63,125 bases of DNA, taken from positions 1 through 63,125 of the forward strand of contig JBDRBN010000026.1 of assembly GCA_043822785.1 (NCBI GenBank). The letters are read 5' to 3'. The translations under genes and the position numbers were made by a program. The stretch is from Pseudomonadota bacterium (GTDB lineage: Bacteria > UBA10199 > 2-02-FULL-44-16 > JAAZCA01). The notes under the pieces are model-generated. The model searched no databases, was not told the origin of the DNA, and saw only the letters and a program-made list of their open reading frames with translations. Shown one piece after another: positions 1 to 63,125 of the stretch; the stretch's first letter is position 1; the number at the start of each line of letters is the position of its first letter.

Positions 1-129
1 ATCATGCATCGGGCCTCCTTGCCGTTGAGCCTTGGGCGGTTCACGGTTCGGAGGCTGTTTTTTACTCCCGCAAATGTCAAACCCTGTGAGTCCCCCAGCA
101 GAGCTGGGGGTTTACCTTGAAGCAATTAT

Positions 130-167
130 GGAGATCGCCACGCCTGCTATCGCAGGCTCGCGATGAC
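130..167. repeat. Hairpin repeat unit, type B (GGAGATCGCC...CTCGCGATGAC)
   Basis: ggagatcgccacgcctgctatcgcaggctcgcgatgac. Matches the family seen at 18 other loci. Internal GCCTGC/GCAGGC stem. Confidence 0.8.
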
Positions 168-174
168 ATTACCA

Positions 175-2748
175 CTACTGACCAACATTAAATATCTCCA
201 CACCGCTTGCCTGAGAGCTTGCCAGTAGATAATTTGGGAAAAAGCTGAATACTTTTACATCAAAAAATTTCGTAAGCGAGGTCTCTGCAGCAAGGGAGAT
301 GGAGCTGGCATCCACATTGTATAGCGAAAATGTAGCAGCTGCTCCATAGGGAGAAGCTAGTGCCAAGATGTTTCCGCTCATTCCCAGACGAGCATCGATA
401 AGCCTTGATAGAGTAGATCCTTCTTTTTTCGCAACATCAAAGGACAAACCCGCAGCAGATGGATTAGCCAAATCCTTTATTATGATCTTATCGCCTGAGA
501 CGATCGCAACCTTAGATTTATTCTTTGCATCCACAGTTGCATCCACAAACTTGGGTATCTCAAATATCGATGTGAGCGTGCCTGCAGGCGGGCTGCTCTG
601 ATTGCCCGTAACCTTCCATGAATAAATCTTTTCTGCGTTTGAAAATATGATCTCGTGATCAGAGCCTATTTTTTGAATCCTGAGTATCTTTCCAGCATGC
701 GAAGCAGATGTGCCGGCAGATGTTAATGTATCGGATATGCCTATGAGCGCGGGTGGGTCATAGTTATCGCCTGTCTTGCTCAATGTATAAAGCGCCATCT
801 GGTGATACCACTTGTTGCTGGCATAGCCTGAAAACAGAACAGCGAGCTTTACATCATCTGAAAGCATAAGGGAGCCTATGCCCCGAAGCATGCTAGGGTC
901 TTCTGACTGCTGGCTCACGGCAGGAAAGTTTTTGAACTCGCCCGCACTTCCGCCAGAACGGCTTATCGATACTTCACCGCGCGTGGATGCACTTGAACCG
1001 CTTTGAACTGAAATGCGCCATGGTTGGGACGACTCGGGGTTTGCTGTATTGCCCGTAGAAGACCATGAAAACGCGAGCCTTGTTCCATCGTAAGCTGCGT
1101 GGCTAACAAATGCGCCATCAAACGTAATGTCGATAGGCTTTCGCGTAACCGCGTTTTCCAAATAAAGTTTCCCACCGCGCCCTGATGCCATCTCTATGGC
1201 AGCCACAAGCCCGCTGGTCTCGCCTGCGCCATCGACGCGAATAAAAATAGCGCCCGTATCTATGACCTTGAAGGTCATATTGGCCATGTCCATATACTCA
1301 AGCTCTGATGCTCCAGACCCATCAGGCTGTCTGACAGCAGTAAAGCTGGACACAGCTCCTCCGCCATATGGTGCTATGCGATTGGGAAGACCAGTGGTCA
1401 GACCTACATTTGTGGGATCTGCCACTGCCGTGAAGGTCCACGATTCGCTCTCTGATCCAGAGCGTATCTTGGCGACCATGAAGTTAGGTCCTCTGACAAA
1501 CACCTGATCGCCCAGCACCGCGATGGCATATTGAAATGGAGGCGCGTTCTCATCTGACTTATAGAGGGAGATATGTATGACCTCAAAGTGATCTGCTTTA
1601 GAAAGATCGGTCATGTCACGGTATACAAAAAAGCCTGCCACAAACCTATCGATGCCAGATCCTCCGGTATAATCCGCAAGCTTTCCATCGCGCGCAGCTT
1701 CGCGTAAGCATTCCACAACATCTGATGCGCCAGCGCAGTTTGCTGCTATGAACTCGCCCACCGATGCCTGGGTATAGGCAAGTCCTACCACATAAAAGTT
1801 CGTGCCATCTGAAGCAACATCTGTAGGAATGAAACGATCGTAGCTGTCAAAGCTTCCATTGTTAGCAGCAAATGCCACATCCCTAGCCTTGCCACTGGCA
1901 AGATCTATGGCGGTAACAGTCGAAAGCACTGTATCTTCTGCCATGGCGTTGAATATTGGATCATAGGCTTGATCAAAGGTGGGCGCAGTGGTCATGACCG
2001 AATTTGCTAGCTTCCAGAGCACAAAGGCATTATCGCCTGCAAGCTTTGCCTTTGTTGGCACCATATCTGCGCCAGCTGTTTCAGAATAAACTGGAGAGGA
2101 GATTATGCCAGAGCAATTTTGACCTTCGGTTATTGCCTTTGCAGAGATCTGTTGGAGATATCCGTCTGCTGATGTAAACACGACTCTAGAACCATCATCA
2201 TTTGAAGTTAGCGAAAGCACGCCTGCAGGCACTGATCTCCATGCGCCCTGTTTTGACTTGTCCTCGAGACTTCCGGATGCATCAGAGCCGACAAGGCCTA
2301 CTCCGCGTTCAGTTCCATACACGAGCATCTGCTTTCCATCATATAGGATAGGAGCCAAATCAGTAACCGCGCCTGGCTTTTTGAGAATCACGCTTCCTGC
2401 TTGAACATCTGGAGTTCCGTATCTCACTGATGCACCATTGCCCCAGAATAGAACTTCGTTAGGTTCTTCTCCAGGCAGCGCAATGTTCATAGAGGCAACG
2501 CCGCGAATCTGTCCTCCTATGCTGCCTTCATAAGCCTGTGCCAGAGGATCTGGATTTAACTCATATGAGCTGGGCTTTGCACCTTCGAGTTCTACAGTAT
2601 AAGTATACGCATCGCTTAAGCACAGGCTTCCTGTGCTTCCAGAAAGACCTGCTACGCCAGTAGACTTTCCACCCTTGCAGGCGCCCATAATGAAAACGAG
2701 CGCCACTGCTGCGACGCTCCCAAAAATTCGTACTGTATTCTTATTCAT
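175..2748 (-). CDS. Large secreted lipoprotein, function unknown
   Basis: Long ORF. N-terminus MNKNTVRIFGSVAAVALVFIMGAC is a signal peptide with a lipobox Cys. Start placed at an internal Met (the track starts at 2760). No catalytic motif recognised. Confidence 0.7.
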   Translation of the reverse strand: MNKNTVRIFGSVAAVALVFIMGACKGGKSTGVAGLSGSTGSLCLSDAYTYTVELEGAKPSSYELNPDPLAQAYEGSIGGQIRGVASMNIALPGEEPNEVLFWGNGASVRYGTPDVQAGSVILKKPGAVTDLAPILYDGKQMLVYGTERGVGLVGSDASGSLEDKSKQGAWRSVPAGVLSLTSNDDGSRVVFTSADGYLQQISAKAITEGQNCSGIISSPVYSETAGADMVPTKAKLAGDNAFVLWKLANSVMTTAPTFDQAYDPIFNAMAEDTVLSTVTAIDLASGKARDVAFAANNGSFDSYDRFIPTDVASDGTNFYVVGLAYTQASVGEFIAANCAGASDVVECLREAARDGKLADYTGGSGIDRFVAGFFVYRDMTDLSKADHFEVIHISLYKSDENAPPFQYAIAVLGDQVFVRGPNFMVAKIRSGSESESWTFTAVADPTNVGLTTGLPNRIAPYGGGAVSSFTAVRQPDGSGASELEYMDMANMTFKVIDTGAIFIRVDGAGETSGLVAAIEMASGRGGKLYLENAVTRKPIDITFDGAFVSHAAYDGTRLAFSWSSTGNTANPESSQPWRISVQSGSSASTRGEVSISRSGGSAGEFKNFPAVSQQSEDPSMLRGIGSLMLSDDVKLAVLFSGYASNKWYHQMALYTLSKTGDNYDPPALIGISDTLTSAGTSASHAGKILRIQKIGSDHEIIFSNAEKIYSWKVTGNQSSPPAGTLTSIFEIPKFVDATVDAKNKSKVAIVSGDKIIIKDLANPSAAGLSFDVAKKEGSTLSRLIDARLGMSGNILALASPYGAAATFSLYNVDASSISLAAETSLTKFFDVKVFSFFPNYLLASSQASGVEIFNVGQ

Positions 2749-2774
2749 GACATATCCCATATGTTATTGATTTA

Positions 2775-2802
2775 CTTTTCTCGCTTGTCTCGCCTTTCTC
2801 GC
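2775..2802. repeat. Tandem 9-mer array (TTTCTCGC-type, three units)
   Basis: cttttctcgcttgtctcgcctttctcgc. This is the reverse complement of the GCGAGAnAn arrays at 8750 and 34190. Confidence 0.7.
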
Positions 2803-2807
2803 ATTTT

Positions 2808-3743
2808 TTAAGATACTATACACGTAAGTAAAGGTCCCGTAGCTATCTCTACGCGCGTGGCTGGTTCCTCAGGAAAATCGCCATCAATGGTGTAGGTCAT
2901 AGGTCGCTGAAACTCGAGGACCATATCAGTGCACATCTCGTCAACGTAGTGCTCGGACTTTGACGGCTTTGCCAAAAAAGCTCTGGGGAACGTGTAAAGA
3001 AGCTGCCTGCCTGTGGCTGATATGCCCACGGCCTGAAACTTGCCTGGCTCAGATGTAGATCGATAAAGCGGCCTGAAATTAAAGCCCAATGTGGACATGG
3101 TGCCGGCAAAGACCATCATATAGTTCTTGAATGGCTGTTTTTTTCCGTCGATTGTGATCTCGCAATCAAAGCGTTCAGTAAGCTGCCTGGCAAACCTTCC
3201 GTTTATGGCAGATGAACCCATGGCGCGGCTTAAAAGCCACGCTGCCCTAACTGGTGTTGGTCCATCCTCTACGTTCTGATAGACCTCTATAAATCTGGTT
3301 ATCAGTCCCATGCCAAAGAGAAAACCATACGCGCCATTTACGCGTATCATATTTATCTTTTTTTCCTCGAATGGAATGCTCTCATGATATTTGATGATGA
3401 GGTTTGAAAGGATCTTCTCTGGCGTTCCTTTAATTCCCAGCTGATTGGCAAGATTGTTCATGGTGCCACCGCGCAAAAGCGCTATGCGTGGCAAAGGCAT
3501 GTCGCCATACACTTCGAGGAATGTAGAGAGCGTGCGATGGTTAGTTCCATCCCCGCCCGATATTCCGAGTATGTCTATCTCGCGCTCCTTAAATTCATGA
3601 GCCAGCTCGCGCACTTCATCCAAAGTCTCGGTAGAATGGCACGAGCCTTTATCGCCCACGATAAAACCCAGCTTGCGCATCCTCTCTGGGTTTAGTTTAT
3701 TGGAGCGTGAATATGGATTTAATATGATTCCTATTCCTGGCAT
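2808..3743 (-). CDS. Diacylglycerol/lipid kinase catalytic-domain protein (YegS/BmrU-like)
   Basis: ILGISGGDGT motif typical of the DAGK catalytic domain. The start lies 3 nt after the kamE stop, implying co-transcription. Confidence 0.7.
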   Translation of the reverse strand: MPGIGIILNPYSRSNKLNPERMRKLGFIVGDKGSCHSTETLDEVRELAHEFKEREIDILGISGGDGTNHRTLSTFLEVYGDMPLPRIALLRGGTMNNLANQLGIKGTPEKILSNLIIKYHESIPFEEKKINMIRVNGAYGFLFGMGLITRFIEVYQNVEDGPTPVRAAWLLSRAMGSSAINGRFARQLTERFDCEITIDGKKQPFKNYMMVFAGTMSTLGFNFRPLYRSTSEPGKFQAVGISATGRQLLYTFPRAFLAKPSKSEHYVDEMCTDMVLEFQRPMTYTIDGDFPEEPATRVEIATGPLLTCIVS

Positions 3744-3746
3744 GTC

Positions 3747-4607
3747 TTATTCCTCCACCCGCATCCGCGTCCGCGCCCGACCTCCGCGTCTTCCCCTGCG
3801 CCGCGATTTTTCATATGCCTTCTTTGGGGCAGGAGGTGGGGCCTCCTGGTGCTCTTTAATTCCGCGTCTTCTCATATACTCACGAACGATAAAATTAGCA
3901 ACATGCGAAGGCTTTGTGCCAAGACCAAACCCTGCATCAAATCCTAACTTGAGAGCGTGCGCATGATCAAGCCTTGGGCCTCCTACTATAACGATAACGT
4001 CCTTGGAGAGCCTGCTTTCCTTCTTCCAGAGGTCCTTGAATTCGTTTAAGTTCTTTATGTGAGTATTGCGCTGTGTGACCACCTGAGAAACAAGTATGGC
4101 GTCTGCCTTAAGCTCCACAGCCTTGTCTATGAGCTGTTTGTTAGAAAGCTGACTCCTTAAGTTATATGTCTTAAAAAGCGGATAGCGCTCTAAGCCATAA
4201 TCGTGCGCATAGCCCTTCATGTTCATGATAGCATCTATCCCTACCGTATGTGCATCAGCCCCTGTACATGCACCTATCACAACTATGGGCTCGGTAAGAT
4301 GGCTTGCCATGTGCTCCTTCAGCTCTTCATAGCCTAACGCAGGTATGTCTAGCTTTGGAATCTTTATCTTTGTAAAGTCGATTGTGTGTTTTGCATAGCC
4401 GTATGCCACAAAGTAAGTGAAACCTTCTCCCATGGATTCCATATAGCAGACGCTAACATCTTTTAGGCCGAGCTTTTCTACATAAAGGCGAGCTGCCTCC
4501 TTAGCCTCTAAAGAGGCCCTAAGAGGCAGGGTAAAAGAGAGCTGCATGGCACCATCGTCAAGCCGATCGCCATAGGATTTTATCTTCTTTTCGTCGATCT
4601 TAAGCAT
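3747..4607 (-). CDS. kamE: Lysine 5,6-aminomutase beta subunit (B12-binding)
   Basis: N-terminus MLKIDEKKIKSYGDRLDDGAMQLSFTLPL. B12-binding DxHxxG motif (GADAHTVGIDAI). Adjacent to kamD. Carries an unusual Arg-rich C-terminal extension. Confidence 0.85.
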   Translation of the reverse strand: MLKIDEKKIKSYGDRLDDGAMQLSFTLPLRASLEAKEAARLYVEKLGLKDVSVCYMESMGEGFTYFVAYGYAKHTIDFTKIKIPKLDIPALGYEELKEHMASHLTEPIVVIGACTGADAHTVGIDAIMNMKGYAHDYGLERYPLFKTYNLRSQLSNKQLIDKAVELKADAILVSQVVTQRNTHIKNLNEFKDLWKKESRLSKDVIVIVGGPRLDHAHALKLGFDAGFGLGTKPSHVANFIVREYMRRRGIKEHQEAPPPAPKKAYEKSRRRGRRGGRARTRMRVEE

Positions 4608-4629
4608 TTTTACCCCTGTCCATCATGCA

Positions 4630-4678
4630 CCCGTTACTTTTCTCGCGTTGCTGGCGTTTCTCGCTTTTCGGTAACGGG
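4630..4678. repeat. Intercistronic hairpin (CCCGTTAC/GTAACGGG stem) enclosing TTTCTCGC motifs
   Basis: cccgttac-ttttctcgcgttgctggcgtttctcgcttttcg-gtaacggg, lying between kamD and kamE. Confidence 0.6.
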
Positions 4679-4705
4679 CACGGATGCGGAAATTACATTA
4701 TCGAT

Positions 4706-6250
4706 TCATCCTTTAAGAATATCCAATATCGGATTCATATATCTCGCATCTTTTTGGAAAACCCCTTCCAAACCCTTGCCGCCATTCTCATCTCGCTCTA
4801 CTTCTGCAAACATGCCTTTGCTTATAGCTTTCATAAGGCCTACAGATTCAACCCTGCGCAGATGTTTATATGCATTCTCCAACACGGTGTGTGCACGGCG
4901 CGTGATCTTTCCATTTGGATTAAAACTTATCTCATCACCTATGTGGCGAGCTGAATTGAATATGTAGTTTGCATTCTTGAGTGCCCAGAAACGATCCTGA
5001 ATATGAGGATTGTGAATCGCCTCGGTGGGAATGCCAAGAAGCTGAACAGACTGCTCGGTCATGATGCCGCATATGTTGAACATAGCATCCATGACATTGC
5101 CAAACATTATATCGCCCTTCATGTGCTTGGTAGGCGGCATGAATTTGATGGGTGAACGCGGGAAAATCTCGCGCACCATCTCTGCCTGCGCAAGCTCATG
5201 CAAAAAACCGTCTTCCATATCCGGATCGATCTCAAACGCATGGCCTAAGCCCATGAGCTCATAAGGAAGGCCGGCGCGCAGGGCAAACTGCTCGTTTATG
5301 AACTGGCTTGTGAGTACATGATGTGCGTTTCTGTATGCATCTGTTGTGGTGAGATAGTTGTCCTCACCAGTGTTTATCATGATGCCGGCACGTGCACAAA
5401 TGAGGCGTGAAAAGTACTGATCGATGAACGTCCTCTTCATGTTGATATCGCGAAACAGGATGCCGTACATGGAATCGTTTAGCAAAACATCCAATCGTTC
5501 ATACGCAGCCATCACGGCGATCTCAGACATGCATAGGCCCGAAGAATAATTTGTTAGCTTTACATAGCGCCCAACCCCTTGGGCAGCCTTATCAAGCGCC
5601 TCTCTCATAATACGAAAGTTGGCTTGCGTGGCATAGGTGCCGCCATAACCCTCTGTCGTTATGCCATGCGGCACATAATCAAGAAGCGACTGGGCAGTGG
5701 ACCTTATCACTGCGATGATGTCAGCGCCTTCCTCTACTGCTGAAAAAGCCTGGGCACAGTCATCATATATATTGCCGGTGGCTACGATGAGATATTTGTG
5801 AGGCGTTGGCCCTTCGCCAACCTTGCGCTTAAAATCATCTCGCATTTGCTTGGCTTGGCTTAAGCGCTTAATGCCCTCATCGGCAAGCTGCCTCACTGTT
5901 TGTCTTACTTTATCCTCAGGCACATCAGGTATGTTTTCGAGTTTTATTTCATCCTGCGCGAGTTTTGAAGCAAGGTCCTTGAAGGAAAGTTTTGTGTGAA
6001 CCAAAGCTTTTCCGAACCACCATGCGATGCCACGGCGCAGCCTATCGCGATGAAGGCGATCTACGATTAGGTTTACATGGGGCATTTCATGATGCGCATC
6101 TTCGATGCCGAAGAAACGCAAAACAGAGCGCTCTATGGACGTGGTGGAATGCCTGTCGATATACTTTTGAACAGGCGATACAATACGAGCCGCGATATTT
6201 CGACATTGATCGATCTTGTCTCGGTCTAGATTTAGTTTGCGGTAAGACAT
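4706..6250 (-). CDS. kamD: Lysine 5,6-aminomutase alpha subunit
   Basis: 514-aa ORF whose N-terminus (MSYRKLNLDRDKIDQCRNIAARIV...ERSVLRFFGI) and length fit KamD. Synteny with kamA and kamE. Confidence 0.85.
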   Translation of the reverse strand: MSYRKLNLDRDKIDQCRNIAARIVSPVQKYIDRHSTTSIERSVLRFFGIEDAHHEMPHVNLIVDRLHRDRLRRGIAWWFGKALVHTKLSFKDLASKLAQDEIKLENIPDVPEDKVRQTVRQLADEGIKRLSQAKQMRDDFKRKVGEGPTPHKYLIVATGNIYDDCAQAFSAVEEGADIIAVIRSTAQSLLDYVPHGITTEGYGGTYATQANFRIMREALDKAAQGVGRYVKLTNYSSGLCMSEIAVMAAYERLDVLLNDSMYGILFRDINMKRTFIDQYFSRLICARAGIMINTGEDNYLTTTDAYRNAHHVLTSQFINEQFALRAGLPYELMGLGHAFEIDPDMEDGFLHELAQAEMVREIFPRSPIKFMPPTKHMKGDIMFGNVMDAMFNICGIMTEQSVQLLGIPTEAIHNPHIQDRFWALKNANYIFNSARHIGDEISFNPNGKITRRAHTVLENAYKHLRRVESVGLMKAISKGMFAEVERDENGGKGLEGVFQKDARYMNPILDILKG

Positions 6251-6262
6251 CAGTTCTCCGTT

Positions 6263-6368
6263 GTCATTGCGAACCCTTCGACTCGCGTAGCTCGCTCAGG
6301 GCAAGCTCCGCGAAGCAATCTCCTGAATCACGGGGATCGCCACGCTCATTTCATTCGCTCGCGATGAC
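6263..6368. repeat. Hairpin repeat doublet (long-type unit plus type B unit), intercistronic between kamA and kamD
   Basis: gtcattgcgaacccttcgac...gctccgcgaagcaatctcc, a spacer, then gggatcgccacgc...cgctcgcgatgac. Confidence 0.85.
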
Positions 6369-6374
6369 AAATCC

Positions 6375-7628
6375 CTACACCTCCGGTTTTAACGTAATCC
6401 TCTTTCCGTCTACCAGATCAATATATGCCGTGTTCTTCGGCTTCTCTTGCACAAGCTTCTCTCTTATCGCCTCTGTAGTAGAGCAAGCGCTCTCCCTTTC
6501 TCTTGGATTTGTGTAGCCGCTCATAAGACCCCTGTAGTTTCTAACCACTGCGCGATCGTCTGTGAGCGTGAGCATGTAGTTTGGCATTATAGGAATCTTG
6601 CCGCCGCCGCCTGGAGCATCGATCACAAATGTAGGTAGCGCAAGTCCTGAGGTATGTCCCCTCATGTGTTCTATGATTTCAAAACCCTTTGAAACTGACG
6701 TACGAAAGTGCTCTATGCCCTCTGCCAAATCGCACTGATAAATGTAGTAGGGTAAAACGCGAGTTTTAAGCAGTTCATGAGAGAGCTTTTTCATAATTAC
6801 TGAATGCGAGTTTATCTTTCTTAGAAGAACTGATTGATTGTGAACGGATATGCCTGCATCTGCAATCTTAGTGCATGCTTTTTTTGCATGCTCTGTAACC
6901 TCGTAAGGATGATTGAAGTGGGTCATGAAATAGATGGGTTGATATTTTTTAAGCATATCCACCAGCTCGTCCGTTATGCCCATGGGCAAAACGCACGGAA
7001 AACGGCTGGCTACTCTTATGATCTCAATATGTTTTATATCGCGCAGCTTTTTGATGATGCGCTCGAGCATATCTACCGGCAACATGAGGGCATCCCCGCC
7101 AGAGAGGATCACGTCTCTTACCTGCGGAGTTTTGGCAATGTAGTCCATGGCAATATCGTGCTCTGTCTTAAGCTCCGTAACGGTGCGGTCCAGTATAAGC
7201 CGGCGCCTGGTGCAAAAACGACAGTACATGGAGCACACCTCCGACACCAAAAAGAGCACACGGTCCGGATAGCGATGGACAAGCCTTGGAACAGGCGAAT
7301 CTTGATTCTCAGCTAAAGGATCGAACATATCGCCAAGGCCTGGCTCAAGTTCACGTGCTGTGGGAATTGTTTGCATCTTAATGGGGCATTCTGGATTAGC
7401 CTCGTCGATAAGAGAAAGATAATAGGGCGTGGCCTGAAACTTGGAATGCGCGCATGCTATCTCTACCTCTTCCATTTCATCATCAGTAAGCTCAACTACT
7501 TTGGCAAGGCTCTTTGCATCTGTGACGGCATTGGCCAGTTGCCATTTGGGATCATTCCACTCTTTAGGCGAAACATCCTTCCATATCTTGATGCGCTGAA
7601 AATATTTTGGATCACTCGTATCGATCAT
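6375..7628 (-). CDS. kamA: Lysine 2,3-aminomutase (radical SAM)
   Basis: CSMYCRFCTRRR CxxxCxxC motif in the KamA context. 417 aa. Overlaps the kdd stop by 4 nt. Confidence 0.9.
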   Translation of the reverse strand: MIDTSDPKYFQRIKIWKDVSPKEWNDPKWQLANAVTDAKSLAKVVELTDDEMEEVEIACAHSKFQATPYYLSLIDEANPECPIKMQTIPTARELEPGLGDMFDPLAENQDSPVPRLVHRYPDRVLFLVSEVCSMYCRFCTRRRLILDRTVTELKTEHDIAMDYIAKTPQVRDVILSGGDALMLPVDMLERIIKKLRDIKHIEIIRVASRFPCVLPMGITDELVDMLKKYQPIYFMTHFNHPYEVTEHAKKACTKIADAGISVHNQSVLLRKINSHSVIMKKLSHELLKTRVLPYYIYQCDLAEGIEHFRTSVSKGFEIIEHMRGHTSGLALPTFVIDAPGGGGKIPIMPNYMLTLTDDRAVVRNYRGLMSGYTNPRERESACSTTEAIREKLVQEKPKNTAYIDLVDGKRITLKPEV

Positions 7629-8668
7629 GTAAACCTCTCATCAAACCACCTCTTCACTGCTGCATTTTTTCTATATAGATCCATCGTAAAGTTCGCATGA
7701 TTCGGCGCATAGCCGTTGCCGATTATCATCTCCACATCCATGCCCACCCCTTCTGCTCCCAAAGCCGCCTTTTGAAAATTCGTGGCCATGTTAAAGAAAT
7801 AGACCTTGCCTCCTTGGCGGCACGAAAGCACTGACGCAAGCTCAGTGCCTTCAACGTTGGCCGCGTTGATCACTAGATCGCACATCTTGCCCTTCGTTGT
7901 CTTCGCCACTTTATCCATGACCTCAGAAGGATGAAGAGCATTGGCGACAAAGCATTTGTCGGCAAGCCCCAGCTCCTTAAAACTCTCTACGCTCGACTCG
8001 CGCGTTGCAGAGGCGAGTATAGTGCAATCCTTACCCAGCTTCTCTCGTATGCTGGCAGCACAGAGCACACCTGATTTTCCCGTGCCTATGATATAAATGG
8101 TATCGCCCTTGTGTGCGAGTCGAAAGGCCTGGGGCGAGGCACCAGCCACATCCAAAAGCGCAAGGCATACGCCCAGCTCAATATCATCTGGAATCTTTGC
8201 CAAAACGCCTGAATCAAAAAGAATTGCCTTGCCCTGGATATCGATCTGCTCTGATTCGCGCACTGTTTTTATTTTCTCGACGATGAGCGGGGTGAGGGTA
8301 AGCGACACCAGCGTGCAGATTTTATCGCCCTTCTTTACATTTGCAGGGTTAGAATATTTTAGGCCCATATCTTCTACGGCGCCCAGAAGCATGCCGCCGG
8401 AGCCGGTCACGGGATTTTGCTGCTTGCCCATATGCTTAACATTATCCAGCACCTGTTTGGCAATGCCCTGCAGATCGTCGCCTGCTACGCCTTTCATCTG
8501 CCTAAAGGAGGCTGAGTCGATATTTAACGTGCTGACATCTATTAAGATTTCATTGTCGTAGATGGGCAGCGTATTATCCAGCTTGGTAGCTGCTTGGGGC
8601 AGGGCACCCTCAGGGTAGATTACCCTGTGACGGCCAAGCCTATCGCCACCCGCGCGACACTCAGACAC
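7625..8668 (-). CDS. kdd: L-erythro-3,5-diaminohexanoate dehydrogenase
   Basis: YDNEILIDVSTLNIDSASF and NPVTGSGGML blocks match what I recall of Kdd. Rossmann motif GTGKSG. Synteny with the kam genes. Confidence 0.75.
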   Translation of the reverse strand: MSECRAGGDRLGRHRVIYPEGALPQAATKLDNTLPIYDNEILIDVSTLNIDSASFRQMKGVAGDDLQGIAKQVLDNVKHMGKQQNPVTGSGGMLLGAVEDMGLKYSNPANVKKGDKICTLVSLTLTPLIVEKIKTVRESEQIDIQGKAILFDSGVLAKIPDDIELGVCLALLDVAGASPQAFRLAHKGDTIYIIGTGKSGVLCAASIREKLGKDCTILASATRESSVESFKELGLADKCFVANALHPSEVMDKVAKTTKGKMCDLVINAANVEGTELASVLSCRQGGKVYFFNMATNFQKAALGAEGVGMDVEMIIGNGYAPNHANFTMDLYRKNAAVKRWFDERFT

Positions 8669-8749
8669 TCAATACCTCCTTATTTTCAATAATGTAGCGG
8701 ATCTTTAAATCATAAAGGACGGAGGTATGGCAAGGGGAATCTAGATAGG

Positions 8750-8785
8750 GCGAGAAAGGCGAGACACGCGAGAAAAGCGAGACAC
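8750..8785. repeat. Tandem 9-mer array GCGAGAnAn, four units
   Basis: gcgagaaag gcgagacac gcgagaaaa gcgagacac, upstream of kdd. Confidence 0.75.
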
Positions 8786-8800
8786 GTTGCTAGCTGCTTT

Positions 8801-8998
8801 TTATAATAAATTCATCTGCGCTTTTTGCTCAGCCTCATCTCCCCTGCGATCCGCCGAGGGTATAAGACGACCATCTATTGCCACACGCTGGCCGCAGCGC
8901 TCACAAAATTTCGATCCGTCCAAACGCTTTTGCATGCGCGTGGACTTGCACCTCACACAGCGGGGTTTGGGTTTTTTTGATTTAAGCTCGTGATCCAT
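8801..8998 (-). CDS. Small zinc-ribbon protein
   Basis: CVRC...CERC, two CxxC pairs. Weak SD, so coding status is uncertain. Confidence 0.4.
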   Translation of the reverse strand: MDHELKSKKPKPRCVRCKSTRMQKRLDGSKFCERCGQRVAIDGRLIPSADRRGDEAEQKAQMNLL

Positions 8999-9030
8999 GC
9001 GGAGGCTTCATCTGCCTTAAAATCGAATAG

Positions 9031-9049
9031 CTCGCAAGATGATTTTGTA
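9031..9049 (+). repeat. Left copy of a 19-bp perfect direct repeat flanking ATPase cassette 1
   Basis: ctcgcaagatgattttgta, identical to 10391-10409. Confidence 0.9.
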
Positions 9050-9053
9050 TCGA

Positions 9054-9097
9054 GTTATACGTTGAAATGTGGGATATTGCGTAAATCAACGTATAAC
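9054..9097. promoter_or_regulatory. 13-bp perfect inverted repeat (operator-like or hairpin) upstream of ATPase 1
   Basis: agttatacgttga, 18-nt spacer, tcaacgtataact. Confidence 0.5.
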
Positions 9098-9176
9098 TTA
9101 ACATATCTTACTTCTTGATTATTGGTGTGTTTTAAGTATAATTAAAATATAGCTAAATGTTTACTGAATTTTAATT

Positions 9177-10382
9177 ATGATTAAAAAATATATTAAACGA
9201 AATTACTATCTCACTAAGATCAAACCATTCCTCGACAAGGACATTATCAAGGTCATTGTGGGGCAACGCAGGGTTGGAAAGAGCTATATGCTCTTTCAGA
9301 TTATGGATATGATCAAAGAGAAGCACAATGCAGCTGAGATCATTTATATCAACAAAGAGCTGCATGAATTTGAGCACATTCAAAATCATAAAGACCTCAT
9401 AAACCACATAGAAAAAACTGCTCCCAAGAAAAAAGCAAAAACCTACCTCTTTATAGATGAAATTCAGGACATACAGAATTTTGAAAAGGCGCTAAGAAGC
9501 CTCAAAGCGACCGGCAAATACGACATCTATTGCACCGGCAGCAACGCGACTCTTCTCTCAGGTGAACTGGCAACCTATCTGAGCGGCCGTTATGTGGAAA
9601 TAAAAGTTCACAGTCTTTCCTATCTTGAATTCCTCACCTTTCACAAACTCAAAGAAACTGAAGAGTCTTTTCTGAAATACATTAAATACGGCGGTTTGCC
9701 ATATCTTAAGCACCTAGAGCTCACAGACGAAGTTGTCTATGATTACTTGCGAAACGTTAATAACACGATTCTCTTCAAAGACATCATCGCCCGTTTTAAT
9801 ATCAGGAATGTTTCCTTTCTTGAACAGCTCGTGGATTACCTTGCAGACAATGTCGGCAGCATTGTGTCGGCAAAGAAAATCAGCGATTTTCTAAAGTCTC
9901 AGCGTATTAATATTTCTCCGAATGTTGTTCTGGATTACCTATCTCATCTGTGCTCCACTTTCTTTATTCACAAGGTGCAAAGGACCGACATTCGAGGCAA
10001 AAAGATCTTTGAGATAAATGACAAATATTATTTTGAGGACCTGGGGCTTCGCCACTCGATAATCCGTTATAAACAGACAGATATTAACAAGGTGCTTGAA
10101 AACATCATATATAACCACTTGGCCATTGCTGGTTATGATGTGATGGTCGGCCAGTTAGGAAGCAAAGAAATCGATTTTGTGTGCGAAAAGGGCGGCGAAC
10201 GCACATACATTCAGGTTGCCTACGTGATAACTGATGAAAACCGTGAGAGAGAGTTTGGAAACCTACTCGCCATACCAGATAATTATAGAAAAATCGTCAT
10301 TTCAACGGATTCACTTATTAGCGACACGAGTTTCAAAGGCGTGGAGCATGTAAATCTCAGGAGTTTTATAGGTTCTTTATAG
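9177..10382 (+). CDS. AAA+ ATPase with DUF4143-like C-terminal domain (COG1373-type)
   Basis: Walker A GQRRVGKS. Walker B LFIDEIQ. C-terminal EIDFV block, with the downstream E-x-K degenerated to IQVA. Confidence 0.8.
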   Translation: MIKKYIKRNYYLTKIKPFLDKDIIKVIVGQRRVGKSYMLFQIMDMIKEKHNAAEIIYINKELHEFEHIQNHKDLINHIEKTAPKKKAKTYLFIDEIQDIQNFEKALRSLKATGKYDIYCTGSNATLLSGELATYLSGRYVEIKVHSLSYLEFLTFHKLKETEESFLKYIKYGGLPYLKHLELTDEVVYDYLRNVNNTILFKDIIARFNIRNVSFLEQLVDYLADNVGSIVSAKKISDFLKSQRINISPNVVLDYLSHLCSTFFIHKVQRTDIRGKKIFEINDKYYFEDLGLRHSIIRYKQTDINKVLENIIYNHLAIAGYDVMVGQLGSKEIDFVCEKGGERTYIQVAYVITDENREREFGNLLAIPDNYRKIVISTDSLISDTSFKGVEHVNLRSFIGSL

Positions 10383-10390
10383 GGCGATGT

Positions 10391-10409
10391 CTCGCAAGAT
10401 GATTTTGTA
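10391..10409 (+). repeat. Right copy of the 19-bp direct repeat flanking ATPase cassette 1
   Basis: ctcgcaagatgattttgta, beginning 8 nt after the ATPase stop. Confidence 0.9.
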
Positions 10410-10489
10410 ATACCGAACTTGCAAAATCGAGTCGGTTGACAGAAATAAGCCTAAAATGAGACACTATCTTTGAATTGAGGTGCATACAC

Positions 10490-10729
10490 ATGGGGCTGGC
10501 AAAATATAAGACATTTGAGGATGCAAGAAAGAAGGATCTTGAAGATATCATCAAAAATAGCGTCAGTGCTTCGCGCTCCCAACAAAAAGAAAAAACATCT
10601 TCTGCAGCCAAACCTTTTGAGGCAAGTCATTATCCTAAAGGCATCTATCGCTTCAAATCATGGGAAGAAGCCAGAAATTCAGATCTTGAGCATATGATAC
10701 GTCATTCTATCAGGAGAAAGAGCGCATGA
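10490..10729 (+). CDS. Small protein with an internal duplication; putative partner of the downstream nucleotidyltransferase
   Basis: ATG follows GAGG. KYKTFEDARKKDLEDIIKNS and RFKSWEEARNSDLEHMIRHS are a duplicated segment. The stop overlaps the next start (ATGA). Confidence 0.5.
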   Translation: MGLAKYKTFEDARKKDLEDIIKNSVSASRSQQKEKTSSAAKPFEASHYPKGIYRFKSWEEARNSDLEHMIRHSIRRKSA

Positions 10730-11196
10730 TTCGTCTAGAGCAACTTCTCGATGTCTGCCAAAGGCTCAATGAAAGCGGAGTAAGTTATGTCCTGATCGGA
10801 GGATGGGCTATTTTCCTGCACGGCTATGAGCGCGCTACTCGCGATATCGACATCCTTGTAGATGATTCAGAAGATAACATTTCAGCCTTGAAAAAGGCTC
10901 TTAATGACCTGCTTCCAGAGGCCTGTGCAGAGCTGCAGGCTAATGATATACGCCAGAATGTGGTTGTCAGGATGGCGGGCGAGAATATCGTGCTCGATCT
11001 GATTAGAAACGTTGGCGATATGGATTTTGCCCGTATGAAAACTCATATAGAAAAACAAAAAATTAATGACGTGCTTATACCCTTTGCAGACCTGCCTGCT
11101 ATGCTCGATCTCAAGGGTGGCGTTCGCGATGTGGACCAGCGTGACTATCTGTTTTTGAAAGGAAAGATGGAGTATCTGCAAAGAGGCAAGAAGTGA
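10726..11196 (+). CDS. Nucleotidyltransferase-fold protein (MNT/AbiEii-like)
   Basis: LIGGWAIFLHGYERATRDIDILV matches the GG-x-A...HG...T-x-D-x-D NTase signature. Confidence 0.6.
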   Translation: MIRLEQLLDVCQRLNESGVSYVLIGGWAIFLHGYERATRDIDILVDDSEDNISALKKALNDLLPEACAELQANDIRQNVVVRMAGENIVLDLIRNVGDMDFARMKTHIEKQKINDVLIPFADLPAMLDLKGGVRDVDQRDYLFLKGKMEYLQRGKK

Positions 11197-11349
11197 AACC
11201 CGCTCGCGACTCATTCAGGCACTTTTGTATCTTGGTGGAACGGTATTGAGTTGAAGTTCCAAAATTCAGATTTTTATATTATTTCAGATATAAAAATCAT
11301 GGGGTTGTGTGTCGAGAAACGTCCCTTTGTTTTTCTTTCTCATTTTGGT

Positions 11350-13164
11350 TCATAAAAATGGCATGAATCTTCTGTTCTGCGATGAGGCGTGGATTGCGAG
11401 CGCAAGCCAGTCATCATCTTCCGTGTAAATAACCTTGAGCCTAAAGAGCTGGCGCAGCACCCTGCGGAGCTCTTTTTCAGGAATGTCCCTAAATCTTTCG
11501 CGCATCTCCTTGAAGCTTCGGATAGAGTCGCAGAAGAGATATAGCTCACGTGACCACCCGTCTAGACGATGACAACTATAAGAAGATCTAAAATCATTAA
11601 TTTCTATAGTCTTATCGTGATCCAAATAAAAAAGTAGAGGCATGCCTTCGGAAAGAGATTCTTCATAAACGGAGCTCCATCTTTTAATGTGCTTCTCAAG
11701 CGGGTGTTCCTTTTCTACCCCATTTCTTCCTTTAAATTTCTTATGCCAGAGTGAAAGATTAGAATATTTAGATGGAACGAGGTTCCCAAGTACACCTGCC
11801 TCGTTGATAGAGTGAATATGATATTTTCGTTGTTGTTGATGAACTAAAGATTGTTCTTGCAATTCAAAGAGCGTACATGACGGTGGATGGTAGGAAAGGC
11901 AATATTCAATGTTATTGATGCTTCTTTCAATATCCTTCCGAGATTCCAATGGATAACCTAATATTATATTCGAGGCATCGTAGCGAATTCCAAGTTCTTC
12001 ACAATGTTTCATTGTCTGATAATTATCAATTACCCTCAAACCTTTATTCATTTTTTTCAGAAGCGAAGAAGCAAGCGCTTCTATCCCAATAGTAACTCCA
12101 TCCACTCCTGATTTCTTCATAATTGAAAGAGTATCTTTTGGAATTCCAGCGCGTATTTCACAAAACAATTTGTAGTCGAGATGATGCTTGGAAAGAAGTG
12201 TAAATATTTTTCGTGCGTACCGGAAATCAACAAACCGATCGACAATAAATACTCTGTAGGTGCTATATTTCCGGCACACCCTTTCAATTGATTGTGAAAC
12301 TACCTTCACAGGCTTTACTCTGTATTTTTTAAAATAATTCCGATCACTACAGAAAGCACAATTATGAATACATCCTCTGCTCATTTCTACAGGGATGAAT
12401 GGGGATATTTCGGTTCCAGCTAACAAAGGACTATTTTCAATAAATGCAAAATATGAATCATAGTCAGGATCACCCATTTGTTTCATACTTCTAAGCTCAG
12501 TGCATTTATTGACTTGTATCCTACCATCCCTACGGTAAATTAGTCCTGGAATCTGACTCTCACTATTTTCATTCCAATCATTAGAAATGTTTAATAGTTT
12601 AAGATAAGGCTGTTCTCCTTCACCATCAATACACCAATCAACAAAATCAAAATGACGAAGGAGTGATTTTCCAAGATTTCCGGAACTACATTTACCACCT
12701 AGAACGACCTTTGTATTTCGATTATCCCTTTTAATCCATTTGGATAGAACCAATGCTGTAAACAACTGTTGGTAATCAACAGTAATACCAATCAGAGAAT
12801 ATTTTTTCTTTTTCAGCTGGCAATAATATTTCCAAAGTGCTGTCTTAAATTCACCACGAACAACCCTTCCTACGGAGGGTGATAGTAATCGATCAACATA
12901 CTTAATAAATTTAATATTATCTCTGAAAAGAAGGGAACCACTGATAGCGTCACCAAGATATTTATCCTGAAAGACAATCTGATTATATAATTCTAATCCA
13001 AGAATCGAAGCAATTTCCAAATGGAGATGATGCGTTTCTATCGGATGCCCATGCTGATTTGCAAAAGCTGACAAACAACCAATTGCAAGCGATGGTCTCT
13101 GGTAGTCCGCCCACGGCGGTGATATTAAGAGTGCTCGTTTTTTTTCATGTAATAAATTGACCAT
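11350..13164 (-). CDS. B12-binding-domain radical SAM enzyme, paralog 1 (RiPP-maturase-like)
   Basis: SRGCIHNCAFC CxxxCxxC. N-terminal Rossmann/B12-like region (VVLGGKCSSG). C-terminal module ...LRRVLRQLFRLKVIYTEDDDWLALAIHASSQNRRFMPFL is shared with paralogs 2 and 3. Confidence 0.85.
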   Translation of the reverse strand: MVNLLHEKKRALLISPPWADYQRPSLAIGCLSAFANQHGHPIETHHLHLEIASILGLELYNQIVFQDKYLGDAISGSLLFRDNIKFIKYVDRLLSPSVGRVVRGEFKTALWKYYCQLKKKKYSLIGITVDYQQLFTALVLSKWIKRDNRNTKVVLGGKCSSGNLGKSLLRHFDFVDWCIDGEGEQPYLKLLNISNDWNENSESQIPGLIYRRDGRIQVNKCTELRSMKQMGDPDYDSYFAFIENSPLLAGTEISPFIPVEMSRGCIHNCAFCSDRNYFKKYRVKPVKVVSQSIERVCRKYSTYRVFIVDRFVDFRYARKIFTLLSKHHLDYKLFCEIRAGIPKDTLSIMKKSGVDGVTIGIEALASSLLKKMNKGLRVIDNYQTMKHCEELGIRYDASNIILGYPLESRKDIERSINNIEYCLSYHPPSCTLFELQEQSLVHQQQRKYHIHSINEAGVLGNLVPSKYSNLSLWHKKFKGRNGVEKEHPLEKHIKRWSSVYEESLSEGMPLLFYLDHDKTIEINDFRSSYSCHRLDGWSRELYLFCDSIRSFKEMRERFRDIPEKELRRVLRQLFRLKVIYTEDDDWLALAIHASSQNRRFMPFL

Positions 13165-13281
13165 GTTCCATATTAATCAATTTGTAGATCATATATGACA
13201 TATTCTAATTTGATTTGATTGACACTTTAGGAAGGAATACCGTAGGTGCCCCGCGCTTTCTCTCGAAATTGAGTACGATTG

Positions 13282-13382
13282 ATCTTACCCCAAGAACTAG
13301 CACACGACAAAGTTGAGTCCCTTTGGAGTTATCCCACCGAAGGGACTCAACATCAAACCATCTTAGTTTCCTGGGGTAAGAT
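13282..13382 (-). promoter_or_regulatory. Nested stem-loop between the precursor-like ORF P1 and radical SAM paralog 1
   Basis: Outer 11-bp arms atcttacccca (13282-13292) and tggggtaagat (13372-13382). Inner 12-bp arms gttgagtccctt (13312-13323) and aagggactcaac (13340-13351). Confidence 0.6.
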
Positions 13383-13386
13383 TACA

Positions 13387-13542
13387 TTATTTTTTTCTTG
13401 CGAGACCGCTACCGCCAATTTCCTTTATCTTCTGAATGCCACCAATTTCCTTTATCTTCCGAACATTTAATGCGGATTTTGGAGTTCTAGCAGTGTAGCT
13501 TTTGGTTCTTGCCGAACTACTGGTCTTCTTTATCTGTGCCAT
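13387..13542 (-). CDS. Small ultra-basic peptide P1 (51 aa), candidate precursor peptide
   Basis: Hand translation: MAQIKKTSSSARTKSYTARTPKSALNVRKIKEIGGIQKIKEIGGSGLARKK. GAGGAG SD lies 7 nt upstream. Same strand as, and upstream of, radical SAM 1. Not in the ORF track. Confidence 0.6.
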   Translation of the reverse strand: MAQIKKTSSSARTKSYTARTPKSALNVRKIKEIGGIQKIKEIGGSGLARKK

Positions 13543-13606
13543 AGATAATCTCCTCTCTTATTGTCTTTAATTTACTTCTTTATTAAGAATACATTGAAAG
13601 AATAGT

Positions 13607-14701
13607 GTGTTGCAAGTTATAAACAAAGATACTATGAATACGCTTAATATAATCCTGCAGCGTTGGCAAGAGTATCTACGCAAAAAAAATAAGAAAGATT
13701 ACATAACTGCTTATATTCATATTCCATTCTGTTCCAGAAGATGCCGCTATTGTGATTTTCCCTCACGAGTAATAAAAAGTTCGAATGACATCGATGGATA
13801 TCTAGACTTTCTTCAGAAAGAAATGTCTTTGTTAGCGCCCCTTTTTAAGGGGCACTCTATTTCCGGTCTATATATCGGGGGTGGCTCGCCTTCAATATTG
13901 GAACTTCATCAGATGAAACGATTGTTTAAAATGATCGGAAGTTGTTTTGAGTTAGATCTTGATGATCAAAATATGTTCACGATCGAAATTAATCCGATTC
14001 ACTTAAATGAAGATAAAATTGACTTAATATCCTCGTCGATCGTTAACCGCGTAAGTTTGGGAATTCAATCACTTGATTCTAATGTTTTAGCAATAGAAGG
14101 AAGAGAATGCTTACCAATGGATAGAATGTTTTATTTACTCAGCCATTTGATGACTAAGATGAGGCATAAAGGTTGTAGGATCAACACTGATCTCATATTC
14201 GGATTGAATCAACAATCATTGAAGATCTTTCGTAATGACTTTTCGCGACTTGTTCAATGGGATATTCCTCGCATTACAATTTATCCTTGCAGACGAAATT
14301 ATGATAATGGTTGGAACCAGGCATTTAAGAGAAGAGTTGTAGCAACTGTGAAATCTATTCATGAAAGCTTTCCCAACTATGATTTAATTCAATCAATGGG
14401 TCATTTTAAGGGAATTAACCATTTTGAACCCGAGTACAATTTCATTAATAAAAACTATAATCACTGCTATAAAAAGAGATACCAGGATTTTCCCTTTATT
14501 CATAATAGCAATATCGGATTTGGTTATTATGCAGATTCCTTTATTCATCCAGGACGATGCTACTACCGGAGAACTAGAAGGGAATACATTATATTGCATG
14601 ATAAAGAATCGGGAATTGTTAATCCATGGCTAGACAAGTATTTTATTAATGCCGAGATGTGTAGAAAAGCAAAAATCAGCGCTGATAATATCCCCTATTG
14701 A
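13607..14701 (+). CDS. HemN-like (class C) radical SAM enzyme
   Basis: YIHIPFCSRRCRYCDF and LYIGGGSPS motifs of the HemN/coproporphyrinogen-oxidase-like family. Divergent from the P1/radical SAM 1 pair. Confidence 0.8.
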   Translation: MLQVINKDTMNTLNIILQRWQEYLRKKNKKDYITAYIHIPFCSRRCRYCDFPSRVIKSSNDIDGYLDFLQKEMSLLAPLFKGHSISGLYIGGGSPSILELHQMKRLFKMIGSCFELDLDDQNMFTIEINPIHLNEDKIDLISSSIVNRVSLGIQSLDSNVLAIEGRECLPMDRMFYLLSHLMTKMRHKGCRINTDLIFGLNQQSLKIFRNDFSRLVQWDIPRITIYPCRRNYDNGWNQAFKRRVVATVKSIHESFPNYDLIQSMGHFKGINHFEPEYNFINKNYNHCYKKRYQDFPFIHNSNIGFGYYADSFIHPGRCYYRRTRREYIILHDKESGIVNPWLDKYFINAEMCRKAKISADNIPY

Positions 14702-14989
14702 TTCTATTCACTATAAATCTGCAAATATTGCTACTCATATGGTTACGACCTGTAGTGCCCCCGGTAAGTCGAGACAATAATTTGGCTGAATGTAGCAGGG
14801 GTTTCGAGTCATCAGACAGCTTGTCTCCGTATGTGTGATCTCGACAAGTTGAGGGATACCATATCCTTCATTGCATCGAGATCGTCGTTCATATCGAATC
14901 CTCGTTTGCCGTTTTTCTTCTCACTCATGCAGCGGCCTTCATGGTGTTCAAGAACGCCTCCTAAACGATAGTGTCCGACACCTTTTTTT

Positions 14990-15160
14990 AAGAGTTTTGA
15001 TGAAATCAAAAAGCGCCTTCCTGATGTGAGCGATAAGGAGCTTAAGAGAACGCTCAATAAGCTTTTCAAGCTCAAGGTCATGTTTAAGGAAGGAAACGAC
15101 TGGCTCTCACTCGCAATCCACGCCTCACCAGAAAACCGCCGGCATATGCCGTTTCTATAA
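14990..15160 (+). pseudogene. Orphan 3' fragment (last 56 codons) of a radical SAM paralog
   Basis: Translates to KSFDEIKKRLPDVSDKELKRTLNKLFKLKVMFKEGNDWLSLAIHASPENRRHMPFL*. Nearly identical at DNA level to 17287-17457. No upstream gene body. Confidence 0.85.
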
Positions 15161-15295
15161 TAACATGCCCATGCCCCTGCCCCTGCCCGTTATCGAGAAT
15201 GTAGGACAAGCGAAATCCTGATCCCTTTTGCATTGAAATTTACGCTATTCCACGATATACAGCATGTCACTCACTTTCGATGGAAGGAGCCATTT

Positions 15296-15442
15296 ATGCC
15301 AAGGGGTCAAAAAAAATTTTTAAAACCTATACTCAAAATATCTGAAAAACCAAGAGGCCAAGGTAACAAACCACCAAGTAAACAAGGAAAAAAACCAGCT
15401 CCTGGTGGTGGAAAGAAAAGACGAGTCTCGCATCTTGTCTAA
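15296..15442 (+). CDS. Small ultra-basic peptide P2a (48 aa), candidate precursor peptide
   Basis: MPRGQKKFLKPILKISEKPRGQGNKPPSKQGKKPAPGGGKKRRVSHLV. GGAAGGAG SD upstream. The track shows a longer ORF from 15233. Confidence 0.6.
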   Translation: MPRGQKKFLKPILKISEKPRGQGNKPPSKQGKKPAPGGGKKRRVSHLV

Positions 15443-15505
15443 AAAAGCTCGCAGGACACTCAATCAACTCTTCAAGCGTCATTCACGCAATGAAAGGGGT
15501 CATTT

Positions 15506-15649
15506 ATGGTAAGAAAAAGAAATACATATTCAGCATCTACAGTCAAAAGCGTATCAAAAAAAACGGGTCGCACACGAGTTAAAGTGAAAACAAAAGGCTT
15601 ACGCACCCCTGTTGGTGTTAAGAAAAAACGAGTCGCGTATCCTGTCTAA
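15506..15649 (+). CDS. Small ultra-basic peptide P2b (47 aa), candidate precursor peptide
   Basis: Hand translation: MVRKRNTYSASTVKSVSKKTGRTRVKVKTKGLRTPVGVKKKRVAYPV. GAAAGGGG SD upstream. The stop is 11 nt before the radical SAM 2 start. Not in the ORF track. Confidence 0.6.
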   Translation: MVRKRNTYSASTVKSVSKKTGRTRVKVKTKGLRTPVGVKKKRVAYPV

Positions 15650-15660
15650 AAAGAACTCGA

Positions 15661-17388
15661 ATGAGCGCTCCCAAGTTTCTTCTTGTATCTCTACCCTGGG
15701 CCACATATCAGGGGCCCAGCCTTCCTATAGGCACGCTCGCAGCATACGCCCAAAACAAAGGATTCGACGTTGAGGCAAAACACCTTCATCTAAAAGCTGC
15801 GGCTCTTTTTGGACTAGAAATTTACGATCACTATTCCTATCACACTTTTGTTGGAGATGCCATTTCTGCCGCAATACTCTTTCCGGAAAAAGAAAAAGAG
15901 CTCGTTGAATATTGCGAATGCTGCGTCAAAGGGGCAAAGAGCCATCTCATCGATCTCAAGCATGCACTAAAAAGAATCTATGAAGAAGTGGATTGGGCTA
16001 AATACGATGTGGTAGGCTTCACCACTAGCTACCGTCAGATCTTTACCTCGCTCATCATAGCCAAATGGATAAAGCGCGACTATCCAGAAGTTAGAATTAT
16101 CCTGGGAGGACGCTTAGTGAGCGGAGCACAGGGTCATTCGATAATAAAACTCTTTCCACAGATCGATTATTGCGTGGATGGAGAAGGCGAGATAGCACTT
16201 GTATCTCTTTTAGATGAGATGAGGCATGCAAATGCCGATTTTGAAGCCAAGGTGCCTGGACTCATATACCGCAAGGAAGAAGAAATTTATGCAAATCCTA
16301 GGCAGCATCTCGAAAGCCTCGAGGACATGCCTGATCCGGATTACAGACATTACTATAAAACAATTGATAAACATCCATCTCTAAAGAATAGCGCATTGCC
16401 ACTCTATCTCCCGATAGAGGCAAGCCGTGGATGCAACTATAGGTGTGCCTTTTGTTCCCACAATATATTCTATGGCAACAACCGCAATCGACCGCCAAAG
16501 GAAGTTGCATCCTCAATCCAGCGTTTGACCGACCTCTATCGAATATCCTCTATTATTTTTATGGATCTGACCGTCCAGCCCGAGCATTCTGAAAAGCTGT
16601 TTGCGCACATTGCTGCGCAAAAACGCGATTACAAAATCTTCTGCGAAATGCGCGCCAATATATCCAAGGAAGTGCTCTTGATGATGAAGCAAGCTGGCTT
16701 AAGTGCGGTGCAGGTCGGGATAGAGGCGCTAGACACTCGCCTTCTTAAAAAAATAAATAAAGGAACTAGGCTTATAGATAATCTTCAAATCATGAAATTC
16801 TGTGAGGAGCTGGGAATTGGTTTAGATTATAATCTCATCTTGGGCTTTCCTACTGAAACCCAGACAGATATCGAGCGGTCCATTCAAGCCATCGAGTATG
16901 CCTCATCCTTTCCGCCTCCGTTAACGCTTATAAACTTCACACTCATTGATGGCTCTCCTGTTTTTTGCTCGCCACAGAAGTATGGCATCTATAAAAATGA
17001 CGATTGCTCAGAACTCTCATCCAGATTACCACGACATATCACTGCTGAAATGAAGCTGCTTTATAAAACTTATAAATCCAAGTATAAACCACGAGACTAT
17101 TCTAGACTGAACAGAAGGGTAGAGCGCTGGAGAAAACTATATAAGGAGGCAAGGAAAGAAGGCTGCCCTCTTTTTTACTATGTGGACTTCAATAGCTTTC
17201 TAAATATCGAAGATTACAGAACGGGTGTGGATTCCATCACCCTTGATAGCTGGGCACGCGAACTTTACCTCTTCTGTGACTCTATAAAGAGTTTTGACGA
17301 AATCAAAAGACGATTTCCTGATGTGAGCGATAAGGAGCTTAAGAGAACGCTCAATAAGCTTTTCAAGCTCAAGGTCATGTTTAAGTAA
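15661..17388 (+). CDS. B12-binding-domain radical SAM enzyme, paralog 2; C-terminal tail cut off by a TAA
   Basis: SRGCNYRCAFC motif. Ends ...KLKVMFK*. The 22 in-frame codons after the stop (17389-17457) encode GNDWLSLAIHASPENRRHMPFL. Confidence 0.85.
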   Translation: MSAPKFLLVSLPWATYQGPSLPIGTLAAYAQNKGFDVEAKHLHLKAAALFGLEIYDHYSYHTFVGDAISAAILFPEKEKELVEYCECCVKGAKSHLIDLKHALKRIYEEVDWAKYDVVGFTTSYRQIFTSLIIAKWIKRDYPEVRIILGGRLVSGAQGHSIIKLFPQIDYCVDGEGEIALVSLLDEMRHANADFEAKVPGLIYRKEEEIYANPRQHLESLEDMPDPDYRHYYKTIDKHPSLKNSALPLYLPIEASRGCNYRCAFCSHNIFYGNNRNRPPKEVASSIQRLTDLYRISSIIFMDLTVQPEHSEKLFAHIAAQKRDYKIFCEMRANISKEVLLMMKQAGLSAVQVGIEALDTRLLKKINKGTRLIDNLQIMKFCEELGIGLDYNLILGFPTETQTDIERSIQAIEYASSFPPPLTLINFTLIDGSPVFCSPQKYGIYKNDDCSELSSRLPRHITAEMKLLYKTYKSKYKPRDYSRLNRRVERWRKLYKEARKEGCPLFYYVDFNSFLNIEDYRTGVDSITLDSWARELYLFCDSIKSFDEIKRRFPDVSDKELKRTLNKLFKLKVMFK

Positions 17389-17582
17389 GGAAACGACTGG
17401 CTCTCACTCGCAATCCACGCCTCACCAGAAAACCGCCGGCATATGCCGTTTCTATAATAACATGCCCATGCCCCTGCCCCGTTACCGAATATATCTATAT
17501 TTTACAAGAAGTTAATTGATTCAAAATTCCTGACAACACTTTTAGACTTGCTAACGTTTATAACGTTAAGTATACTAACGTT

Positions 17583-18917
17583 ATGGACGTTAAGACAATA
17601 AACGAGCTGCTTTCTAGCGGAGAAATAGACAGAGAAGACCTCTGGCCACGTATCGTTGAAATGGAATCAAAAGCAGCCCAATTCAGGTTTGAATTCGGTT
17701 TGGATGAGCTGCCAAAAGAACCTGGCATTATAACTATCAGAGGACCACGCCAATATGGAAAAAGCACCTGGCTAGAAATGAATCTGAGAATATCTATTCA
17801 AGACTTTGGAAAGGGATCGGCATTTTATATCAATGGTGACGAGCTGGCATCCGCTGATGAGCTTGCAGAACAAATGAAAGTTTTGTGCAGAGCTTATTCT
17901 CGAGATGCAAAAATCAAAAGGTTGTTCATCGATGAGATAACCGCGGTAAAGAATTGGGAAAAAGCCATCAAAAAGGTGGTCGATCAGGGGCTTTTTAAAG
18001 ATATCCTCATAATTACGACAGGGTCAAAGGCTTCTGATCTGCGCCATGGCACAGAGCGTTTACCTGGGAGAAAAGGTCGTCTCAAGAAAAGCGAATATAT
18101 TTTTCTGCCAATCTCTTATCGTGAATTCAATTATCAAACCAGAAATGAGCTCGGCAATAAAGCTTGGATAGCCTACCTTCTGACTGGCGGTTCCCCAGTG
18201 GCATGCAACGATATTTATCAATTCGAAAAACTACCTGAATATTTTATTCAAATGACCCGCGATTGGGTATTGGGAGAGACGGTCTCGTCCGGCAGAAGCC
18301 GTATGCTGTTGACGCAGGTATTGCACACAATAATGAAATACGGAGGCCAGCCAGTTGGTTTTGCAAAACTCGCACGAGAATCAGGCCTTGCAAACAACAC
18401 AGTTGCTAGCGGTTATATAGAACAATTATCGGACCTGCTTTCGTTGCTTCCATCTTGGCCGTGGGATAGTCAGAGGGACATCTTTCTATTAAGAAAACCC
18501 TGCAAATTTCACTTCATCAATCTTGCAGCTGCCTTGTCTTTTCACCCTTCAATGCCGCGCCATATTCACGAATATGAAGCTTTGGATTCGCATGTGCAAT
18601 CATACTTGCTTGAATGGCTTGTTGCCCAAGAATTATGGCGACGCGCTGTTCTTGCACAAGTTGAAAATCCTGAAGTCATTGGTTTTTGGGCATCGAAGGA
18701 GCATGAAATTGATTTTGTAACGCATGACAGACAAATGATTGAAGTGAAACGTGGACGCGCGGGTCCGCTGGATTTTGGCTGGTTTAACAAAACTTTTCCA
18801 AATGAGAAGCTCACAGTCATTTGTGACACTCCCTTTGCAAGCGATCAGTTAATTGGCATCACAATTGACAAATTTCTTATGAACACACCTACTACACTCT
18901 ATTTTAATGAAGAGTAA
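17583..18917 (+). CDS. AAA+ ATPase with DUF4143/PD-(D/E)xK-like C-terminal domain (COG1373-type)
   Basis: Walker A GPRQYGKST. Walker B LFIDEIT. C-terminal EIDFV...IEVK nuclease-like motif. Confidence 0.8.
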   Translation: MDVKTINELLSSGEIDREDLWPRIVEMESKAAQFRFEFGLDELPKEPGIITIRGPRQYGKSTWLEMNLRISIQDFGKGSAFYINGDELASADELAEQMKVLCRAYSRDAKIKRLFIDEITAVKNWEKAIKKVVDQGLFKDILIITTGSKASDLRHGTERLPGRKGRLKKSEYIFLPISYREFNYQTRNELGNKAWIAYLLTGGSPVACNDIYQFEKLPEYFIQMTRDWVLGETVSSGRSRMLLTQVLHTIMKYGGQPVGFAKLARESGLANNTVASGYIEQLSDLLSLLPSWPWDSQRDIFLLRKPCKFHFINLAAALSFHPSMPRHIHEYEALDSHVQSYLLEWLVAQELWRRAVLAQVENPEVIGFWASKEHEIDFVTHDRQMIEVKRGRAGPLDFGWFNKTFPNEKLTVICDTPFASDQLIGITIDKFLMNTPTTLYFNEE

Positions 18918-18926
18918 TGAACATAA

Positions 18927-18978
18927 TCCCATCCATCCGCGCCTCGCCCGAAAACCGCCGGCATATGCCGTTTCTTTA
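18927..18978 (+). repeat. Orphan copy (D) of the radical SAM 3' tail
   Basis: ccatccgcgcctcgcccgaaaaccgccggcatatgccgtttctttaa. The 26-nt core gaaaaccgccggcatatgccgtttct is identical to 17428-17453. Confidence 0.85.
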
Positions 18979-18995
18979 AAAAAAGTTCAACTAAG

Positions 18996-20530
18996 AGAGG
19001 CTGTTGATAAAGTAGGGGGTTTAGGTCATTAAAAATCGGGCGATTTTTTGAAAAAAGGCTGAAATTTCGGTTTGCCCCCTGTATCGCCTCCTTCTGTTTT
19101 CCCTTTCCCCGGCTCTCGGGGGCATGGCTCTTAGGGAAGGGGTACTGTTACGCAACCGCCGCCATCGGAACAAGTCTCACCGGCGGAGCATTGATTAGGA
19201 TATTTATCAACCGCTGAATATTTGCAGCCAGCGCCGTGAAGAAACACTGAAACCTGAATTTTGCCAGACCACGATACCGGCACCGCCTCATCCCAAACCC
19301 GTTTTTCAATTGTCCGTTCTTTCGCTCGATCGCTCCGCGCTTTTTCATGAGCTCCTTGTATGTTGCAGTCTCGTTAAACGCTGCCTTACGCTTCCTATAC
19401 ATAAAACTCGGTGATGCCAGCACAGTAATGCCGCCCCCGCCATGTCACATAACTTGCCGACGTCTCTTCACCTCCAGGACATCGCATGCTCGGCGCTCCA
19501 CTCTGGCCCTGGATCAATTCAGACATATCATTCGCAAAAACGCTGCTCTCGCTCCTCTGTTTCAGAGGCGTCACCACCTTCGTGCCTTTTCCTTCCAGAT
19601 ACATACCCAAGCCTTCATCCGCATCTCCCACCACTGATGCGGGCTTGATCCCAGCACACGAAAGCTCCGCCATCATCTCACCCACTCCCCACGTGTCATG
19701 CCGATTCCCAAGCATCCCTTCGATCGCCGTGATGAATCCATCCCCGCTCTTCTCCAGATACTCCAACAGCCGACGTGCTGCCTGTACCAGCTCCACCAAA
19801 TGATTCTTCTCCTCCCCGCGCTTTGCAATCTCAAACACAACTCCTAACTCCAAATTCTTTGCCAACTGATTCCCCACTCCCCCTGGAAGCCTCTCCGCGC
19901 TTCGCAACACCCCCTTAATCCCCATCCGCAATAACTCGATCGTGTTCGGTATCGCGATATCCGCGATCACATGCGTGGTGTCGATCACTCCAGTCTCCCC
20001 AGCTTTTATTAGCCCAGCCTGGATAAGCGCCTCTCGAAATCTATCAAAACATACCGCCGTCTGATCATTCTCCACCAGCATCCCCCGAAACTTGCACAAC
20101 ACCGTGTGATCGAATCCTCCGTCATCCATCGGCAATCCCAATGCGTACTTCGTAGCCAAATTAAACCGGATCTGCCGCTCCATCTCCCGATCCGACAACC
20201 GATACCGCTGCTGCAATATCAGAGAACATGCAATCAACGATGGCGGGATCGCTCCTCTCCCTCGGTCCGGACTCTAAGCCCATGCAAAATCCTCGTCGCT
20301 GATCAGAGGCCGAACCACTCGCCTGAAATGCCACTCGAAACTCTCCTCGTCGATCAAATGCTCGATCCATTCCGTACCCCAAAAACTCCCTTGCCCACCA
20401 CCGCGCTTTAGCATTTTTTACCCCCGTCGATTTTATGACGCATCCTCAAATCACCTGCTGATATGCATAAATACTACATCTCCACCTATTTTCATACCTA
20501 ATATGCATCGAGAGAAAATCAACAGCCTCT
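18996..20530 (-). mobile_element. Decayed IS5/IS1182-like insertion sequence
   Basis: 13-bp terminal inverted repeats agaggctgttgat (18996-19008) and atcaacagcctct (20518-20530). They enclose a disrupted DDE transposase. Confidence 0.75.
19148..20411 (-). pseudogene. DDE transposase (DUF772 N-terminal type) with an in-frame TAG and a frameshift
   Basis: N-terminus MLKRGGGQGSFWGTEWIEHLIDEESFEWHFRRVVRPLISDEDFAWA*SPDRGRGAIPPSL... continues into ORF 19395-20237. The C-terminal domain (ERKNGQLKNGFGMRRCRYRGL) is in another frame (19148-19423). Confidence 0.75.
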
Positions 20531-20727
20531 AAGACGTGTCAAATTTTTAACTTCCAAAAGGCGCTATTTTTCATTATGGTAACAGGTATGATTTTAAATG
20601 TTATTATGTTATCAAGATGTTATGGTATAGTGTTTTTTTGCACAGAACTTGCATAAATTCAGTGCTCGAACTGATTGGGCACTTATAACTGAAACAAGAG
20701 GAATAATAGAAAAATGAGGAGGTTGTT

Positions 20728-20826
20728 ATGAAAAAGACAGGAAGTATCACCGCAAAGAAAGCTGGTTTTAAGAGTAAGCTCGGCCGTCGCGCTGTTCTTC
20801 CTGCTAAAAGTACGCGGTCAAGATAG
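20728..20826 (+). CDS. Small ultra-basic peptide P3 (32 aa), candidate precursor peptide
   Basis: Hand translation: MKKTGSITAKKAGFKSKLGRRAVLPAKSTRSR. GAGGAGG SD lies 6 nt upstream. The stop is 29 nt before the radical SAM 3 start. Not in the ORF track. Confidence 0.6.
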   Translation: MKKTGSITAKKAGFKSKLGRRAVLPAKSTRSR

Positions 20827-20855
20827 ATCTGAAATGGGTCGATTAGAAGATTAAT

Positions 20856-22673
20856 ATGAATGCTAACAGGGCTGCCATCATATCACTCCCCTGGGCTGAA
20901 TATCGTGCGCCATCAGTGGCAATCGGCGCACTTGCATCCTTTGCAAGAAGATATGGGCATAAAGTCGATGCGCTTCAGCTCCACCTTCCTTTTGCTGCTC
21001 TCTTTGGTATAGATCGATACGATAAAATTCTAGATGATGTAGCAGACGAGTCATCAAAAGGCCATGTTGGAGAGGCGCTGTGCGCAGCTCTTTTGTATAA
21101 AGACGAAAAACATAAGCTTTTGGAATATATTGGAAGATCTATAGATTATCCCCAGAAAAATCTTCGTTCACTCGAGCGCTCGCTTACTCAAATATATAAA
21201 ACCCATGATTGGAGCCACTACAGGCTGATAGGGTTTTCAACAACTTTGGGCCAGCTCTTTGCTTCACTTCTGTTTGCCTCATGGATAAAGAAGGACCATC
21301 CCAACATCCGCATAGTCCTTGGAGGAGATCCAGTAAGGGGTGCGCTAGGCGCATCGATATTGAAAACAAATCCACACATCGATTGGTGCGTTGACGGGGA
21401 AGGGGAGCTGGCCTTCACAGCCCTGCTTAATGGACTAAAGCAGAAAACTGGAACCTTTGAGACAGAGGTTCCGGGTCTTATATATCGCGATGGTGATAGG
21501 ATTTGTCATAATGAGAAAAAACAGATCCCTGATCTTTCAAATCTTCCAGATCCAGATTTTGATGATTATTATAATACTCTTAACGAGCTTGATAGCCTAG
21601 CTAACAAGGAACTCTATGCGTTTTTGCCGATAGAGACAAGCAGAGGGTGCCTGTTCAGGTGTGCCTTTTGCGGAGATCGAAGCGTATGGCAGGGTTATCG
21701 CATGCGCAAACCAGAGGCTGTAGCTAAGCTTGTTAAGAGATTAACCAAAAAAAATCGAGTCGACAGGATTATCTTCACTGCACTTATGATGTCGCCTGAC
21801 TATCTTAAAACGTTATCAAGATTGCTATCCAAACATCGCAGAGATTATAAAATCGTCACTCAATTGAGAGCCGACACCCCTAAAGAGGTTCTCATCGAGT
21901 TAAAGAAAGCAGGTGCATGCGAAGCGCAGATTGGTATAGAAGCGCTTGATTCAAAGCTTCTTAAAAAGATGAATAAAGGCACGACAACTATTCAGAATCT
22001 TGCTGCCCTCAAATATTGTGCAGAAATCGGCTTAGATGCAGGGCAGAGCAATTTAATGATAAATTTTCCCACAGAAACAGGGGCAGATTTAGATAGGACA
22101 ATATCGACAATCGATTTCGCAATACAATATAGCACGCCTAACGTAGCTTGGTTTATTCTTAAAATTGGATCACTTGTTGCAGAACAGCCACAAAAATATG
22201 GGGTTACATCTATTAATCATAATACGTACTTTTATGAATATTTACCAACAAGGATAGCGCATGAAATCAAGTTGCAATATCTCTCGTTCAAATCCAGGAA
22301 CATGACAAAGCAACATCACGAATTTTTGAATAAAATGAAGAAGTGGAAGAAGAGCTATGAAGAAGCTAAAAAGGCAGGCCGCTATTTCCTTTCATATACC
22401 GACTGTAAAGATTTTTTACGAATTGAAGACTTCAGAGAAGGTTCCAGTTCAGTAACACTCGAAGGCTGGATAAGAGATTTATATCTCTATTGCGATAAGA
22501 TAAGAAAGCTGGATGAGATTCAAAGGCAATTTTCAGAAATCGATTCAAAGGAACTAAAGCGGACTCTTCAAGAACTCTATAAGCTCAAGGTCATGTTCAA
22601 GGAGGGCAATGACTGGCTCTCGCTTGCCATCCATGCATCACCTGAAAACCGCCGGCATATGCCGTTTCTTTAA
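20856..22673 (+). CDS. B12-binding-domain radical SAM enzyme, paralog 3 (full-length tail)
   Basis: SRGCLFRCAFC motif. IVLGGDPVRG B12-like region. C-terminus ...ELKRTLQELYKLKVMFKEGNDWLSLAIHASPENRRHMPFL. Confidence 0.85.
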   Translation: MNANRAAIISLPWAEYRAPSVAIGALASFARRYGHKVDALQLHLPFAALFGIDRYDKILDDVADESSKGHVGEALCAALLYKDEKHKLLEYIGRSIDYPQKNLRSLERSLTQIYKTHDWSHYRLIGFSTTLGQLFASLLFASWIKKDHPNIRIVLGGDPVRGALGASILKTNPHIDWCVDGEGELAFTALLNGLKQKTGTFETEVPGLIYRDGDRICHNEKKQIPDLSNLPDPDFDDYYNTLNELDSLANKELYAFLPIETSRGCLFRCAFCGDRSVWQGYRMRKPEAVAKLVKRLTKKNRVDRIIFTALMMSPDYLKTLSRLLSKHRRDYKIVTQLRADTPKEVLIELKKAGACEAQIGIEALDSKLLKKMNKGTTTIQNLAALKYCAEIGLDAGQSNLMINFPTETGADLDRTISTIDFAIQYSTPNVAWFILKIGSLVAEQPQKYGVTSINHNTYFYEYLPTRIAHEIKLQYLSFKSRNMTKQHHEFLNKMKKWKKSYEEAKKAGRYFLSYTDCKDFLRIEDFREGSSSVTLEGWIRDLYLYCDKIRKLDEIQRQFSEIDSKELKRTLQELYKLKVMFKEGNDWLSLAIHASPENRRHMPFL

Positions 22674-22704
22674 TAACATGCCCGTTTCTGTGCCCGATGC
22701 AGTA

Positions 22705-23835
22705 CTACGTAATGAACTCAAGATAATTTTGCCTGGTTATTAATTCGTATTTTGAATCCTTATAAGCCTCGATCCAATCTTTAGGAGCCTTAGCTTTCCT
22801 TGGAGCCCATTTTACTTCATATGCATGGAGCAAGCCTTCGCGCTCTTCGATAAGATCGATTTCTTTTTTATCGTATGTTCTCCAAAAATAGTTGTTGGTG
22901 CTTATCTGCAGATATTCCTGTTTTTTGATTCGCTCTACAATGACATAGTTCTCCCAGAGCATGCCAATATCATTTCTGAGATTTAACGAATTAAAATTGT
23001 TGATGATGGCATTGCGAATACCTACATCGTAGAAAAAATACCGTGAGGTCTTGGATATCTCTTTACGGAGATTTCTGCTAAAACCCGATAGGTGAAAGAC
23101 GACAAAGGTCTTTTCAAGAAGATCCAAATATTTATCAATCGTATTCTTGCTAATGCCTAGCTGTGTACCAAGCTCATCACAAGAAACCTCTTTGCCAATC
23201 TGAAAAGCAAGTAACTGTAAGAGCCTTACTATTTTGTCGGAGTGTCTAATCCCATCAAGCTCTAGTATATCTTTATATAGATATGAGGCGACTATTTCCT
23301 TTAGATATCGTTCTCGCTCATGGTCATCATTAGTTATTACCACTTCAGGATATGAACCATAAATCAACCTGCTTTCCAGATGTGCATCGATTTCGAATTG
23401 CTCTTCCATTTGCATTATCTCCAGCTGAGCCAGGGGATACATTTTGAGCGTTTTCTTTCTTCCTGTAAGGGGTTCACCTACATTTCTAGCAAGATCAAAT
23501 GATGAAGAACCTGTTGCTATGATCTCAATGCCTTCGACGTGATCGACCAGCAGCTTAAGGTTCAAACCGATGTTTTGAATTTTTTGAGCCTCATCCACTA
23601 CGAGCAGCCTATTCTTTCCAACAAACCCTTTGAGTTTTGCGATAGATTGGCTGCTTAAATACTCTTGAACATTTATGTCTTCTCCACTCACCATCAAAAA
23701 TGACCTTTTTTCCTTTTCAAGAAACTTCTTCAAAAGGGTGGTCTTACCGCACCTGCGAGGGCCATAAATAGTAACAACCATGTTGGGCGAAAGTGCCTTT
23801 TTTAGGTTTTTAAGCTGATATTGCGGAATATACAT
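22705..23835 (-). CDS. AAA+ ATPase with DUF4143/PD-(D/E)xK-like C-terminal domain (COG1373-type)
   Basis: Walker A GPRRCGKTT. Walker B LVVDEAQ. C-terminal EIDLI...YEVK motif. Confidence 0.8.
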   Translation of the reverse strand: MYIPQYQLKNLKKALSPNMVVTIYGPRRCGKTTLLKKFLEKEKRSFLMVSGEDINVQEYLSSQSIAKLKGFVGKNRLLVVDEAQKIQNIGLNLKLLVDHVEGIEIIATGSSSFDLARNVGEPLTGRKKTLKMYPLAQLEIMQMEEQFEIDAHLESRLIYGSYPEVVITNDDHERERYLKEIVASYLYKDILELDGIRHSDKIVRLLQLLAFQIGKEVSCDELGTQLGISKNTIDKYLDLLEKTFVVFHLSGFSRNLRKEISKTSRYFFYDVGIRNAIINNFNSLNLRNDIGMLWENYVIVERIKKQEYLQISTNNYFWRTYDKKEIDLIEEREGLLHAYEVKWAPRKAKAPKDWIEAYKDSKYELITRQNYLEFIT

Positions 23836-24045
23836 AGACTCTATTTATTATAATTCAGTCAATTAACTGACTATATTTTATCAAATACAGTCAATTAATC
23901 AATACATATCTGCTATCCTTGCCTCGCCGCAATCAATCTCTACATGTTTTCTTTGAAATATATCATATAATATCAATATGTTATATGATGTATATATGAT
24001 CGGATAACATAAATTGAGAAAATGATTATTTTAACTGACACCTGG

Positions 24046-24084
24046 GTCGTCATTTATCATGATAAATGACGACTGAAGTTTTTT
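24046..24084 (+). other. Perfect 13-bp-arm palindrome followed by a T6 run
   Basis: gtcgtcatttatc-at-gataaatgacgac then tgaagtttttt. There is no plus-strand gene upstream for it to terminate. It sits just inside the orphan tail E. Confidence 0.5.
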
Positions 24085-24114
24085 GGAAAAACTGTGGGGC
24101 CGCAAGTTTTGTTG

Positions 24115-24178
24115 ATGACTGGCTCTCGCTTGCCATCCACGCATCGCCCTGAACCAGCCAGCATATGCCGTTTCTATG
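24115..24178 (+). repeat. Orphan copy (E) of the radical SAM 3' tail
   Basis: gactggctctcgcttgccatccacgcatcgccctgaaccagccagcatatgccgtttctatgaa. The first 23 nt are identical to the tail of paralog 3, which ends at 22673. Confidence 0.85.
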
Positions 24179-24242
24179 AAAATGAAAAAGGCCCGCAAGA
24201 AATGATATTCCCCGTGGGCCATGTTTCATATTGTAGCCGAAA

Positions 24243-24461
24243 TTACTTCTGTGTTGCTGTCGGCTCTTCCAATTTCTTCTGCTCCTCATCGATACACTTT
24301 TTCAAAGCATCGCCAGCCAGATTCTTTGCCTTGCAAACTTCCTCTGCTTTCTTCTCAGTAGCTGTCTTTGTGGCTGCGGCTGTCTTTGTTTCCTCTGCCT
24401 TTAGGCCTGCTGCGACCAGCACGAAAGCTAGTGCTACCATTACGCCAATTAGTTTCTTCAT
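24243..24461 (-). CDS. Small secreted Lys/Glu/Ala-rich protein
   Basis: Strong SD (AAAGGAGGTG). Signal peptide MKKLIGVMVALAFVLVAAGLKA. Two Cys residues. Confidence 0.65.
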   Translation of the reverse strand: MKKLIGVMVALAFVLVAAGLKAEETKTAAATKTATEKKAEEVCKAKNLAGDALKKCIDEEQKKLEEPTATQK

Positions 24462-24588
24462 ATTATCACCTCCTTTCGGGTGGTCTTCTATAGCCCTCTC
24501 ATGAGGTGAAGATTAAACGAAAATGATTTTTTCTTAATTTTAAAGATACTTGACGGCAATACCCTCTTATATGCTATACGCGCTGGCC

Positions 24589-25269
24589 ATGAAGATCCTT
24601 GTTGTAGAAGATGAACAAAAGGTAAGGGATTTTGCGGCAGAAGCCCTAAATCAGGCTGGTATGGTAGTGGATTCAGTCGGTTCAGAAGATGAGATGATGG
24701 CTGCTATACGGACCTTTAAGTATGATGTCATCGTGCTGGATCGCCTGCTTGGAAACATTGATTCCATAACATCCATCCCCCATATACGACGCCTTGCACC
24801 GCAAACCCGCATTTTAGTCTTAAGCGCCCTTGCTGAAGTTAATGAGCGTGTAAGGGGTCTTGTTGAAGGGGCGGACGATTACCTCGGCAAGCCCTTTCAT
24901 GTATCGGAGTTTGTAGCTCGCATACGCAGCCTATGCCGTCGCACAGATGGGTCGCCTGCCGGCAAGCGTAAAACAGTGATCGAATATTCTGATCTGCACA
25001 TAGACCTTGAAACCCAACGCGTAGTGCGCGGAATCAGGCGAGTGGATCTAACTGCCAAGGAGTTCAAAACGCTCTGCGCCCTTGCCCGCAACCCGGGGCA
25101 CATACTTTCCAAGACCATGATCCTGGATGAAGTGTGGGATATGAATCACATCCCCGGGAGCAATGTGGTAGAGGTGACTATTGCAACTCTTAGGGCCAAG
25201 ATCGATCGAGGCGCAAAACCGCTCATCCAAAGTCGCCGCGGCGTCGGATACTGGCTTGGAGAATCGTGA
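24589..25269 (+). CDS. OmpR-family response regulator
   Basis: MKILVVEDEQ receiver start, DVIVLD, and a winged-helix C-terminus (RGVGYWL). The track ORF starts earlier, at 24550. Confidence 0.85.
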   Translation: MKILVVEDEQKVRDFAAEALNQAGMVVDSVGSEDEMMAAIRTFKYDVIVLDRLLGNIDSITSIPHIRRLAPQTRILVLSALAEVNERVRGLVEGADDYLGKPFHVSEFVARIRSLCRRTDGSPAGKRKTVIEYSDLHIDLETQRVVRGIRRVDLTAKEFKTLCALARNPGHILSKTMILDEVWDMNHIPGSNVVEVTIATLRAKIDRGAKPLIQSRRGVGYWLGES

Positions 25270-25270
25270 T

Positions 25271-26647
25271 ATGAAGTTCACGCTTCAAACCAAAGTCGCC
25301 GTAGCCATGTGGCTCATGGCAACCGCCAGCACCATAGCTGCTGCAATCGTTACCGGAAGCCTTCTCATCCAGAGCCACCGCGATTCCATACATCAGCAGC
25401 TTCAGGCAACAACGGCCACGCTCATGTCCTTGGGCATACAGGACTTTGCCGAACTTGAGGACTTCAATCAGCTAAACAGCTTTATCGAATCCGCGCTTCA
25501 GATGGATCGCGTCGACAAAGTGATTCGAATTTTCGACAAGTCCAACAAGCTCATCTACACCACAGCCGGCGAGGGTTATGACTTGCTGCCTGATATGCTC
25601 AGGCAGCGCATTGACAAGCCTGTATTTGAAACAATCGACAGGGACATGCGTGATTATGAAAGCCTTACTGTCCCCTATTTGGGCCGAAAGCATATGCCGC
25701 TGTATTTGCAGGTTGTGATTCCGTTGCCGAAATATTCCGATATCATGGAAGGGTTGTGGCCGCGCATGCTCATCGTCCTGGGCGTCCTGATCGCGCTCTC
25801 TATTGCGTTGGCGCGCTTTATCGCCACACGGCTGCTTAAGCCCGTCACGACGATCTCAAATCATTTAAGCCTTATGAATCCAGAAGCAGCAGATCAGTGG
25901 ACGCTTCTTAACATGGGAGGACACGGACAATATCTTCACGACATAATCGACGGCATCAATAATCTTATCAAAAGAACGCGCGCCACCATGTTCAGGATGC
26001 AGCGCATGAGCCGTTATGTTGCTCATGAGCTAAGAACACCTCTCACCATTCTTCAAGGCGAAGCGGAGATCGCTTTGCAAAAGCAAGATGCCACTGTAGA
26101 GGATTTTCGCCGCACACTTATGAGTTCGCTAGAAGAGATTCAGCGCATAGCAGGCATTGTGGATGCAGTCATGCAGCTTGGCGATGCGGCAGTGGAAAAA
26201 AATCTCTATCAGCCTTATGAATTTGAACTGGTTCAATGGTTGGATGATCATATCTCAGGATGGGAAAAACTCCTCGGCCGCAAAATACAATTCTCTGCTG
26301 CTGAAAAAATCGACGTGCGCACTGACCCCCGGCTATTGTTTCCGATCATCGATAACCTCATTCGCAATATAAAAAAGCACACATCGCCATCTACAGGATG
26401 CGCACTGTCCATAGCAAAAGACCGTGAAGAAACCGCTATAGTGCTGGAGGACGAAGGGCCGGGCCTTTCTTGCGAACTCATCGATGCACTCAACGATCGC
26501 AACGATTTTACCGACTCGATCGGCGTGGGACTGAGCCTTTGCATTAAGATAGCAAACTTATGCGGGTTAAAGCTTTTATTTGCAAACAGAGCTGGGGACG
26601 GGCTCAGCGTGTCTATCGTGTTTTCGGAATTGGACAACGTCTCATGA
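25271..26647 (+). CDS. Sensor histidine kinase
   Basis: Two TM segments. H-box VAHELRTPLT. ATPase G-box region (DEGPGL). The start overlaps the regulator stop. Confidence 0.85.
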   Translation: MKFTLQTKVAVAMWLMATASTIAAAIVTGSLLIQSHRDSIHQQLQATTATLMSLGIQDFAELEDFNQLNSFIESALQMDRVDKVIRIFDKSNKLIYTTAGEGYDLLPDMLRQRIDKPVFETIDRDMRDYESLTVPYLGRKHMPLYLQVVIPLPKYSDIMEGLWPRMLIVLGVLIALSIALARFIATRLLKPVTTISNHLSLMNPEAADQWTLLNMGGHGQYLHDIIDGINNLIKRTRATMFRMQRMSRYVAHELRTPLTILQGEAEIALQKQDATVEDFRRTLMSSLEEIQRIAGIVDAVMQLGDAAVEKNLYQPYEFELVQWLDDHISGWEKLLGRKIQFSAAEKIDVRTDPRLLFPIIDNLIRNIKKHTSPSTGCALSIAKDREETAIVLEDEGPGLSCELIDALNDRNDFTDSIGVGLSLCIKIANLCGLKLLFANRAGDGLSVSIVFSELDNVS

Positions 26648-26657
26648 GGAGATATTC

Positions 26658-27050
26658 ATGAAAAAATTATACTTAGTCGTTTTTATTGTAGCAGCGGTGT
26701 TACAACTTTTTCCAATCCTAGCCCATGCAGGCTACCCCATGATCTCAGGCATTCCAGATCAATACATAAGCGTGAATTCATCAACGGGTGTGATTGGCTT
26801 TAATGTTTATGACGATGAGACGCCGGCTGATCAACTTAAGCTCTCATACACATCCGATACACCCACCCTTGTGCCTGCAACCAACGCCAACATAACCCTT
26901 GGCGGGTCCGGCTCAGAGCGCACCGTGAAAGTAACGCCAGCGCAAAATCAAACCGGCACTGCCACGATCACGATTATCGTAAGAGACACTGATAACGAAA
27001 CAAATCAGGATTCGTTTGAGGTGGAGGTAACGAGACAACCAAAAACATAA
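26658..27050 (+). CDS. Small secreted protein with an Ig/cadherin-like repeat
   Basis: GAGGAG SD. Signal peptide MKKLYLVVFIVAAVLQLFPILAHA. TATITIIVRDTD...FEVEVT beta-sandwich-like pattern. Confidence 0.6.
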   Translation: MKKLYLVVFIVAAVLQLFPILAHAGYPMISGIPDQYISVNSSTGVIGFNVYDDETPADQLKLSYTSDTPTLVPATNANITLGGSGSERTVKVTPAQNQTGTATITIIVRDTDNETNQDSFEVEVTRQPKT

Positions 27051-27063
27051 ATGAGCAAGCAAC

Positions 27064-27138
27064 GGAGATTGCTTCGCTTCACTCGCAATGACATCCGATG
27101 TGTCATTGCGAGGAGCGTTTAGCGACGAAGCAATCTCC
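27064..27138. repeat. Hairpin repeat doublet abutting the stop of GIY-YIG gene 1
   Basis: ggagattgcttcgcttcactcgcaatgac, a spacer, then gtcattgcgaggagcgtttagcgacgaagcaatctcc. Confidence 0.85.
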
Positions 27139-27139
27139 T

Positions 27140-27433
27140 TCAAAACCAGCCCTCGCTCAAATCTTTCCAATCAGAGTTATTCTCCTCTATTAATGCGATT
27201 TTCTTTTTTCTTGAACCAGTCTTAATTTGTTTCTCTATAGATATAGCAACTTTTATTTCATCTGTTTCTTCAAAGTATACTAGTTTCATTGCACGATATT
27301 TTGAAGTAAAACCTTGTATCAATGAATTCTTATCTTCGTAAACGCGACGTTCAATGTTATTTGTCACACCTGTATATAGCACAGTGTTGTATTCGTTGGT
27401 CATAATATACACATAGTAAGTTTTCTTGTTCAT
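27140..27433 (-). CDS. GIY-YIG nuclease family protein (COG2827/UPF0213-like), copy 1
   Basis: YYVYIMTN...LYTGVTNNIERRVYEDK...EKQIK matches the GIY-YIG motifs. 97 aa. Confidence 0.85.
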   Translation of the reverse strand: MNKKTYYVYIMTNEYNTVLYTGVTNNIERRVYEDKNSLIQGFTSKYRAMKLVYFEETDEIKVAISIEKQIKTGSRKKKIALIEENNSDWKDLSEGWF

Positions 27434-27443
27434 ATTCTATACA

Positions 27444-27472
27444 GGAGATTGCTTCGCTTCGCTCGCAATGAC
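27444..27472. repeat. Single hairpin repeat unit upstream of GIY-YIG gene 1
   Basis: ggagattgcttcgcttcgctcgcaatgac. Confidence 0.8.
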
Positions 27473-27481
27473 ACACAGGAC

Positions 27482-30400
27482 TTACTTCACAATCAACTCT
27501 GTTACTGGGTCGCCCTGCCTACGAAAGGCAATGAAGTTGGCTGCAAGCGTTTCTAACTCGTCGTCGCGGGCGCGCATGCAACCGTGTGTTGGGTGTATGG
27601 GATTGTTGTTTCTGCCGCCGTGGATGAAAAGCTCTCTGCGCCATGCTGTCAGGTCCACACCTGAGGTAGGTGCGCCAGCTCTAACCCTTATAGATCCTTG
27701 CAATAAACTGTAGTTACCCTGGCGGCCTTGACCCCTGCTCCAGTACGGCCCACTAACGCGGCTTTCGCCCTTTTTTGGCGTGCCTAATCCAAATCGTTCA
27801 TAGAACTTGTCGCGATACTCTTTGGTATAAAACTCAGGCACGCCTAGTGAGAAAGTACCATCTGGAAATGGGCCATACTTTCCTTCGGCTAAAGGATTGG
27901 CATTTGGTCTTACTGTACGATTTGCTACTTCGTATATACTAACAACATAACCATTCTTATCCTCCAAAACCATTTTCTCTGTGCTTCGTTCGAATATGAG
28001 CTTGGCAAGGCCAAACGGATCCCAATACGTGGAAGGATCGCCGCCTGCATATACATAAAGACTCATCTCTCCTTGATATGCTCTAGCAGATAATCCGCTA
28101 AAAAATCTGCCGTATGGATATGCTTCATAAGCGTTGCTTATTGAAAGCGGTCTGTTGGGAATGGATGCGCGCGATGTTGTGCCTTGCGATGCATGATATG
28201 AAAGCCCAGGTCCAAAAGCTGATTCATCATTATAATAGTGCACGATCTTGTACCCCAACGGATCAGGCGTTATGAACCGCATAAGCTCTGGATCATAATT
28301 GCGATAGCGCATGTATGTTAGCTTGCCATCCGCTCCTCTTATTTGTCCTGCAAATCCAAAGAGGCTTTCATATTTCGATTGATCTGTTTCGCAGCCTATC
28401 TCTTCACCATAGGGGCTATAGTCGCACCTGGCTGAAAGCTCGTTATCAATGCCGTCTATGCCGCGCACTGAATCCATGCGGTCGGTTATGAATAAGGAAG
28501 GAAAGTCCGATGTTACCGAAGCAACAGGAGCGCCAAGTCCATCTGCATATACAAAGCTCTGTGCTGCTTCGGTTGAATCTAAATGTGCTAAGCGCCAGCC
28601 ATCCCAGATGAACTCGTGCGAGATATCGGCAAAGTTCTCTTCGATCCTTCTATCAAAGGCATCGTAGCTATATCGAGCAATGGTCTCTTCGCCATAGCGC
28701 GCTGAAGTAAGCCTGCCCCAAGCATCGTATTCATAGTTCCACTTACCATCGGAGATGAGATTGCCGCTGGAATCATATTGAAATTGTTGGACGGGGATTG
28801 CTTCGTCGTCCCGCAAAGCGGGACTCCTCGCAATGACAAACTGGTTGTCATCGCGAGCCTCGATAGAGGCGTGGCGATCTCCTAGAATCTTAATAACCTG
28901 ATTCAGTTCATTGTACTTCATCTGCCTTGTGCCGTTTTCATCTTTAGCGCTTAAGATATTGCCCACAGGATCAAGCTCATATGTCCACTTTCTGTTCGAA
29001 TCTTCAAAAGCGCCTGTTAGCTGCCCCATGGCATCGCGCACATACTGCCTGGATACGTCCCTTAACGAATCCTTCTCGGTTTTCACGCGGCCTGCTTCGT
29101 CGAGCTCATATTTCCATTGAGCCACAGGTCTGCCATCAGAAGATTTATACTGCCGCGCTATCTCTCTTCCCCAATCATCTCGCTCAAGACCAAGCGCAAT
29201 CCTGCCTGCCATATTCTGACGGATGATATTTCCCAACTCGTCACGCTCAAAGGACGCTATGCGACTATTTTTGCCCATGACCGCCTTCAACAAACCTGCA
29301 GGCGTATAGTAATAAAAGAATGAATCTTTACCAGGAAGGCCAAGCGATACCACTTGATTTGCATCGTCAAACCCGCGTGTTATCCACCAGCTGCCTACTG
29401 ATTCTGCAAAAGGGCGGGATAGCGAATCATAAACAAATCTGGAGATAGCTTCTCCATCCTCTGCGTAAGTTAATCTGCCCATGCCATCGTGCCAAAAGCG
29501 CTGCACGCCCTTTGCCTCTTTTGTGTGGGCCTCGCGCAAGGCAAGCCGGCCTGCTGCATCGTAGGTAATTGTTACTGACCTGCCCGGTCCTTGTATGCTC
29601 AGCACCCTGCCTGCTCCATCGTATTGAGTGCGCTTTATGCCGCCATCTGCAAAACGCTCTAAGACCAAACGATCCAGATCATCATAGCCAAACTCCGTGG
29701 CGTTTCCATTTGCATCTGTTGCGTTTGTCAGCCGGCCGTTGTAATCCCAAACAAATTTTGTGATCGCGCCCTCGTGATTTACGGCCGTGCGCCTGCCAAT
29801 ATCATCCACATCAAAAATAGTAATACCTTCTACAGGGTCCCTTATGCGTATGAAATTTCCCTGGCCATCGTATTCGTACTGCCTGGGTTTTGTCCAGCCG
29901 TGGTTAAAGCTCGTAAGATCTCCGGCTTCATTATATGAAAACACCTCAAGGTCTAGCTTGAGATTGCTTTGCGGAGCCTGCCCTGAGCTAGGTCGAAGGG
30001 CTCGCAATGACAAACCGTGTTCCTTACTCTCTATGTATGATTCAACAACTCGGCCGAGTTTGTCGCGAACATATTCTTGTTTCATTCCGTCTGCATCTAT
30101 TTCAGCAACAACCAAACCCAACCCATCGCGCAAGATTTTTGCGCGCGCACCTAGCGGATCCATTGATCCAATAATGTTGCCGGCTTCATCATATTCGAAG
30201 CTCGTCTTCACCCATCTGGATTTTGATGGATCATCGAGCCAAAGCCTTTGTGCGCGTTGTACAAGAAGTTCGCCTTCATAGGTTAGATGCTCTTCGGCAA
30301 GAAGTTTGCCGGAAGCATCAAGGTTTTTGATCGCATTTATGCGGCCGGCATCGTCTCTTGCAAACTCAGTGCGATTTCCCAGTGCATCTTTTTTTGCAAC

Positions 30401-33400
30401 CTGCTCGCCAAAGCCATTGAGTTCAAACTCAGTGCGCACGGCGCTGCCGTCTATATGGGCAATTACCTCTCCATCCTGATTGCGCTTAACACATTCACGC
30501 GCTCGCTCTAAAGAACTCGCGCCCCTTATCACACACATGATGCGGCCTTCCGGATCATATTCAAATTCTATGGAGTTGCCTTCTGGCTTGATTATTTGAA
30601 CTAGCCTTCCTGCTGCATCATAGACAAAGCGCGTCTTAGCATGCTTGCCATCTGATATTTGCTCTGTCTTAGCCACCAGCTTATCCAAGGCACTGTACTC
30701 AAGCTCATGCTCTATTGGATGGTTTGGGCGCTCTATTTTAACGCGCACGAGATTGTCGTTTGCATCAAACGAATATCGAATAGGCCAAAGCCCAGGATTT
30801 TCATCGCGCAATACCTGGTTGAGCGCGTTAACAAGATATTTAGAAGTTCTTCCTAAGGGATCAGTGGAAGATACGATGTTGCCCATAGGGTCGTACTCAA
30901 AGGATGTGGCAGCTTTGACAGGCGCACCTTTTGCCTTTCTTTGTTCAGAATCAACAGCATCACCGACTATTGCTTTTAAATACCCGCCGGTTTTTACGTT
31001 GTCATTCCGATCGATAGAAACTCCATCGCCATCTGGATCATTAGCTGGATAATATTTGTATTCTGTAACCACCCCCAGCGCATCTGTTTCGCTCATGAGT
31101 TGGCCAAATGAGTTAAAGGAATAGGCTGCGATTTTTTTCCAGTTGTCATTGCGAGGGCAAAGCCCGAAGCAATCTCCCGAAGGCCATGGGATTGCTTCGC
31201 TTCGCTCGCAATGACAACCCTGACTTATTTTTCTATATAGAGCAATTGGATCAGCCGCCCTATCATCCGCATATTCCACCCGCTCTGACACGCCTGTAGG
31301 AAGATCGATGCGCGATATCCTTGCGTACTTTGGCTCGTGTTCGATGCGAATAGTGCGTGACTTTTTGCCATTTTGGGGAATTTCGCTAATCTCCTTTGGC
31401 AGGCCGGCCATCTCTCCAGAGCCATATTTAATTGCCGTGCACCTGCCTGAAGGCAAACAATCGAGCGTGCGCTCTCCGTCCCTATTATAATGATATGAAT
31501 TTAGAAGCTCATAGGCCTTATCATTATATAGCCAACGCCTGAGCAGGTGCCCGCTGGCATCGTGCTCATAAAGGTGCGTGATCCCTAGCTGATCTGTAAC
31601 CCATGTTCTTTCGGCCACATCGCCCGACCCATCTGCATAGACCACCTTCATCCATGGCCCATCGCCATAGCGCTGGGCTATCACCCTACCCTGATTATCG
31701 TAGCGCAGCCTTAGCCACACCCTGCCCGTGGGATCCATGATCATGGAGATAGCATGAATGGGTCCATAGCCGTCGCGCGCGTATCTGTATGAGGTCTCCT
31801 TTCCTTTGGGGAAGTCTACAGATGAAGGCGATGTTACGCCGATTAGCTCTTTTGCATCATTATATTGAAACAATATGGTGCGGCCTGCAAAATCCTCTAT
31901 CTTAGAGATGAGCCCGCCCTCTTGGCGCTCAAACCTTACTTTTCTGCCAAACACATCAATGACAGCAGCAAGCAATCCTTTGCTGTCGTACTCATATTGA
32001 ATGCAGTTGCCATGCCTGTCTTCTTTAAAACGCGGCCTTCCATGTGCATCAAAGGTCGTTACCACACCATCGCGCAAATAAAGCGCATGCCCGCTGCCTC
32101 TTTGGTACACAAGCTTTGCATAAATGCCAGGCGGAGAGATGAAACCTGTAGCATTTTTTTGAAAGAAAAACTTGCGACCATCTTCGTCTATATATGTGAG
32201 GCCATCCTTCCAAGGTAAAAGCCTTTCAGCATATGAGTGCGTCCACCTCCATCCCAACTCTCCTAGAAATTCGGATCTTCCGCGATATGTTCGTGTAAAT
32301 CGAAAATCTATGCCCCGGCCTGGGATCACAACGTCTGTAACCTTTTGCACATACTCGCCATTGTGCAAAAGCACAGGATCTAGCGCGCTCTCATCAGATG
32401 GATTTTGCGCAGGCACGCGCTCTACATCCAAAATCTCTGCAGCGGGCCCAAGCAGGTGCACGCCCTCAAGCGCCTCAGAAGCAACGGTTGCAAGATCTTC
32501 TGATATAGCATCGTTTAGTTCCTCAAGATCTTGCTTAACTTTGTCGGCAGCATCGCCAAGCACATCCTTTGGCTTAAAATCTCCAAACTCACCCAATACG
32601 CCGTCCTTTAGGCCCAATGCCTCTTTGGCATCTTCCCATGAACCAGGTATTCCGTTAAAGCCTTCCGGCAGGGCGCCTTCGATATTCCACCTAGCCCTAT
32701 CGAGTTCATCCTGAATCCAACCTTTGGTGTTTTCCAACTCATCTCTTATGGGAGCTATCAACTGCTCTTGAAGGGCTGTAAGTTCCTGTTGGACCTGACC
32801 CACCAAGGTTTGGAGCTCAGCGCGCACCTGGTTTATGGGCTTCATAAGCATGCCATCTATTCTGTCGGTAAGATCTTGCACGCGCTCCAAGGGCTTTTTG
32901 ATCTGACTCATGATGTTATCAAACCCAGCGCCAAGGCCAAGGCCACAAGCAATATCGCGCGCAAGGTTGCCAAGCTGCATAAGAGAGAGGCTTATGTGCT
33001 TTTTGTTTTGGATCTGCCACACCATAACGCGCGTAACCTCCACGGCACGCTTTAGCTCATATGCATCCACATACACACCGTTGAAAGCGCGCGCATAGTG
33101 CGTTGTAGCGCTTGCAGCCAGCATGGATGCATAAGCAGGCGTGGGGAGTTTTATGAAGGGTTTGTTCAAAACCGAGTTCGTAAGATTTTGTAATTGATTG
33201 CCGGGCAGATATTGCTGCACCTGATTTATGTATTTTTCAAATTCTTCTGGCCCAGCCTTTAGGGCCTGCGCGACCTCTGGCGGTAGATTTCCATTAAGCG
33301 CATCTTCTATGCGGCCACGAATACCAACCACTACGCCATCGCCTACAAGGCGCGAGATTTCGCCCGATGCAAGCTCTGTCAATGTGCCTGTGTTAAGTGC

Positions 33401-34054
33401 GCGCTCTATGGAGCCTCGCAGATCGGTTACATCCAGCCATTGGGATATGCCCTTTTCTGAAAGCTCCTGTTTAAGGCGATCGATCGTGGAATCGTAAAAA
33501 CCAGATGCAATGGCATCGATTCTTTCATTAAGGCTGGTGTTTAATTCTTGCACAACCCTGTCTGCTATTTTCTTTGCTTCTTCTAGCCCCTCTTCGCCAA
33601 GGGCAGCGCCCAAGAGTTGGTTTGTGACCACGTCTTTTACTTGTCCGGGCAGCCACTCTTTTAGCCTTTGTTTGATGTTCTCCTTAACCCTCTGTTTGAG
33701 CTCCTCATCCTGCTTAAACAGCGCGGCAAGATCAAAGCCATTTCCACCGTTTTTGCGCGCGTTTAAGGCATCTGCAAATGCATCGCACATCCAGTCTGCT
33801 CCCTGTTTTGAGAGCGCAAACTTAATGGTCTCGCGCGCGCGGCCCTCTACAAAGCCTGCCACGCCGTCCATGGAAAAAGCATCTTTAAGCGAAAGCATGT
33901 CTTTTTTTGAAAAGGGATTTATGGGTGGCATGTCGCTTCCTTGCGGCTGAGATTGTGCACCAGGGATATCTATCTTTTGCCTGGCTGCGTGCACAGATGC
34001 AGCGCACGCTGATATTAGGATAAGTGCTATAAGAATAATCTTGGCGCGTTTCAT
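27482..34054 (-). CDS. RHS/YD-repeat polymorphic toxin, Sec signal peptide, L,D-transpeptidase-like C-terminal domain
   Basis: Signal peptide MKRAKIILIALILISACAASVHA. Many YD repeats (YxYDxxGxL). The DPFGL cleavage-type motif (YWDPFGLA, about 28012-28040) precedes a roughly 185-aa tip containing FIHGGRNNNPIHPTHGCMRARDDE. Confidence 0.9.
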   Translation of the reverse strand: MKRAKIILIALILISACAASVHAARQKIDIPGAQSQPQGSDMPPINPFSKKDMLSLKDAFSMDGVAGFVEGRARETIKFALSKQGADWMCDAFADALNARKNGGNGFDLAALFKQDEELKQRVKENIKQRLKEWLPGQVKDVVTNQLLGAALGEEGLEEAKKIADRVVQELNTSLNERIDAIASGFYDSTIDRLKQELSEKGISQWLDVTDLRGSIERALNTGTLTELASGEISRLVGDGVVVGIRGRIEDALNGNLPPEVAQALKAGPEEFEKYINQVQQYLPGNQLQNLTNSVLNKPFIKLPTPAYASMLAASATTHYARAFNGVYVDAYELKRAVEVTRVMVWQIQNKKHISLSLMQLGNLARDIACGLGLGAGFDNIMSQIKKPLERVQDLTDRIDGMLMKPINQVRAELQTLVGQVQQELTALQEQLIAPIRDELENTKGWIQDELDRARWNIEGALPEGFNGIPGSWEDAKEALGLKDGVLGEFGDFKPKDVLGDAADKVKQDLEELNDAISEDLATVASEALEGVHLLGPAAEILDVERVPAQNPSDESALDPVLLHNGEYVQKVTDVVIPGRGIDFRFTRTYRGRSEFLGELGWRWTHSYAERLLPWKDGLTYIDEDGRKFFFQKNATGFISPPGIYAKLVYQRGSGHALYLRDGVVTTFDAHGRPRFKEDRHGNCIQYEYDSKGLLAAVIDVFGRKVRFERQEGGLISKIEDFAGRTILFQYNDAKELIGVTSPSSVDFPKGKETSYRYARDGYGPIHAISMIMDPTGRVWLRLRYDNQGRVIAQRYGDGPWMKVVYADGSGDVAERTWVTDQLGITHLYEHDASGHLLRRWLYNDKAYELLNSYHYNRDGERTLDCLPSGRCTAIKYGSGEMAGLPKEISEIPQNGKKSRTIRIEHEPKYARISRIDLPTGVSERVEYADDRAADPIALYRKISQGCHCERSEAIPWPSGDCFGLCPRNDNWKKIAAYSFNSFGQLMSETDALGVVTEYKYYPANDPDGDGVSIDRNDNVKTGGYLKAIVGDAVDSEQRKAKGAPVKAATSFEYDPMGNIVSSTDPLGRTSKYLVNALNQVLRDENPGLWPIRYSFDANDNLVRVKIERPNHPIEHELEYSALDKLVAKTEQISDGKHAKTRFVYDAAGRLVQIIKPEGNSIEFEYDPEGRIMCVIRGASSLERARECVKRNQDGEVIAHIDGSAVRTEFELNGFGEQVAKKDALGNRTEFARDDAGRINAIKNLDASGKLLAEEHLTYEGELLVQRAQRLWLDDPSKSRWVKTSFEYDEAGNIIGSMDPLGARAKILRDGLGLVVAEIDADGMKQEYVRDKLGRVVESYIESKEHGLSLRALRPSSGQAPQSNLKLDLEVFSYNEAGDLTSFNHGWTKPRQYEYDGQGNFIRIRDPVEGITIFDVDDIGRRTAVNHEGAITKFVWDYNGRLTNATDANGNATEFGYDDLDRLVLERFADGGIKRTQYDGAGRVLSIQGPGRSVTITYDAAGRLALREAHTKEAKGVQRFWHDGMGRLTYAEDGEAISRFVYDSLSRPFAESVGSWWITRGFDDANQVVSLGLPGKDSFFYYYTPAGLLKAVMGKNSRIASFERDELGNIIRQNMAGRIALGLERDDWGREIARQYKSSDGRPVAQWKYELDEAGRVKTEKDSLRDVSRQYVRDAMGQLTGAFEDSNRKWTYELDPVGNILSAKDENGTRQMKYNELNQVIKILGDRHASIEARDDNQFVIARSPALRDDEAIPVQQFQYDSSGNLISDGKWNYEYDAWGRLTSARYGEETIARYSYDAFDRRIEENFADISHEFIWDGWRLAHLDSTEAAQSFVYADGLGAPVASVTSDFPSLFITDRMDSVRGIDGIDNELSARCDYSPYGEEIGCETDQSKYESLFGFAGQIRGADGKLTYMRYRNYDPELMRFITPDPLGYKIVHYYNDESAFGPGLSYHASQGTTSRASIPNRPLSISNAYEAYPYGRFFSGLSARAYQGEMSLYVYAGGDPSTYWDPFGLAKLIFERSTEKMVLEDKNGYVVSIYEVANRTVRPNANPLAEGKYGPFPDGTFSLGVPEFYTKEYRDKFYERFGLGTPKKGESRVSGPYWSRGQGRQGNYSLLQGSIRVRAGAPTSGVDLTAWRRELFIHGGRNNNPIHPTHGCMRARDDELETLAANFIAFRRQGDPVTELIVK
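28793..28882. repeat. Hairpin repeat doublet in frame inside the RHS CDS
   Basis: Translated in the ORF as GDRHASIEARDDNQFVIARSPALRDDEAIP. The DNA matches type A and type B units. Confidence 0.8.
29960..30011. repeat. Long-type hairpin repeat unit in frame inside the RHS CDS
   Basis: The reverse complement reads gtcattgcgagcccttcgacctagctcagggcaggctccgcaaagcaatctc. Translated as ...SLRALRPSSGQAPQSNL... Confidence 0.75.
31145..31215. repeat. Hairpin repeat doublet in frame inside the RHS CDS
   Basis: gtcattgcgagggcaaagcccgaagcaatctcc, a spacer, then gggattgcttcgcttcgctcgcaatgac. Translated as CHCERSEAIPWPSGDCFGLCPRNDN. Confidence 0.85.
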
Positions 34055-34189
34055 GCTTTATTGCTTAAGCATGATCCGTGCCAATATCTACGAAAGGAAA
34101 ACCTTCGTTATCTTAGGGAGATAGAAAAGCCAGCTGTTTTGCAAAGTGCTTTAAAACAATATAGTGATGACGAGAATGATACACATACT

Positions 34190-34214
34190 GCGAGAAAGGC
34201 GAGACACGCGAGAC
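34190..34214. repeat. GCGAGAnAn 9-mer array (about three units)
   Basis: gcgagaaaggcgagacacgcgagac, upstream of the RHS gene. Confidence 0.7.
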
Positions 34215-34225
34215 CGGATTCCAAC

Positions 34226-34296
34226 GGAGATTGCTTCGCTTCGCTCGCAATGACAACCAATATGTCATTGCGAGGGCGCAGCCCGAAGCAATCTCC
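34226..34296. repeat. Hairpin repeat doublet abutting the stop of GIY-YIG gene 2
   Basis: Same architecture and junction (..caatctcc-ttcaaaaccagccctcgctcaaatc) as at 27064-27138. Confidence 0.85.
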
Positions 34297-34297
34297 T

Positions 34298-34591
34298 TCA
34301 AAACCAGCCCTCGCTCAAATCATTCCAATCAGGATTCTTCTCCTCTATCAATGTAATTTTCTTTTTTCTTGGACCTGCCTTAACCTGTTTCTCTCTCGTT
34401 ATAGCAACTTCTATATCATTAGTTTGCTCAAAGAATACCAACTTCTTTATGCTGTATTTTGAAGTAAAACCACGAATCAATAAATTTTTGTGTTCATAAA
34501 CTCTTCGATGAATATCATTTGTCACACCTGTGTACAGCACTGTGTTGTATTCATTCGTCATAATGTACACATAATATGTTTTTTGATTCAT
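34298..34591 (-). CDS. GIY-YIG nuclease family protein, copy 2
   Basis: 97 aa. About 23 differences from copy 1, counted by eye. Same motifs. Confidence 0.85.
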   Translation of the reverse strand: MNQKTYYVYIMTNEYNTVLYTGVTNDIHRRVYEHKNLLIRGFTSKYSIKKLVFFEQTNDIEVAITREKQVKAGPRKKKITLIEEKNPDWNDLSEGWF

Positions 34592-34605
34592 ATGATTATC
34601 GGTTT

Positions 34606-34720
34606 GTCATTGCGAGAAGGCGAAGCCGACGAAGCAATCTCCTGCAATGGGGGATTGCTTCGCTTCGCTCGCAATGACAAGCGCGGAGATTGTTTCGCCC
34701 CTGTCGGGGCTCGCAATGAC
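34606..34720. repeat. Hairpin repeat triplet upstream of GIY-YIG gene 2
   Basis: Three consecutive units. The third has a GCCCC-TGTC-GGGGC inner stem. Confidence 0.85.
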
Positions 34721-34758
34721 AGACTTAGTTCCCTTTCTTGCCGCTCTCGCATCTGTGT

Positions 34759-36444
34759 TTACCTGCACCACATTGTTGTTCTGTCCCCGAACCTCGCAAA
34801 ACATCTCTTCGTTTGGCCGTCTTCTATATTCACGCTTCGCGATATCGTACGGCCGGTTGGTGGATGGATGACCTTTACAAGATGGGTGCCTGCCTTGACT
34901 TTGATGCCTGCAAGCGGCGTCTCGCGCGATTGCACATAATCTGAAACAGTTGCCAGCCCCCAAGGCTGTGCATTTACAAAAATCTTTGCATCATACTTTG
35001 GCTTAAGCTTTATCTCGCGCACAAATGCTGTTGATGAAGGGCTAAATGAAAAGCTCTCTTTGGCTACATCAAAACCAGGCGCTGATATCTTAACCAGGGC
35101 ATCGACTCCTTGGCTTATCTCGATATCGCTTCTTGCAAACGGGGTTGTGATCTTCATCGTCTTATCGCCCAGGGTGAACGTGCCTTTAGCGCCAGACGGC
35201 TCGCTATCTATTGCAATAACGCCTTTCACTTTCGGTGTGGCGTTTTTTGTCATTGCGAGGGAGGAACGACCGAAGCAATCTCCTTCAATGCATTGATTTC
35301 GGAGATCGCCACGCCCCCCAACGATCTTTGGGGGGCTCGCGATGACATGCCCGCTAGCACTATGAGAAGTAACTAAGGCCGCAAGAAGAATTGCAGTGCA
35401 CGCAACATGCCACCTGCTTATAAACACGCTCACGACACTGCGAGGCTTTGGCGACTTTACAACGAACGGATGGCTCATGACCTGGGTGCAAACTTTTGGA
35501 GCCTTATTATCCTCAAGATCCTCAGGAAAAGTTTCGCGAAGATAATGCGCAAATTCCAGGCTAGAATAGATTTGACCCAAGCCCTGCATGGCGTTTCGCA
35601 CATCAAATAGCATCTCGCCGGCTTCCTGATAGCGAGAGTCTGGATCTTTTGCTAAAGCCAGCATAACAGGCGCGCGCACCCCGGCCGGCAATGAATCGAT
35701 TGGTTTTAAATCAAAATCCGCGTCGCTTACCTTTCCCAGCACCTCCGCATCGGTAGCGCCTTTGAACAAGCGCTTGGCTGTGAGCAACTCAAACAAAACA
35801 ATTCCGCATGCAAAGATATCTGCGCGCTTATCAATGGGCTCGCCTTTGGCCTGCTCTGGCGCCATGTATGAGTACTTGCCCTTAACCTGACCAGCATCGG
35901 TAAGCTGGGTGCGATGAGCTCCTTTGGCAATGCCAAAATCCGTAACCTTTACCTCTCCATTCCAAGACAAAAGGATGTTTGATGGAGAGATATCCCTATG
36001 AACAAGATTTATAGGATGGCCACGTTCATCTTTTGTGCGATGGGCAAACTCCAGAGCAGTGAGCACCTGAGATATAATGAACAGGGCAGCAATGGGGGGA
36101 AGGGGCGCCTCATCTCTTATAGCCCTTGTCAAAAGTCGCGCGCAGTCAATGCCGTCAACATATTCCATGGCAATAAAGTAATGCCCATCTTCGCACCCCA
36201 GTTCATATACCTGCACTATGCACTGGTGCGCCAGATGGCACAGCACATTTGCCTCATCAATGAGCATGGCTTCATTGTCATCCCATGAAGGAAGCAGCTT
36301 TTTGATGGCAACGGTCTTTGCAAACCCGTTATCCGATTGGAGGGTGGCTTTGTACACCTCGGCTGTTCCGCCGCAGGCGATTTTTTCAACAATCTTATAC
36401 CGCCCAAACCCACTTCCGGGGACGTTTCCCATTCCGTAACCCAT
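34759..36444 (-). CDS. Hanks-type Ser/Thr protein kinase with a TM segment and an extracytoplasmic C-terminal domain
   Basis: GGTAEVYKA...AIKK, HRDISPSNILL, DFGIAK and MAPE motifs. TM CTAILLAALV. Contains an in-frame repeat insertion. Confidence 0.85.
   Translation of the reverse strand: MGYGMGNVPGSGFGRYKIVEKIACGGTAEVYKATLQSDNGFAKTVAIKKLLPSWDDNEAMLIDEANVLCHLAHQCIVQVYELGCEDGHYFIAMEYVDGIDCARLLTRAIRDEAPLPPIAALFIISQVLTALEFAHRTKDERGHPINLVHRDISPSNILLSWNGEVKVTDFGIAKGAHRTQLTDAGQVKGKYSYMAPEQAKGEPIDKRADIFACGIVLFELLTAKRLFKGATDAEVLGKVSDADFDLKPIDSLPAGVRAPVMLALAKDPDSRYQEAGEMLFDVRNAMQGLGQIYSSLEFAHYLRETFPEDLEDNKAPKVCTQVMSHPFVVKSPKPRSVVSVFISRWHVACTAILLAALVTSHSASGHVIASPPKIVGGRGDLRNQCIEGDCFGRSSLAMTKNATPKVKGVIAIDSEPSGAKGTFTLGDKTMKITTPFARSDIEISQGVDALVKISAPGFDVAKESFSFSPSSTAFVREIKLKPKYDAKIFVNAQPWGLATVSDYVQSRETPLAGIKVKAGTHLVKVIHPPTGRTISRSVNIEDGQTKRCFARFGDRTTMWCR
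35249..35346. repeat. Hairpin repeat doublet in frame inside the kinase CDS
   Basis: Translated as GHVIASPPKIVGGRGDLRNQCIEGDCFGRSSLAMTKN. Inner stem CCCCCCAA/TTGGGGGG. Confidence 0.85.
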
Positions 36445-36457
36445 TGTAATTAAAATG

Positions 36458-37102
36458 CTATTTTTTAAGTTTTTCGATTTTTGGAACTTTTGCCTTATCT
36501 ACATCATACCGCTTCTGCTCAAACTCTCTTTTGAGTCGCCGATAATCCAAATCAATGCCCGCACGAACAAACTCTTGGTATGCACTGTTTTGCCTGCCCC
36601 GCCTCCATTTCGATTCTCCGGGCACAGTAAACACCTCGTAAATCAACGGATCGTACGCCCCGTAAGCATGATGGCGATAACTCGTCCAGCAATACTCTTT
36701 TGGATCCTTACATATTCCTGCATACACAGGATTCAATTCGATGTAGCGAGCGCACTGAAGCCATTGACTATCATCTGAAATGATAATGCTTCTATAGCGG
36801 CTATGCCAAAGGTGGCCTTTATAAGAATACCGTCGACTATAATAATATTGATAAGAAACCATCACAGCTTTCATAAGTGCAGCTAACCGTTCTGTTCTTG
36901 CTACCCACGCAAGCAGATGGAAATGTGTATGCATAAACGCATAGTGTTGAATCGCGCACTGATCTTTATGGAGAAAACGGTGAAGCGTATTTTTGAAACG
37001 CAAAAAATCCACACGATGTCGAAAGAGCTTTTCTTTGTTATTTGCCCTTCCTATGAGGTGGAGCATTCCCTCCGAAGGCAATATGCGTGCGCTACGTGGC
37101 AT
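36458..37102 (-). CDS. IS200-like/REP-associated HUH tyrosine transposase (RAYT-like)
   Basis: HUH motif HTHFHLL. GHLWHSRYRS. RYIELNPVYAGI with the catalytic-type Tyr. Start taken at MPRSARIL. Confidence 0.8.
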   Translation of the reverse strand: MPRSARILPSEGMLHLIGRANNKEKLFRHRVDFLRFKNTLHRFLHKDQCAIQHYAFMHTHFHLLAWVARTERLAALMKAVMVSYQYYYSRRYSYKGHLWHSRYRSIIISDDSQWLQCARYIELNPVYAGICKDPKEYCWTSYRHHAYGAYDPLIYEVFTVPGESKWRRGRQNSAYQEFVRAGIDLDYRRLKREFEQKRYDVDKAKVPKIEKLKK

Positions 37103-37275
37103 GTGATACCGACATAAAGCAAAAGAAGTGCCAAAAACATTGAGCTTGAAATTATTGAGAAATGTGGGATTGCGCACTGGCTAGTGTCTAGAATGCTGAA
37201 CAGGCCAGTTCCAAAATCAGAAATATCGCCATAATTCGCTTTGTAATTTAACGAGTTATAGACCGGGAAACGTCC

Positions 37276-37311
37276 CCAATTTGCTGCCCAATTTGCTGCC
37301 CAATTTGCTGC
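37276..37311. repeat. Perfect 12-bp tandem repeat, three copies
   Basis: ccaatttgctgc, three times. Confidence 0.9.
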
Positions 37312-37491
37312 AAGAATGCATAACTATTTGTTTCATCAGTAGAAATTGCTAGAAATTACTTGCGTTATGCGGCGCTAGCGTATTATACGGCGCTTAATCA
37401 CTATAATGATAAAAGATACGCAACTTCGTATTTCTTGTGCCGATAAGGTAACAAGCGTTTCAATGTTTGAATAAAAAACTCGGAGGAAACT

Positions 37492-38337
37492 ATGCCCATA
37501 CCAATACCGTTTCTTATTGCAGGCGTAATTGCCTTAGTCACTCTTGTCGCTGGATGCGATGATTCAGAGCCGCCAGCACCAAAACAGACAGAAGAACCAC
37601 CAGCACCACCGCCGCCTGATCCTTTTGCCAAAGACGAGACACATCCAAACGTCGAGCCAGATTCGCTCGCAGCCTACAAATATCTTTGGGGTAAAGACCC
37701 AAATAAGGCAAATCTCGACAAGTGGCATAGGGATGCGCGCATCTACTTTGGCGCAGCAGATCGCCTTTATAAAATCGCAAGCGATGATGAAGACGTTAAA
37801 AAAGTAAGTGGTGCATATACAGATGCAGTTAAATCCTTTTTTGAAAAGCACTATGAGGGTGCGGCCAATCAATCTGAGGAAGGCCTGCTTGTGCTCATCG
37901 CAGGCCTTGCGCCCACGAGCATCGAGGAGTCTGTTGTGTTCGGAGCAATCCAGGCAATGGGCGCAAAGGTCTCAGAAGAATTGGCATTCGTGGATCTCAT
38001 AAAAGCCTTCTTCTATTTTAACAAGGCAGTGGAGAAGGCTGATAACCGCTATGCAAAGCCCGATGGCCATACGTTGAAATTAGAAGAAAAGAAAGAGGCA
38101 ATGGTACAGCTTGAAAAGTTAGATAAGATTCTAAAGAAGTTTGATGAGATGGATAAGGCTGATCTCAACAAAGCACTCACTGATGAACAACAGGTGCTTC
38201 TAGAAACGCTCAAGCAAGCTGCAGCTGATTATGGAAAGACACTCATCGCTAGAGGTGGCAGAGGAAAACCACCACCACCGCCGCCTCCGCCACCGCCGCC
38301 AAGTGGAGGTTGGAAAGTACCAAATCCAGGAAAGTAA
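37492..38337 (+). CDS. Lipoprotein with a poly-Pro tract and C-terminal GWKVPNPGK motif
   Basis: MPIPIPFLIAGVIALVTLVAGC lipobox. Ends GKPPPPPPPPPPPSGGWKVPNPGK. Confidence 0.8.
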   Translation: MPIPIPFLIAGVIALVTLVAGCDDSEPPAPKQTEEPPAPPPPDPFAKDETHPNVEPDSLAAYKYLWGKDPNKANLDKWHRDARIYFGAADRLYKIASDDEDVKKVSGAYTDAVKSFFEKHYEGAANQSEEGLLVLIAGLAPTSIEESVVFGAIQAMGAKVSEELAFVDLIKAFFYFNKAVEKADNRYAKPDGHTLKLEEKKEAMVQLEKLDKILKKFDEMDKADLNKALTDEQQVLLETLKQAAADYGKTLIARGGRGKPPPPPPPPPPPSGGWKVPNPGK

Positions 38338-38366
38338 GCCATCGATGTTTTTACAAGTGACTTTTA

Positions 38367-38400
38367 CAACCCCGCCTTAAGCAAGTGGCGGGGTTGCTTT
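38367..38400 (+). terminator. Putative intrinsic terminator
   Basis: caaccccgcc-N10-ggcggggttg followed by cttt (short T run). Confidence 0.55.
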
Positions 38401-38595
38401 AGAGAGAAGCCGGCAATGAAAGGCCTAACGCATTGAAATATAAGCATGTTTTGAAGGTGCTGAATAAATAAAAAAAACCACGCAACAAAATCAGCGCTCG
38501 TTCGATAATGCTTATGAGTACAAATGAGTGCAGGTGGGGATATTCCGATAATTAAAAGGGGCGGTAATTAGAAATACAATGAGGAGGAGTTAGTC

Positions 38596-40080
38596 ATGCC
38601 ATTCCCAATTATTCCTATAGTGGTAGCAGCAGGCTTAGGAGCACTAATTTTTGGTGTTTCCGGATGTGGTAGCGATGAAGAGAAAAAGCCGGCAAGTCAG
38701 CCAGCAGATCCTGCGGGCAACCAGCCTGCGGCCCCTGTACCCACAGCAGATCCCTCTGCAACCCCAGCATCTTCTGCAGCTCCTATTCCAGCAGCGTCTG
38801 ATGGCAACGAAGCTAAATCATCTGCAAAAAGCGCTTACAGGCTCATGGAGCCGTATGAGGGCCTTGATCCAAGCAATGGAATTACGACAACAATCCCCGG
38901 GCTCACCCAGGATGCATTGCAAAATGCCATGCGCATGACCCTGCAACTGAACTTTGATGACAAAGATACGAAAAAAGCGCTCGACGATATCAGAGAAGAT
39001 GATGATATCAATGACTGGCTTGTTGCGACCAACTACAACCTGGATGCAACAGAGTCTACATGGCTTTTGCACAACTTCTCTTCTTTACCTCGCGTAGCAT
39101 TTAATAGGATTTTTGAGCAGGATCATTGGTACACATGGCAGGATGGTCCTTCCTTCAGCATTGAGTCTGTCACCGGCACTAACGGCACGAATTACGATCT
39201 CAACGAAGAAGTGGATAAAACCGAGCAGAAAGCGCTTCTTACCGCTGTACAAACCCTGGGAATGGAAAAATGGGCCCCTGCCACCACCATTTATTTTGGT
39301 GCTGCATTTGCCCTTATGCAGCCTGCGATGAGCAATAAAGATCTAGCAACTTACTTCTATCAGGTAACAACAAAACTCAGAGAGGCAGACCATACTCTCA
39401 AGGGAACGAATAAATTCGGGATAGAGACAAGAGGCGAGGAGCTTAATGAGCATGCCATCAAGACCCTGCTCGATGCATTTGCATTCGCAAAAAATAACAA
39501 AGGCGAAGAAGTCACCGATGAAACAATGAAGGGCTGGCTTAACTCTTTGGGCGAAAACTCCGGTCAGGCTGATTTTGCCAATGTGCTGCTGGCAAGCTTT
39601 TACTCTCATAAAGCAAAACTCAGTTACAAAACATATCAAGACACATTAACACAAAAACTCGCTGAGTTGGCGACTAAGGATGAATATAAAAACAAAGATA
39701 AGTCGCTATATGTTCAAAAGCGTTTTGAAAACGCCGTTGAAGAATTATTTGCCAGTCAAGACATACAAACACTTGCAAAACCAGTGCGTGATTATCTCGA
39801 CAAAGTAGATGCGATAGCAGGCAAGACCCAGTTTAATGATGCCGGAAAACTCGAAGTTGTAAAGCATGGCACGGTCGATGTTACAAAACTCAATGCGCCT
39901 CAAAGCGATTTCTTTTTATACGTGTATAGAGAAGCGGCTCAGATGCGCAGAGGCCTTATTGCTGTGAAGAAGCCAACGCCAGCACCCAGGCCCGCACAGC
40001 CGAGGCCAGTGAATCCAAGGCCAAAGCCACAGCCAAAGCCACAGCCAAAGGGATGGGGCATACCGAATCCAGGAAAATAA
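38596..40080 (+). CDS. Lipoprotein paralog with PKPQ repeats and C-terminal GWGIPNPGK motif
   Basis: MPFPIIPIVVAAGLGALIFGVSGC lipobox. Shares an IYFGAA block with the previous gene. Ends PKPQPKPQPKGWGIPNPGK. Confidence 0.8.
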   Translation: MPFPIIPIVVAAGLGALIFGVSGCGSDEEKKPASQPADPAGNQPAAPVPTADPSATPASSAAPIPAASDGNEAKSSAKSAYRLMEPYEGLDPSNGITTTIPGLTQDALQNAMRMTLQLNFDDKDTKKALDDIREDDDINDWLVATNYNLDATESTWLLHNFSSLPRVAFNRIFEQDHWYTWQDGPSFSIESVTGTNGTNYDLNEEVDKTEQKALLTAVQTLGMEKWAPATTIYFGAAFALMQPAMSNKDLATYFYQVTTKLREADHTLKGTNKFGIETRGEELNEHAIKTLLDAFAFAKNNKGEEVTDETMKGWLNSLGENSGQADFANVLLASFYSHKAKLSYKTYQDTLTQKLAELATKDEYKNKDKSLYVQKRFENAVEELFASQDIQTLAKPVRDYLDKVDAIAGKTQFNDAGKLEVVKHGTVDVTKLNAPQSDFFLYVYREAAQMRRGLIAVKKPTPAPRPAQPRPVNPRPKPQPKPQPKGWGIPNPGK

Positions 40081-40127
40081 TTAACTAACAATGTTCGGAC
40101 GGGGGGAGCAACAGTCCGGAGGACAAC

Positions 40128-43097
40128 ATGATTAGCGCGGGACAAGACACAGTAACTCCAAAGAAAAGACAACAGGACCTGCTCTGCGGTCGCGACTGGG
40201 CAAATCAAGCTCCAGATGCGGCTGGAAAGACGTGGGCCGAAGAGAACACGGTCAACACACAGTGCGAAAACAAGGTTGGCACGGTGTACGACAAATACAC
40301 CCAAGGCCTAAACGCGGACCAGCTCAAGTACTTTCACGCCGTGTATGCCAAGGTGGGCGGTACGCAGCCCTACTTTAATTGCGAAAATAACCCAGGGCTT
40401 AGAGCACCTCTTGGTCCTGATATAATCAAACCGTTTGCAGTGTGTACTGCAGATCATGTGATGAATGCAGACAGAAAATTTGTGCACAACGGCCAAGAGC
40501 TTTCTTACGAACCGATGATGGCGTTAATAAAGAATGAGGCACTGGGCCTTGTTACCATAGCTCCTGAAAAAATCGAAATACCCGAATCCCTGCGCAAGTA
40601 TATCAAGAGCTTAAGAGACCAGAAGCTGGATAAATTCGCTGATCTTGCCAAACGCCTGTTCCGCGAGGGTTTGGCAAAGGTTGAGCCTTCGGGTGAGAGG
40701 GTCCTTGCAGCACAGCCCATAGCTGATCAGGTTGAAGCTGATGTGAAAAAGCGCGTGCTCCCACATATAGCAGCGGCTAAAGATGCAAAAAAGAAAAAGG
40801 CCATTGAAGACGATCTTGACTATGTGTTCGTGCTAAAGACCGGCCCAAAGGACAAAGACACGGCAAAGGCTTATAAACTCACTATCCAGCAGGCCCCTGC
40901 CGACTTGATGAAGGCCTTTGAGAAATATCCGCCCGAAGTCAGGCGCGAGCTCATGCGCCTTTATGGCGAGGCATTAGAAAAGGCCCCCACGGCAGATCAA
41001 AAATCCGTAGCCGATGCTTTGGTTACAGCTGTGGATGCAAAGCTTGGCGAAGAGAAAGACGCCAAAAAGATGGCTGACAAACTTGGCACCTTGACAGTAG
41101 ATAACGTGAAGACCAGCGATGACGGCAAAAAGGCCGAGTCTGTCTCTCTTAAAGAAGTCAAAGTTATCGGACCTTCGCAAACACTTATCGATGGGTTCGA
41201 AGCACAAGACAATCTGGTCAAAAAAGCCCTGCTCTACGGTATCTGGTCTATGATACGCAAAGAGCTGGGAGCCAAGCCAGGTGAAACCATCGATCCTGAG
41301 CTGAAGAAAAAAATAGAAACCAGCGTACTCCAACATAAAGACAAAACCCTCTCTGAGCTCGCAGCAATGTATGTTGCGTCTGTTGATGGTAAGAACGGCA
41401 CTGTCCATTTCAACTCAGTTCCAAAAGATGCATTGGGCATCCCTCAAGACCTTGAAAAGAGGGGGATTACGCTTGGAAGCGATCAGATGGGAGCAGTTGG
41501 CATCATCGTGACTATCCGCAAGATCTACGTGCAAGCTTTGCAAGCTGCATCCGGTGAAAAGAGCCTTAAAGATTATAAAGGCGATGCGCTCAAGGCCGAG
41601 GTTGCCAAGAGGGTGGATAGAGTAGCCCGAAAGCAACTCGATGCAGATATGCTCAAAGACCTTCCTGAAAAGGATGCCCAGGCCATCACGCATAATTTCA
41701 CTGGTCTTACGTTCAGCAAGTTCGATGAAAAAACCGGCGACATCCTGCTCACGTACATGCCAGGCTTTGCCGGTGTAGGCGGCCCTGGCGATGGCCAGTT
41801 GAGGGCAACGTTAGCCGAAGGCGCCGAGTTCGTCTTTGGAGTTGAAAGCTCCCTAGGCATTGGCGGCGTGATCGGCGTTAACAGGCCTGAGAACGATAAA
41901 ACCTCTGATGTTGTAGCTGCTGCGTTTGTAAGGGCTTACGCAGGCGTCAGTATAGACAAAAAGTACACTATCGATGCGGCACTTGCCGCTTTAGGCGTGT
42001 ATTCACCTAGTATATATACTGTCGGATTGCCCAATGGCGATAGGTCCGTTGCAGTCAACGACGATGACGGCGCATACGGATTTGTGCGTTTGAACGAAGC
42101 CACCGTAGGCTTTAAAGGCAAATGGGGTCTAAAAGATGACGGCACACCTGACGACATTACCTATCAGCTCGGCAGGATAGCAGCCGGTATTCAATCCGGA
42201 CATATCGGCGACGGCACAGACCTTGCCCTGCCGGACGACCTGGATCCCTTCAATTCATACCAGCCGTTCTCATCGCCCGGCGGAAGCCGTTTGTTTGGCG
42301 TAACAGTGCCGTTCACCCTCGGCATTGCCTCTGAACGCCTAAAAATTACACCGCGCTTTGTGCTCGGCACTGCATCAGCAGGGCTTAATAATAAAGAAAC
42401 ATATTTTGGCGGCGGAAGGGTAGGCGGCGATCTTAAGGTTGATCTCGATGCCGGAAAGCTGGCCGGATTTGAAGAAACAGACTGGCGAATCCTTCTCGCC
42501 GGCGGCGCGCAACATTCATGGGGCGACAAGGATGATGTTCCCAACAAGCTCGCAGGCACGGCCTTTGCCATCGGCGGATCTACCATGGTTCAACCAACCG
42601 ACTATCTGCAGCTTGCGTTAGGCGGCGGATATGGTCGCATGGATGCAGACTTAGACGGCCTCACGCAGCGCGCTGTTATCGGCGGCAACGTCATGTTCCC
42701 GATCAAGATGGCTGACGGCAAATGGCATTTGATACCTGGTGCAGGCGTCTCATGGTCAACCACTTGGAAAGATCAGCAGGTTGCGGGAACGTCGCGCAAT
42801 CCTGGCGAAGCTCCTGCCCCGAACCCTGGGTGTGAACCCGGATATGATTGCCCAGGTACGGCTGTTGACGTGGGCGAAGGCGCAGGCGACAGGGTAGCTG
42901 CATTGGGTTCAGAGTACGATTTCTTTATGATCGGCCGAAATGTCGTGGCCATCAACGCTTTGCTTGGGCTTACGTTCGAAGACGCTCCATGGTTAAATCC
43001 TTTTGCCGGATTTTCGCTCTTCAATGCTACAACCCATGAAACCGGTTCGAGCGATTTGGCAGGGATGGTGCGCGCTGGTGTAAAAGTTGAATATTAA
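40128..43097 (+). CDS. 989-aa protein: Lys/Glu/Ala-rich helical N-terminal half plus Gly-rich beta-barrel-like C-terminal half
   Basis: GGAGG SD 5 nt upstream. The C-terminal roughly 450 aa show an alternating hydrophobic pattern and end ...VRAGVKVEY (aromatic terminus). No obvious signal peptide. Confidence 0.7.
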   Translation: MISAGQDTVTPKKRQQDLLCGRDWANQAPDAAGKTWAEENTVNTQCENKVGTVYDKYTQGLNADQLKYFHAVYAKVGGTQPYFNCENNPGLRAPLGPDIIKPFAVCTADHVMNADRKFVHNGQELSYEPMMALIKNEALGLVTIAPEKIEIPESLRKYIKSLRDQKLDKFADLAKRLFREGLAKVEPSGERVLAAQPIADQVEADVKKRVLPHIAAAKDAKKKKAIEDDLDYVFVLKTGPKDKDTAKAYKLTIQQAPADLMKAFEKYPPEVRRELMRLYGEALEKAPTADQKSVADALVTAVDAKLGEEKDAKKMADKLGTLTVDNVKTSDDGKKAESVSLKEVKVIGPSQTLIDGFEAQDNLVKKALLYGIWSMIRKELGAKPGETIDPELKKKIETSVLQHKDKTLSELAAMYVASVDGKNGTVHFNSVPKDALGIPQDLEKRGITLGSDQMGAVGIIVTIRKIYVQALQAASGEKSLKDYKGDALKAEVAKRVDRVARKQLDADMLKDLPEKDAQAITHNFTGLTFSKFDEKTGDILLTYMPGFAGVGGPGDGQLRATLAEGAEFVFGVESSLGIGGVIGVNRPENDKTSDVVAAAFVRAYAGVSIDKKYTIDAALAALGVYSPSIYTVGLPNGDRSVAVNDDDGAYGFVRLNEATVGFKGKWGLKDDGTPDDITYQLGRIAAGIQSGHIGDGTDLALPDDLDPFNSYQPFSSPGGSRLFGVTVPFTLGIASERLKITPRFVLGTASAGLNNKETYFGGGRVGGDLKVDLDAGKLAGFEETDWRILLAGGAQHSWGDKDDVPNKLAGTAFAIGGSTMVQPTDYLQLALGGGYGRMDADLDGLTQRAVIGGNVMFPIKMADGKWHLIPGAGVSWSTTWKDQQVAGTSRNPGEAPAPNPGCEPGYDCPGTAVDVGEGAGDRVAALGSEYDFFMIGRNVVAINALLGLTFEDAPWLNPFAGFSLFNATTHETGSSDLAGMVRAGVKVEY

Positions 43098-43127
43098 CGT
43101 TGACTAATTCAACGAGAGGATAGGGAC

Positions 43128-45749
43128 ATGAAGATACTTAAAACACATGCATGGCAGCTCTTGGGGATCATTGCCCTGCTCTTTGTTGTAGCTGGCTGCT
43201 CTGACGGCGAGCTTATGAGCAATGTAGGCCCCTCAATCACCCCGCCCGCACCGCTGGTCATCAGCTTCTTTGCTGATCCCACTACGATCAACTCGGGCCA
43301 GTCCACGACCATATCGTGGGAGGTGGCAGGAGCTGATACTGTGCAGATCACAGCTGTCGAGTCTGCCACAGGCACGCCTGTGAACTTCAACGTAGAAACC
43401 AGCGAGCTTTCAGGCACAGCGCCTGCAGTGCTTACTGCAACTACCGACTTTACGCTCACAGCCACCAAATCGACACAGAGCCTGGAAACCGAAGGAGAGC
43501 CTGCAGCGCAAATGACAAAGAGCGGCCAGATCCAGTTTGGCCCAGAAGGCGGTGGAGAAGGCGATGGATCAGCTCCCGCGCCAGAGCCTGCCATATCAAC
43601 CATATCCCAAACCATAACCGTAACCGTGATAGATGGCGGAAATCTTACCGCTGATATCGAAGCGGACAAGCCTTTGGTAGATGCAGGTGAGCAAACGGTG
43701 ATTCGCTGGACAGTATCACCCACCGAGAACGTTTCTGTACAGGTGGTGGCAGAAAACACTGGCGAGCAATTTGCCGTAACCGATCAGTGCGAAGGCTCTA
43801 TCACCGATATTCTTGGTAAGCCTCCGGTTGACCCAACACCTACAGTAGGTTGCGCAGTGGTGGCACCTGAGGTAAAGACCAACTATACCGTGACCGCCAC
43901 CGATAGCTTTGGCAATGAGGCAACCGCCTCTGCCATAGTGGATGTGGGCGAGTCTGATGTAACAGCCAACATCATGGCTGCTAAGGACGAAAGCTCTGCG
44001 CCCGAGGATAACCTCCTCCAGGTGGACTCGTTTAATAAGCCCGTGATTATATCCTGGAAGGCAGAGCCTTCTACAGCAAAGGTAACCATCACAGCATCAC
44101 CTTCTGTAACCGTTACCTCTGATGCGCCTTGCGAACTGCCGGTTGATGCCGAAAACGCAACCCAAGGCAGCACAAAGTGCCAGGTCTCTGGCGAGACCGA
44201 GTTCACGATAACAGCTACGGTCGGCTCAAAGTCCGATACTGATAAGGTAGCTATCGTAAGCGTTGGCGGCGCAGCAGGGCTTATCGTGGCCGACCAGTGG
44301 GCATTTGAAACCGAGGATGTAACGCTCGACATGAAGCTCACTGCCAAGTCCAACACATCCGCAGTAGCTAGAGTGCTTGTAAATAATAAGGATATCGAAT
44401 CAACCGCGCTTGACGCACTCAAGATAGGCCAGTTGGCTCAGGTATTAGTCAAAGATGTTAAGGCCCCACACGTTAAGGTGCAAATCCTTGACCAGAACGA
44501 CGAAGAGGTATTCAGCACGGATACAGTGCAAGTAGTAAACCTCGTAGTCAACGAACTGGCTGCTGATGAAGTGGCAATGACAAGCCTCATCTTCGACTCA
44601 TCCAACGGCAAGCGCTACTCCGGCGTAATGCTTGATGGATATCATGATGGAAACGGCAGGATATATAAGGATGGCGGCGCACATGAGTTTAATTTTGGAA
44701 AGGCTATCAAATCGATGTACGGCATGGATAAACTGTGGAACGATGCATTCTTTAACAACCTCAAGACCTATCCGGCCGTGGTTGCGCTAAAAGAAGGCAG
44801 CTCCACAGAAGTCTATGCAGGCGTAACCGGCGCGGTCATGCGCTCTAAGGACGGCGGCAATAAGTGGGAAAACATCATGGTTACCAGGCGCAGGGCGCTT
44901 GAGGATTATCCTGAAGGCGACACCGGCCATCCGACCTGCGGCCGCGCTGCAAACGGCGCACAGAAAACACAGGCGAACGGACCCGCCGAGTTCGTGGGCG
45001 ACTTTATCTCGCTCAACCAGATTTGCGATATCATTGCCCAAAAAGACGGCCGCGTGATAGTTGCCACTGACTTTGGCGTGATGGTGGAGAAGAACATAAA
45101 CGACAGCAATATTGCCTGGGTGGGCGTTCCCGCTGAAGGTGTGGATCCTGTAAAGCTTGGCGCCCTTACCTTCGGTCACGTGGTAAACGACCTGCTCGAA
45201 GTGGACGGTAATATCTACGCTGCCACAGACAAAAAGGTGTATGTAAGCGACTCAAGCCAAGGCGGAATCGGCTGGGCAGAATTTGGCGGCGGCGCATTGC
45301 CACCGCTTACAAACATCTGGACGCTTGCGTACGACGAGCGCAACCAGAAGATCTATGCCGGCACCGAAGATGGCCTGTACGCAACATCCAAAGATGCGGC
45401 TGATTGGGTGCCGCTTACGCTAACTGAACCCGTGATCTCTCTGGCCATTGATGCTTACTCGCCTCTTACAAAGATGACAATTCTAGCTGGCACGCCTAAC
45501 GGCGCACAGATCAGCCGTGATAGCGGCGCAACATGGCATGAGCTTGAACTCGAAGGCGGAAGCCAGCCGATAAGTGCCATGGCCATGCACGCAGAGCAAG
45601 ACGGCAACGTCATTCGCTACGGCATAGCCATGGGCTCGGATCAGGGCGAGCTGTTCCAGGAGATGGCAGTAGGTGCGCAGACCATTACTGAGGAACCTGA
45701 AACCGGTCTTGAACACTTCCATCTAATTCCTCAGATAGTTAAAAAATAA
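43128..45749 (+). CDS. Lipoprotein with Ig-like repeats and a BNR/sialidase-like beta-propeller region
   Basis: Lipobox LLFVVAGC. BNR motifs SKDGGNKW and SRDSGATW. Confidence 0.75.
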   Translation: MKILKTHAWQLLGIIALLFVVAGCSDGELMSNVGPSITPPAPLVISFFADPTTINSGQSTTISWEVAGADTVQITAVESATGTPVNFNVETSELSGTAPAVLTATTDFTLTATKSTQSLETEGEPAAQMTKSGQIQFGPEGGGEGDGSAPAPEPAISTISQTITVTVIDGGNLTADIEADKPLVDAGEQTVIRWTVSPTENVSVQVVAENTGEQFAVTDQCEGSITDILGKPPVDPTPTVGCAVVAPEVKTNYTVTATDSFGNEATASAIVDVGESDVTANIMAAKDESSAPEDNLLQVDSFNKPVIISWKAEPSTAKVTITASPSVTVTSDAPCELPVDAENATQGSTKCQVSGETEFTITATVGSKSDTDKVAIVSVGGAAGLIVADQWAFETEDVTLDMKLTAKSNTSAVARVLVNNKDIESTALDALKIGQLAQVLVKDVKAPHVKVQILDQNDEEVFSTDTVQVVNLVVNELAADEVAMTSLIFDSSNGKRYSGVMLDGYHDGNGRIYKDGGAHEFNFGKAIKSMYGMDKLWNDAFFNNLKTYPAVVALKEGSSTEVYAGVTGAVMRSKDGGNKWENIMVTRRRALEDYPEGDTGHPTCGRAANGAQKTQANGPAEFVGDFISLNQICDIIAQKDGRVIVATDFGVMVEKNINDSNIAWVGVPAEGVDPVKLGALTFGHVVNDLLEVDGNIYAATDKKVYVSDSSQGGIGWAEFGGGALPPLTNIWTLAYDERNQKIYAGTEDGLYATSKDAADWVPLTLTEPVISLAIDAYSPLTKMTILAGTPNGAQISRDSGATWHELELEGGSQPISAMAMHAEQDGNVIRYGIAMGSDQGELFQEMAVGAQTITEEPETGLEHFHLIPQIVKK

Positions 45750-45781
45750 GACTAAGAAAGGGCCCAAAAGGGGAAACCTAA

Positions 45782-45815
45782 ACACCCTGCACCACATACG
45801 GTGCAGGGTGTTTTT
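45782..45815 (+). terminator. Intrinsic terminator
   Basis: acaccctgcac-N8-gtgcagggtgt followed by ttttt. Confidence 0.8.
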
Positions 45816-45820
45816 ACTTT

Positions 45821-45902
45821 GTCATTGCGAGCCCCCAACGATCTTTGGGGGCGAAGCAATCCCATGAAATTAAGGAGATTGCTTCGCTCCGCTCGCAATG
45901 AC
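45821..45902. repeat. Hairpin repeat doublet
   Basis: gtcattgcgagcccccaacgatctttgggggcgaagcaatccc, a spacer, then ggagattgcttcgctccgctcgcaatgac. Confidence 0.85.
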
Positions 45903-46049
45903 AGCCTTTATCTTATCAACCACCTTCTGCACCTCCGCATCCTTCGCCATATTCGCCAACGTGTTGATTGCAATGTTGACATTTACAATCAACATGGTTT
46001 TCGCATTTTTTTATGGCATTTTGTACATCTGTCGGATAGTCCTTCTCCC

Positions 46050-46457
46050 ATGAAAAAATCATACATAGCTATAGGATTAACGGTTTTTGTGGCGGCAGCA
46101 GCCTTCATATTTCTTGCCTCCTCATCACAGGCCGGATCAAGAAAGCCTGCAAAGGATGCATCATTTGAGGGCTCGCCAGCATGGGAGAAGTTGGATCTAA
46201 GAATGCGGCAGGCGTGGAAAGAAGCTACATCAAAAGGGGGCGATAAGGATCAGGTGCTCGAGTGCATCATGAAGGCAAAGAACCGACTTAGCGAAGATGA
46301 CAAGGCAGCACTTAGTGCAGCTGGTTTTCAGGGCCGAACCTTTGCAGGCCGCATTGTAACAGGCAGCCTTAAGGCAGACGATGTGCCTGATGTTGCAAGG
46401 CTGCCATTTATTGTGGCAATGGAGTTGGCTGTGCCGATGACGTTAAAAAAACAGTAA
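46050..46457 (+). CDS. Small secreted protein resembling the N-terminal pro-region of the adjacent S8 protease
   Basis: Signal peptide MKKSYIAIGLTVFVAAAAFIFLASSSQA. The ...DVPDVARLPFIVAMELAVPMTL segment parallels ...GLGEISQLPEVTALEASKPMRL in the protease. The 5' part of the track ORF is repeat-derived. Confidence 0.6.
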   Translation: MKKSYIAIGLTVFVAAAAFIFLASSSQAGSRKPAKDASFEGSPAWEKLDLRMRQAWKEATSKGGDKDQVLECIMKAKNRLSEDDKAALSAAGFQGRTFAGRIVTGSLKADDVPDVARLPFIVAMELAVPMTLKKQ

Positions 46458-46504
46458 TCAGTGACCAGTGATCAGTTATCAGTGATCAGAAAAAGCTAGA
46501 AGAT

Positions 46505-46608
46505 GTCATTGCGACGGCGTAGCCTGAAGCAATCTCCGTAATTTCTGATTCTTAGGAGATTGCTTCAGGCTACGCCTTCGCAATGACAAAAACGGAGTTC
46601 CGCGATGA
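46505..46608. repeat. Hairpin repeat doublet plus a truncated third unit
   Basis: gtcattgcgacggcgtagcctgaagcaatctcc, a spacer, ggagattgcttcaggctacgccttcgcaatgac, then ggagttccgcgatgac. Confidence 0.85.
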
Positions 46609-46630
46609 CAAATCAAGGAGAATCTAAGAT

Positions 46631-49006
46631 ATGGAAAAACATTACTCCCTTTTCTCTAAGATCCTAATCCTTACGTTCCTATTCGGCGTTTTTGTTCTTT
46701 TACCAAAATCTGCATCCACAGACATTCCCTCGGGCGCAGACAAAATGGATTTACCGCTTCGCATGCTCATGGACAGGCCTACTGTTGCAAAGGCCATGCT
46801 GGGCAAGGCCATCACAGTGCAAGACGGCGTGGAGCTTGTGGATGTGCTCATTAAGTCATCTGACACATGGCAAACAGAACAATCGGTGAAAATGGCCGGC
46901 GGATGGGTGCGCTCTACAATCAAAAACATCATGACCGCTTATGTACCAGTGGATGGATTGGGCGAGATATCACAACTGCCAGAAGTCACAGCGCTTGAGG
47001 CATCAAAGCCCATGCGCCTTCTTATGGATACAGCCCGCTCTGCAAACAATACCGACGTAGTGAGCGTGCAAAACAATGGCTATAATGGCGAAAATGTCGT
47101 GGTGGGCGCAATTGACTCGGGCCTCGACTACTCGCGTTCTGACTTTGATGACCCTGCAGGCGGAACCAGGGTGCAGTATTTGCGCTTTCAGAGCGTGAGC
47201 AGCGGAAGCGTATCAACAACAGAGTGCGCAAAAGACATGATAGACGGTGGCACATGCTCCATAAGCGCAAGCAATGACTCGGCCATAAGCCATGGCACGC
47301 ACGTCACAGGCATAGCTGCTGGAAGCGACTCCACATATACAGGAGTGGCGTCCGCAGCAGACATCATGCTCGTGCGCAATGACTTTGACGACGATGTAAC
47401 CGAGGGCGGCGCAACCAGCGGCACGTTCAGCGGCGGTGTGATCGACGGAGTGGTAGAGATATTTGAGAAAGCCGACATACTGGATAAACCTGCTATCATA
47501 AACATCTCCCAGGGCACTAACATCGGCGCGCACGATGACACCTCTCTTATGGAGCAGGCGTTAAACGATGCGGTTGCAGGTGGTTACTCGAGCACTGGCA
47601 AAGCCTATGGCCGCATCATAGCAGCTGCTGCCGGCAATGAAGAGGTGGTCGATTCCTTGTTGCAAGCATTGGGCATTGGCGCATTTATCGGTGGTGTGCA
47701 CGCAGAGGTAAACGTACCTGATGGTTCAAGCCACGCATGGCGCCTATGGCTAATAGGCTCAACTTCTCCAGGCCGCACGCCTCTTGTGATCGATTCCTGG
47801 TTTGGCAAAGGCCAGTCAGGTACATGCAAGGTAGCTGCAAACGCTTACCAGTATGGCGATGTATTTGGTGCCAATTTTGGCGCACCAGCTGGTGCAACCA
47901 CAGACAGCGCAAGAGCATCCATCAGTGATACTGCGCTAAGCAGCGATACCTCTGCTTCAGGTCAGGACACAAATGCTGCAGTCGTTCTGGCGACTGACTC
48001 ATCAGATAGTCAAAACGAGCGGCCTCGCGCCTTATTCACCTATGGTCCGGCCAGCGGCACATCGTGGGATAAGATAGCCATCATAAAGAGCGATGGCACT
48101 ACCAACAATAATTCATACTATCTTGACGTGATAGTTCGTGCTGTTGGCGGTACGTGCAGCGGTGATATCTGGATCGAAGGTGGCGGTACCTATGTAAATT
48201 TCATGGGAGGAATCGACTCTGGCGCATATGACCTTGCAAACGGAGCCAGCGGCAATGGATATGTCATGCAAAATGGCGATGGCAACCAAACAGTAACCCT
48301 TCCAGGTACAGCATCTGGCGTGATAGCTGTGGGCGCTTACTTACAAACAAAACCTGAGTCAGGTTGTCCTAGCCAATCGTGCTGGACCGCAAGCAACAGC
48401 ACGCAATATGACGCTACAGATGTTACTCAACCAGCAGACGCGCAAATAAACGGCGGCACCGTGCAAAATCGCTGCCCGTTCTCAAGCATGGGCCCGCCTG
48501 CGTATGCGTATTCTGGAAGAAAGCCCGACGTGATGGCGCCTGGCGATCCAATCATCTCGACTCTTGCTACAGGGTACAGCCCTGCTGCTGCGGTTTTGGT
48601 CAACAGCACGCACTTTAAGAACCAGGGTACCTCTCAGGCCAGCCCGCACATCGCTGGCATCGTGGCTTTGCTCTTGCAAAAGAACAACACGCTAACAGCT
48701 GCACAGGCAAAAGCAGCTCTCACTGGTAGCGCATCTCTCGTATCCAACCCTAATGACGAAGTGGGTTATGGCAATGCAAATGCGCCTGGCGCGATGGCAG
48801 CAGTGTCTTCTAATACCTCCGGATACAGCGGCACAGGTGATCTTAAGCAATCCGATCTAAACGGCGGTGGCGGTGGTGGTGGCAGCTCAAGCGGAAGTTG
48901 CGGAGGATCCATAGTGCCTGCTTCTGTTACATCGGTGAGTTCGATTGCTATAATAGCTATGTTGCCGCTTGTGCTTTTTGCAGTAAGAAGGAGAATGAGA
49001 AAATAA
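46631..49006 (+). CDS. Subtilisin-like S8 serine protease with a C-terminal sorting-type tail
   Basis: Catalytic triad contexts VVGAIDSGLD, HGTHVTGIAAG and GTSQASPHIAG. C-terminus GGGGGGSSSGSCGGS-(TM)-RRRMRK. Confidence 0.85.
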   Translation: MEKHYSLFSKILILTFLFGVFVLLPKSASTDIPSGADKMDLPLRMLMDRPTVAKAMLGKAITVQDGVELVDVLIKSSDTWQTEQSVKMAGGWVRSTIKNIMTAYVPVDGLGEISQLPEVTALEASKPMRLLMDTARSANNTDVVSVQNNGYNGENVVVGAIDSGLDYSRSDFDDPAGGTRVQYLRFQSVSSGSVSTTECAKDMIDGGTCSISASNDSAISHGTHVTGIAAGSDSTYTGVASAADIMLVRNDFDDDVTEGGATSGTFSGGVIDGVVEIFEKADILDKPAIINISQGTNIGAHDDTSLMEQALNDAVAGGYSSTGKAYGRIIAAAAGNEEVVDSLLQALGIGAFIGGVHAEVNVPDGSSHAWRLWLIGSTSPGRTPLVIDSWFGKGQSGTCKVAANAYQYGDVFGANFGAPAGATTDSARASISDTALSSDTSASGQDTNAAVVLATDSSDSQNERPRALFTYGPASGTSWDKIAIIKSDGTTNNNSYYLDVIVRAVGGTCSGDIWIEGGGTYVNFMGGIDSGAYDLANGASGNGYVMQNGDGNQTVTLPGTASGVIAVGAYLQTKPESGCPSQSCWTASNSTQYDATDVTQPADAQINGGTVQNRCPFSSMGPPAYAYSGRKPDVMAPGDPIISTLATGYSPAAAVLVNSTHFKNQGTSQASPHIAGIVALLLQKNNTLTAAQAKAALTGSASLVSNPNDEVGYGNANAPGAMAAVSSNTSGYSGTGDLKQSDLNGGGGGGGSSSGSCGGSIVPASVTSVSSIAIIAMLPLVLFAVRRRMRK

Positions 49007-49013
49007 TTAGGAG

Positions 49014-49093
49014 TGTCATTGCGAGGGCAAAGCCCGAAGCAATCTCCCCTATGTAAGGGGATCGCTACGCCCGCTATCGCGGGCTCGCGATGA
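49014..49093. repeat. Hairpin repeat doublet (type A plus type B)
   Basis: gtcattgcgagggcaaagcccgaagcaatctcc, a spacer, then gggatcgctacgcccgctatcgcgggctcgcgatgac. Confidence 0.85.
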
Positions 49094-49097
49094 CAAT

Positions 49098-51143
49098 ATG
49101 ACAAAATTTCCAAAACAACTCCTTCGCATATTTGTAATCGCCATATTTGCAACCGCGGTTGCCTGGGGCGCATCGCATCTTAAAGCTGCGCGCGACCTTG
49201 AAGAGATGACCTTTGACATAAGAGTGCTCGCATTTTCTCCAGAAACAAAGCCATCTCCTGATATCGTCATGATCTGGCTTGATGAAGCTACGATGAAAGG
49301 GCTGCCCTATCGCACACCTATCCCTCGCGATTTTTTGGCAACACTTCATTCAAACATTCTAAAAGCAAAGCCCTGGCTCATAGCATATGATATCTTCTTT
49401 AAGGATCCTTCTTTTCCAAAAGCAGATAGCGAATTTGCAAAAGCTCTGGAAATGGGCGCTGCATACGGCATTGTTCCAAGGCGGCCTGATGGAGTTGTGG
49501 ATATGCCCCTTGCTTTGTTTATGGAGGCGCTGGCTGGAGTTGGGCTCGCAGATCTTCCGTTTAACCCCTTTGATGCAACAGTGCGAATGGCAAAGCTTGG
49601 CTTTGATACAGACAGGGGTGAGATGGATTCGTTTGCTGCCATGATCTTCAAAGCCGCAACTGGCATCGATGCAGCCACATCTATAAAAGAACAAAATAAC
49701 GCACCAGGATGGGGCCCGCTTAAAACCACCCCATATACAGGTAAAGATAAGCTCATCATCCGGTTTGCAGGTCCTCCTGGTAAGATTGGAGATCCAAACA
49801 ACGCTTTTAAAACATACTCTGCATCGTTAGTGAAAAAAGGGCTCATTCCTGATGCATGGCTTAAGGACAAGATCGTCATGGTGGGCGCATCATACCAAGA
49901 TCTGAAAGACGCCTATCTCACGCCATATTATGCAAAGGTTACAAATTATGCCCGCATGCCTGGCGTTGAAATCCATGCAAATGTTTTATCGAGCCTTATC
50001 ACAAATCAGCTCTATTACACGCTTGCGCCTTGGCAGGGTTGGGCATGGAGCTTTGTCATTGCACTTATCGTATCTATAGCTGTTGTGCTTGCCTCACCAT
50101 GGCGAGCCACGTTTGCATATATTCTAACAGTGGCAGCAGCATCTGTTGCTTGTATTCTTATGTTTCGCTTAAGCGCGGTGACCATACCCATGATCTCGCC
50201 TTTGATAGGTGCTACCGCGTCGTTTGGCGCAGGGCTTGGTTGGCGCGCGCTCACCGAAGGCAAACAAAAGCGTTTTATAAAGAGCGCGTTCGCCAAATAC
50301 GTGCCACATGCGGTGGTTGAGCGCATGACAGAAAACCCACAGCTTTTAAAACTCGGTGGCGAGACCCGCCAGATAACAAGCTTGTTCACTGATATTGCCT
50401 CGTTTACCACCATATCAGAGCGCATGGATCCAGAGGAGCTTGTGGCGTTTCTGAATGATTATCTGGGAAAAATGAACGAGGTGCTCTTTAGCTATGGCGC
50501 CACTTTGGACAAGTACGAAGGAGATGCGATCATCGCGTTCTTCAATGCGCCTCTTGATGTAGCTAATCACGAACTCTGCGCTGTAAAGGCAGCCTTGGGA
50601 ATTAAGCGCGCAAGTGCAGAGATAACAAAACAGTGGGGCGAGCGATGCGGCAGGGATATCATAACGCGTGCAGGTATAAACTCGGGATCAGCTGTTGTGG
50701 GCAACATGGGATCTTTGGGCCGTTTTGATTACACTGCAATAGGAGATACCATAAATCTGGCAAGTCGGCTGGAAGGGGCTAACAAGTTTTATAATACCAC
50801 TATAATGGCAAGCGAGCAGACTGTATCAAGGCTTGGCGATGAGATAATGGTTCGACCTTTGGATAAGGTACGCGTAAGAGGAAAGACAAAGCCGATTTTT
50901 CTATATGAAATTTTCGGAGTCAGCGATGAAGTAGAAGCTAAAGTTATAAGCGAGCTCGTCTCTCCTTATAAAAAGGCTTTTGAGCTTTTTGAAAAGAGAA
51001 GGGCTGAAGATGCAAAGAGTCTTCTTTCAAAAATCCTAGAGAACTTTGCAAACGACGGCCCTTCACAAAAACTCATAGCGAGGTGCGAACGATTGATAAA
51101 GGAACCTGAGTGGGATTTGGTTACGGATTTGGAAACAAAGTAA
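49098..51143 (+). CDS. CHASE2-domain class III adenylate/guanylate cyclase
   Basis: N-terminal TM and periplasmic region, a TM cluster, then the cyclase domain (ITSLFTDIASFTTISE...YEGDAIIAFFNAP). Confidence 0.8.
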   Translation: MTKFPKQLLRIFVIAIFATAVAWGASHLKAARDLEEMTFDIRVLAFSPETKPSPDIVMIWLDEATMKGLPYRTPIPRDFLATLHSNILKAKPWLIAYDIFFKDPSFPKADSEFAKALEMGAAYGIVPRRPDGVVDMPLALFMEALAGVGLADLPFNPFDATVRMAKLGFDTDRGEMDSFAAMIFKAATGIDAATSIKEQNNAPGWGPLKTTPYTGKDKLIIRFAGPPGKIGDPNNAFKTYSASLVKKGLIPDAWLKDKIVMVGASYQDLKDAYLTPYYAKVTNYARMPGVEIHANVLSSLITNQLYYTLAPWQGWAWSFVIALIVSIAVVLASPWRATFAYILTVAAASVACILMFRLSAVTIPMISPLIGATASFGAGLGWRALTEGKQKRFIKSAFAKYVPHAVVERMTENPQLLKLGGETRQITSLFTDIASFTTISERMDPEELVAFLNDYLGKMNEVLFSYGATLDKYEGDAIIAFFNAPLDVANHELCAVKAALGIKRASAEITKQWGERCGRDIITRAGINSGSAVVGNMGSLGRFDYTAIGDTINLASRLEGANKFYNTTIMASEQTVSRLGDEIMVRPLDKVRVRGKTKPIFLYEIFGVSDEVEAKVISELVSPYKKAFELFEKRRAEDAKSLLSKILENFANDGPSQKLIARCERLIKEPEWDLVTDLETK

Positions 51144-51151
51144 CACATATT

Positions 51152-51234
51152 GTCATCGCGAGCCTGCGATAGCAGGTGTGGCGATCTCCGGATTTTCAGG
51201 AGATTGCTTCGCCCCCAAATGGGCTCGCAATGAC
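51152..51234. repeat. Hairpin repeat doublet
   Basis: gtcatcgcgagcctgcgatagcaggtgtggcgatctcc, a spacer, then ggagattgcttcgcccccaaatgggctcgcaatgac. Confidence 0.85.
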
Positions 51235-51254
51235 ACCTTTCAGGAGGTCAGGTT

Positions 51255-52196
51255 ATGAAAAAACTTACACTCGTTTTAATAGCTCTCGTATCACTGCTTA
51301 TTCCGCTACACGTTGGTGCCTCCGGCATTCTTCTCGACGCAGAGGGAAAAGTGGCAATAACTATTGCTGGCAAATCATCTGTTAACGCGGTTTCTGGCCT
51401 TGAGCTTCCTGATGGAAGCGTCATCGATGTAGGCAATGGGGCAAAGGCATCGGTGCTCTTGGAAAGCGGAGCCGTTGACGAGATCGCCTCTAAAACAAAA
51501 TACACTGTTGGCGCCACTAAGGCCTCATCAAAGCGCACTGATTTTGGAAACGGCATTACTCTAGCCATGCGCGAGCTCGCCGCATCTGGAGAAGGTGCGG
51601 CAGTACACGGCATGGTAAAAAAGGCTGAAGGCCCAAAAGATATGCACATCAATTTTGGCGCGCTTGGCGGTACAGGGTTTAGAGGCACTTATCCTGTTGA
51701 TACAACTGTAAGGTTAAAAAACAACATTGAGTTCAGATGGAGCAGGCCGGTCGACTATTCAAATCCTCTCATCATAATAGACGATGCGCAAAAGAGACAT
51801 CTTTCAGAATCGCCCATCAAAGCAGGGGCTTCGCTCATCTTAACATCACCTGGTGCGCTGCGCTTAACAAAAGGAAATGTATACAGCTGGTATCTTGCCA
51901 CAAAAGAGGGAGAAAGCATAAGAGGTAAGACTACTAGGTATAAATTTACAACGCTCTCAGCTGCTGATGAAAAAACTTTGGATATAGATATAGCTAAAGT
52001 GAACGCCCTCAGCATGAGCTCTGCAGGAAAGGATCTTCTCGTCGCACAGTTTTATTTTCAACGCGGACTAATAGATGACATGGTAAAAACTCTTTTACCA
52101 CTATATCAAAAGCAGCCCAGCCCATTTGTAAAACAATTGCTCTTTCTTGGATATTCTAGAATGGGTAATGTGGAGGAGATGGAGAAGTACAGATAA
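51255..52196 (+). CDS. Secreted FecR-like protein, probable partner of the CHASE2 cyclase
   Basis: Signal peptide MKKLTLVLIALVSLLIPLHVGA. GKVAITIAGKSS...LPDGSVIDVGNGAKASV resembles a FecR-domain pattern. Confidence 0.55.
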   Translation: MKKLTLVLIALVSLLIPLHVGASGILLDAEGKVAITIAGKSSVNAVSGLELPDGSVIDVGNGAKASVLLESGAVDEIASKTKYTVGATKASSKRTDFGNGITLAMRELAASGEGAAVHGMVKKAEGPKDMHINFGALGGTGFRGTYPVDTTVRLKNNIEFRWSRPVDYSNPLIIIDDAQKRHLSESPIKAGASLILTSPGALRLTKGNVYSWYLATKEGESIRGKTTRYKFTTLSAADEKTLDIDIAKVNALSMSSAGKDLLVAQFYFQRGLIDDMVKTLLPLYQKQPSPFVKQLLFLGYSRMGNVEEMEKYR

Positions 52197-52217
52197 GCGA
52201 GAAACGTTACACAAGCT

Positions 52218-52295
52218 GTCATTGCGAGGGCGTAGCCCGAAGCAATCTCCAGCATACATTTTTTAAGGGGATTGCTTCGCTTTGCTCGCAATGAC
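52218..52295. repeat. Hairpin repeat doublet
   Basis: gtcattgcgagggcgtagcccgaagcaatctcc, a spacer, then gggattgcttcgctttgctcgcaatgac. Confidence 0.85.
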
Positions 52296-52311
52296 AGTTA
52301 CGTTGCTGGTA

Positions 52312-52755
52312 TTATCGTGAATCAGTTGTTCTTGTTTCTTTCTCAAAATCGCTTTCGCGTTTTTTGGTAAGCATGTGTTCTATCTTTCTTATAAGAGAAC
52401 GAAGGTGAAAGGGCTTTGATACATAATCATCTGCACCATGGGTCAGACCCTCGATGCGATCAGCCTGGGCATCTCGAGCAGATACAATGAGTATTAATAT
52501 GTCTTTGGTTTTAGAATCTGCCTTGAGCTTATTGCACACCTCAATGCCTGATACTTTGGGCATCATGATATCCAAAATTATAAGATCAGGCTTGGCGTTT
52601 TTTATGGATTTTAAGGCTTCATCAGCAGAATAGGCGCTATCTACGTCGTAACCCTCTTTGGAGAGGAGTTTTCCTAGGACCGCATGGATCTCGGGCTCGT
52701 CATCAACAACCAAGACTCGAGATGATTTGTCTTTTATCTGCATGATATTACTCAC
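52312..52755 (-). CDS. Stand-alone CheY-like response regulator receiver
   Basis: RVLVVDDEPE, DLIILDIMMP and DDYVSKPF receiver motifs. No output domain. Confidence 0.85.
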   Translation of the reverse strand: MSNIMQIKDKSSRVLVVDDEPEIHAVLGKLLSKEGYDVDSAYSADEALKSIKNAKPDLIILDIMMPKVSGIEVCNKLKADSKTKDILILIVSARDAQADRIEGLTHGADDYVSKPFHLRSLIRKIEHMLTKKRESDFEKETRTTDSR

Positions 52756-53168
52756 CTAATCGTCTGCCATGCTGGTCGTCAAGTAAAAACTTTGGTTTTG
52801 GAGCATTTAATTGCATTTTCGCCGTATAAATTAAAACTTGCTTAATTAATCCTGGTTTCCTCTTGCAGGTCTAAAGAAGATTCTTTAGAATTTCCCCCAG
52901 ATAGAAGCGCTCGTGCCTTCGCTTACTAATTCACTACGGAGGCATGCTTGACAGGGGGTAATCTTAAAGTTAGAGAGCTTCGATATTAATTCCTCTCGAC
53001 GCCATGCGGAAATCTGGCCCAGGAAAGGGGGTGCACTCTCCAAAAGGGGCAATCCGCGGGAAGACGTTATATAAACTTATCCGACATCTGTGCTCGGCAT
53101 TACATTCGGTCATGCAGGAATAATCCTGTTTAACCGAAGGCAAATAAGGAAAAAGGAGAGTAACAACT

Positions 53169-54317
53169 ATGAAAAAACTGTTAATTGCAGTCCTCGCTTT
53201 TAGCATGCTCGCACTTATCGCGAGCAGCGCTCAGGCGCAGGAAAAGTACGTTGCCGGTGGCTTTGAAATGGCCGGTCACGTGATGGCAGGTGGTGGTTAT
53301 CAGCATAACAACAACAGGGCTCAGACATACTTTACCTTCGACGGCGATAACGGATACTTCTCCGGCCCGATGGGCAAGTACCTGGGTCAGGCTCCAGCAG
53401 CACGCACGGATCACCTTTCGTTCTTCGTCGATGAAGTAGAACTCGACATCATGAAGAGCTTTGGTGAGAACATTCGTCTCCGTGCAGATCTCGACTTTGC
53501 CCGCGTAGCATCGTCTGGTCTGTTCGCAGCAGCATTGGTTGTTGAGCAGGCTTATGCTACAGCCAACATTCCAGTTGGCAACGGCATCGAGTTCTTTCTG
53601 GGCCGCTTCAACACCCCGATCGGTTTTGAATCAGTCGACGTAAGCGAGAACGACACAATCTCCAAGTCAGTGCTCGTAACTGGTCTGCGTCCGGCTAACA
53701 CAACCGGTCTGAAGATCTACTATCCTTTCAGCGATTTGGTTGACTTCCATTTCTACATCGTCAACTCGCTCACCCAGGATAGCGACGTGAAGATCAACGA
53801 CGTTCCTTCTTTTGGAATGCGTCTTGGCTTCAACTGGGGTGATGAAGGCACAGAAAGCACGTTTGGCATATCTGGTCTTTTCGGCCCAGAAACCCGTGCA
53901 AGCAACAAACACTTCACCTATGCTGGCGACATCGATCTAAACTGGTGGATCACAGAATCATTCGCACTCGGTCTTGAAGCGCTGTTCCGCCGTGACAATG
54001 CTTTTGGTGGCAGCAACTCCGAGTACATGGCTGGCCTACTCAACCTGCACTATGCTTTCAGTGATGTGTGGGATGGCACGCTCAAGTACGTGTTCGCAAA
54101 GCAGTTTGATCCGACCAACCTAGCAGCAGCAACGGTTTGGACGAACCTGACCGGCGCTGAGCAGTCAATGCATCAGATCGCTCTCGCTGGTGGTTACATG
54201 ATCGCTGATGGTGCGAAGTTCAAGCTCGAAGGCCGCTTCGACATCGTCAACCCAACTGGTGCTAGCAACACCGAGTACACCTACGGTGGCGCGATCGCAT
54301 TTGCCTATGACTTCTAA
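53169..54317 (+). CDS. Outer-membrane porin-like beta-barrel protein
   Basis: Signal peptide MKKLLIAVLAFSMLALIASSAQA. Alternating beta-strand pattern. C-terminal AFAYDF. Confidence 0.75.
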   Translation: MKKLLIAVLAFSMLALIASSAQAQEKYVAGGFEMAGHVMAGGGYQHNNNRAQTYFTFDGDNGYFSGPMGKYLGQAPAARTDHLSFFVDEVELDIMKSFGENIRLRADLDFARVASSGLFAAALVVEQAYATANIPVGNGIEFFLGRFNTPIGFESVDVSENDTISKSVLVTGLRPANTTGLKIYYPFSDLVDFHFYIVNSLTQDSDVKINDVPSFGMRLGFNWGDEGTESTFGISGLFGPETRASNKHFTYAGDIDLNWWITESFALGLEALFRRDNAFGGSNSEYMAGLLNLHYAFSDVWDGTLKYVFAKQFDPTNLAAATVWTNLTGAEQSMHQIALAGGYMIADGAKFKLEGRFDIVNPTGASNTEYTYGGAIAFAYDF

Positions 54318-54350
54318 TTGAATCTTATCATAGGTAAGAGAAGTAACAAA

Positions 54351-54386
54351 AAGCCCTGGGAGAAATCCCAGGGCTTTTTATTTTTT
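54351..54386 (+). terminator. Intrinsic terminator
   Basis: aagccctggg-agaaat-cccagggctt followed by a T-rich run. Confidence 0.8.
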
Positions 54387-54454
54387 GTCATTGCGAGCGA
54401 AAGCGAAGCAATCTCCGGAGATCGCCACGCCCGCTATCGCGGGCTCGCGATGAC
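54387..54454. repeat. Hairpin repeat doublet that supplies the last codons and stop of the radical SAM gene
   Basis: gtcattgcgagcgaaagcgaagcaatctcc directly joined to ggagatcgccacgcccgctatcgcgggctcgcgatgac. ORF 54434-55396 ends ...NAVIASPR*. Confidence 0.85.
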
Positions 54455-55396
54455 AGCATTCCTAATATCCTTCCAAATCTCTCGCAGAAGATTCGATGGC
54501 ATCTTCCATGCCTTAAGCGAAAAGGGTACGATGCAGCCGCATTTGTCGCAATCTGCTTTGGGTCCAATCACGCATGGCTTTTTCATATTGCCCCAAGCAT
54601 CAAACGCAGTGCCATTGTTTACGAACACGCACTTTGCACCTACAGCTTTGTGTTTGTTTTTTTCTTTCATCAGATCAAACGTCTTTGGAGGCCCACCGAT
54701 AAAATCACCGTAAATGCTCTTTAGTTCTTGTAGCTTATCTAGCACGCTGTCACGCTCTTCAAATGTAAGCCACAGATCCTCTTTTACGCCGCGTATGGGA
54801 GTGAAGAAGTCAAAAAGTATGTGGCGCACATGCGGAACCTTCTTCCACTCCTTGATGAGATCTTCTATGCTCCCCACGTTTGACCTGTTAAGACAGCATG
54901 CGATGGCTACGTTGATATCAGGGCATGAATCGCTGGCTAAATTTGTTTTTATTTTTTCGTAACACCCCATACCCCGTATGGAGTCGTGAATTTCTTCAGT
55001 GCCATCGATAGACACGTGGAATTCCACATCCTTCCAGTCGGGCAAAGGCAGGGTGCCATTTGTAACCACGCGGTTTGCCTTAAAGAATTTGCGCCCTTTT
55101 TCTACAAGTTCTTTGCGCAGAAGAGGTTCGCCCCCAACCCACGTGCAGCTAAAAAAAGCACTTCTGCCTTTTTGCATTTTTTGTATTCTTTGGAGCCACT
55201 CTTCGATTGTAAGCTCGGGCTTTTTATCCTGCTCATATGAGAAAAAATAACAGTGCTTGCAGCGCAGATTACATTTGTTGGTTACGTCAATGGAGCAAAA
55301 GGTATTTTTAGGCAGGGGTACTATCGTAAGCGCTAGTTTAGGCAGGATCTTGCCTCGCCAGAAATGGTGTTTGGGCTTAGTGTTTTTATTGTTCAT
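54434..55396 (-). CDS. Radical SAM protein with a C-terminal Cys cluster
   Basis: CNLRCKHCYF CxxxCxxC motif. GGEPLL. C-terminal CVIGPKADCDKCGC. The 3' end runs into a repeat. Confidence 0.75.
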   Translation of the reverse strand: MNNKNTKPKHHFWRGKILPKLALTIVPLPKNTFCSIDVTNKCNLRCKHCYFFSYEQDKKPELTIEEWLQRIQKMQKGRSAFFSCTWVGGEPLLRKELVEKGRKFFKANRVVTNGTLPLPDWKDVEFHVSIDGTEEIHDSIRGMGCYEKIKTNLASDSCPDINVAIACCLNRSNVGSIEDLIKEWKKVPHVRHILFDFFTPIRGVKEDLWLTFEERDSVLDKLQELKSIYGDFIGGPPKTFDLMKEKNKHKAVGAKCVFVNNGTAFDAWGNMKKPCVIGPKADCDKCGCIVPFSLKAWKMPSNLLREIWKDIRNAVIASPR

Positions 55397-55458
55397 GGGA
55401 ACGATCTCTGTAGCCTGCTAACTACCTGATTGGCAAGAGAAAAAATCGGAGCTCTGCT

Positions 55459-55547
55459 GTCATCGCGAGGAGCCGAAGGCGACGTGGCGATCTCCGTAAA
55501 TCAATGAGTTCAGGAGATTGCTTCGTCGCTACGCTTCTCGCAATGAC
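55459..55547. repeat. Hairpin repeat doublet
   Basis: gtcatcgcgaggagccgaaggcgacgtggcgatctcc, a spacer, then ggagattgcttcgtcgctacgcttctcgcaatgac. Confidence 0.85.
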
Positions 55548-55625
55548 AAATCAGTTTGACAACATGCCATAAATAAGGCACGTGTCTTGGGCTAAACACC
55601 TAATATTTCAACCAATTAGAACGTT

Positions 55626-57986
55626 TTGGATCTCATGAAGCACTTTGCAATAAATCCCATCTGGATCACCCTTGGGCCAATATTGGTCATTAACCTCGGT
55701 TTGCTCGCTTCTTACCTTATATATCAGTTATGGGGCCGTAAAAAACTTTCTCGTGAGTATAAAGGCGCCAAAAACGAGGGCTCTAAGATGCTCTCTAGCT
55801 CCACCAGAGAGTGGTGGTTTTGGACTACCGAACCCATCGTCAGGCTCTTTGTCAAACTGCGCATGGGACCAAATACGCTCACTGCTCTGGGATTTTTTAT
55901 AGCCTGCCTTGCTGCCTGCTTCTTTGCAAAGGGTTGGTTTGGCTATGCAGGATGGACAATGATCTTTGGGGCAACGTTTGACATCTTTGACGGTCGTGTT
56001 GCTCGTCTCACTGGCTCCACTTCAAGATCCGGAGCATTCTTTGATGCAGTTATGGATAGGTTTGGCGAAGGCGCATGTTTTTTGGGATTAGCATACTATT
56101 TTAGAGAAAGTTTCATGCTGCCCGTTGTGATCGCAGCGCTTATCGGCTCAACACTCGTAAGCTACACAAAAGCGCGCGGCGAAGGCGTGGGCGTAGACTG
56201 TAAGATTGGAATGATGCAGCGCCCAGAGCGCGTGGTCTATATGGGCGTTGCTGCTGTATTTGACCCAGTGATGGGTATAGCGCTTACGCGCTGGTGGACA
56301 AGCCCGCCTCCGGTCCTCATGATGATAGCCGTAGGTTTCATCGCTATCATGACCATAGCCACAGCGATCCATCGCATGATCTACATCATGAATGCGCTGG
56401 ACACTGCCGATGAGCGCGAAAAAGAATCAATCCCACAGATTATAAGCAAACTCTCCACTCCAGAGGGGCGAGAGAAGTTTTGGGACCATGCGCGCTATGG
56501 TTATGATCGCAGCCGCGCAGCATATTCACACGTGGTCTTGTTTGTAGCCAGCGCAATCGATCCTGCCACAATGAGGGATATGATGCAAAAGGGCGAGATG
56601 CCAAATGTTGCCAGGCATATCGCCGAACGGGGCTCTGCAAAGGATGCTGTTAGCGTATTTCCTTCTACGCTTGGACCAGCAGCAATACCATTTGTAACAG
56701 GCTGCTTTCCAGGCACGTGCGACATTCCTGGAACGCGCTGGTTCGATCGCAACGTGCATCCAGGTCGCGTTTTGACCATGAATCGCTTTCGCGACTATCT
56801 GGGTTGGGGCGCACATGCCATGGATTTCGACTTATCAAAATCAGTGCGTACCATCTATGAATACTCAAGGCAGGCGGTCAATATCTTCGGCGCGCTCAAT
56901 CGAGGCTGCGGCCTTGTTAGAGATCCATCATTCTTTAGAATACACCGTCTCTTTGCAGAGGCAAGCCAGCCGGAAGAGGTAGAGAAAGTTAGCGCTGCTG
57001 CCTTTTATTGGTTTGCCAAAGCCGCACGGCGTGAAACAGATTTTGTATTCTACAGATTCTCGCCCGCTCTAGCATTTGGACCTGATGGCAGAAACGATGA
57101 AAACGTGCGAGAGGCATGCAGAAAGATAGATTTATATGTAGGAAAAGCAGTGGATACTCTAAAATCCCAAGGCATGTATGAGAGCACAGCTCTGATGCTC
57201 ACCTGTGACCATTCATGCGCTCATGTGAGATCGACCTTTAATCTAGACGATTTCGTATCTAACAGGTTTAAAAGCTTAAGCCCATCGCCCTGCCTGCCGG
57301 CAGGCAGGCGCAGAATCAAAGACTGGCAAGACGCACAGGCCATCGCCCTTGTCTCCGGCACGTCAATGGCACACCTTTATGTCAGAAATCAAAGCAGCTG
57401 GTCAGCTCAAACGTTTTTTGAAGAGATAGAGAAGTTAGGACTCATAGGCTCTCTTTTAGAACAAGAAGGCGTAGATATCCTTGCAGGAAGAAGCGTTGAA
57501 GGCGGCATAGTCGTGCAATCCAGGCGCGGAAGAGCGCATATCCTTGAAGATGCTGACGGCAGAATTACCTATATGGCAAAGACCGGTGATCCATTCGGGC
57601 TTACAGATATGCCCCAGGTGCTGGATTCTACCAGGGCGTTTGATTTAACCGTGGGCAGTAATTATCCAGATTGCATCCTGCAAGCGCTCAACCTGTTTCG
57701 TTCTCAAAGAACCGGCGATCTTGTTATCAGCACAAAGGATGATATTGCTATTGCCTCAGATGCACAGACTGCGATGGGCGCAACTCACGGCTCGCTTGCA
57801 AGCAGCCACATGCTGGTGCCCTTTATGACGAGCGTGCCGGGTGATGAATCTACGATTCGAACATCAGATGTATTTGCTATCTCACTTAACCTGTTGGGCA
57901 TTGAACCCGAGCACACGCTTGATGGCACTTTGCCACAGGATATAAACTGGGATGTCATTGCGAGCCAAGCGAAGCAATCACAATGA
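55626..57986 (+). CDS. Fusion of CDP-alcohol phosphatidyltransferase (N) and an alkaline-phosphatase-superfamily phosphodiesterase-like domain (C)
   Basis: DGRVARLTGSTSRSGAFFDAVMDRFGE matches D-G-x2-A-R-x8-G-x3-D-x3-D. Multiple TM segments. The C-terminal half has type I phosphodiesterase-like blocks (FPSTLGPAAIPFVTGC, GATHGSL). The last 11 aa are repeat-derived. Confidence 0.7.
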   Translation: MDLMKHFAINPIWITLGPILVINLGLLASYLIYQLWGRKKLSREYKGAKNEGSKMLSSSTREWWFWTTEPIVRLFVKLRMGPNTLTALGFFIACLAACFFAKGWFGYAGWTMIFGATFDIFDGRVARLTGSTSRSGAFFDAVMDRFGEGACFLGLAYYFRESFMLPVVIAALIGSTLVSYTKARGEGVGVDCKIGMMQRPERVVYMGVAAVFDPVMGIALTRWWTSPPPVLMMIAVGFIAIMTIATAIHRMIYIMNALDTADEREKESIPQIISKLSTPEGREKFWDHARYGYDRSRAAYSHVVLFVASAIDPATMRDMMQKGEMPNVARHIAERGSAKDAVSVFPSTLGPAAIPFVTGCFPGTCDIPGTRWFDRNVHPGRVLTMNRFRDYLGWGAHAMDFDLSKSVRTIYEYSRQAVNIFGALNRGCGLVRDPSFFRIHRLFAEASQPEEVEKVSAAAFYWFAKAARRETDFVFYRFSPALAFGPDGRNDENVREACRKIDLYVGKAVDTLKSQGMYESTALMLTCDHSCAHVRSTFNLDDFVSNRFKSLSPSPCLPAGRRRIKDWQDAQAIALVSGTSMAHLYVRNQSSWSAQTFFEEIEKLGLIGSLLEQEGVDILAGRSVEGGIVVQSRRGRAHILEDADGRITYMAKTGDPFGLTDMPQVLDSTRAFDLTVGSNYPDCILQALNLFRSQRTGDLVISTKDDIAIASDAQTAMGATHGSLASSHMLVPFMTSVPGDESTIRTSDVFAISLNLLGIEPEHTLDGTLPQDINWDVIASQAKQSQ

Positions 57987-57987
57987 C
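57954..57987. repeat. Short or degenerate hairpin repeat unit forming the 3' end of the fusion gene
   Basis: gtcattgcgagccaagcgaagcaatcacaatgac, translated as VIASQAKQSQ*. Confidence 0.7.
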
Positions 57988-58004
57988 ACTCTGAGGGTAT
58001 TATT

Positions 58005-58598
58005 ATGAAACAAAAACACAAAAATTGTGATGATGGGCAACTTCTCTTGGATGAAGCTGTGGACACATTCATACAAGGCGCAGGAAAGGTTTCGTCTGCA
58101 CTCCTCGGCATGATAAACCGCATAGGCGGACAAATCTACGCCCTGCTCTTTCTTTCTGATGAGCCGCAATCTCTTGATGAGATCGGCGAACGCCTAGGCG
58201 TGTCCAAGAGCAACATATCCATTAACATTCGCATGCTCGAAGAGTTCAACCTTGTGCGCAAGGTATGGGTAAAGGGGTCGAGAAAAGACTACTATGCTGC
58301 AGAGCGCTCATATCCCAAAAAGGTAATTAAGGACTTCTTGGACAAGATCAAAGGAACGCTCACCGACGCCATTACCACTGTGGAGCGCACTCGCGCCAAG
58401 GCTACAGAAGCGCGGGTAACGCTAAGCAAAGAAAGTAAGGCACAAGCTGAATTCATACTGCAGCAGGTAAACCTCATAGGGCTTTTCTACTATGCTGCTG
58501 ATAACTTCTTCGAGAATTTCTTTTTGGGCAAACCGGTGAACGTCGATCTGCTCCGCAACATCATCCTCAACCCAGATGATTTGGGAAAAAAACAGTAA
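58005..58598 (+). CDS. GbsR/MarR-family winged-helix transcriptional regulator
   Basis: QIYALLFLSDEPQSLDEIGERLGVSKSNISINIRMLEEFNLVRKV is a typical GbsR-type HTH. Confidence 0.7.
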   Translation: MKQKHKNCDDGQLLLDEAVDTFIQGAGKVSSALLGMINRIGGQIYALLFLSDEPQSLDEIGERLGVSKSNISINIRMLEEFNLVRKVWVKGSRKDYYAAERSYPKKVIKDFLDKIKGTLTDAITTVERTRAKATEARVTLSKESKAQAEFILQQVNLIGLFYYAADNFFENFFLGKPVNVDLLRNIILNPDDLGKKQ

Positions 58599-58600
58599 GC

Positions 58601-58713
58601 GTCATTGCGAGCCCTTCGACTCACGTTGTTCGCTCAGGACAAGCTCCGCGAAGCAATCTCCTTAACACACTGATCTACGGGGATCGCCACGCCCCTTCGG
58701 GGCTCGCGATGAC
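58601..58713. repeat. Hairpin repeat doublet (long-type plus type B)
   Basis: Nearly the same composite as at 6263-6368. Confidence 0.85.
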
Positions 58714-58721
58714 ATTTACAT

Positions 58722-59096
58722 TCATTCAAGAACTGCATTCACAAAATCCCGTGCTGAATTTAAAAGGTGACCGGCCCTTGTTTCATCTATCTCGGGAATA
58801 GCATCATAATCCGAAAGCATCCTCACATTGAAAAGTTCGTCCAGTATGTTGCTGTATTTTACGTCTAACTTTTTGGTCCTAATGAAATGTTTGCGAAACT
58901 CAATGGCCGTTTGCTTGTGAGTCTTTGTCATTATATCCATCTCTATGAGTAATGAAGTCATGGCATAGTAAACCGCATAGTATGCGCGAGAAATGGATGC
59001 AGCATAAAAGCGACCTTCAAGCATTGCGCGGGATGCTTCTAGCTCTTCTTTTGCGCGGCTTCTATATCCTTGAGAGATTTTAATTCTTTGGGCCAT
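58722..59096 (-). CDS. HEPN-domain protein (toxin component of an MNT-HEPN pair)
   Basis: 124 aa, helical. AISRAYYAVYYAMTSLL is a HEPN-like pattern. Lies downstream of the MNT gene and overlaps it. Confidence 0.65.
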   Translation of the reverse strand: MAQRIKISQGYRSRAKEELEASRAMLEGRFYAASISRAYYAVYYAMTSLLIEMDIMTKTHKQTAIEFRKHFIRTKKLDVKYSNILDELFNVRMLSDYDAIPEIDETRAGHLLNSARDFVNAVLE

Positions 59097-59632
59097 AGTA
59101 TTATTCCTTCTCTTTGAATTTCTTCATAAAACGGAGATCCGTTTCCAGCTAATTGAACCCAGTGCGAAAGCGACATCCTGATGGGCGAGAGAAACTCATC
59201 AAACCCGCCCGCCGCCATTGCTTCGGAAGATATGGCTGAGATGCCTTGATCAGTTTCTTTTGTGCTCTGTGAGATAAGCACGAGAAGATCGATATCCGAG
59301 TTTTCACTGTAATCGCCACGCGCATAGGAGCCAAACAGGATCACCGCAATGATACTCTGCCTAAGCTCTTTTGGCGCGCCTTCTATTCCTTCAACAAAGC
59401 GCTGGGCTGCATTAGGAATTTCAGGTGTTATTTTGATGAACTGGGCAAGGTTTCCCTCGCGCATCATATAAGCCCGCAGAGCCTGCTCCGGAATGCGATA
59501 GGATTTGCCGATTCGGAAATAGGGGAGCTTTTCCTGATTTAGGAGCTTATAGACGGTTGCCGTAGAAAGCTTAAGCTTTTCAGCAAGTTCTTCTGGCGTA
59601 AAAAAAGCCTGTTTTGAAATATTGTTTAGCAT
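59039..59632 (-). CDS. HTH (excisionase-type) fused to a minimal nucleotidyltransferase (MNT)
   Basis: FFTPEELAEKLKLSTATVYKLLNQEKLPYFRIGKSYRIP HTH. ILFGSYARGDYSENSDIDLLVL NTase motif. Start taken at the internal Met. Confidence 0.7.
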   Translation of the reverse strand: MLNNISKQAFFTPEELAEKLKLSTATVYKLLNQEKLPYFRIGKSYRIPEQALRAYMMREGNLAQFIKITPEIPNAAQRFVEGIEGAPKELRQSIIAVILFGSYARGDYSENSDIDLLVLISQSTKETDQGISAISSEAMAAGGFDEFLSPIRMSLSHWVQLAGNGSPFYEEIQREGIILWPKELKSLKDIEAAQKKS

Positions 59633-59719
59633 AACATAATTCAATTTAGTCTTATTTAGTCTATTTTGCAATGAGTTATTTGAACATACCAATAACCGTC
59701 AGGCCCTAATTCGGAAGGA

Positions 59720-60388
59720 TTAAGCGGCTAATCTGAGGTTATCCAAACCTTCCAATAAGGCATCCAAGTAAGGTTGATTTTGGCTCCATACGATTGTTGA
59801 TCGTCCCTGTGGTCGAATAAAGCTGGCAGTTGTGTTAAAAAAACGCATTCGCATTGTTTTAATCGACAACTTTTCCTTTTCCCTTTGAAAACCGAGAAGT
59901 TGAATCCAACGATGGCAGTTATAAGCCAATTGCATAATTTGTAACCATGCAGCATTAGCATTGAATCGCTTACAAGGTACCTTGGTCATTCCAATTCCTT
60001 GCTTTAGCTCCTTGATATAATTTTCCACATTCCCACGCTGAAAATAAAAATCCAGAAACACGAATTTCCGTAGGCGCTTCTTTTTGCTGGACAGAACAAT
60101 ATTCCACCAAATCTGACCGCATTGACGCCCTTCACGATATTTATGCCATACCTTCTCGGATATCGTCTTGAGATGCTCCCAAAAAAATGTACCACCGTGC
60201 CCGCAAACTACGTAATAATAACCCTCTGCTCCCAAATGATCGATTAACTTGTTGGAGTAAAAACCCGCATCCATTCGTACGTTGATTTGATGTGCCTCAT
60301 ATCTCAAACTTCGCCTCGTCTGCTCTAAAAAATCCACTATCACTCCATGTACCGAATCGTTACCTTTAAGTAACTTCACCCGTATCAA
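59720..60388 (-). pseudogene. 5'-truncated IS1380-family DDE transposase
   Basis: RMDAGFY and GNVENYIKELK blocks (second D and E regions). The N-terminal roughly half, including the first catalytic D, is absent. Confidence 0.65.
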
Positions 60389-60626
60389 TTCGGCAGTTTC
60401 ATAAACAACTCTGAACTAATCACACATCTTTTAGCCGTTTCTGCAGATAATAAAAATAGTAGGGTTCGGAGGCAAGGCAATCATGTCTAAGAACCTCTAT
60501 ATCTCAGGCCAAAAAATGATTTATCTCATCTATCTGTATGCGAACAACCGTTTGACCGCTTATGTGTTAACGTGTATGGAGGCCGGATGAAGGACACGTT
60601 AATACTGCTGATCCTCGCAGCGAGCC

Positions 60627-63029
60627 TTGTCTTTGCCGGATTCGGCTGCGAAAAGGGTCCGTCCTGCCGAGATCACCGAAGCAGCTCCAGGTGCAGCGGG
60701 AGGAGTTCTCGGTCCTGAAGTCTTCAATACGCAGTTTTATCAGAGTCCAGTGCGCGCCGAACCTGATGACCTCCTGACAATTCCGGGGTATGGATTTGCG
60801 GAGGAAGCAATCGTGGTCTATAAGCAGACGACGGATGCCCTTTCCGCAACTCCTCCGGCCGACGCCCCCCTGACCCAGAACAGCGCTGCAGAAGGCATGA
60901 TGAGAGTCGTGAGTTCAGCTGAGATTCCCGATTCCATTACTGTTCTTTTGCCGGAAGTCATGAAATCAAGGCAGCCTTACGCCTTATGGGTGAAAAACCC
61001 GGAGAGCGGCTGGAGTGAGCCGGTATTTATAAATGACGCGCGTCCATTATGGATTACGCCTGTTGTATCCTATTCAACACAAAAATACGCTTCTTTACCA
61101 AGAGAGCTCAAGGTGGTCGGAAGGAATCTGGAGGGCTACAGTAATTACGAAACGCATGTTAAACTTGTCGGGCCACAGACTTACGATTTAAAGGCTGAGA
61201 ATGACAATGATCCAGGGACCGCAATCGAGCATTACGCTGCAAGAGTGAAACTTCCGAACCCGTTGCCTCCCGGGACCTATGAAGTCAAAGTATCCCGCGA
61301 TGGAATAAACTGGGTTGAGTTGCCCGAAGACAGTGTGTTTACCGTACTGCCTGATCCACAGCCGAAAAAAGTTTTTAATATTACAACTTACGGCTGTACA
61401 GCTAATGACGGTATGGATGATACCGGCTGCATCAATGCTGCAATTTCCGCCGCAAACGCGGCAGGCGGCGGAGAAGTCTTTTTTCCACCGGGCAAATGGG
61501 AGTTGAGGGATGCCTCTAAATCAAGCGTCGATTTTTACTGGTATTATGGCCTGGTTGTTCCGCGGAATGTAGACCTGGTTGGCGCAGGAGCAGCGTCAAC
61601 TACAATAGCACAGACAAAGGACTGGAAAGTGCCCGGCATGCCAAATGTTCTTTCTGCCTTTACGCTTATGGGGGATAACACGGTTAAGGATCTTCATCTT
61701 GATTCAGAAGGATGGAATTATGTCGACTTCCCTTATAATGCCGGTGCTTATTTAACTTTTTTTAACCTTGGAAAGCAACCGGCCCACAGCGAATTGAAAC
61801 AGGTTGAGAACATAAAGATCTATAACTGCAATTTCTCAAGAATGTATCACGGCATCAGCACTTCCGGTCTTCCCATTCGCGGACTGTTTGTAGTTAATAA
61901 CCGGTTCCAGGCGTATAAGAATGCTGTTTTCTTTAGTGGTGATCGGTTTAATTTAGAAGATTCAGTAATAAGGCATAACCTTTTTTATCCAGGAGATTAT
62001 GTCACAGAAGATAAACGGCAGGGAACAATTGCTTCTGAAATTGGCGCTTCCAGGCGTGTGGATTTTAGCAACAATATCGCCGATGGGCATGTAAACAACG
62101 GCTGGAGAGCCGCCTTCTTCTTCCATATGAACAACAATCACGAAAAGGTGCTGTTATCACAGAACACTGTCGCCTGTTCCGGAGATAAAGGTGGAGACGG
62201 CGAAGCCATAATTTTTGATAATAACCAGAATAAACTGGGGTTCAGGGAATTATACGCAGTTACTGCTGCGACTCTGGATTCTGTATCTGTAAACGGCCAA
62301 TGGAATGATAACACCCCGGATTATTATAATGGACACTATGTAATTATTGCCGACGGGAAAGGCTTTGGCCAGGTGCGCAAAATTTCAGAATACACTATCG
62401 GAAATTCATTGATGATCAAAGTTTCACCATCCTGGGATGTGGTCCCCGATGGTACCAGCAAGATAGTTGTAGCCAGGGCAGTGTGGAACAGTTACATGGT
62501 TGACAACCTGATAGATACACGCAATTGCCTGAAAACCAACTATAAAGATCAATCAGGGCTGACCGGCTGGTATTCTCTGACTTTTGATTCAACTATTGAA
62601 GGCAATCAATTATTTGAAACCGACGGGATTATTGTAGTGGCCAGCTTACAAGATTATCAGGATTTGGCATATAAAGATGGAGGAGGACTTTACCTGTTTT
62701 TACATTATGCCGATGAAATCAGAAATAATTTAATTGAAGGAAAATATAAAGTTCCGGGCAAGTACGGGGGTATTCAGTTGTGGTACGGCTCGGGATGGAT
62801 AAAAGGAGAGAAAGGCGGTCCCGAGGTTGTTAGCCCGGTATTAGGTTATAATCTGGCTGTTTCCCACAACCAGATTATAAAATCAGCTACTACCCAAGGA
62901 GAGGGGGCGATTGCCATCGTTCCCAGTTGGTATGTTTCAAGCATAACACCTTACCAGTGGAAAAACGTCTTAATATTCCATAACAAAGTCATGTACCCCC
63001 GGCAGAGCCGGGGGCTTGAAAAACCGTGA
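60627..63029 (+). CDS. Right-handed beta-helix (pectate-lyase-fold) protein; lipoprotein signal peptide is in a different frame
   Basis: FNITTYGCTANDGMDDTGCINAAISAANAAGGGEVFFPPGKWEL is typical of the pectate-lyase-3/GH55-like N-terminus. The ATG at 60587 encodes MKDTLILLILAASLVFAGFGC in another frame. Confidence 0.7.
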   Translation: MSLPDSAAKRVRPAEITEAAPGAAGGVLGPEVFNTQFYQSPVRAEPDDLLTIPGYGFAEEAIVVYKQTTDALSATPPADAPLTQNSAAEGMMRVVSSAEIPDSITVLLPEVMKSRQPYALWVKNPESGWSEPVFINDARPLWITPVVSYSTQKYASLPRELKVVGRNLEGYSNYETHVKLVGPQTYDLKAENDNDPGTAIEHYAARVKLPNPLPPGTYEVKVSRDGINWVELPEDSVFTVLPDPQPKKVFNITTYGCTANDGMDDTGCINAAISAANAAGGGEVFFPPGKWELRDASKSSVDFYWYYGLVVPRNVDLVGAGAASTTIAQTKDWKVPGMPNVLSAFTLMGDNTVKDLHLDSEGWNYVDFPYNAGAYLTFFNLGKQPAHSELKQVENIKIYNCNFSRMYHGISTSGLPIRGLFVVNNRFQAYKNAVFFSGDRFNLEDSVIRHNLFYPGDYVTEDKRQGTIASEIGASRRVDFSNNIADGHVNNGWRAAFFFHMNNNHEKVLLSQNTVACSGDKGGDGEAIIFDNNQNKLGFRELYAVTAATLDSVSVNGQWNDNTPDYYNGHYVIIADGKGFGQVRKISEYTIGNSLMIKVSPSWDVVPDGTSKIVVARAVWNSYMVDNLIDTRNCLKTNYKDQSGLTGWYSLTFDSTIEGNQLFETDGIIVVASLQDYQDLAYKDGGGLYLFLHYADEIRNNLIEGKYKVPGKYGGIQLWYGSGWIKGEKGGPEVVSPVLGYNLAVSHNQIIKSATTQGEGAIAIVPSWYVSSITPYQWKNVLIFHNKVMYPRQSRGLEKP

Positions 63030-63125
63030 ACCGCTCAAAGCGGTTAAAACCTACCGAAACATATTCAGCTGATCGAGCCGTTGGTCTTCCTTTTCCTGAT
63101 TCCTTATGTATTCGCGTACTGCGTT

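What the first reader, a model, noticed from the sequence alone, without database searches (positions are those of the whole stretch)
27064..34720. RHS toxin gene bracketed by two directly oriented GIY-YIG nuclease modules, each fused to hairpin repeats: composite-element-like structure and a candidate mobiliser of the repeats
Two 97-aa GIY-YIG genes (27140-27433 and 34298-34591) lie on the same strand as the RHS gene and differ at about 23 positions. They sit immediately downstream and upstream of the 6.6-kb RHS gene.

In both, the stop codon abuts an identical junction to a repeat doublet (...caatctcc|ttcaaaaccagccctcgctcaaatc...), and further repeat units lie just upstream of the start. The unit [doublet]-[GIY-YIG]-[repeat(s)] therefore looks like a conserved module.

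Two inferences follow. First, the GIY-YIG protein, rather than or in addition to the RAYT at 36458, may be the nuclease that mobilises this repeat family. Second, the pair could mobilise or recombine the intervening toxin gene like a composite element.
Basis: partly seen in the sequence, partly recalled or inferred. Interest (0 to 1): 0.65.

Follow-up and report, generated by a model that had tools for sequence, protein, structure and literature searches.

The report
Ssn nuclease genes flanking RHS gene
The two small nuclease genes beside the big RHS toxin-like gene belong to the Ssn family (described in 2025), single-strand DNA cutters that sit among their own hairpin repeats; this is a further, somewhat divergent example of a known pairing, and nothing supports the pair moving the toxin gene like a transposon.

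Summary
Two 97-aa GIY-YIG genes (76% identical) bracket a 2190-aa RHS gene. Both stop codons abut the same junction to a hairpin-repeat doublet, and more units lie just upstream.

The genes are ssn genes. They are 43-48% identical over more than 90% of their length to the Neisseria SsnA orthologue, and the catalytic Tyr/Tyr/Glu align. Chenal et al. 2025 (PMC11893778) showed that Ssn proteins are site-specific single-stranded-DNA endonucleases whose genes are flanked by their target hairpins (NTS/SRM, the "CGTC-tagged REPs" of Di Nocera 2013).

I reproduced that association in 75 loci from more than 15 phyla: 77% carry a unit within 150 nt, and 41% have inward-facing units on both sides. The first inference (this nuclease, not the Y1 transposase, acts on the repeats) is therefore supported but already published. 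That it mobilises the repeats remains a hypothesis.

The composite-element idea is not supported. The copies are old (dS about 1), and kinase-RHS synteny exists in relatives that lack the modules.

One modest addition: the window's unit is a divergent class (GTC, 5-bp stem, GA/GAA internal loop, variable apical hairpin). The published SRM search motif misses it entirely.

The parts
27064..27138 (.). Hairpin-repeat doublet directly after the stop of ssn-A. It consists of two inverted units (27067-27092 on the minus strand, 27102-27135 on the plus strand) with their TGTC tags facing each other.
   Evidence: As single-stranded DNA it folds to -27.3 kcal/mol, z = -8.3.
27140..27433 (-). ssn-A: a 97-aa single-domain GIY-YIG nuclease of the Ssn family. 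It carries Asp at position 34, where the family has an invariant His.
   Evidence: Pfam GIY-YIG. It is 43% identical to the N. gonorrhoeae SsnA orthologue, E = 1e-26. AF2 pLDDT is 94 and the best PDB matches are UPF0213 and Slx1. H34D is unique among 69 homologues.
27444..27472 (-). Single repeat unit 13 nt upstream of the ssn-A start. Its tag points away from the gene, so it forms an inverted pair with the first unit after the stop.
27482..34054 (-). RHS-repeat protein gene (2190 aa) with a signal-peptide-like N-terminus. After the DPxGL motif, the C-terminal domain is weakly YkuD-like.
   Evidence: RHS_repeat 1e-73 and DUF6531. YD_repeat and Rhs_assc_core. Translation. YkuD scores 18 bits, below its cut-off.
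28793..28882 (.). Repeat doublet (an ATTGC unit plus an ATCGC unit) translated in frame inside the RHS gene. The orthologue in L083 has a single unit at the same site.
29959..30011 (-). Single long repeat unit translated in frame inside the RHS gene.
31145..31218 (.). Repeat doublet translated in frame inside the RHS gene (peptide CHCERSEAIPWPSGDCFGLCPRND). It is absent from the L083 orthologue, which shows a 23-residue gap there.
34226..34296 (.). Hairpin-repeat doublet directly after the stop of ssn-B. It has the same arrangement and the same junction as the doublet after ssn-A.
34298..34591 (-). ssn-B: a 97-aa single-domain GIY-YIG nuclease of the Ssn family, with all invariant residues present.
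   Evidence: Pfam GIY-YIG. It is 48% identical to the N. gonorrhoeae SsnA orthologue, E = 2e-28. Residue conservation.
34606..34720 (.). Three repeat units upstream of ssn-B: a tail-to-tail doublet (34606-34678) and a further unit (34687-34720).
   Evidence: The doublet folds to -30.9 kcal/mol, z = -8.3.
34759..36444 (-). Ser/Thr protein kinase gene (561 aa), the conserved neighbour of the RHS gene. It carries an in-frame repeat doublet at 35249-35346. It is context, not part of the module.
   Evidence: Pkinase 1e-39. Synteny with RHS in L083/L084. Insertion in the kinase.
36458..37177 (-). No repeat unit and no inverted repeat flank it. It is context, not part of the module.
   Evidence: Y1_Tnp 36.5 bits. 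REP_Tyr_transpos 47 bits against a cut-off of 80. Flanks.

Best explanation
The two 97-aa genes are ssn genes. They belong to the Ssn family of monomeric, single-domain GIY-YIG endonucleases, and each sits among copies of its own target, a short hairpin repeat. That repeat is the published 'Ssn-related motif' and equals the TGTC/CGTC-tagged REP.

Shown for four homologues in the literature, and inferred here:
- The protein recognises one strand of a unit only when the DNA is single-stranded.
- It reads the GTC tag 5' of the stem, the stem itself and the C just 3' of it.
- It nicks a few nucleotides 5' of the tag.
- The apical loop is dispensable for cutting, which explains why the inner hairpin of the window's units varies freely in length and sequence.

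The arrangement unit-ssn-unit' is a conserved module found across bacterial phyla.

In this window, two old, diverged modules lie in the intergenic regions on either side of an RHS gene. That gene itself sits in ancestral synteny with a kinase gene. The bracket is therefore a by-product of a local cluster of repeats and modules, not a composite transposon.

What the nuclease does for this organism is not shown. It may restrict incoming single-stranded DNA, as in Neisseria, or it may spread the repeats.
For: Family membership:
- tblastn of ssn-A hits one place in an N. gonorrhoeae chromosome (E = 1e-17, 99% coverage).
- That place is a 94-aa ORF flanked by canonical NTS repeats.
- Pairwise identity to it is 43% for ssn-A and 48% for ssn-B.
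- Window residues Y9/Y20/E67 align with Y6/Y17/E64, the residues whose mutation abolished SsnA cleavage (PMC11893778).
- The AF2 model has pLDDT 94 and is closest to UPF0213 BH0048 and Slx1.

Published biology (PMC11893778):
- The enzyme cleaves single-stranded DNA only, next to the hairpin.
- 71% of homologues have at least one flanking SRM and 42% have SRMs on both sides.
- 81% of SRM-rich genomes encode an Ssn.

My own survey of 75 homologue loci from more than 15 phyla:
- 58 of 75 have a unit within 150 nt, against a background of 0.03 units per 150 bp.
- 31 of 75 have inward-facing units on both sides.
- Distances peak at 3-30 nt before the ATG and at -1 to 8 nt after the stop.
- 60% exceed the 95th percentile of same-locus controls for a bracketing inverted repeat.

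The hairpin is under selection:
- 233 of 389 5' half-sites have the exact complementary 5-mer plus C, against 5 with permuted stems, across 14 stem sequences.
- Inside the window, 26 units are T..A, 9 are C..G and none is mixed.

Gene and unit class travel together: the nearest cross-phylum protein neighbour shares the unit class in 42 of 51 cases.

Both copies are under purifying selection (dN/dS 0.13).
Against: - No enzyme from this clade has been assayed.
- The published degenerate SRM motif finds 0 hits in the window, and finds a hit in only 3 of the 75 related loci. The target assignment therefore rests on architecture (tag, stem, 3' C) and position, not on a match to the published motif.
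- The shortest units fold weakly on their own (-2.7 kcal/mol, z about 0), and doublets prefer one long inter-unit hairpin. Which structure forms in vivo is unknown.
- ssn-A carries Asp at a His that is invariant in 68 other homologues, so it may be impaired.
- The 75 loci were picked by similarity to the window protein. Gene starts and the unit detector are my own heuristics.
- CDD cd10448, the family's formal definition, could not be run.
Confidence: 0.85

Rival explanations
1. Strong form of the reader's first inference. Unit-ssn-unit' is an autonomous, IS-like mobile element. Ssn nicks just outside the outward-facing tags on opposite strands, and the gene-less doublets (including those in frame inside the RHS and kinase genes) are its miniature non-autonomous derivatives. 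This does not exclude the best explanation; it adds a function to it.
For: - The architecture is that of an insertion sequence, as the Ssn authors also note.
- In the module and in the prevailing doublets the tags face outwards, so the predicted nicks fall at the outer ends (with the cleavage polarity).
- Modules are present in the kinase-RHS intergenic region here and absent from L083/L084.
- Doublets inside the RHS gene are insertions relative to the orthologue.
- Sphingobacteriales loci share a module of about 570 bp at about 89% identity, with sharp ends at about -184 and +76 and unrelated flanks.
- Protein similarity tracks unit class across phyla.
- Di Nocera 2013 found no transposase for CGTC REPs.
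Against: - No transposition, excision product or target duplication has been shown for any Ssn.
- A GIY-YIG hydrolytic nuclease has no known strand-joining step.
- The two copies here are old (dS 0.97), not recent transpositions.
- The only demonstrated in vivo role is restriction of transforming DNA.
- I found no remnant of the gene in doublet spacers.
Confidence: 0.25
2. The two directly oriented modules act as the ends of a composite element that mobilises or recombines the intervening RHS toxin gene.
For: - There are two same-strand copies 6.9 kb apart with identical gene-repeat junctions.
- 15 of the window's 35 units lie in the 8.3 kb that spans the modules, the RHS gene and the kinase gene.
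Against: - The copies are 81% identical at the nucleotide level with dS 0.97, which is poor substrate for homologous recombination and unlike composite-transposon ends.
- Kinase-RHS adjacency is conserved in two relatives (44-51% amino-acid identity) whose RHS gene has no GIY-YIG gene on either side. The kinase lies outside the supposed element.
- One in-frame unit inside the RHS gene is at the same site in both lineages, so the gene and its repeats predate the split.
- G+C content of the RHS region matches its surroundings.
- A second cluster of units at 45.8-58.7 kb has no ssn gene.
Confidence: 0.03
3. The Y1 (IS200-like, RAYT-like) transposase at 36458-37177 is what mobilises the repeats, as RAYTs do for GTAG REPs. 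On this reading the GIY-YIG genes merely lie in repeat-rich DNA.
For: - Y1 transposases act on hairpin repeats (PMC2817692, PMC3116915; titles and abstracts).
- One such gene lies 1.9 kb from ssn-B, with HUH-like and YxxxNP motifs visible.
Against: - There is no unit within about 1.1 kb of it and no flanking inverted repeat.
- The units carry a TGTC tag, not GTAG.
- It falls below the NCBIfam RAYT cut-off.
- Di Nocera 2013 found no Y1 gene flanked by CGTC repeats in any species.
- The ssn association holds in 75 loci against a background of 0.03 units per 150 bp.
Confidence: 0.07
4. Chance adjacency. In a repeat-rich genome units sit next to the ends of many genes, so two small genes with units on both sides mean nothing.
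For: - Within this window alone, nearly every intergenic region between 45.8 and 58.7 kb has a doublet.
- REPs in general lie within 20 bp of stop codons (PMC3733652).
Against: - Cross-phylum enrichment is about 25-fold or more per base.
- 41% of loci have oriented pairs on both sides.
- Spacing to the start codon is tight.
- The published statistics are independent of mine.
Confidence: 0.02

Closest known systems
Ssn nucleases and their NTS/SRM hairpin repeats (Chenal et al., Nat Commun 2025, PMC11893778; CDD cd10448 'GIY-YIG_unchar_3')
   Same: - It is a single-domain GIY-YIG protein of 94-97 aa.
- It is 43-48% identical to the Neisseria orthologue, with the catalytic Y/Y/E aligned.
- The gene is flanked on both sides by oriented hairpin repeats with a (C/T)GTC tag, a stem starting with AT, and a C after the stem.
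- The same repeat occurs at high density elsewhere in the genome.
   Different: - The unit here has only a 5-bp outer stem (ATTGC or ATCGC), a GA/GAA (or GA/GTG) internal loop and an apical hairpin of variable length.
- The published degenerate SRM motif gives 0 hits in the window, and hits in only 3 of 75 related loci.
- There are two diverged paralogues 7 kb apart.
- About a quarter of the units lie inside ORFs, against 2% reported for N. meningitidis.
- No biochemistry exists for this clade.
CGTC-tagged REPs (Di Nocera et al. 2013, PMC3733652), including Neisseria dRS3 and Rickettsia RPE-4/RPE-6
   Same: - The tag is TGTC/CGTC and unpaired.
- The stem begins with A-T.
- There is a short tail after the stem.
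- Units are mostly arranged as inverted dimers, often heterodimers.
- In-frame intragenic copies occur.
- They are not associated with Y1 transposase genes.
   Different: - The described families have 8-9-bp stems and 4-5-nt loops, whereas these units are two-tier with a variable apex.
- That paper reported no dedicated enzyme.
REPIN-RAYT systems (GTAG REPs with a Y1/HUH transposase flanked by REPs)
   Same: - A single small gene is bracketed by inverted hairpin repeats that also occur as gene-less inverted doublets throughout the genome.
- Both act on single-stranded DNA hairpins.
   Different: - The enzyme fold and chemistry differ (hydrolytic GIY-YIG against HUH tyrosine transesterase).
- The tag differs (GTC against GTAG).
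- The Y1 gene in this window is not flanked by the repeats.
UPF0213 proteins (BH0048, EF2693; E. coli YhbQ group) and the eukaryotic Slx1 nuclease domain
   Same: These are the closest solved folds: a minimal GIY-YIG domain without accessory DNA-binding domains.
   Different: - Identity is only about 20-23%.
- Slx1 is a structure-specific nuclease for branched double-stranded DNA and needs Slx4.
- No repeat association is known for UPF0213.
Composite transposons (two IS copies flanking cargo)
   Same: Two same-strand copies of a nuclease-plus-inverted-repeat module flank a 6.6-kb gene.
   Different: - The copies are 19% diverged at the nucleotide level with saturated synonymous sites.
- The cargo is in ancestral synteny with a gene outside the bracket.
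- No transposase activity is known for the module.

Membership tests
Ssn nuclease family (PMC11893778) | Single-domain GIY-YIG protein of about 94 aa (under 150 aa), with no accessory domain | tested here: met
   Both proteins are 97 aa. The only Pfam hit is GIY-YIG, covering residues 6-78. The AF2 model is one compact domain with pLDDT 94.
Ssn nuclease family (PMC11893778) | blastp hit to N. meningitidis SsnA with E < 1e-10 and at least 75% query coverage (the paper's operational criterion) | tested here: met
   This was tested against the 94-aa N. gonorrhoeae orthologue (L085:1519-1803), not CAX49033.1 itself. Results were 43% and 48% identity over 90 of 97 residues, with pairwise E = 1e-26 and 2e-28. 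tblastn against 7.3 Gb gave E = 1e-17 at 99% coverage.
Ssn nuclease family (PMC11893778) | Catalytic Tyr (GIY), Tyr (YIG) and Glu, whose mutation (Y6A, Y17A, E64A) abolishes cleavage | tested here: met
   Y9, Y20 and E67 align with Y6, Y17 and E64 and are invariant in 69 homologues. Copy A has H34D at another invariant site.
Ssn nuclease family (PMC11893778) | Top CDD assignment is cd10448 (GIY-YIG_unchar_3) | not testable with these tools
   No CDD or rpsblast is on hand. Profile and fold searches place the proteins nearest to UPF0213 and Slx1 at only 20-23% identity.
Ssn nuclease family (PMC11893778) | Gene flanked on the 5' and 3' sides by oriented hairpin repeats (SRM) | tested here: met
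   Both copies have units 13-14 nt before the ATG and 4 nt after the stop.
Ssn nuclease family (PMC11893778) | Repeats match the published degenerate SRM search sequence HGTCWYN(0-2)YYVSBRHN(0-5)WNVSBRGN(0-2)RNCYNB | tested here: not met
   There are 0 hits in the 63-kb window against 9 in the 3.3-kb gonococcal locus. Only 3 of 75 related loci have a hit within 500 bp. The motif is a search tool, not the definition of the family. The experimentally critical elements (GTC tag, stem, 3' C) are all present.
Ssn nuclease family (PMC11893778) | Site-specific cleavage of single-stranded DNA only, a few nt 5' of the hairpin | not testable with these tools
   This needs purified protein and oligonucleotide assays.
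CGTC-tagged REPs (PMC3733652) | Unpaired CGTC (or TGTC/CCTC) tag at one end, a stem whose first two pairs are A-T, and a short unpaired tail | tested here: met
   34 of 35 units start with TGTC and one with CGTC. All have the stem AT(T/C)GC...GC(A/G)AT followed by CTCC or CCCC.
CGTC-tagged REPs (PMC3733652) | Stem of 8-9 bp and loop of 4-5 nt | tested here: not met
   The outer stem is 5 bp, followed by a GA/GAA internal loop and an inner hairpin. Unit length ranges from 26 to 58 nt.
REPIN-RAYT system | REPs carry a GTAG tag, and the Y1 transposase gene is flanked by the REPs | tested here: not met
   The tag is TGTC. No unit or inverted repeat lies around 36458-37177. The ORF scores 47 bits against the 80-bit cut-off of NCBIfam REP_Tyr_transpos.
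Composite transposon | Near-identical flanking element copies | tested here: not met
   The copies are 81% identical at the nucleotide level, with dS 0.97.
Composite transposon | Cargo absent from the corresponding site in relatives, or present elsewhere with the same ends | tested here: not met
   RHS is next to the same kinase gene in L083 and L084, without modules. Only two relatives were found, both distant.
RHS / YD-repeat toxin proteins | YD/RHS repeats, an Rhs-associated core ending in DPxGL, and a variable C-terminal domain | tested here: met
   RHS_repeat 1e-73. YD_repeat and Rhs_assc_core at residues 1879-1937. DPFGL followed by a 174-aa tail. Toxic activity and an immunity partner were not established. 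The tail is only weakly YkuD-like.

The most novel reading that the evidence does not exclude
Unit-ssn-unit' is a self-mobilising element of a new mechanistic class: a hydrolytic GIY-YIG single-strand nickase, not an HUH, DDE or serine enzyme. The thousands of gene-less TGTC/CGTC-tagged doublets in many phyla would then be its miniature derivatives. These include the in-frame insertions in the RHS and kinase genes here and the Rickettsia RPE-type insertions. That would answer the question left open in 2013 of what spreads CGTC REPs. The window's divergent two-tier unit class, missed by the published motif, would mean the system is much more widespread than reported.
Probability: 0.2. Interest if true: 0.75.

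Novelty: new member of a known kind. Interest (0 to 1): 0.3.

Why it matters
The central idea, that a tiny GIY-YIG nuclease is paired with the hairpin repeats that flank its gene, was established experimentally in 2025. The finding is therefore a rediscovery, not a discovery. Three things are still useful.

1. The window shows a repeat architecture that the published search motif does not detect. The same holds for 72 of 75 related loci from Patescibacteria, Chloroflexota, Bacteroidota, Cyanobacteria and others. Published estimates of how many Ssn genes have cognate repeats are probably too low, and many more enzyme-site pairs exist for single-stranded-DNA tools.

2. The locus offers a natural test set. 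It has two diverged paralogues (one with a substitution at an invariant His), two covarying unit subtypes that pair as heterodimers, and in-frame copies inside large genes.

3. Whether Ssn spreads the repeats is still open, and this element geometry is what a test would use.

The composite-transposon reading of the RHS gene can be dropped.

Tried and rejected
- **Rfam:** no family at gathering score in the whole window. Only one chance-level hit appeared in 26.8-37.6 kb.
- **Direct sequence search of the PDB:** the single protein gave nothing; a 38-sequence profile was needed.
- **NCBIfam:** it has no model for the two proteins.
- **Literature:** searches for the repeat sequence itself, for COG2827/YhbQ/UPF0213, and for GIY-YIG with MITE or hairpin terms gave nothing relevant. 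The key paper surfaced only with 'GIY-YIG' plus 'extragenic palindrom'. Its supplements are not held, so the meningococcal protein sequence could not be taken from it. A gonococcal chromosome mislabelled as a plasmid supplied the orthologue.
- **My first label:** I called the proteins 'Slx1/YhbQ-like (COG2827)' and replaced that with Ssn.
- **Promoter and terminator scans:** nothing beyond chance around either gene.
- **Gene remnants in doublet spacers:** none seen.
- **Exact-protein look-up:** it returned only two short contigs 100% identical to the window, that is the same strain in two other metagenomes. No alternative context was found.
- **Relatives of the RHS locus:** the metagenome scan found only two, both distant, so an 'empty site' in a close relative could not be examined.
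- **Organism:** its identity was not determined.

Full report
**1.

ORFs 27140-27433 and 34298-34591 lie on the minus strand and encode 97-aa proteins. They differ at 23 positions (76% identity). Both match Pfam GIY-YIG above the curated cut-off.

Between them, on the same strand, is a 2190-aa ORF (27482-34054). It carries RHS/YD repeats, DUF6531 and the Rhs-associated core.

In a DNA alignment of the two modules, the last 38 nt of the gene and the first bases of the repeat (…GGCTGGTTTTGA|AGGAGATTGCTTCG…) are identical. The genes overall are 81% identical.

A doublet of two inverted units follows each stop codon. One unit (copy A) or three units (copy B) precede the start.

The core GTCATTGCGAG occurs 35 times in the window against 1.2 expected.

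**2. Anatomy of the repeat.**

Each unit reads (T/C)GTC-AT(T/C)GC-GA-[inner hairpin of variable length and sequence]-GAA or GTG-GC(A/G)AT-C-TCC. Units are 26-58 nt long.

The third stem position covaries perfectly. Twenty-six units are T…A, nine are C…G, and none is mixed.

Most units are in inverted doublets. All nine C…G units identified are partnered with a T…A unit.

The shortest units are weak hairpins by energy alone (-2.7 kcal/mol, z about 0). Longer units are stable (-11.5, z = -3). Doublets can fold into one long hairpin (-27 to -31 kcal/mol, z = -8).

Units are patchy in the window. Fifteen lie in 27.0-35.4 kb, seventeen in 45.8-58.7 kb, and three elsewhere.

**3. The module is conserved far beyond this window.**

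The protein has thousands of homologues at 60-70% identity in many phyla, many of them on short contigs.

I fetched 80 loci from reference genomes. They include Patescibacteria, Chloroflexota, Bacteroidota, Cyanobacteria, Acidobacteriota, Proteobacteria, Firmicutes, Planctomycetota and Nitrospirae.

Reading the flanks showed the same layout again and again. A GTCAT… hairpin sits just before the ATG, and its inverted partner sits just after the stop. The stem letters differ between lineages: ATTGC, ATTCT, ATCCT, ATTCC, ATCGC, ACCCT and others.

The survey of 75 loci with definable gene ends gave these numbers:
- 60% have a bracketing inverted repeat scoring above the 95th percentile of same-locus controls.
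- With a strict detector (GTC, exact 5-bp stem, 3' C), 58 loci have a unit within 150 nt.
- Forty loci have an upstream unit pointing at the gene, and 39 have a downstream unit in the opposite sense.
- Thirty-one loci have both, against a background of 0.03 units per 150 bp.
- Gaps cluster at 3-30 nt before the start and at -1 to 8 nt after the stop.

A test that does not presuppose pairing finds the exact complement for 233 of 389 5' half-sites. Permuted stems give 5.

Proteins flanked by the same unit class are more alike, even across phyla. The nearest cross-phylum neighbour shares the class in 42 of 51 cases, and 0 of 2000 permutations reach the observed difference.

**4. What it is.**

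Di Nocera et al. 2013 (PMC3733652) described 'CGTC-tagged REPs'. They have an unpaired CGTC or TGTC tag, a stem starting with A-T, a short tail and an inverted-dimer arrangement. In-frame intragenic copies occur, including Neisseria dRS3 and Rickettsia RPE-4/-6. The paper states that these repeats 'apparently lack a dedicated transposase' and are never next to Y1 transposase genes.

Chenal et al. 2025 (PMC11893778) then made the following points:
- The meningococcal 94-aa GIY-YIG protein SsnA binds the NTS repeat (CGTCATTCCCGCG…GCGGGAATC) only as single-stranded DNA and cuts a few nucleotides 5' of it.
- The three bases before the stem matter for cutting, and the C after it matters for binding.
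- The loop is dispensable.
- Y6A, Y17A and E64A abolish cutting.
- Homologues from three other species behave likewise.
- 71% of homologues have at least one flanking repeat and 42% have repeats on both sides.
- 81% of repeat-rich genomes encode an Ssn.

In N. meningitidis the enzyme lowers transformation by NTS-bearing DNA. The authors note that 'NTS-ssnA-NTS' looks like an insertion sequence but leave mobility as a hypothesis.

**5. Membership.**

A tblastn of ssn-A against the plasmid collection hit, among others, a gonococcal chromosome filed as a plasmid (E = 1e-17, 99% coverage, one place). That place is a 94-aa ORF surrounded by canonical NTS repeats.

ssn-A is 43% identical to it and ssn-B 48%, over 90 residues. 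Y9/Y20/E67 align with Y6/Y17/E64.

This meets the paper's operational criterion (E < 1e-10, at least 75% coverage), although I tested against the gonococcal orthologue and not the meningococcal sequence. The CDD assignment could not be run.

The AF2 model is confident (pLDDT 94). It is closest to UPF0213 BH0048 and to the Slx1 nuclease domain.

**6. Where this locus differs.**

The published degenerate SRM search sequence gives 0 hits in the window and 9 in the 3.3-kb gonococcal locus. Among the 75 related loci it finds a repeat within 500 bp in only 3. The structure-based detector finds one in 60, and on both sides in 41.

The window therefore represents a broad Ssn clade whose repeats have a short outer stem, a conserved GA/GAA internal loop and a free apex. 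That design fits the published finding that the loop can be removed or extended without loss of cutting.

**7. The RHS bracket.**

The two copies have dS 0.97 and dN/dS 0.13. They are old paralogues under purifying selection, not recent duplicates.

A metagenome scan with the RHS N-terminal region found two relatives, with RHS 43-44% and kinase 51% identical at the amino-acid level. In both, the kinase gene is directly followed by the RHS gene. The intergenic region is 138 bp, there is no GIY-YIG gene at either end, and almost no units are present.

The kinase lies outside the supposed composite element. The RHS gene was therefore in place before the modules arrived.

The Y1 transposase-like ORF has no units or inverted repeats around it and is below the RAYT model's cut-off.

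**8. Mechanism, with status.**

*Shown here:*
- family membership;
- conserved module;
- hairpin covariation;
- independence from the Y1 gene;
- ancestral kinase-RHS synteny.

*Shown elsewhere for homologues:*
- single-strand-specific, oriented cleavage next to the hairpin;
- restriction of transforming DNA.

*Inferred:*
- ssn-A and ssn-B cut next to the ATTGC/ATCGC units.
- In the module and in tail-to-tail doublets the tags face outwards, so nicks would fall at the outer ends on opposite strands.
- The dense units in and around the RHS gene could, by the Neisseria model, lower its replacement by incoming single-stranded DNA.

*Not shown anywhere:* that Ssn spreads the repeats.

**9. Verdict.**

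This is a correct observation and a good first inference, but one that was published in 2025. The second inference is not supported.

It is a new member of a known kind, with a divergent repeat class as a modest addition.

Noticed in passing
window 28793-28882, 29959-30011, 31145-31218 (RHS gene); 35249-35346 (kinase gene): Repeat units and doublets are translated in frame inside two large genes, giving peptides such as CHCERSEAIPWPSGDCFGLCPRND and VIARSPALRDDEAIP. Against the orthologue in L083, two RHS insertions are gaps. The third site carries a single unit in L083 (GVIASEAIPL at about aa 1572), so that insertion seems older than the split of the two lineages. About a quarter of the window's units are intragenic, against 2% reported for N. 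meningitidis.
   Followed up: partly
window, all 35 units (for example 49015-49094, 51152-51234, 54387-54454, 55459-55547): There are two covarying unit subtypes: ATTGC…GCAAT (26 units) and ATCGC…GCGAT with a GTG internal loop (9 units). Every ATCGC unit identified sits in a doublet with an ATTGC unit, never with another ATCGC unit. Such heterodimers put a mismatch into the long inter-unit hairpin, which could favour the single-unit hairpins. Both ssn copies are flanked only by ATTGC units.
   Followed up: partly
window 27140-27433 (codon 34): ssn-A has Asp where 68 of 69 aligned family members, including ssn-B and gonococcal SsnA, have His. It is the only deviation of copy A at the 34 columns that are at least 85% conserved. 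Copy A may be catalytically altered.
   Followed up: partly
window 27482-28003 (C-terminal 174 aa of the RHS protein): After the DPFGL motif the tail contains HGG…THGC, resembling the L,D-transpeptidase (YkuD) catalytic motif. The Pfam match is below its cut-off (18 against 23.4 bits). The gene directly downstream is ssn-A, so no obvious immunity gene follows the toxin-like domain.
   Followed up: partly
loci L008, L012, L016, L020, L022, L024 (Daejeonella, Pedobacter, Sphingobacterium): These genomes share a block of about 570 bp (gene plus about 184 nt upstream and about 76 nt downstream) at 75-92% nucleotide identity. It has sharp ends and, in several pairs, no similarity beyond them even at the translated level. 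The block looks like a discrete mobile module. Its flanking hairpins (TGTCATGGCGGG…, GATTCCGGCC…GGCCGGAATC) are yet another unit type that my strict detector missed.
   Followed up: partly
window 37275-37311: There is a perfect 12-nt tandem repeat (CCCAATTTGCTG, 3.1 copies) in the region upstream of the Y1 transposase-like ORF. Its purpose is unknown.
   Followed up: no
window 11350-13164 (minus strand) and 20856-22673 (plus strand), within the low-G+C stretch at about 9-24 kb: Two divergently placed radical-SAM proteins of 604 and 605 aa are 37% identical end to end. They lie in a region of 35-44% G+C against about 48% elsewhere. This may be a paralogous pair in an acquired island.
   Followed up: no
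loci L086 and L087 (= window 26210-28140 and 26210-28082): Contigs 100% identical to the window occur in two other metagenome assemblies (ENA ERZ27247128 and JGI 3300014656). Both share the end at window 26210 and stop inside the RHS gene at 28140 and 28082. The same strain is therefore present in those samples, and its assemblies fragment there.
   Followed up: yes
locus L085 (NZ_CP119140.1) in the 'plasmids' collection: A 2.17-Mb Neisseria gonorrhoeae record is filed as a plasmid and is almost unannotated (12 features). It is evidently the chromosome. It served here as the source of the SsnA orthologue.
   Followed up: no

Follow-up and report, generated by a model that had tools for sequence, protein, structure and literature searches.

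The repeats dispersed over this stretch of DNA are, with a probability that we put at about 0.8, the Ssn-related motifs (SRMs) of small single-domain GIY-YIG Ssn nucleases (CDD cd10448, near UPF0213), and they probably form a divergent branch of the Ssn/SRM system described in 2025, to be cut as single-stranded DNA (ssDNA) by those enzymes. Throughout the window analyzed (the whole stretch of 63,125 nt), they are dispersed, REP-like DNA hairpins that are structurally constrained and that for the most part lie between genes as inverted doublets. Two ssn-like genes (ssn1 and ssn2) each lie between two inverted units, in the position that a doublet gives to its spacer, and the association of ssn genes with repeats holds across phyla, with protein similarity tracking arm class. 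What supports our assignment is the homology of the proteins and a common design rather than the published motif definition, because the published SRM string (HGTCWYN(0-2)YYVSBRH...RNCYNB) matches none of the window units and 1 of 78 homologue flanks in the present clade.

Repeat units of the window

Searching the window for GTCATYGCGAG with at most one mismatch returned 35 matches, compared with 2.3 ± 1.5 in shuffles (maximum 7), such that 35 units are spread across 19 loci where about 2 would be expected by chance (Table 1). A sequence-only reading of this stretch had claimed about 35 units at 19 or more loci, and all 19 were recovered in place, as were the unit anatomy it proposed ((T)GTC, ATYGC, GAG, inner segment, (C)GAA or GTG, GCRAT, CTCC), the inner stems it quoted and its three long-type copies (6263, 29958 and 58601). 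The arms are of type A (ATTGC/GCAAT) or type B (ATCGC/GCGAT) and concordant in 34 of the 35 units, the sole discordant one (34687-34720) carrying ACAAT. Two generalizations of the sequence-only reading needed trimming. The inner stem, said to be always self-complementary, is so in most inner segments but weak in all three long-type units as well as in 6331-6368 and 35249-35284. Doublets, described as head-to-head, mostly (12) have their GTC tags pointing outward with tails facing, and three pairs have the tags inward (27092/27102, 28837/28847 and 34254/34264, spacer constant at 9 nt).

Between 45.8 and 58.7 kb, where nearly every gap had been said to hold a doublet, 10 of 11 intergenic gaps contain a unit or doublet, the one without being 52756-53168. 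Unit density in the window is about 0.55/kb (35 in 63 kb), compared with 0.044/kb (19 stringent-hairpin matches, mostly chance arm sequences) over 432 kb of unrelated loci, and the family, abundant here, is absent from the nearest syntenic relatives. Several units touch coding sequence: the doublet in the Ser/Thr kinase ORF falls beyond the kinase domain, the part of that ORF downstream of it being putative, and the doublet at 54387 overlaps the 3′ end of a radical SAM ORF (54434-55396, −). In two syntenic relatives of the site at 129, the called neighbor gene begins 3 nt past the homologous ORF.

Table 1. Units, doublets and ssn-like genes of the window, ordered by position.
Feature	Position	Strand	Details
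Solo type B unit	129..167	−	8 nt downstream of 861-aa ORF (175-2760, −)
Doublet, long type A + type B	6263..6368		Between kamA and kamD
Extra unit	27063..27092	−	Tag-to-tag with ssn1 right end, 9-nt spacer
ssn1 downstream (right-end) unit	27102..27139	+	Abuts stop codon (TTTTGA-AGGAGATTGC)
ssn-like gene 1 (ssn1)	27140..27433	−	97-aa single-domain GIY-YIG nuclease; Pfam PF01541, E 4e-13
ssn1 upstream (left-end) unit	27443..27472	−	Minimal type A, GCGAAGC mini-hairpin; 10 nt before ATG
Tags-in pair, type A + type B	28792..28883		9-nt spacer; in frame in RHS toxin gene, aa 1724-1755
Solo long-type unit	29958..30011	−	In frame in RHS gene, aa 1348-1366
Tags-out doublet, A+A	31145..31215		In frame in RHS gene, aa 947-970
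ssn2 right-end unit and tag-to-tag partner	34225..34297		Right end 34264-34297 (+); partner 34225-34254 (−); 9-nt spacer
ssn-like gene 2 (ssn2)	34298..34591	−	97 aa; Pfam PF01541, E 2e-11
Three units upstream of ssn2	34606..34720		Solo 34606-34643 (+); left end 34649-34678 (−); further unit 34687-34720 (−)
Doublet, A+B	35249..35346		In open frame of Ser/Thr kinase ORF 34759-36444 (−), about aa 367-399
Doublet, A+A	45821..45902		Directly after strong intrinsic terminator 45780-45813; folding z −9.6
Doublet, A+A	46505..46609		Inner segment GGCGTAGCC in both; plus truncated tag (GTCATCGCGG) at 46600-46609
Doublet, A+B	49015..49094		Between S8 peptidase and CHASE2 cyclase genes; folding z −5.3
Doublet, B+A	51152..51234		
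Doublet, A+A	52218..52295		
Doublet, A+B	54387..54454		No spacer; directly after strong terminator 54348-54379
Doublet, B+A	55459..55547		In divergent intergenic gap
Solo minimal unit	57954..57983	+	Supplies last ~10 codons and stop region of ORF 55626-57986
Doublet, long type A + type B	58601..58713		Between HTH gene and HEPN gene

Covariation and conserved positions

Within the window, covariation consists of a single A/B split. Combining the window with 80 related loci, we found the exact reverse complement of the 5-nt arm no more than 65 nt away in 308 of 400 anchored units (a control arm gave 7 of 400), with at least 12 arm types each having its own matching partner. When the partner was picked without using complementarity, all three variable pairs formed in 272 of 306 units, slid-register controls were lower than the true register, and cells with both sides changed numbered 26, compared with 12.9 ± 3.5 in shuffles (0 of 500 reaching 26). 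This excess confirms the compensatory covariation that the sequence-only reading had seen in the outer stem, and its view that the structure is under selection is supported. The inner hairpin is hypervariable, which is hard to square with a master element being simply copied and pasted.

Among 304 units, a C directly follows the 3′ arm in 98%, and GTC is preceded by T in 81% and by C in 14%. Chenal et al. (PMC11893778) reported that binding depends crucially on this C, and cutting on the three nucleotides ahead of the palindrome; the positions critical in those Neisseria experiments are conserved in the present units. Counting against the SRM reading, minimal and long-type units are predicted to fold no better than shuffles.

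Association of ssn genes and repeats

The ssn1 protein is 43% identical (E 2e-27) to a Neisseria gonorrhoeae SsnA homologue whose own gene is flanked by canonical NTS/dRS3 repeats; it keeps the conserved GIY Tyr, YIG Tyr, Arg and Glu, and a profile search of the PDB matched it to UPF0213 proteins (1ZG2, 1YWL). By this homology, both ssn1 and ssn2 are predicted to be ssDNA-specific nucleases. The three-unit layout of ssn1 recurs at ssn2 and downstream of many homologues, while gene-less doublets have the same two ends as the ssn elements, with a spacer of 0-17 nt replacing the gene.

Evaluating 78 homologues from many phyla, we found a stringent hairpin unit within 200 nt of the gene in 63 (1 of 139 control windows placed 1.4 kb off), 45 homologues having one upstream in forward orientation and 38 one downstream in reverse orientation. 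The earlier suggestion to compare the repeats with GIY-YIG genes proved the right lead. The nearest-neighbor protein has the same arm class in 55 of 57 cases (permutation 0/2000). CGTC repeats also flank ssn genes in records of Neisseria, Azospirillum, Novosphingobium and Sinorhizobium, and a Micavibrio MAG has an ssn gene flanked by units of the CGTC-tagged type.

Insertion events and whether the units are mobile

Units have inserted into a coding sequence, and also into a gap of an operon that is otherwise conserved, with no duplication of the target. The RHS ORF (27482-34054) remains open across its three insertions, which correspond to gaps in the alignment with 14 RHS homologues, and about 6 of the 35 window units are intragenic and in frame. 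The kamA-kamD gap measures 124 nt in the window and 18-37 nt, with no unit, in syntenic relatives (KamD 81-83% identical); deleting TGTCAT..ATGACA (108 nt) leaves 16 nt containing the RBS, and comparison with these empty sites revealed no target duplication. Aligning the two ssn elements, the solo unit between the ssn2 left end and its ATG is a 48-nt insertion relative to ssn1.

We lean, by a little over even odds, toward the repeat and gene together being a selfish mobile element, now or recently, with MITE-like derivatives, its nuclease-driven spread being putative. Counting against this preferred reading, the window has no ssn gene cognate to the type B units, and the 76% identity of ssn1 and ssn2 is unlike that of recently transposed IS copies. 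Such divergence would also suit a less likely alternative, namely that the units are non-mobile recognition sites, maintained by the host, for a domesticated Ssn nuclease by which recombination of incoming ssDNA is restricted or tuned; new copies would then come from recombination or gene conversion instead of nuclease-driven transposition. The sole demonstrated effect of the Ssn family, in Neisseria, is indeed restriction of incoming ssDNA, where ssnA knockout raised transformation 5-fold for NTS-bearing DNA (PMC11893778), and the present units cluster near the RHS toxin locus and surface or signaling genes, as Neisseria NTS do around variable genes. Against it stand the clean insertions without flanking homology (RHS coding sequence, kamA-kamD gap, ssn2 leader), the interruption of the Azospirillum suf operon by ssn itself, which lies between sufB and sufC flanked by CGTC repeats, and the co-inheritance of protein and arm class. 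Moreover, the identity between ssn proteins of different phyla is 60-70% and their terminal motif is a common one, which suggests horizontal spread.

A main role as RNA (terminators, mRNA 3′-end stabilizers or small RNAs), with the GIY-YIG link incidental, is improbable. Most copies do sit immediately downstream of a gene, several of the inner loops resemble GNRA or GNA loops, and REPs are known to stabilize the mRNA upstream of them (discussed in PMC3733652). However, both unit orientations occur at each site, and the units have no T-tracts and are not called as terminators, genuine strong terminators instead immediately preceding two doublets. Rfam gave no match at gathering threshold, nor a credible one in E-value mode, a pure stability element would not need the conserved unpaired GTC tag and 3′ C, and SsnA does not bind RNA (PMC11893778). 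Secondary effects of the hairpins on transcripts are possible alongside the main reading.

A classical REP/REPIN family mobilized by a RAYT (Y1 HUH transposase) is scarcely credible despite the REPIN-like doublets and a Y1_Tnp ORF (36458-37177; PF01797, E 6e-9) 1.1 kb from doublet 35249-35346. This ORF, the window's only Y1-transposase ORF, scores 47 bits against NCBIfam REP_Tyr_transpos, below the cut-off of 80, and neither units nor inverted repeats flank it. Our units are tagged (T/C)GTC whereas RAYT-associated REPs carry GTAG, Di Nocera et al. (PMC3733652) saw CGTC repeats around no tyrosine transposase gene, and in most of 78 loci from many phyla it is GIY-YIG genes that lie between the units. 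We thus reject RAYT/REPIN identity, keeping from the earlier REP/REPIN reading the dispersed REP-like hairpins and their inverted doublets.

Comparison with known systems

The design matches that of Ssn/SRM. Chenal et al. (Nat Commun 2025, PMC11893778) showed that the single-domain GIY-YIG protein SsnA binds its hairpin repeat solely in the form of ssDNA, its cut falling a few nucleotides upstream, and that it acts on neither RNA nor dsDNA. Shared features are a homologous single-domain GIY-YIG protein of about 95 aa, inverted hairpin repeats on either side of its gene, a stem that begins A-T, T-A and has an unpaired (C/T)GTC tag on its 5′ side and a conserved C directly after it, many gene-less intergenic copies and a spread over many phyla. 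The stems differ, being continuous (8 bp, 4-nt loop) in NTS and 5 bp with a GA/GAA internal loop followed by a hypervariable inner hairpin or 37-nt insert here, and 2% of N. meningitidis NTS copies lie inside genes, a smaller share than in the window. Biochemistry is published for SsnA, whereas the present motif class is known from sequence.

The CGTC-tagged REP superfamily (Di Nocera, De Gregorio and Rocco, BMC Genomics 2013, PMC3733652), which includes Neisseria dRS3 and Rickettsia RPE-4 and RPE-6, likewise has an unpaired terminal CGTC (often TGTC) tag, first stem pairs A-T and T-A, a short unpaired tail, a prevailing organization as inverted dimers that often combine two stem types into heterodimers, some intragenic copies and a range of several phyla, including Micavibrio. 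Its stems are 8-9 bp, its loops 4-5 nt and its tail CCA, unlike the 5-bp interrupted stem, 6-62-nt inner part and CTCC tail of our units, and its repeats were tied to no transposase gene, whereas ours flank ssn genes. The sequence-only reading had allowed for an already catalogued family with a known mobilizing enzyme: the superfamily is catalogued (PMC3733652, PMC11893778) and the cognate enzyme known, but its mobilizing role is putative.

REP/REPIN-RAYT and IS200/IS605 share with our elements the tagged hairpin repeats, inverted doublets, ssDNA recognition, a small nuclease gene between inverted repeats and insertion without target-site duplication; their enzyme is an HUH tyrosine transesterase, whereas ours is a GIY-YIG hydrolytic nuclease with no covalent intermediate known. 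Rickettsia palindromic elements, compared by description, are also palindromic in-frame insertions in protein-coding genes, tolerated as extra peptide segments, but are longer (about 100-150 bp) and confined to Rickettsia.

Proposed mechanism and implications

Both ssn elements have an IS-like layout (unit, ssn, inverted unit). In the mechanism that we propose, when DNA becomes single-stranded, as lagging-strand template or as incoming transforming or conjugative DNA, a unit would fold into a hairpin whose 5-bp outer stem (AT-NNN/NNN-AT) leads through a conserved GA/GAA internal loop to an inner hairpin. The nuclease would recognize this hairpin and the invariant C that adjoins the stem on its 3′ side, binding both, would require the unpaired GTC tag 5′ of the stem and would cut that strand alone, a few nucleotides upstream. 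For the Ssn/SRM family, what is new is a motif class outside the published string, an interrupted stem with a hypervariable inner hairpin, and clean insertions, of which three lie in frame within the RHS toxin gene and another fills a site that is empty at the syntenic position in related contigs. If these are selfish elements, restriction of incoming ssDNA would be a consequence of their activity or a later use by the host.

Hairpin units in the window

Searching the 63-kb window for GTCATYGCGAG with at most one mismatch, we obtained 35 matches, against 2.3 ± 1.5 (maximum 7) in dinucleotide-preserving shuffles, and all 19 loci that the sequence-only reading had claimed were present. The unit, a single hairpin repeat, reads (T)GTC - ATYGC - GAG - inner segment - (C)GAA or GTG - GCRAT - CTCC, and is predicted to fold into an outer stem of 5 bp, a small internal loop and then an inner hairpin, with inner segments of 6-62 nt. 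Type A units (ATTGC...GCAAT) number 24 and type B units (ATCGC...GCGAT) 11, with concordant arms in 34 of 35; the tag is TGTC in 34 of the 35, the first two stem pairs are A-T and T-A, and the tail is C-T-C-C. Inverted dimers predominate (15 pairs; here "doublets", tags-out if the GTC tags point outward and tags-in if they face each other), and intragenic copies exist. As had been reported, nearly every gene gap between 45.8 and 58.7 kb is occupied, with a unit or doublet in 10 of 11.

Folded as single-stranded DNA, units with an inner hairpin exceeded shuffles in stability (z -2.4 to -4.1) and whole doublets did so by far (z -5.3 and -9.6), whereas the minimal unit (inner GCGAAGC) and the long type showed no gain (z 0.2, -0.06, -1.5). 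The description of the inner segment as always self-complementary was therefore slightly overstated. The long type carries a 37-nt insert (CCCTTCGAC...GCTCAGGRCAAGCTCCG) that is conserved in three copies and whose predicted folding is no better than that of shuffles. Rfam gave no match across the whole window at gathering thresholds and, when 45.7-58.8 kb was scanned in E-value mode, only miRNA and leader matches at chance level; no tRNA or tmRNA genes were found in the window, and literature searches on these repeat strings, on GIY-YIG with REP/REPIN/MITE, on YhbQ/UPF0213 and on small dispersed repeats returned nothing relevant.

Other features lie among the units. A different simple repeat (CAGTGACCAGTGATCAGTTATCAGTGATCAG) stands right after a stop codon, and a similar one (CAGC/CAGCTGA) fills the kamA-kamD gap of a 72%-identical relative (L082, 2930-2990); the two may represent another small repeat family. 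Hairpin units are absent between 6.4 and 27 kb. In a lower-GC stretch (36-44%), a possible acquired island, lie three AAA_14/DUF4143 ATPase genes and four radical SAM/B12 genes of ~600 aa, together with a nucleotidyltransferase and a fragment of an IS5/IS1182 transposase. The last doublet is directly followed by a truncated DDE transposase, which adjoins a HEPN gene paired with an HTH-nucleotidyltransferase (MNT-like) gene, probably a toxin-antitoxin module.

Coordinates of the ssn genes, their flanking units and other features of the window
Feature	Position (strand)	Associated units	Remarks
ssn1	27140-27433 (-)	27443-27472 (-) and 27102-27139 (+)	inverted, both sides
ssn2	34298-34591 (-)	34649-34678 (-) and 34264-34297 (+)	inverted, both sides
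RHS toxin ORF	27482-34054 (-)	three insertions, at aa 947-970, 1348-1366 and 1724-1755	2190 aa
Ser/Thr kinase ORF	34759-36444 (-)	doublet 35249-35346 (~aa 367-399)	frame open through doublet
Y1_Tnp ORF	36458-37177 (-)		239 aa, IS200-like
12-nt tandem (CCCAATTTGCTG)	37275-37311		perfect, 3x; just upstream of Y1_Tnp ORF
Long-type copies	6263-6324, 29958-30011, 58601-58662
Simple repeat	46455-46490
Lower-GC stretch	9177-23835
IS5/IS1182 transposase fragment	19395-20237
HEPN gene	58722-59692 (-)
HTH-nucleotidyltransferase (MNT-like) gene	59720-60388 (-)

Two GIY-YIG genes flanked by the units

Pfam scans of the window's ORFs revealed two 97-aa proteins with a PF01541 GIY-YIG domain only, encoded by the genes we call ssn1 and ssn2 and 76% identical to each other. 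Read in gene direction, both genes are preceded by a forward unit, ~10 nt ahead of the ATG, and followed by a reverse unit that directly adjoins the stop codon (junction TTTTGA-AGGAGATTGC...CTCGCAATGAC), the gene occupying exactly the place of a doublet's 0-17-nt spacer. The proteins matched the N. gonorrhoeae SsnA homologue with a tblastn E of 1e-17 (7.3-Gb database; Chenal et al. accept SsnA homologues at tblastn E < 1e-10) and, by BLASTP, with 43% identity and E 2e-27. Y9, Y20, R30 and E67 (catalytic Tyr, Tyr, Arg, Glu) are invariant in a 24-sequence alignment that includes both, the catalytic residues of N. meningitidis SsnA being Y6, Y17 and E64 (PMC11893778), and profile-level PDB matches were only to the uncharacterised UPF0213 proteins 1ZG2 and 1YWL. 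Judged by sequence, the two proteins belong to the Ssn nuclease family (cd10448).

The earlier REP-like interpretation was right in kind and wrong about the enzyme, which would be a GIY-YIG Ssn protein instead of a RAYT. We rejected a RAYT as the enzyme of these repeats because the window's only Y1-transposase ORF scores 47 bits against an NCBIfam cut-off of 80 for REP-associated tyrosine transposases and is surrounded by neither units nor inverted repeats. REP/REPIN-RAYT systems are recognized by the GTAG tag and by a RAYT gene with REPs of the family on its flanks, and neither was found in the window.

Gene and repeat are associated across phyla

Database relatives of the window Ssn protein number at least 7,991, with 60-70% identity across phyla. 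A one-genome-per-species scan yielded 80 loci around ssn homologues, from Chloroflexota, Cyanobacteriota, Patescibacteria, Bacteroidota, Ignavibacteria, Nitrospirota, Omnitrophota, Elusimicrobiota, Bacillota, Pseudomonadota and others. Requiring a stringent unit to combine the anchor with an exact 5-nt reverse complement, we found one within 200 nt of the gene in 63 of 78 homologues, as opposed to 1 of 139 control windows 1.4 kb away; a forward unit preceded 45 of the 78 genes, a reverse unit followed 38, and 27 had both. Unrelated loci totalling 432 kb held 0.044 stringent matches per kb, mostly chance arm sequences, and the window's 35 units amount to ~0.55 per kb. Genes lacking the window's exact motif had variants with other arms (e.g., GTCATTCTGAG...GAAGAATC or GTCATCCTGAG...GAAGGATC), and protein similarity follows arm class, which was the same in the nearest protein neighbour in 55 of 57 cases (permutation test, 0/2000).

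Among 304 units of all arm classes, a C lies directly 3' of the 3' arm in 98%, and GTC, part of the search anchor, is preceded by T in 81% and by C in 14%, hence by either in 95%; the conserved 3' C and the GTC-adjacent positions are those critical in the Neisseria experiments. Canonical CGTC repeats flank an ssn homologue in records of N. gonorrhoeae, Azospirillum lipoferum, Novosphingobium aromaticivorans and Sinorhizobium meliloti, four species listed as CGTC-repeat hosts in 2013 (PMC3733652). The Azospirillum homologue (lipoferum 4B plasmid AZO_p3, locus L164, 1489-1782) sits between sufB and sufC of an Fe-S cluster operon, with CGTC-repeat doublets on both sides. Some homologues from various MAGs (loci L025, L028, L041, L044) lie amid long arrays of tandem or regularly spaced units, such as 8 reverse units at ~51-nt spacing in L041, an arrangement absent from the window.

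Compensatory change in the outer stem

Within the window the contrast between types A and B amounts in effect to a single event, and we therefore turned to related DNA from elsewhere, sampling the window and the 80 loci of other genomes with the anchor GTC-RY-NNN-GAG only. The exact reverse complement of the 5-nt arm occurred within 65 nt downstream in 308 of 400 anchored units (control arm, 7/400), and at least 12 arm types had their own matching partner, among them ATTGC/GCAAT (181/198 matched), ATTCT/AGAAT (48/50), ATCCT/AGGAT (21/25), ATCGC/GCGAT (18/20), ATGCT/AGCAT (8/10), ATTAC/GTAAT (7/7) and ATTTC/GAAAT (7/7). When the 3' partner was chosen blind to complementarity, as the three bases preceding the first ATC[TC], all three variable pairs still formed in 272 of 306 units. 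Cells with both sides changed, counted over distinct rows, numbered 26 against 12.9 ± 3.5 in shuffles (0/500 reached 26), and the covariation score was 0.298 versus 0.159 (1/500), with all slid registers lower. Across the window and the 80 loci the outer stem shows an excess of compensatory changes, and from these counts, the score and the lower slid registers we conclude that this stem is under structural selection.

Relation to published repeat systems

Chenal et al. (2025) described N. meningitidis SsnA as a 94-aa single-domain GIY-YIG protein (cd10448) that binds the NTS hairpin repeat (CGTCATTCCCGCGMAVGCGGGAATCYRG) as ssDNA only (neither dsDNA nor RNA nor the reverse strand is bound) and cleaves a few nucleotides upstream of this motif; crucial for binding is the C that directly follows the palindrome, and crucial for cutting are the three nucleotides that precede it (PMC11893778). 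In that work an "Ssn-related motif" (SRM) lay in 71% of SsnA-homologue neighbourhoods and on both sides in 42%, an ssnA knockout raised transformation 5-fold for NTS-bearing DNA, and NTS-ssnA-NTS resembled an insertion sequence in layout, with mobility not demonstrated there (PMC11893778). Both ssn1 and ssn2 share the inverted 20-50-nt hairpin repeat on either side of the gene, and the window units are likewise oriented, with an unpaired GTC before the palindrome and a C right after. The stem differs: 5 bp with a conserved GA/GAA internal loop and a 6-62-nt variable inner hairpin in the window, a continuous 8-bp stem with a 4-nt loop in the Neisseria NTS. The published SRM search sequence, HGTCWYN(0-2)YYVSBRHN(0-5)WNVSBRGN(0-2)RNCYNB (PMC11893778), had 0 sites in the window and matched the flanks of only 1 of 78 homologues (L001-L080, loci of other genomes); it does match canonical NTS and the Azospirillum repeats. 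Since Ssn homology is kept but stem architecture and search string differ, we file the window's repeats and genes, on sequence grounds, as an Ssn/SRM system with variant motif architecture.

A second likeness is to the "CGTC-tagged REPs" of Di Nocera et al. (2013), found across five phyla and including Neisseria dRS3 and Rickettsia RPE-4/-6 (PMC3733652). Their unpaired tag is CGTC, with TGTC or CCTC as permitted forms; the stem measures 8-9 bp and begins with an A-T and a T-A pair, the loop has 4-5 nt, and the short unpaired tail of 3 nt has the consensus CCA. They occur mostly as inverted dimers (often heterodimers) with some intragenic copies, and were said to "apparently lack a dedicated transposase" (PMC3733652). 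That paper is not cited by Chenal et al. (PMC11893778). Measured against its described features, the window units share the unpaired TGTC tag and the A-T and T-A first pairs, but their continuous stem has 5 instead of 8-9 bp and leads into an internal loop and then a variable inner hairpin, not a loop of 4-5 nt. In the window dimers predominate and intragenic copies occur, and the tail is CTCC, not CCA.

Insertion of units and the question of mobility

The RHS toxin ORF stays open through three unit insertions, each aligned to a gap in 14 RHS homologues, which at ≤29% identity demonstrate three insertions and not their exact boundaries. At kamA-kamD (closest KamD relatives, 77-87% identity), the gap is 124 nt in the window versus 18-37 nt in three distinct syntenic relatives (L166/L167, L168, L170), whose KamD is 81-83% identical to the window's and whose 72 kb contain no genuine units; subtracting the 108-nt doublet (TGTCAT...ATGACA), which is not accompanied by a target duplication, leaves 16 nt of the window's gap, ribosome-binding site included. 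The leader of ssn2, unlike that of ssn1, contains a nested solo unit of 48 nt. Two doublets directly follow the T-run of strong terminators, and at 11 doublets we found no target-site duplication beyond T...A extending the inverted repeat. Contig searches with two window proteins gave no match and with a third only one 2.5-kb contig, and scanning metagenomes with the CHASE2 cyclase turned up no relatives.

The RHS protein is a full-length RHS/YD-repeat toxin: it has DUF6531 and RHS repeats, its DPxGL-type core end lies near aa 2010, and its C-terminal tip comprises ~175 aa. The two ssn elements, which have the same orientation, lie on either side of its gene in an arrangement resembling a composite element, but the two ssn copies share only 76% identity. 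For the kinase ORF, either the C-terminal 160 aa are real or the frame is artificially extended by the repeat.

Some tags-out doublet spacers end like the ssn stop junction (e.g., GCAATCTCCTTCAA at 35249), which weakly suggests that doublets originated by internal deletion; the apparent remnants of ssn start and stop are suggestive only. Identical inner modules occur with either arm type (CCCCCAA...TTGGGGG at 35300, type B, and at 45821, type A), and 7 of 11 gene-free tags-out doublets pair type A with type B. This A+B pairing, the differing inner hairpins and the 76% ssn identity count against recent copy-and-paste.

Mechanism and significance

Under the mechanism we propose, each unit would fold in single-stranded DNA, and the cognate Ssn would bind the outer stem, internal loop and 3' C, require the GTC tag and nick a few nucleotides 5' of it on that strand only. 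This mechanism, shown in Neisseria and inferred for the window, is the best supported. More speculatively, the constant 9-nt spacer of the three tags-in pairs could receive two predicted cuts close together, one per strand. As to what the system does, we favor a selfish, IS/MITE-like life cycle (probability roughly 0.5-0.6); a domesticated role, in which the system restricts or shapes recombination of incoming ssDNA, seems to us distinctly less probable, and the two are not mutually exclusive.

Within the selfish reading, we would advance only tentatively that unit - ssn - unit (~370 bp) is an autonomous transposable element whose mechanism would define a new class, mobilised by the 97-aa GIY-YIG ssDNA nuclease, with doublets and solo hairpins as MITE-like derivatives. 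If so, Ssn would supply the mobilising enzyme that has long been missing for the entire CGTC-tagged REP superfamily, including Neisseria dRS3/NTS, Rickettsia RPE-4/-6 and Wolbachia and alphaproteobacterial repeats, the element would be the smallest protein-coding transposon known, and folding would be all that is required of the hypervariable inner hairpin, as a passenger segment.

The general system of a GIY-YIG ssDNA nuclease with hairpin repeats was already published in 2025, and our finding therefore opens no new field. What is new is, first, a large clade spanning many phyla (ATNNN-GAG...GAA-NNNAT-C units) that escapes the published SRM search string, so that string-based surveys undercount the system, and second, a link that can be drawn between Ssn genes and the "orphan" CGTC-tagged REP superfamily, which had been reported to be without any enzyme of its own. 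The three in-frame RHS insertions, the filled kamA-kamD site and the nested unit further provide unusually clean evidence of discrete unit insertion without target duplication, which bears on whether Ssn elements are mobile. Finally, the bipartite hairpin, with its fixed outer stem and loop and free inner hairpin, marks the parts of the substrate that the enzyme probably reads, which would be useful if Ssn nucleases become ssDNA tools.
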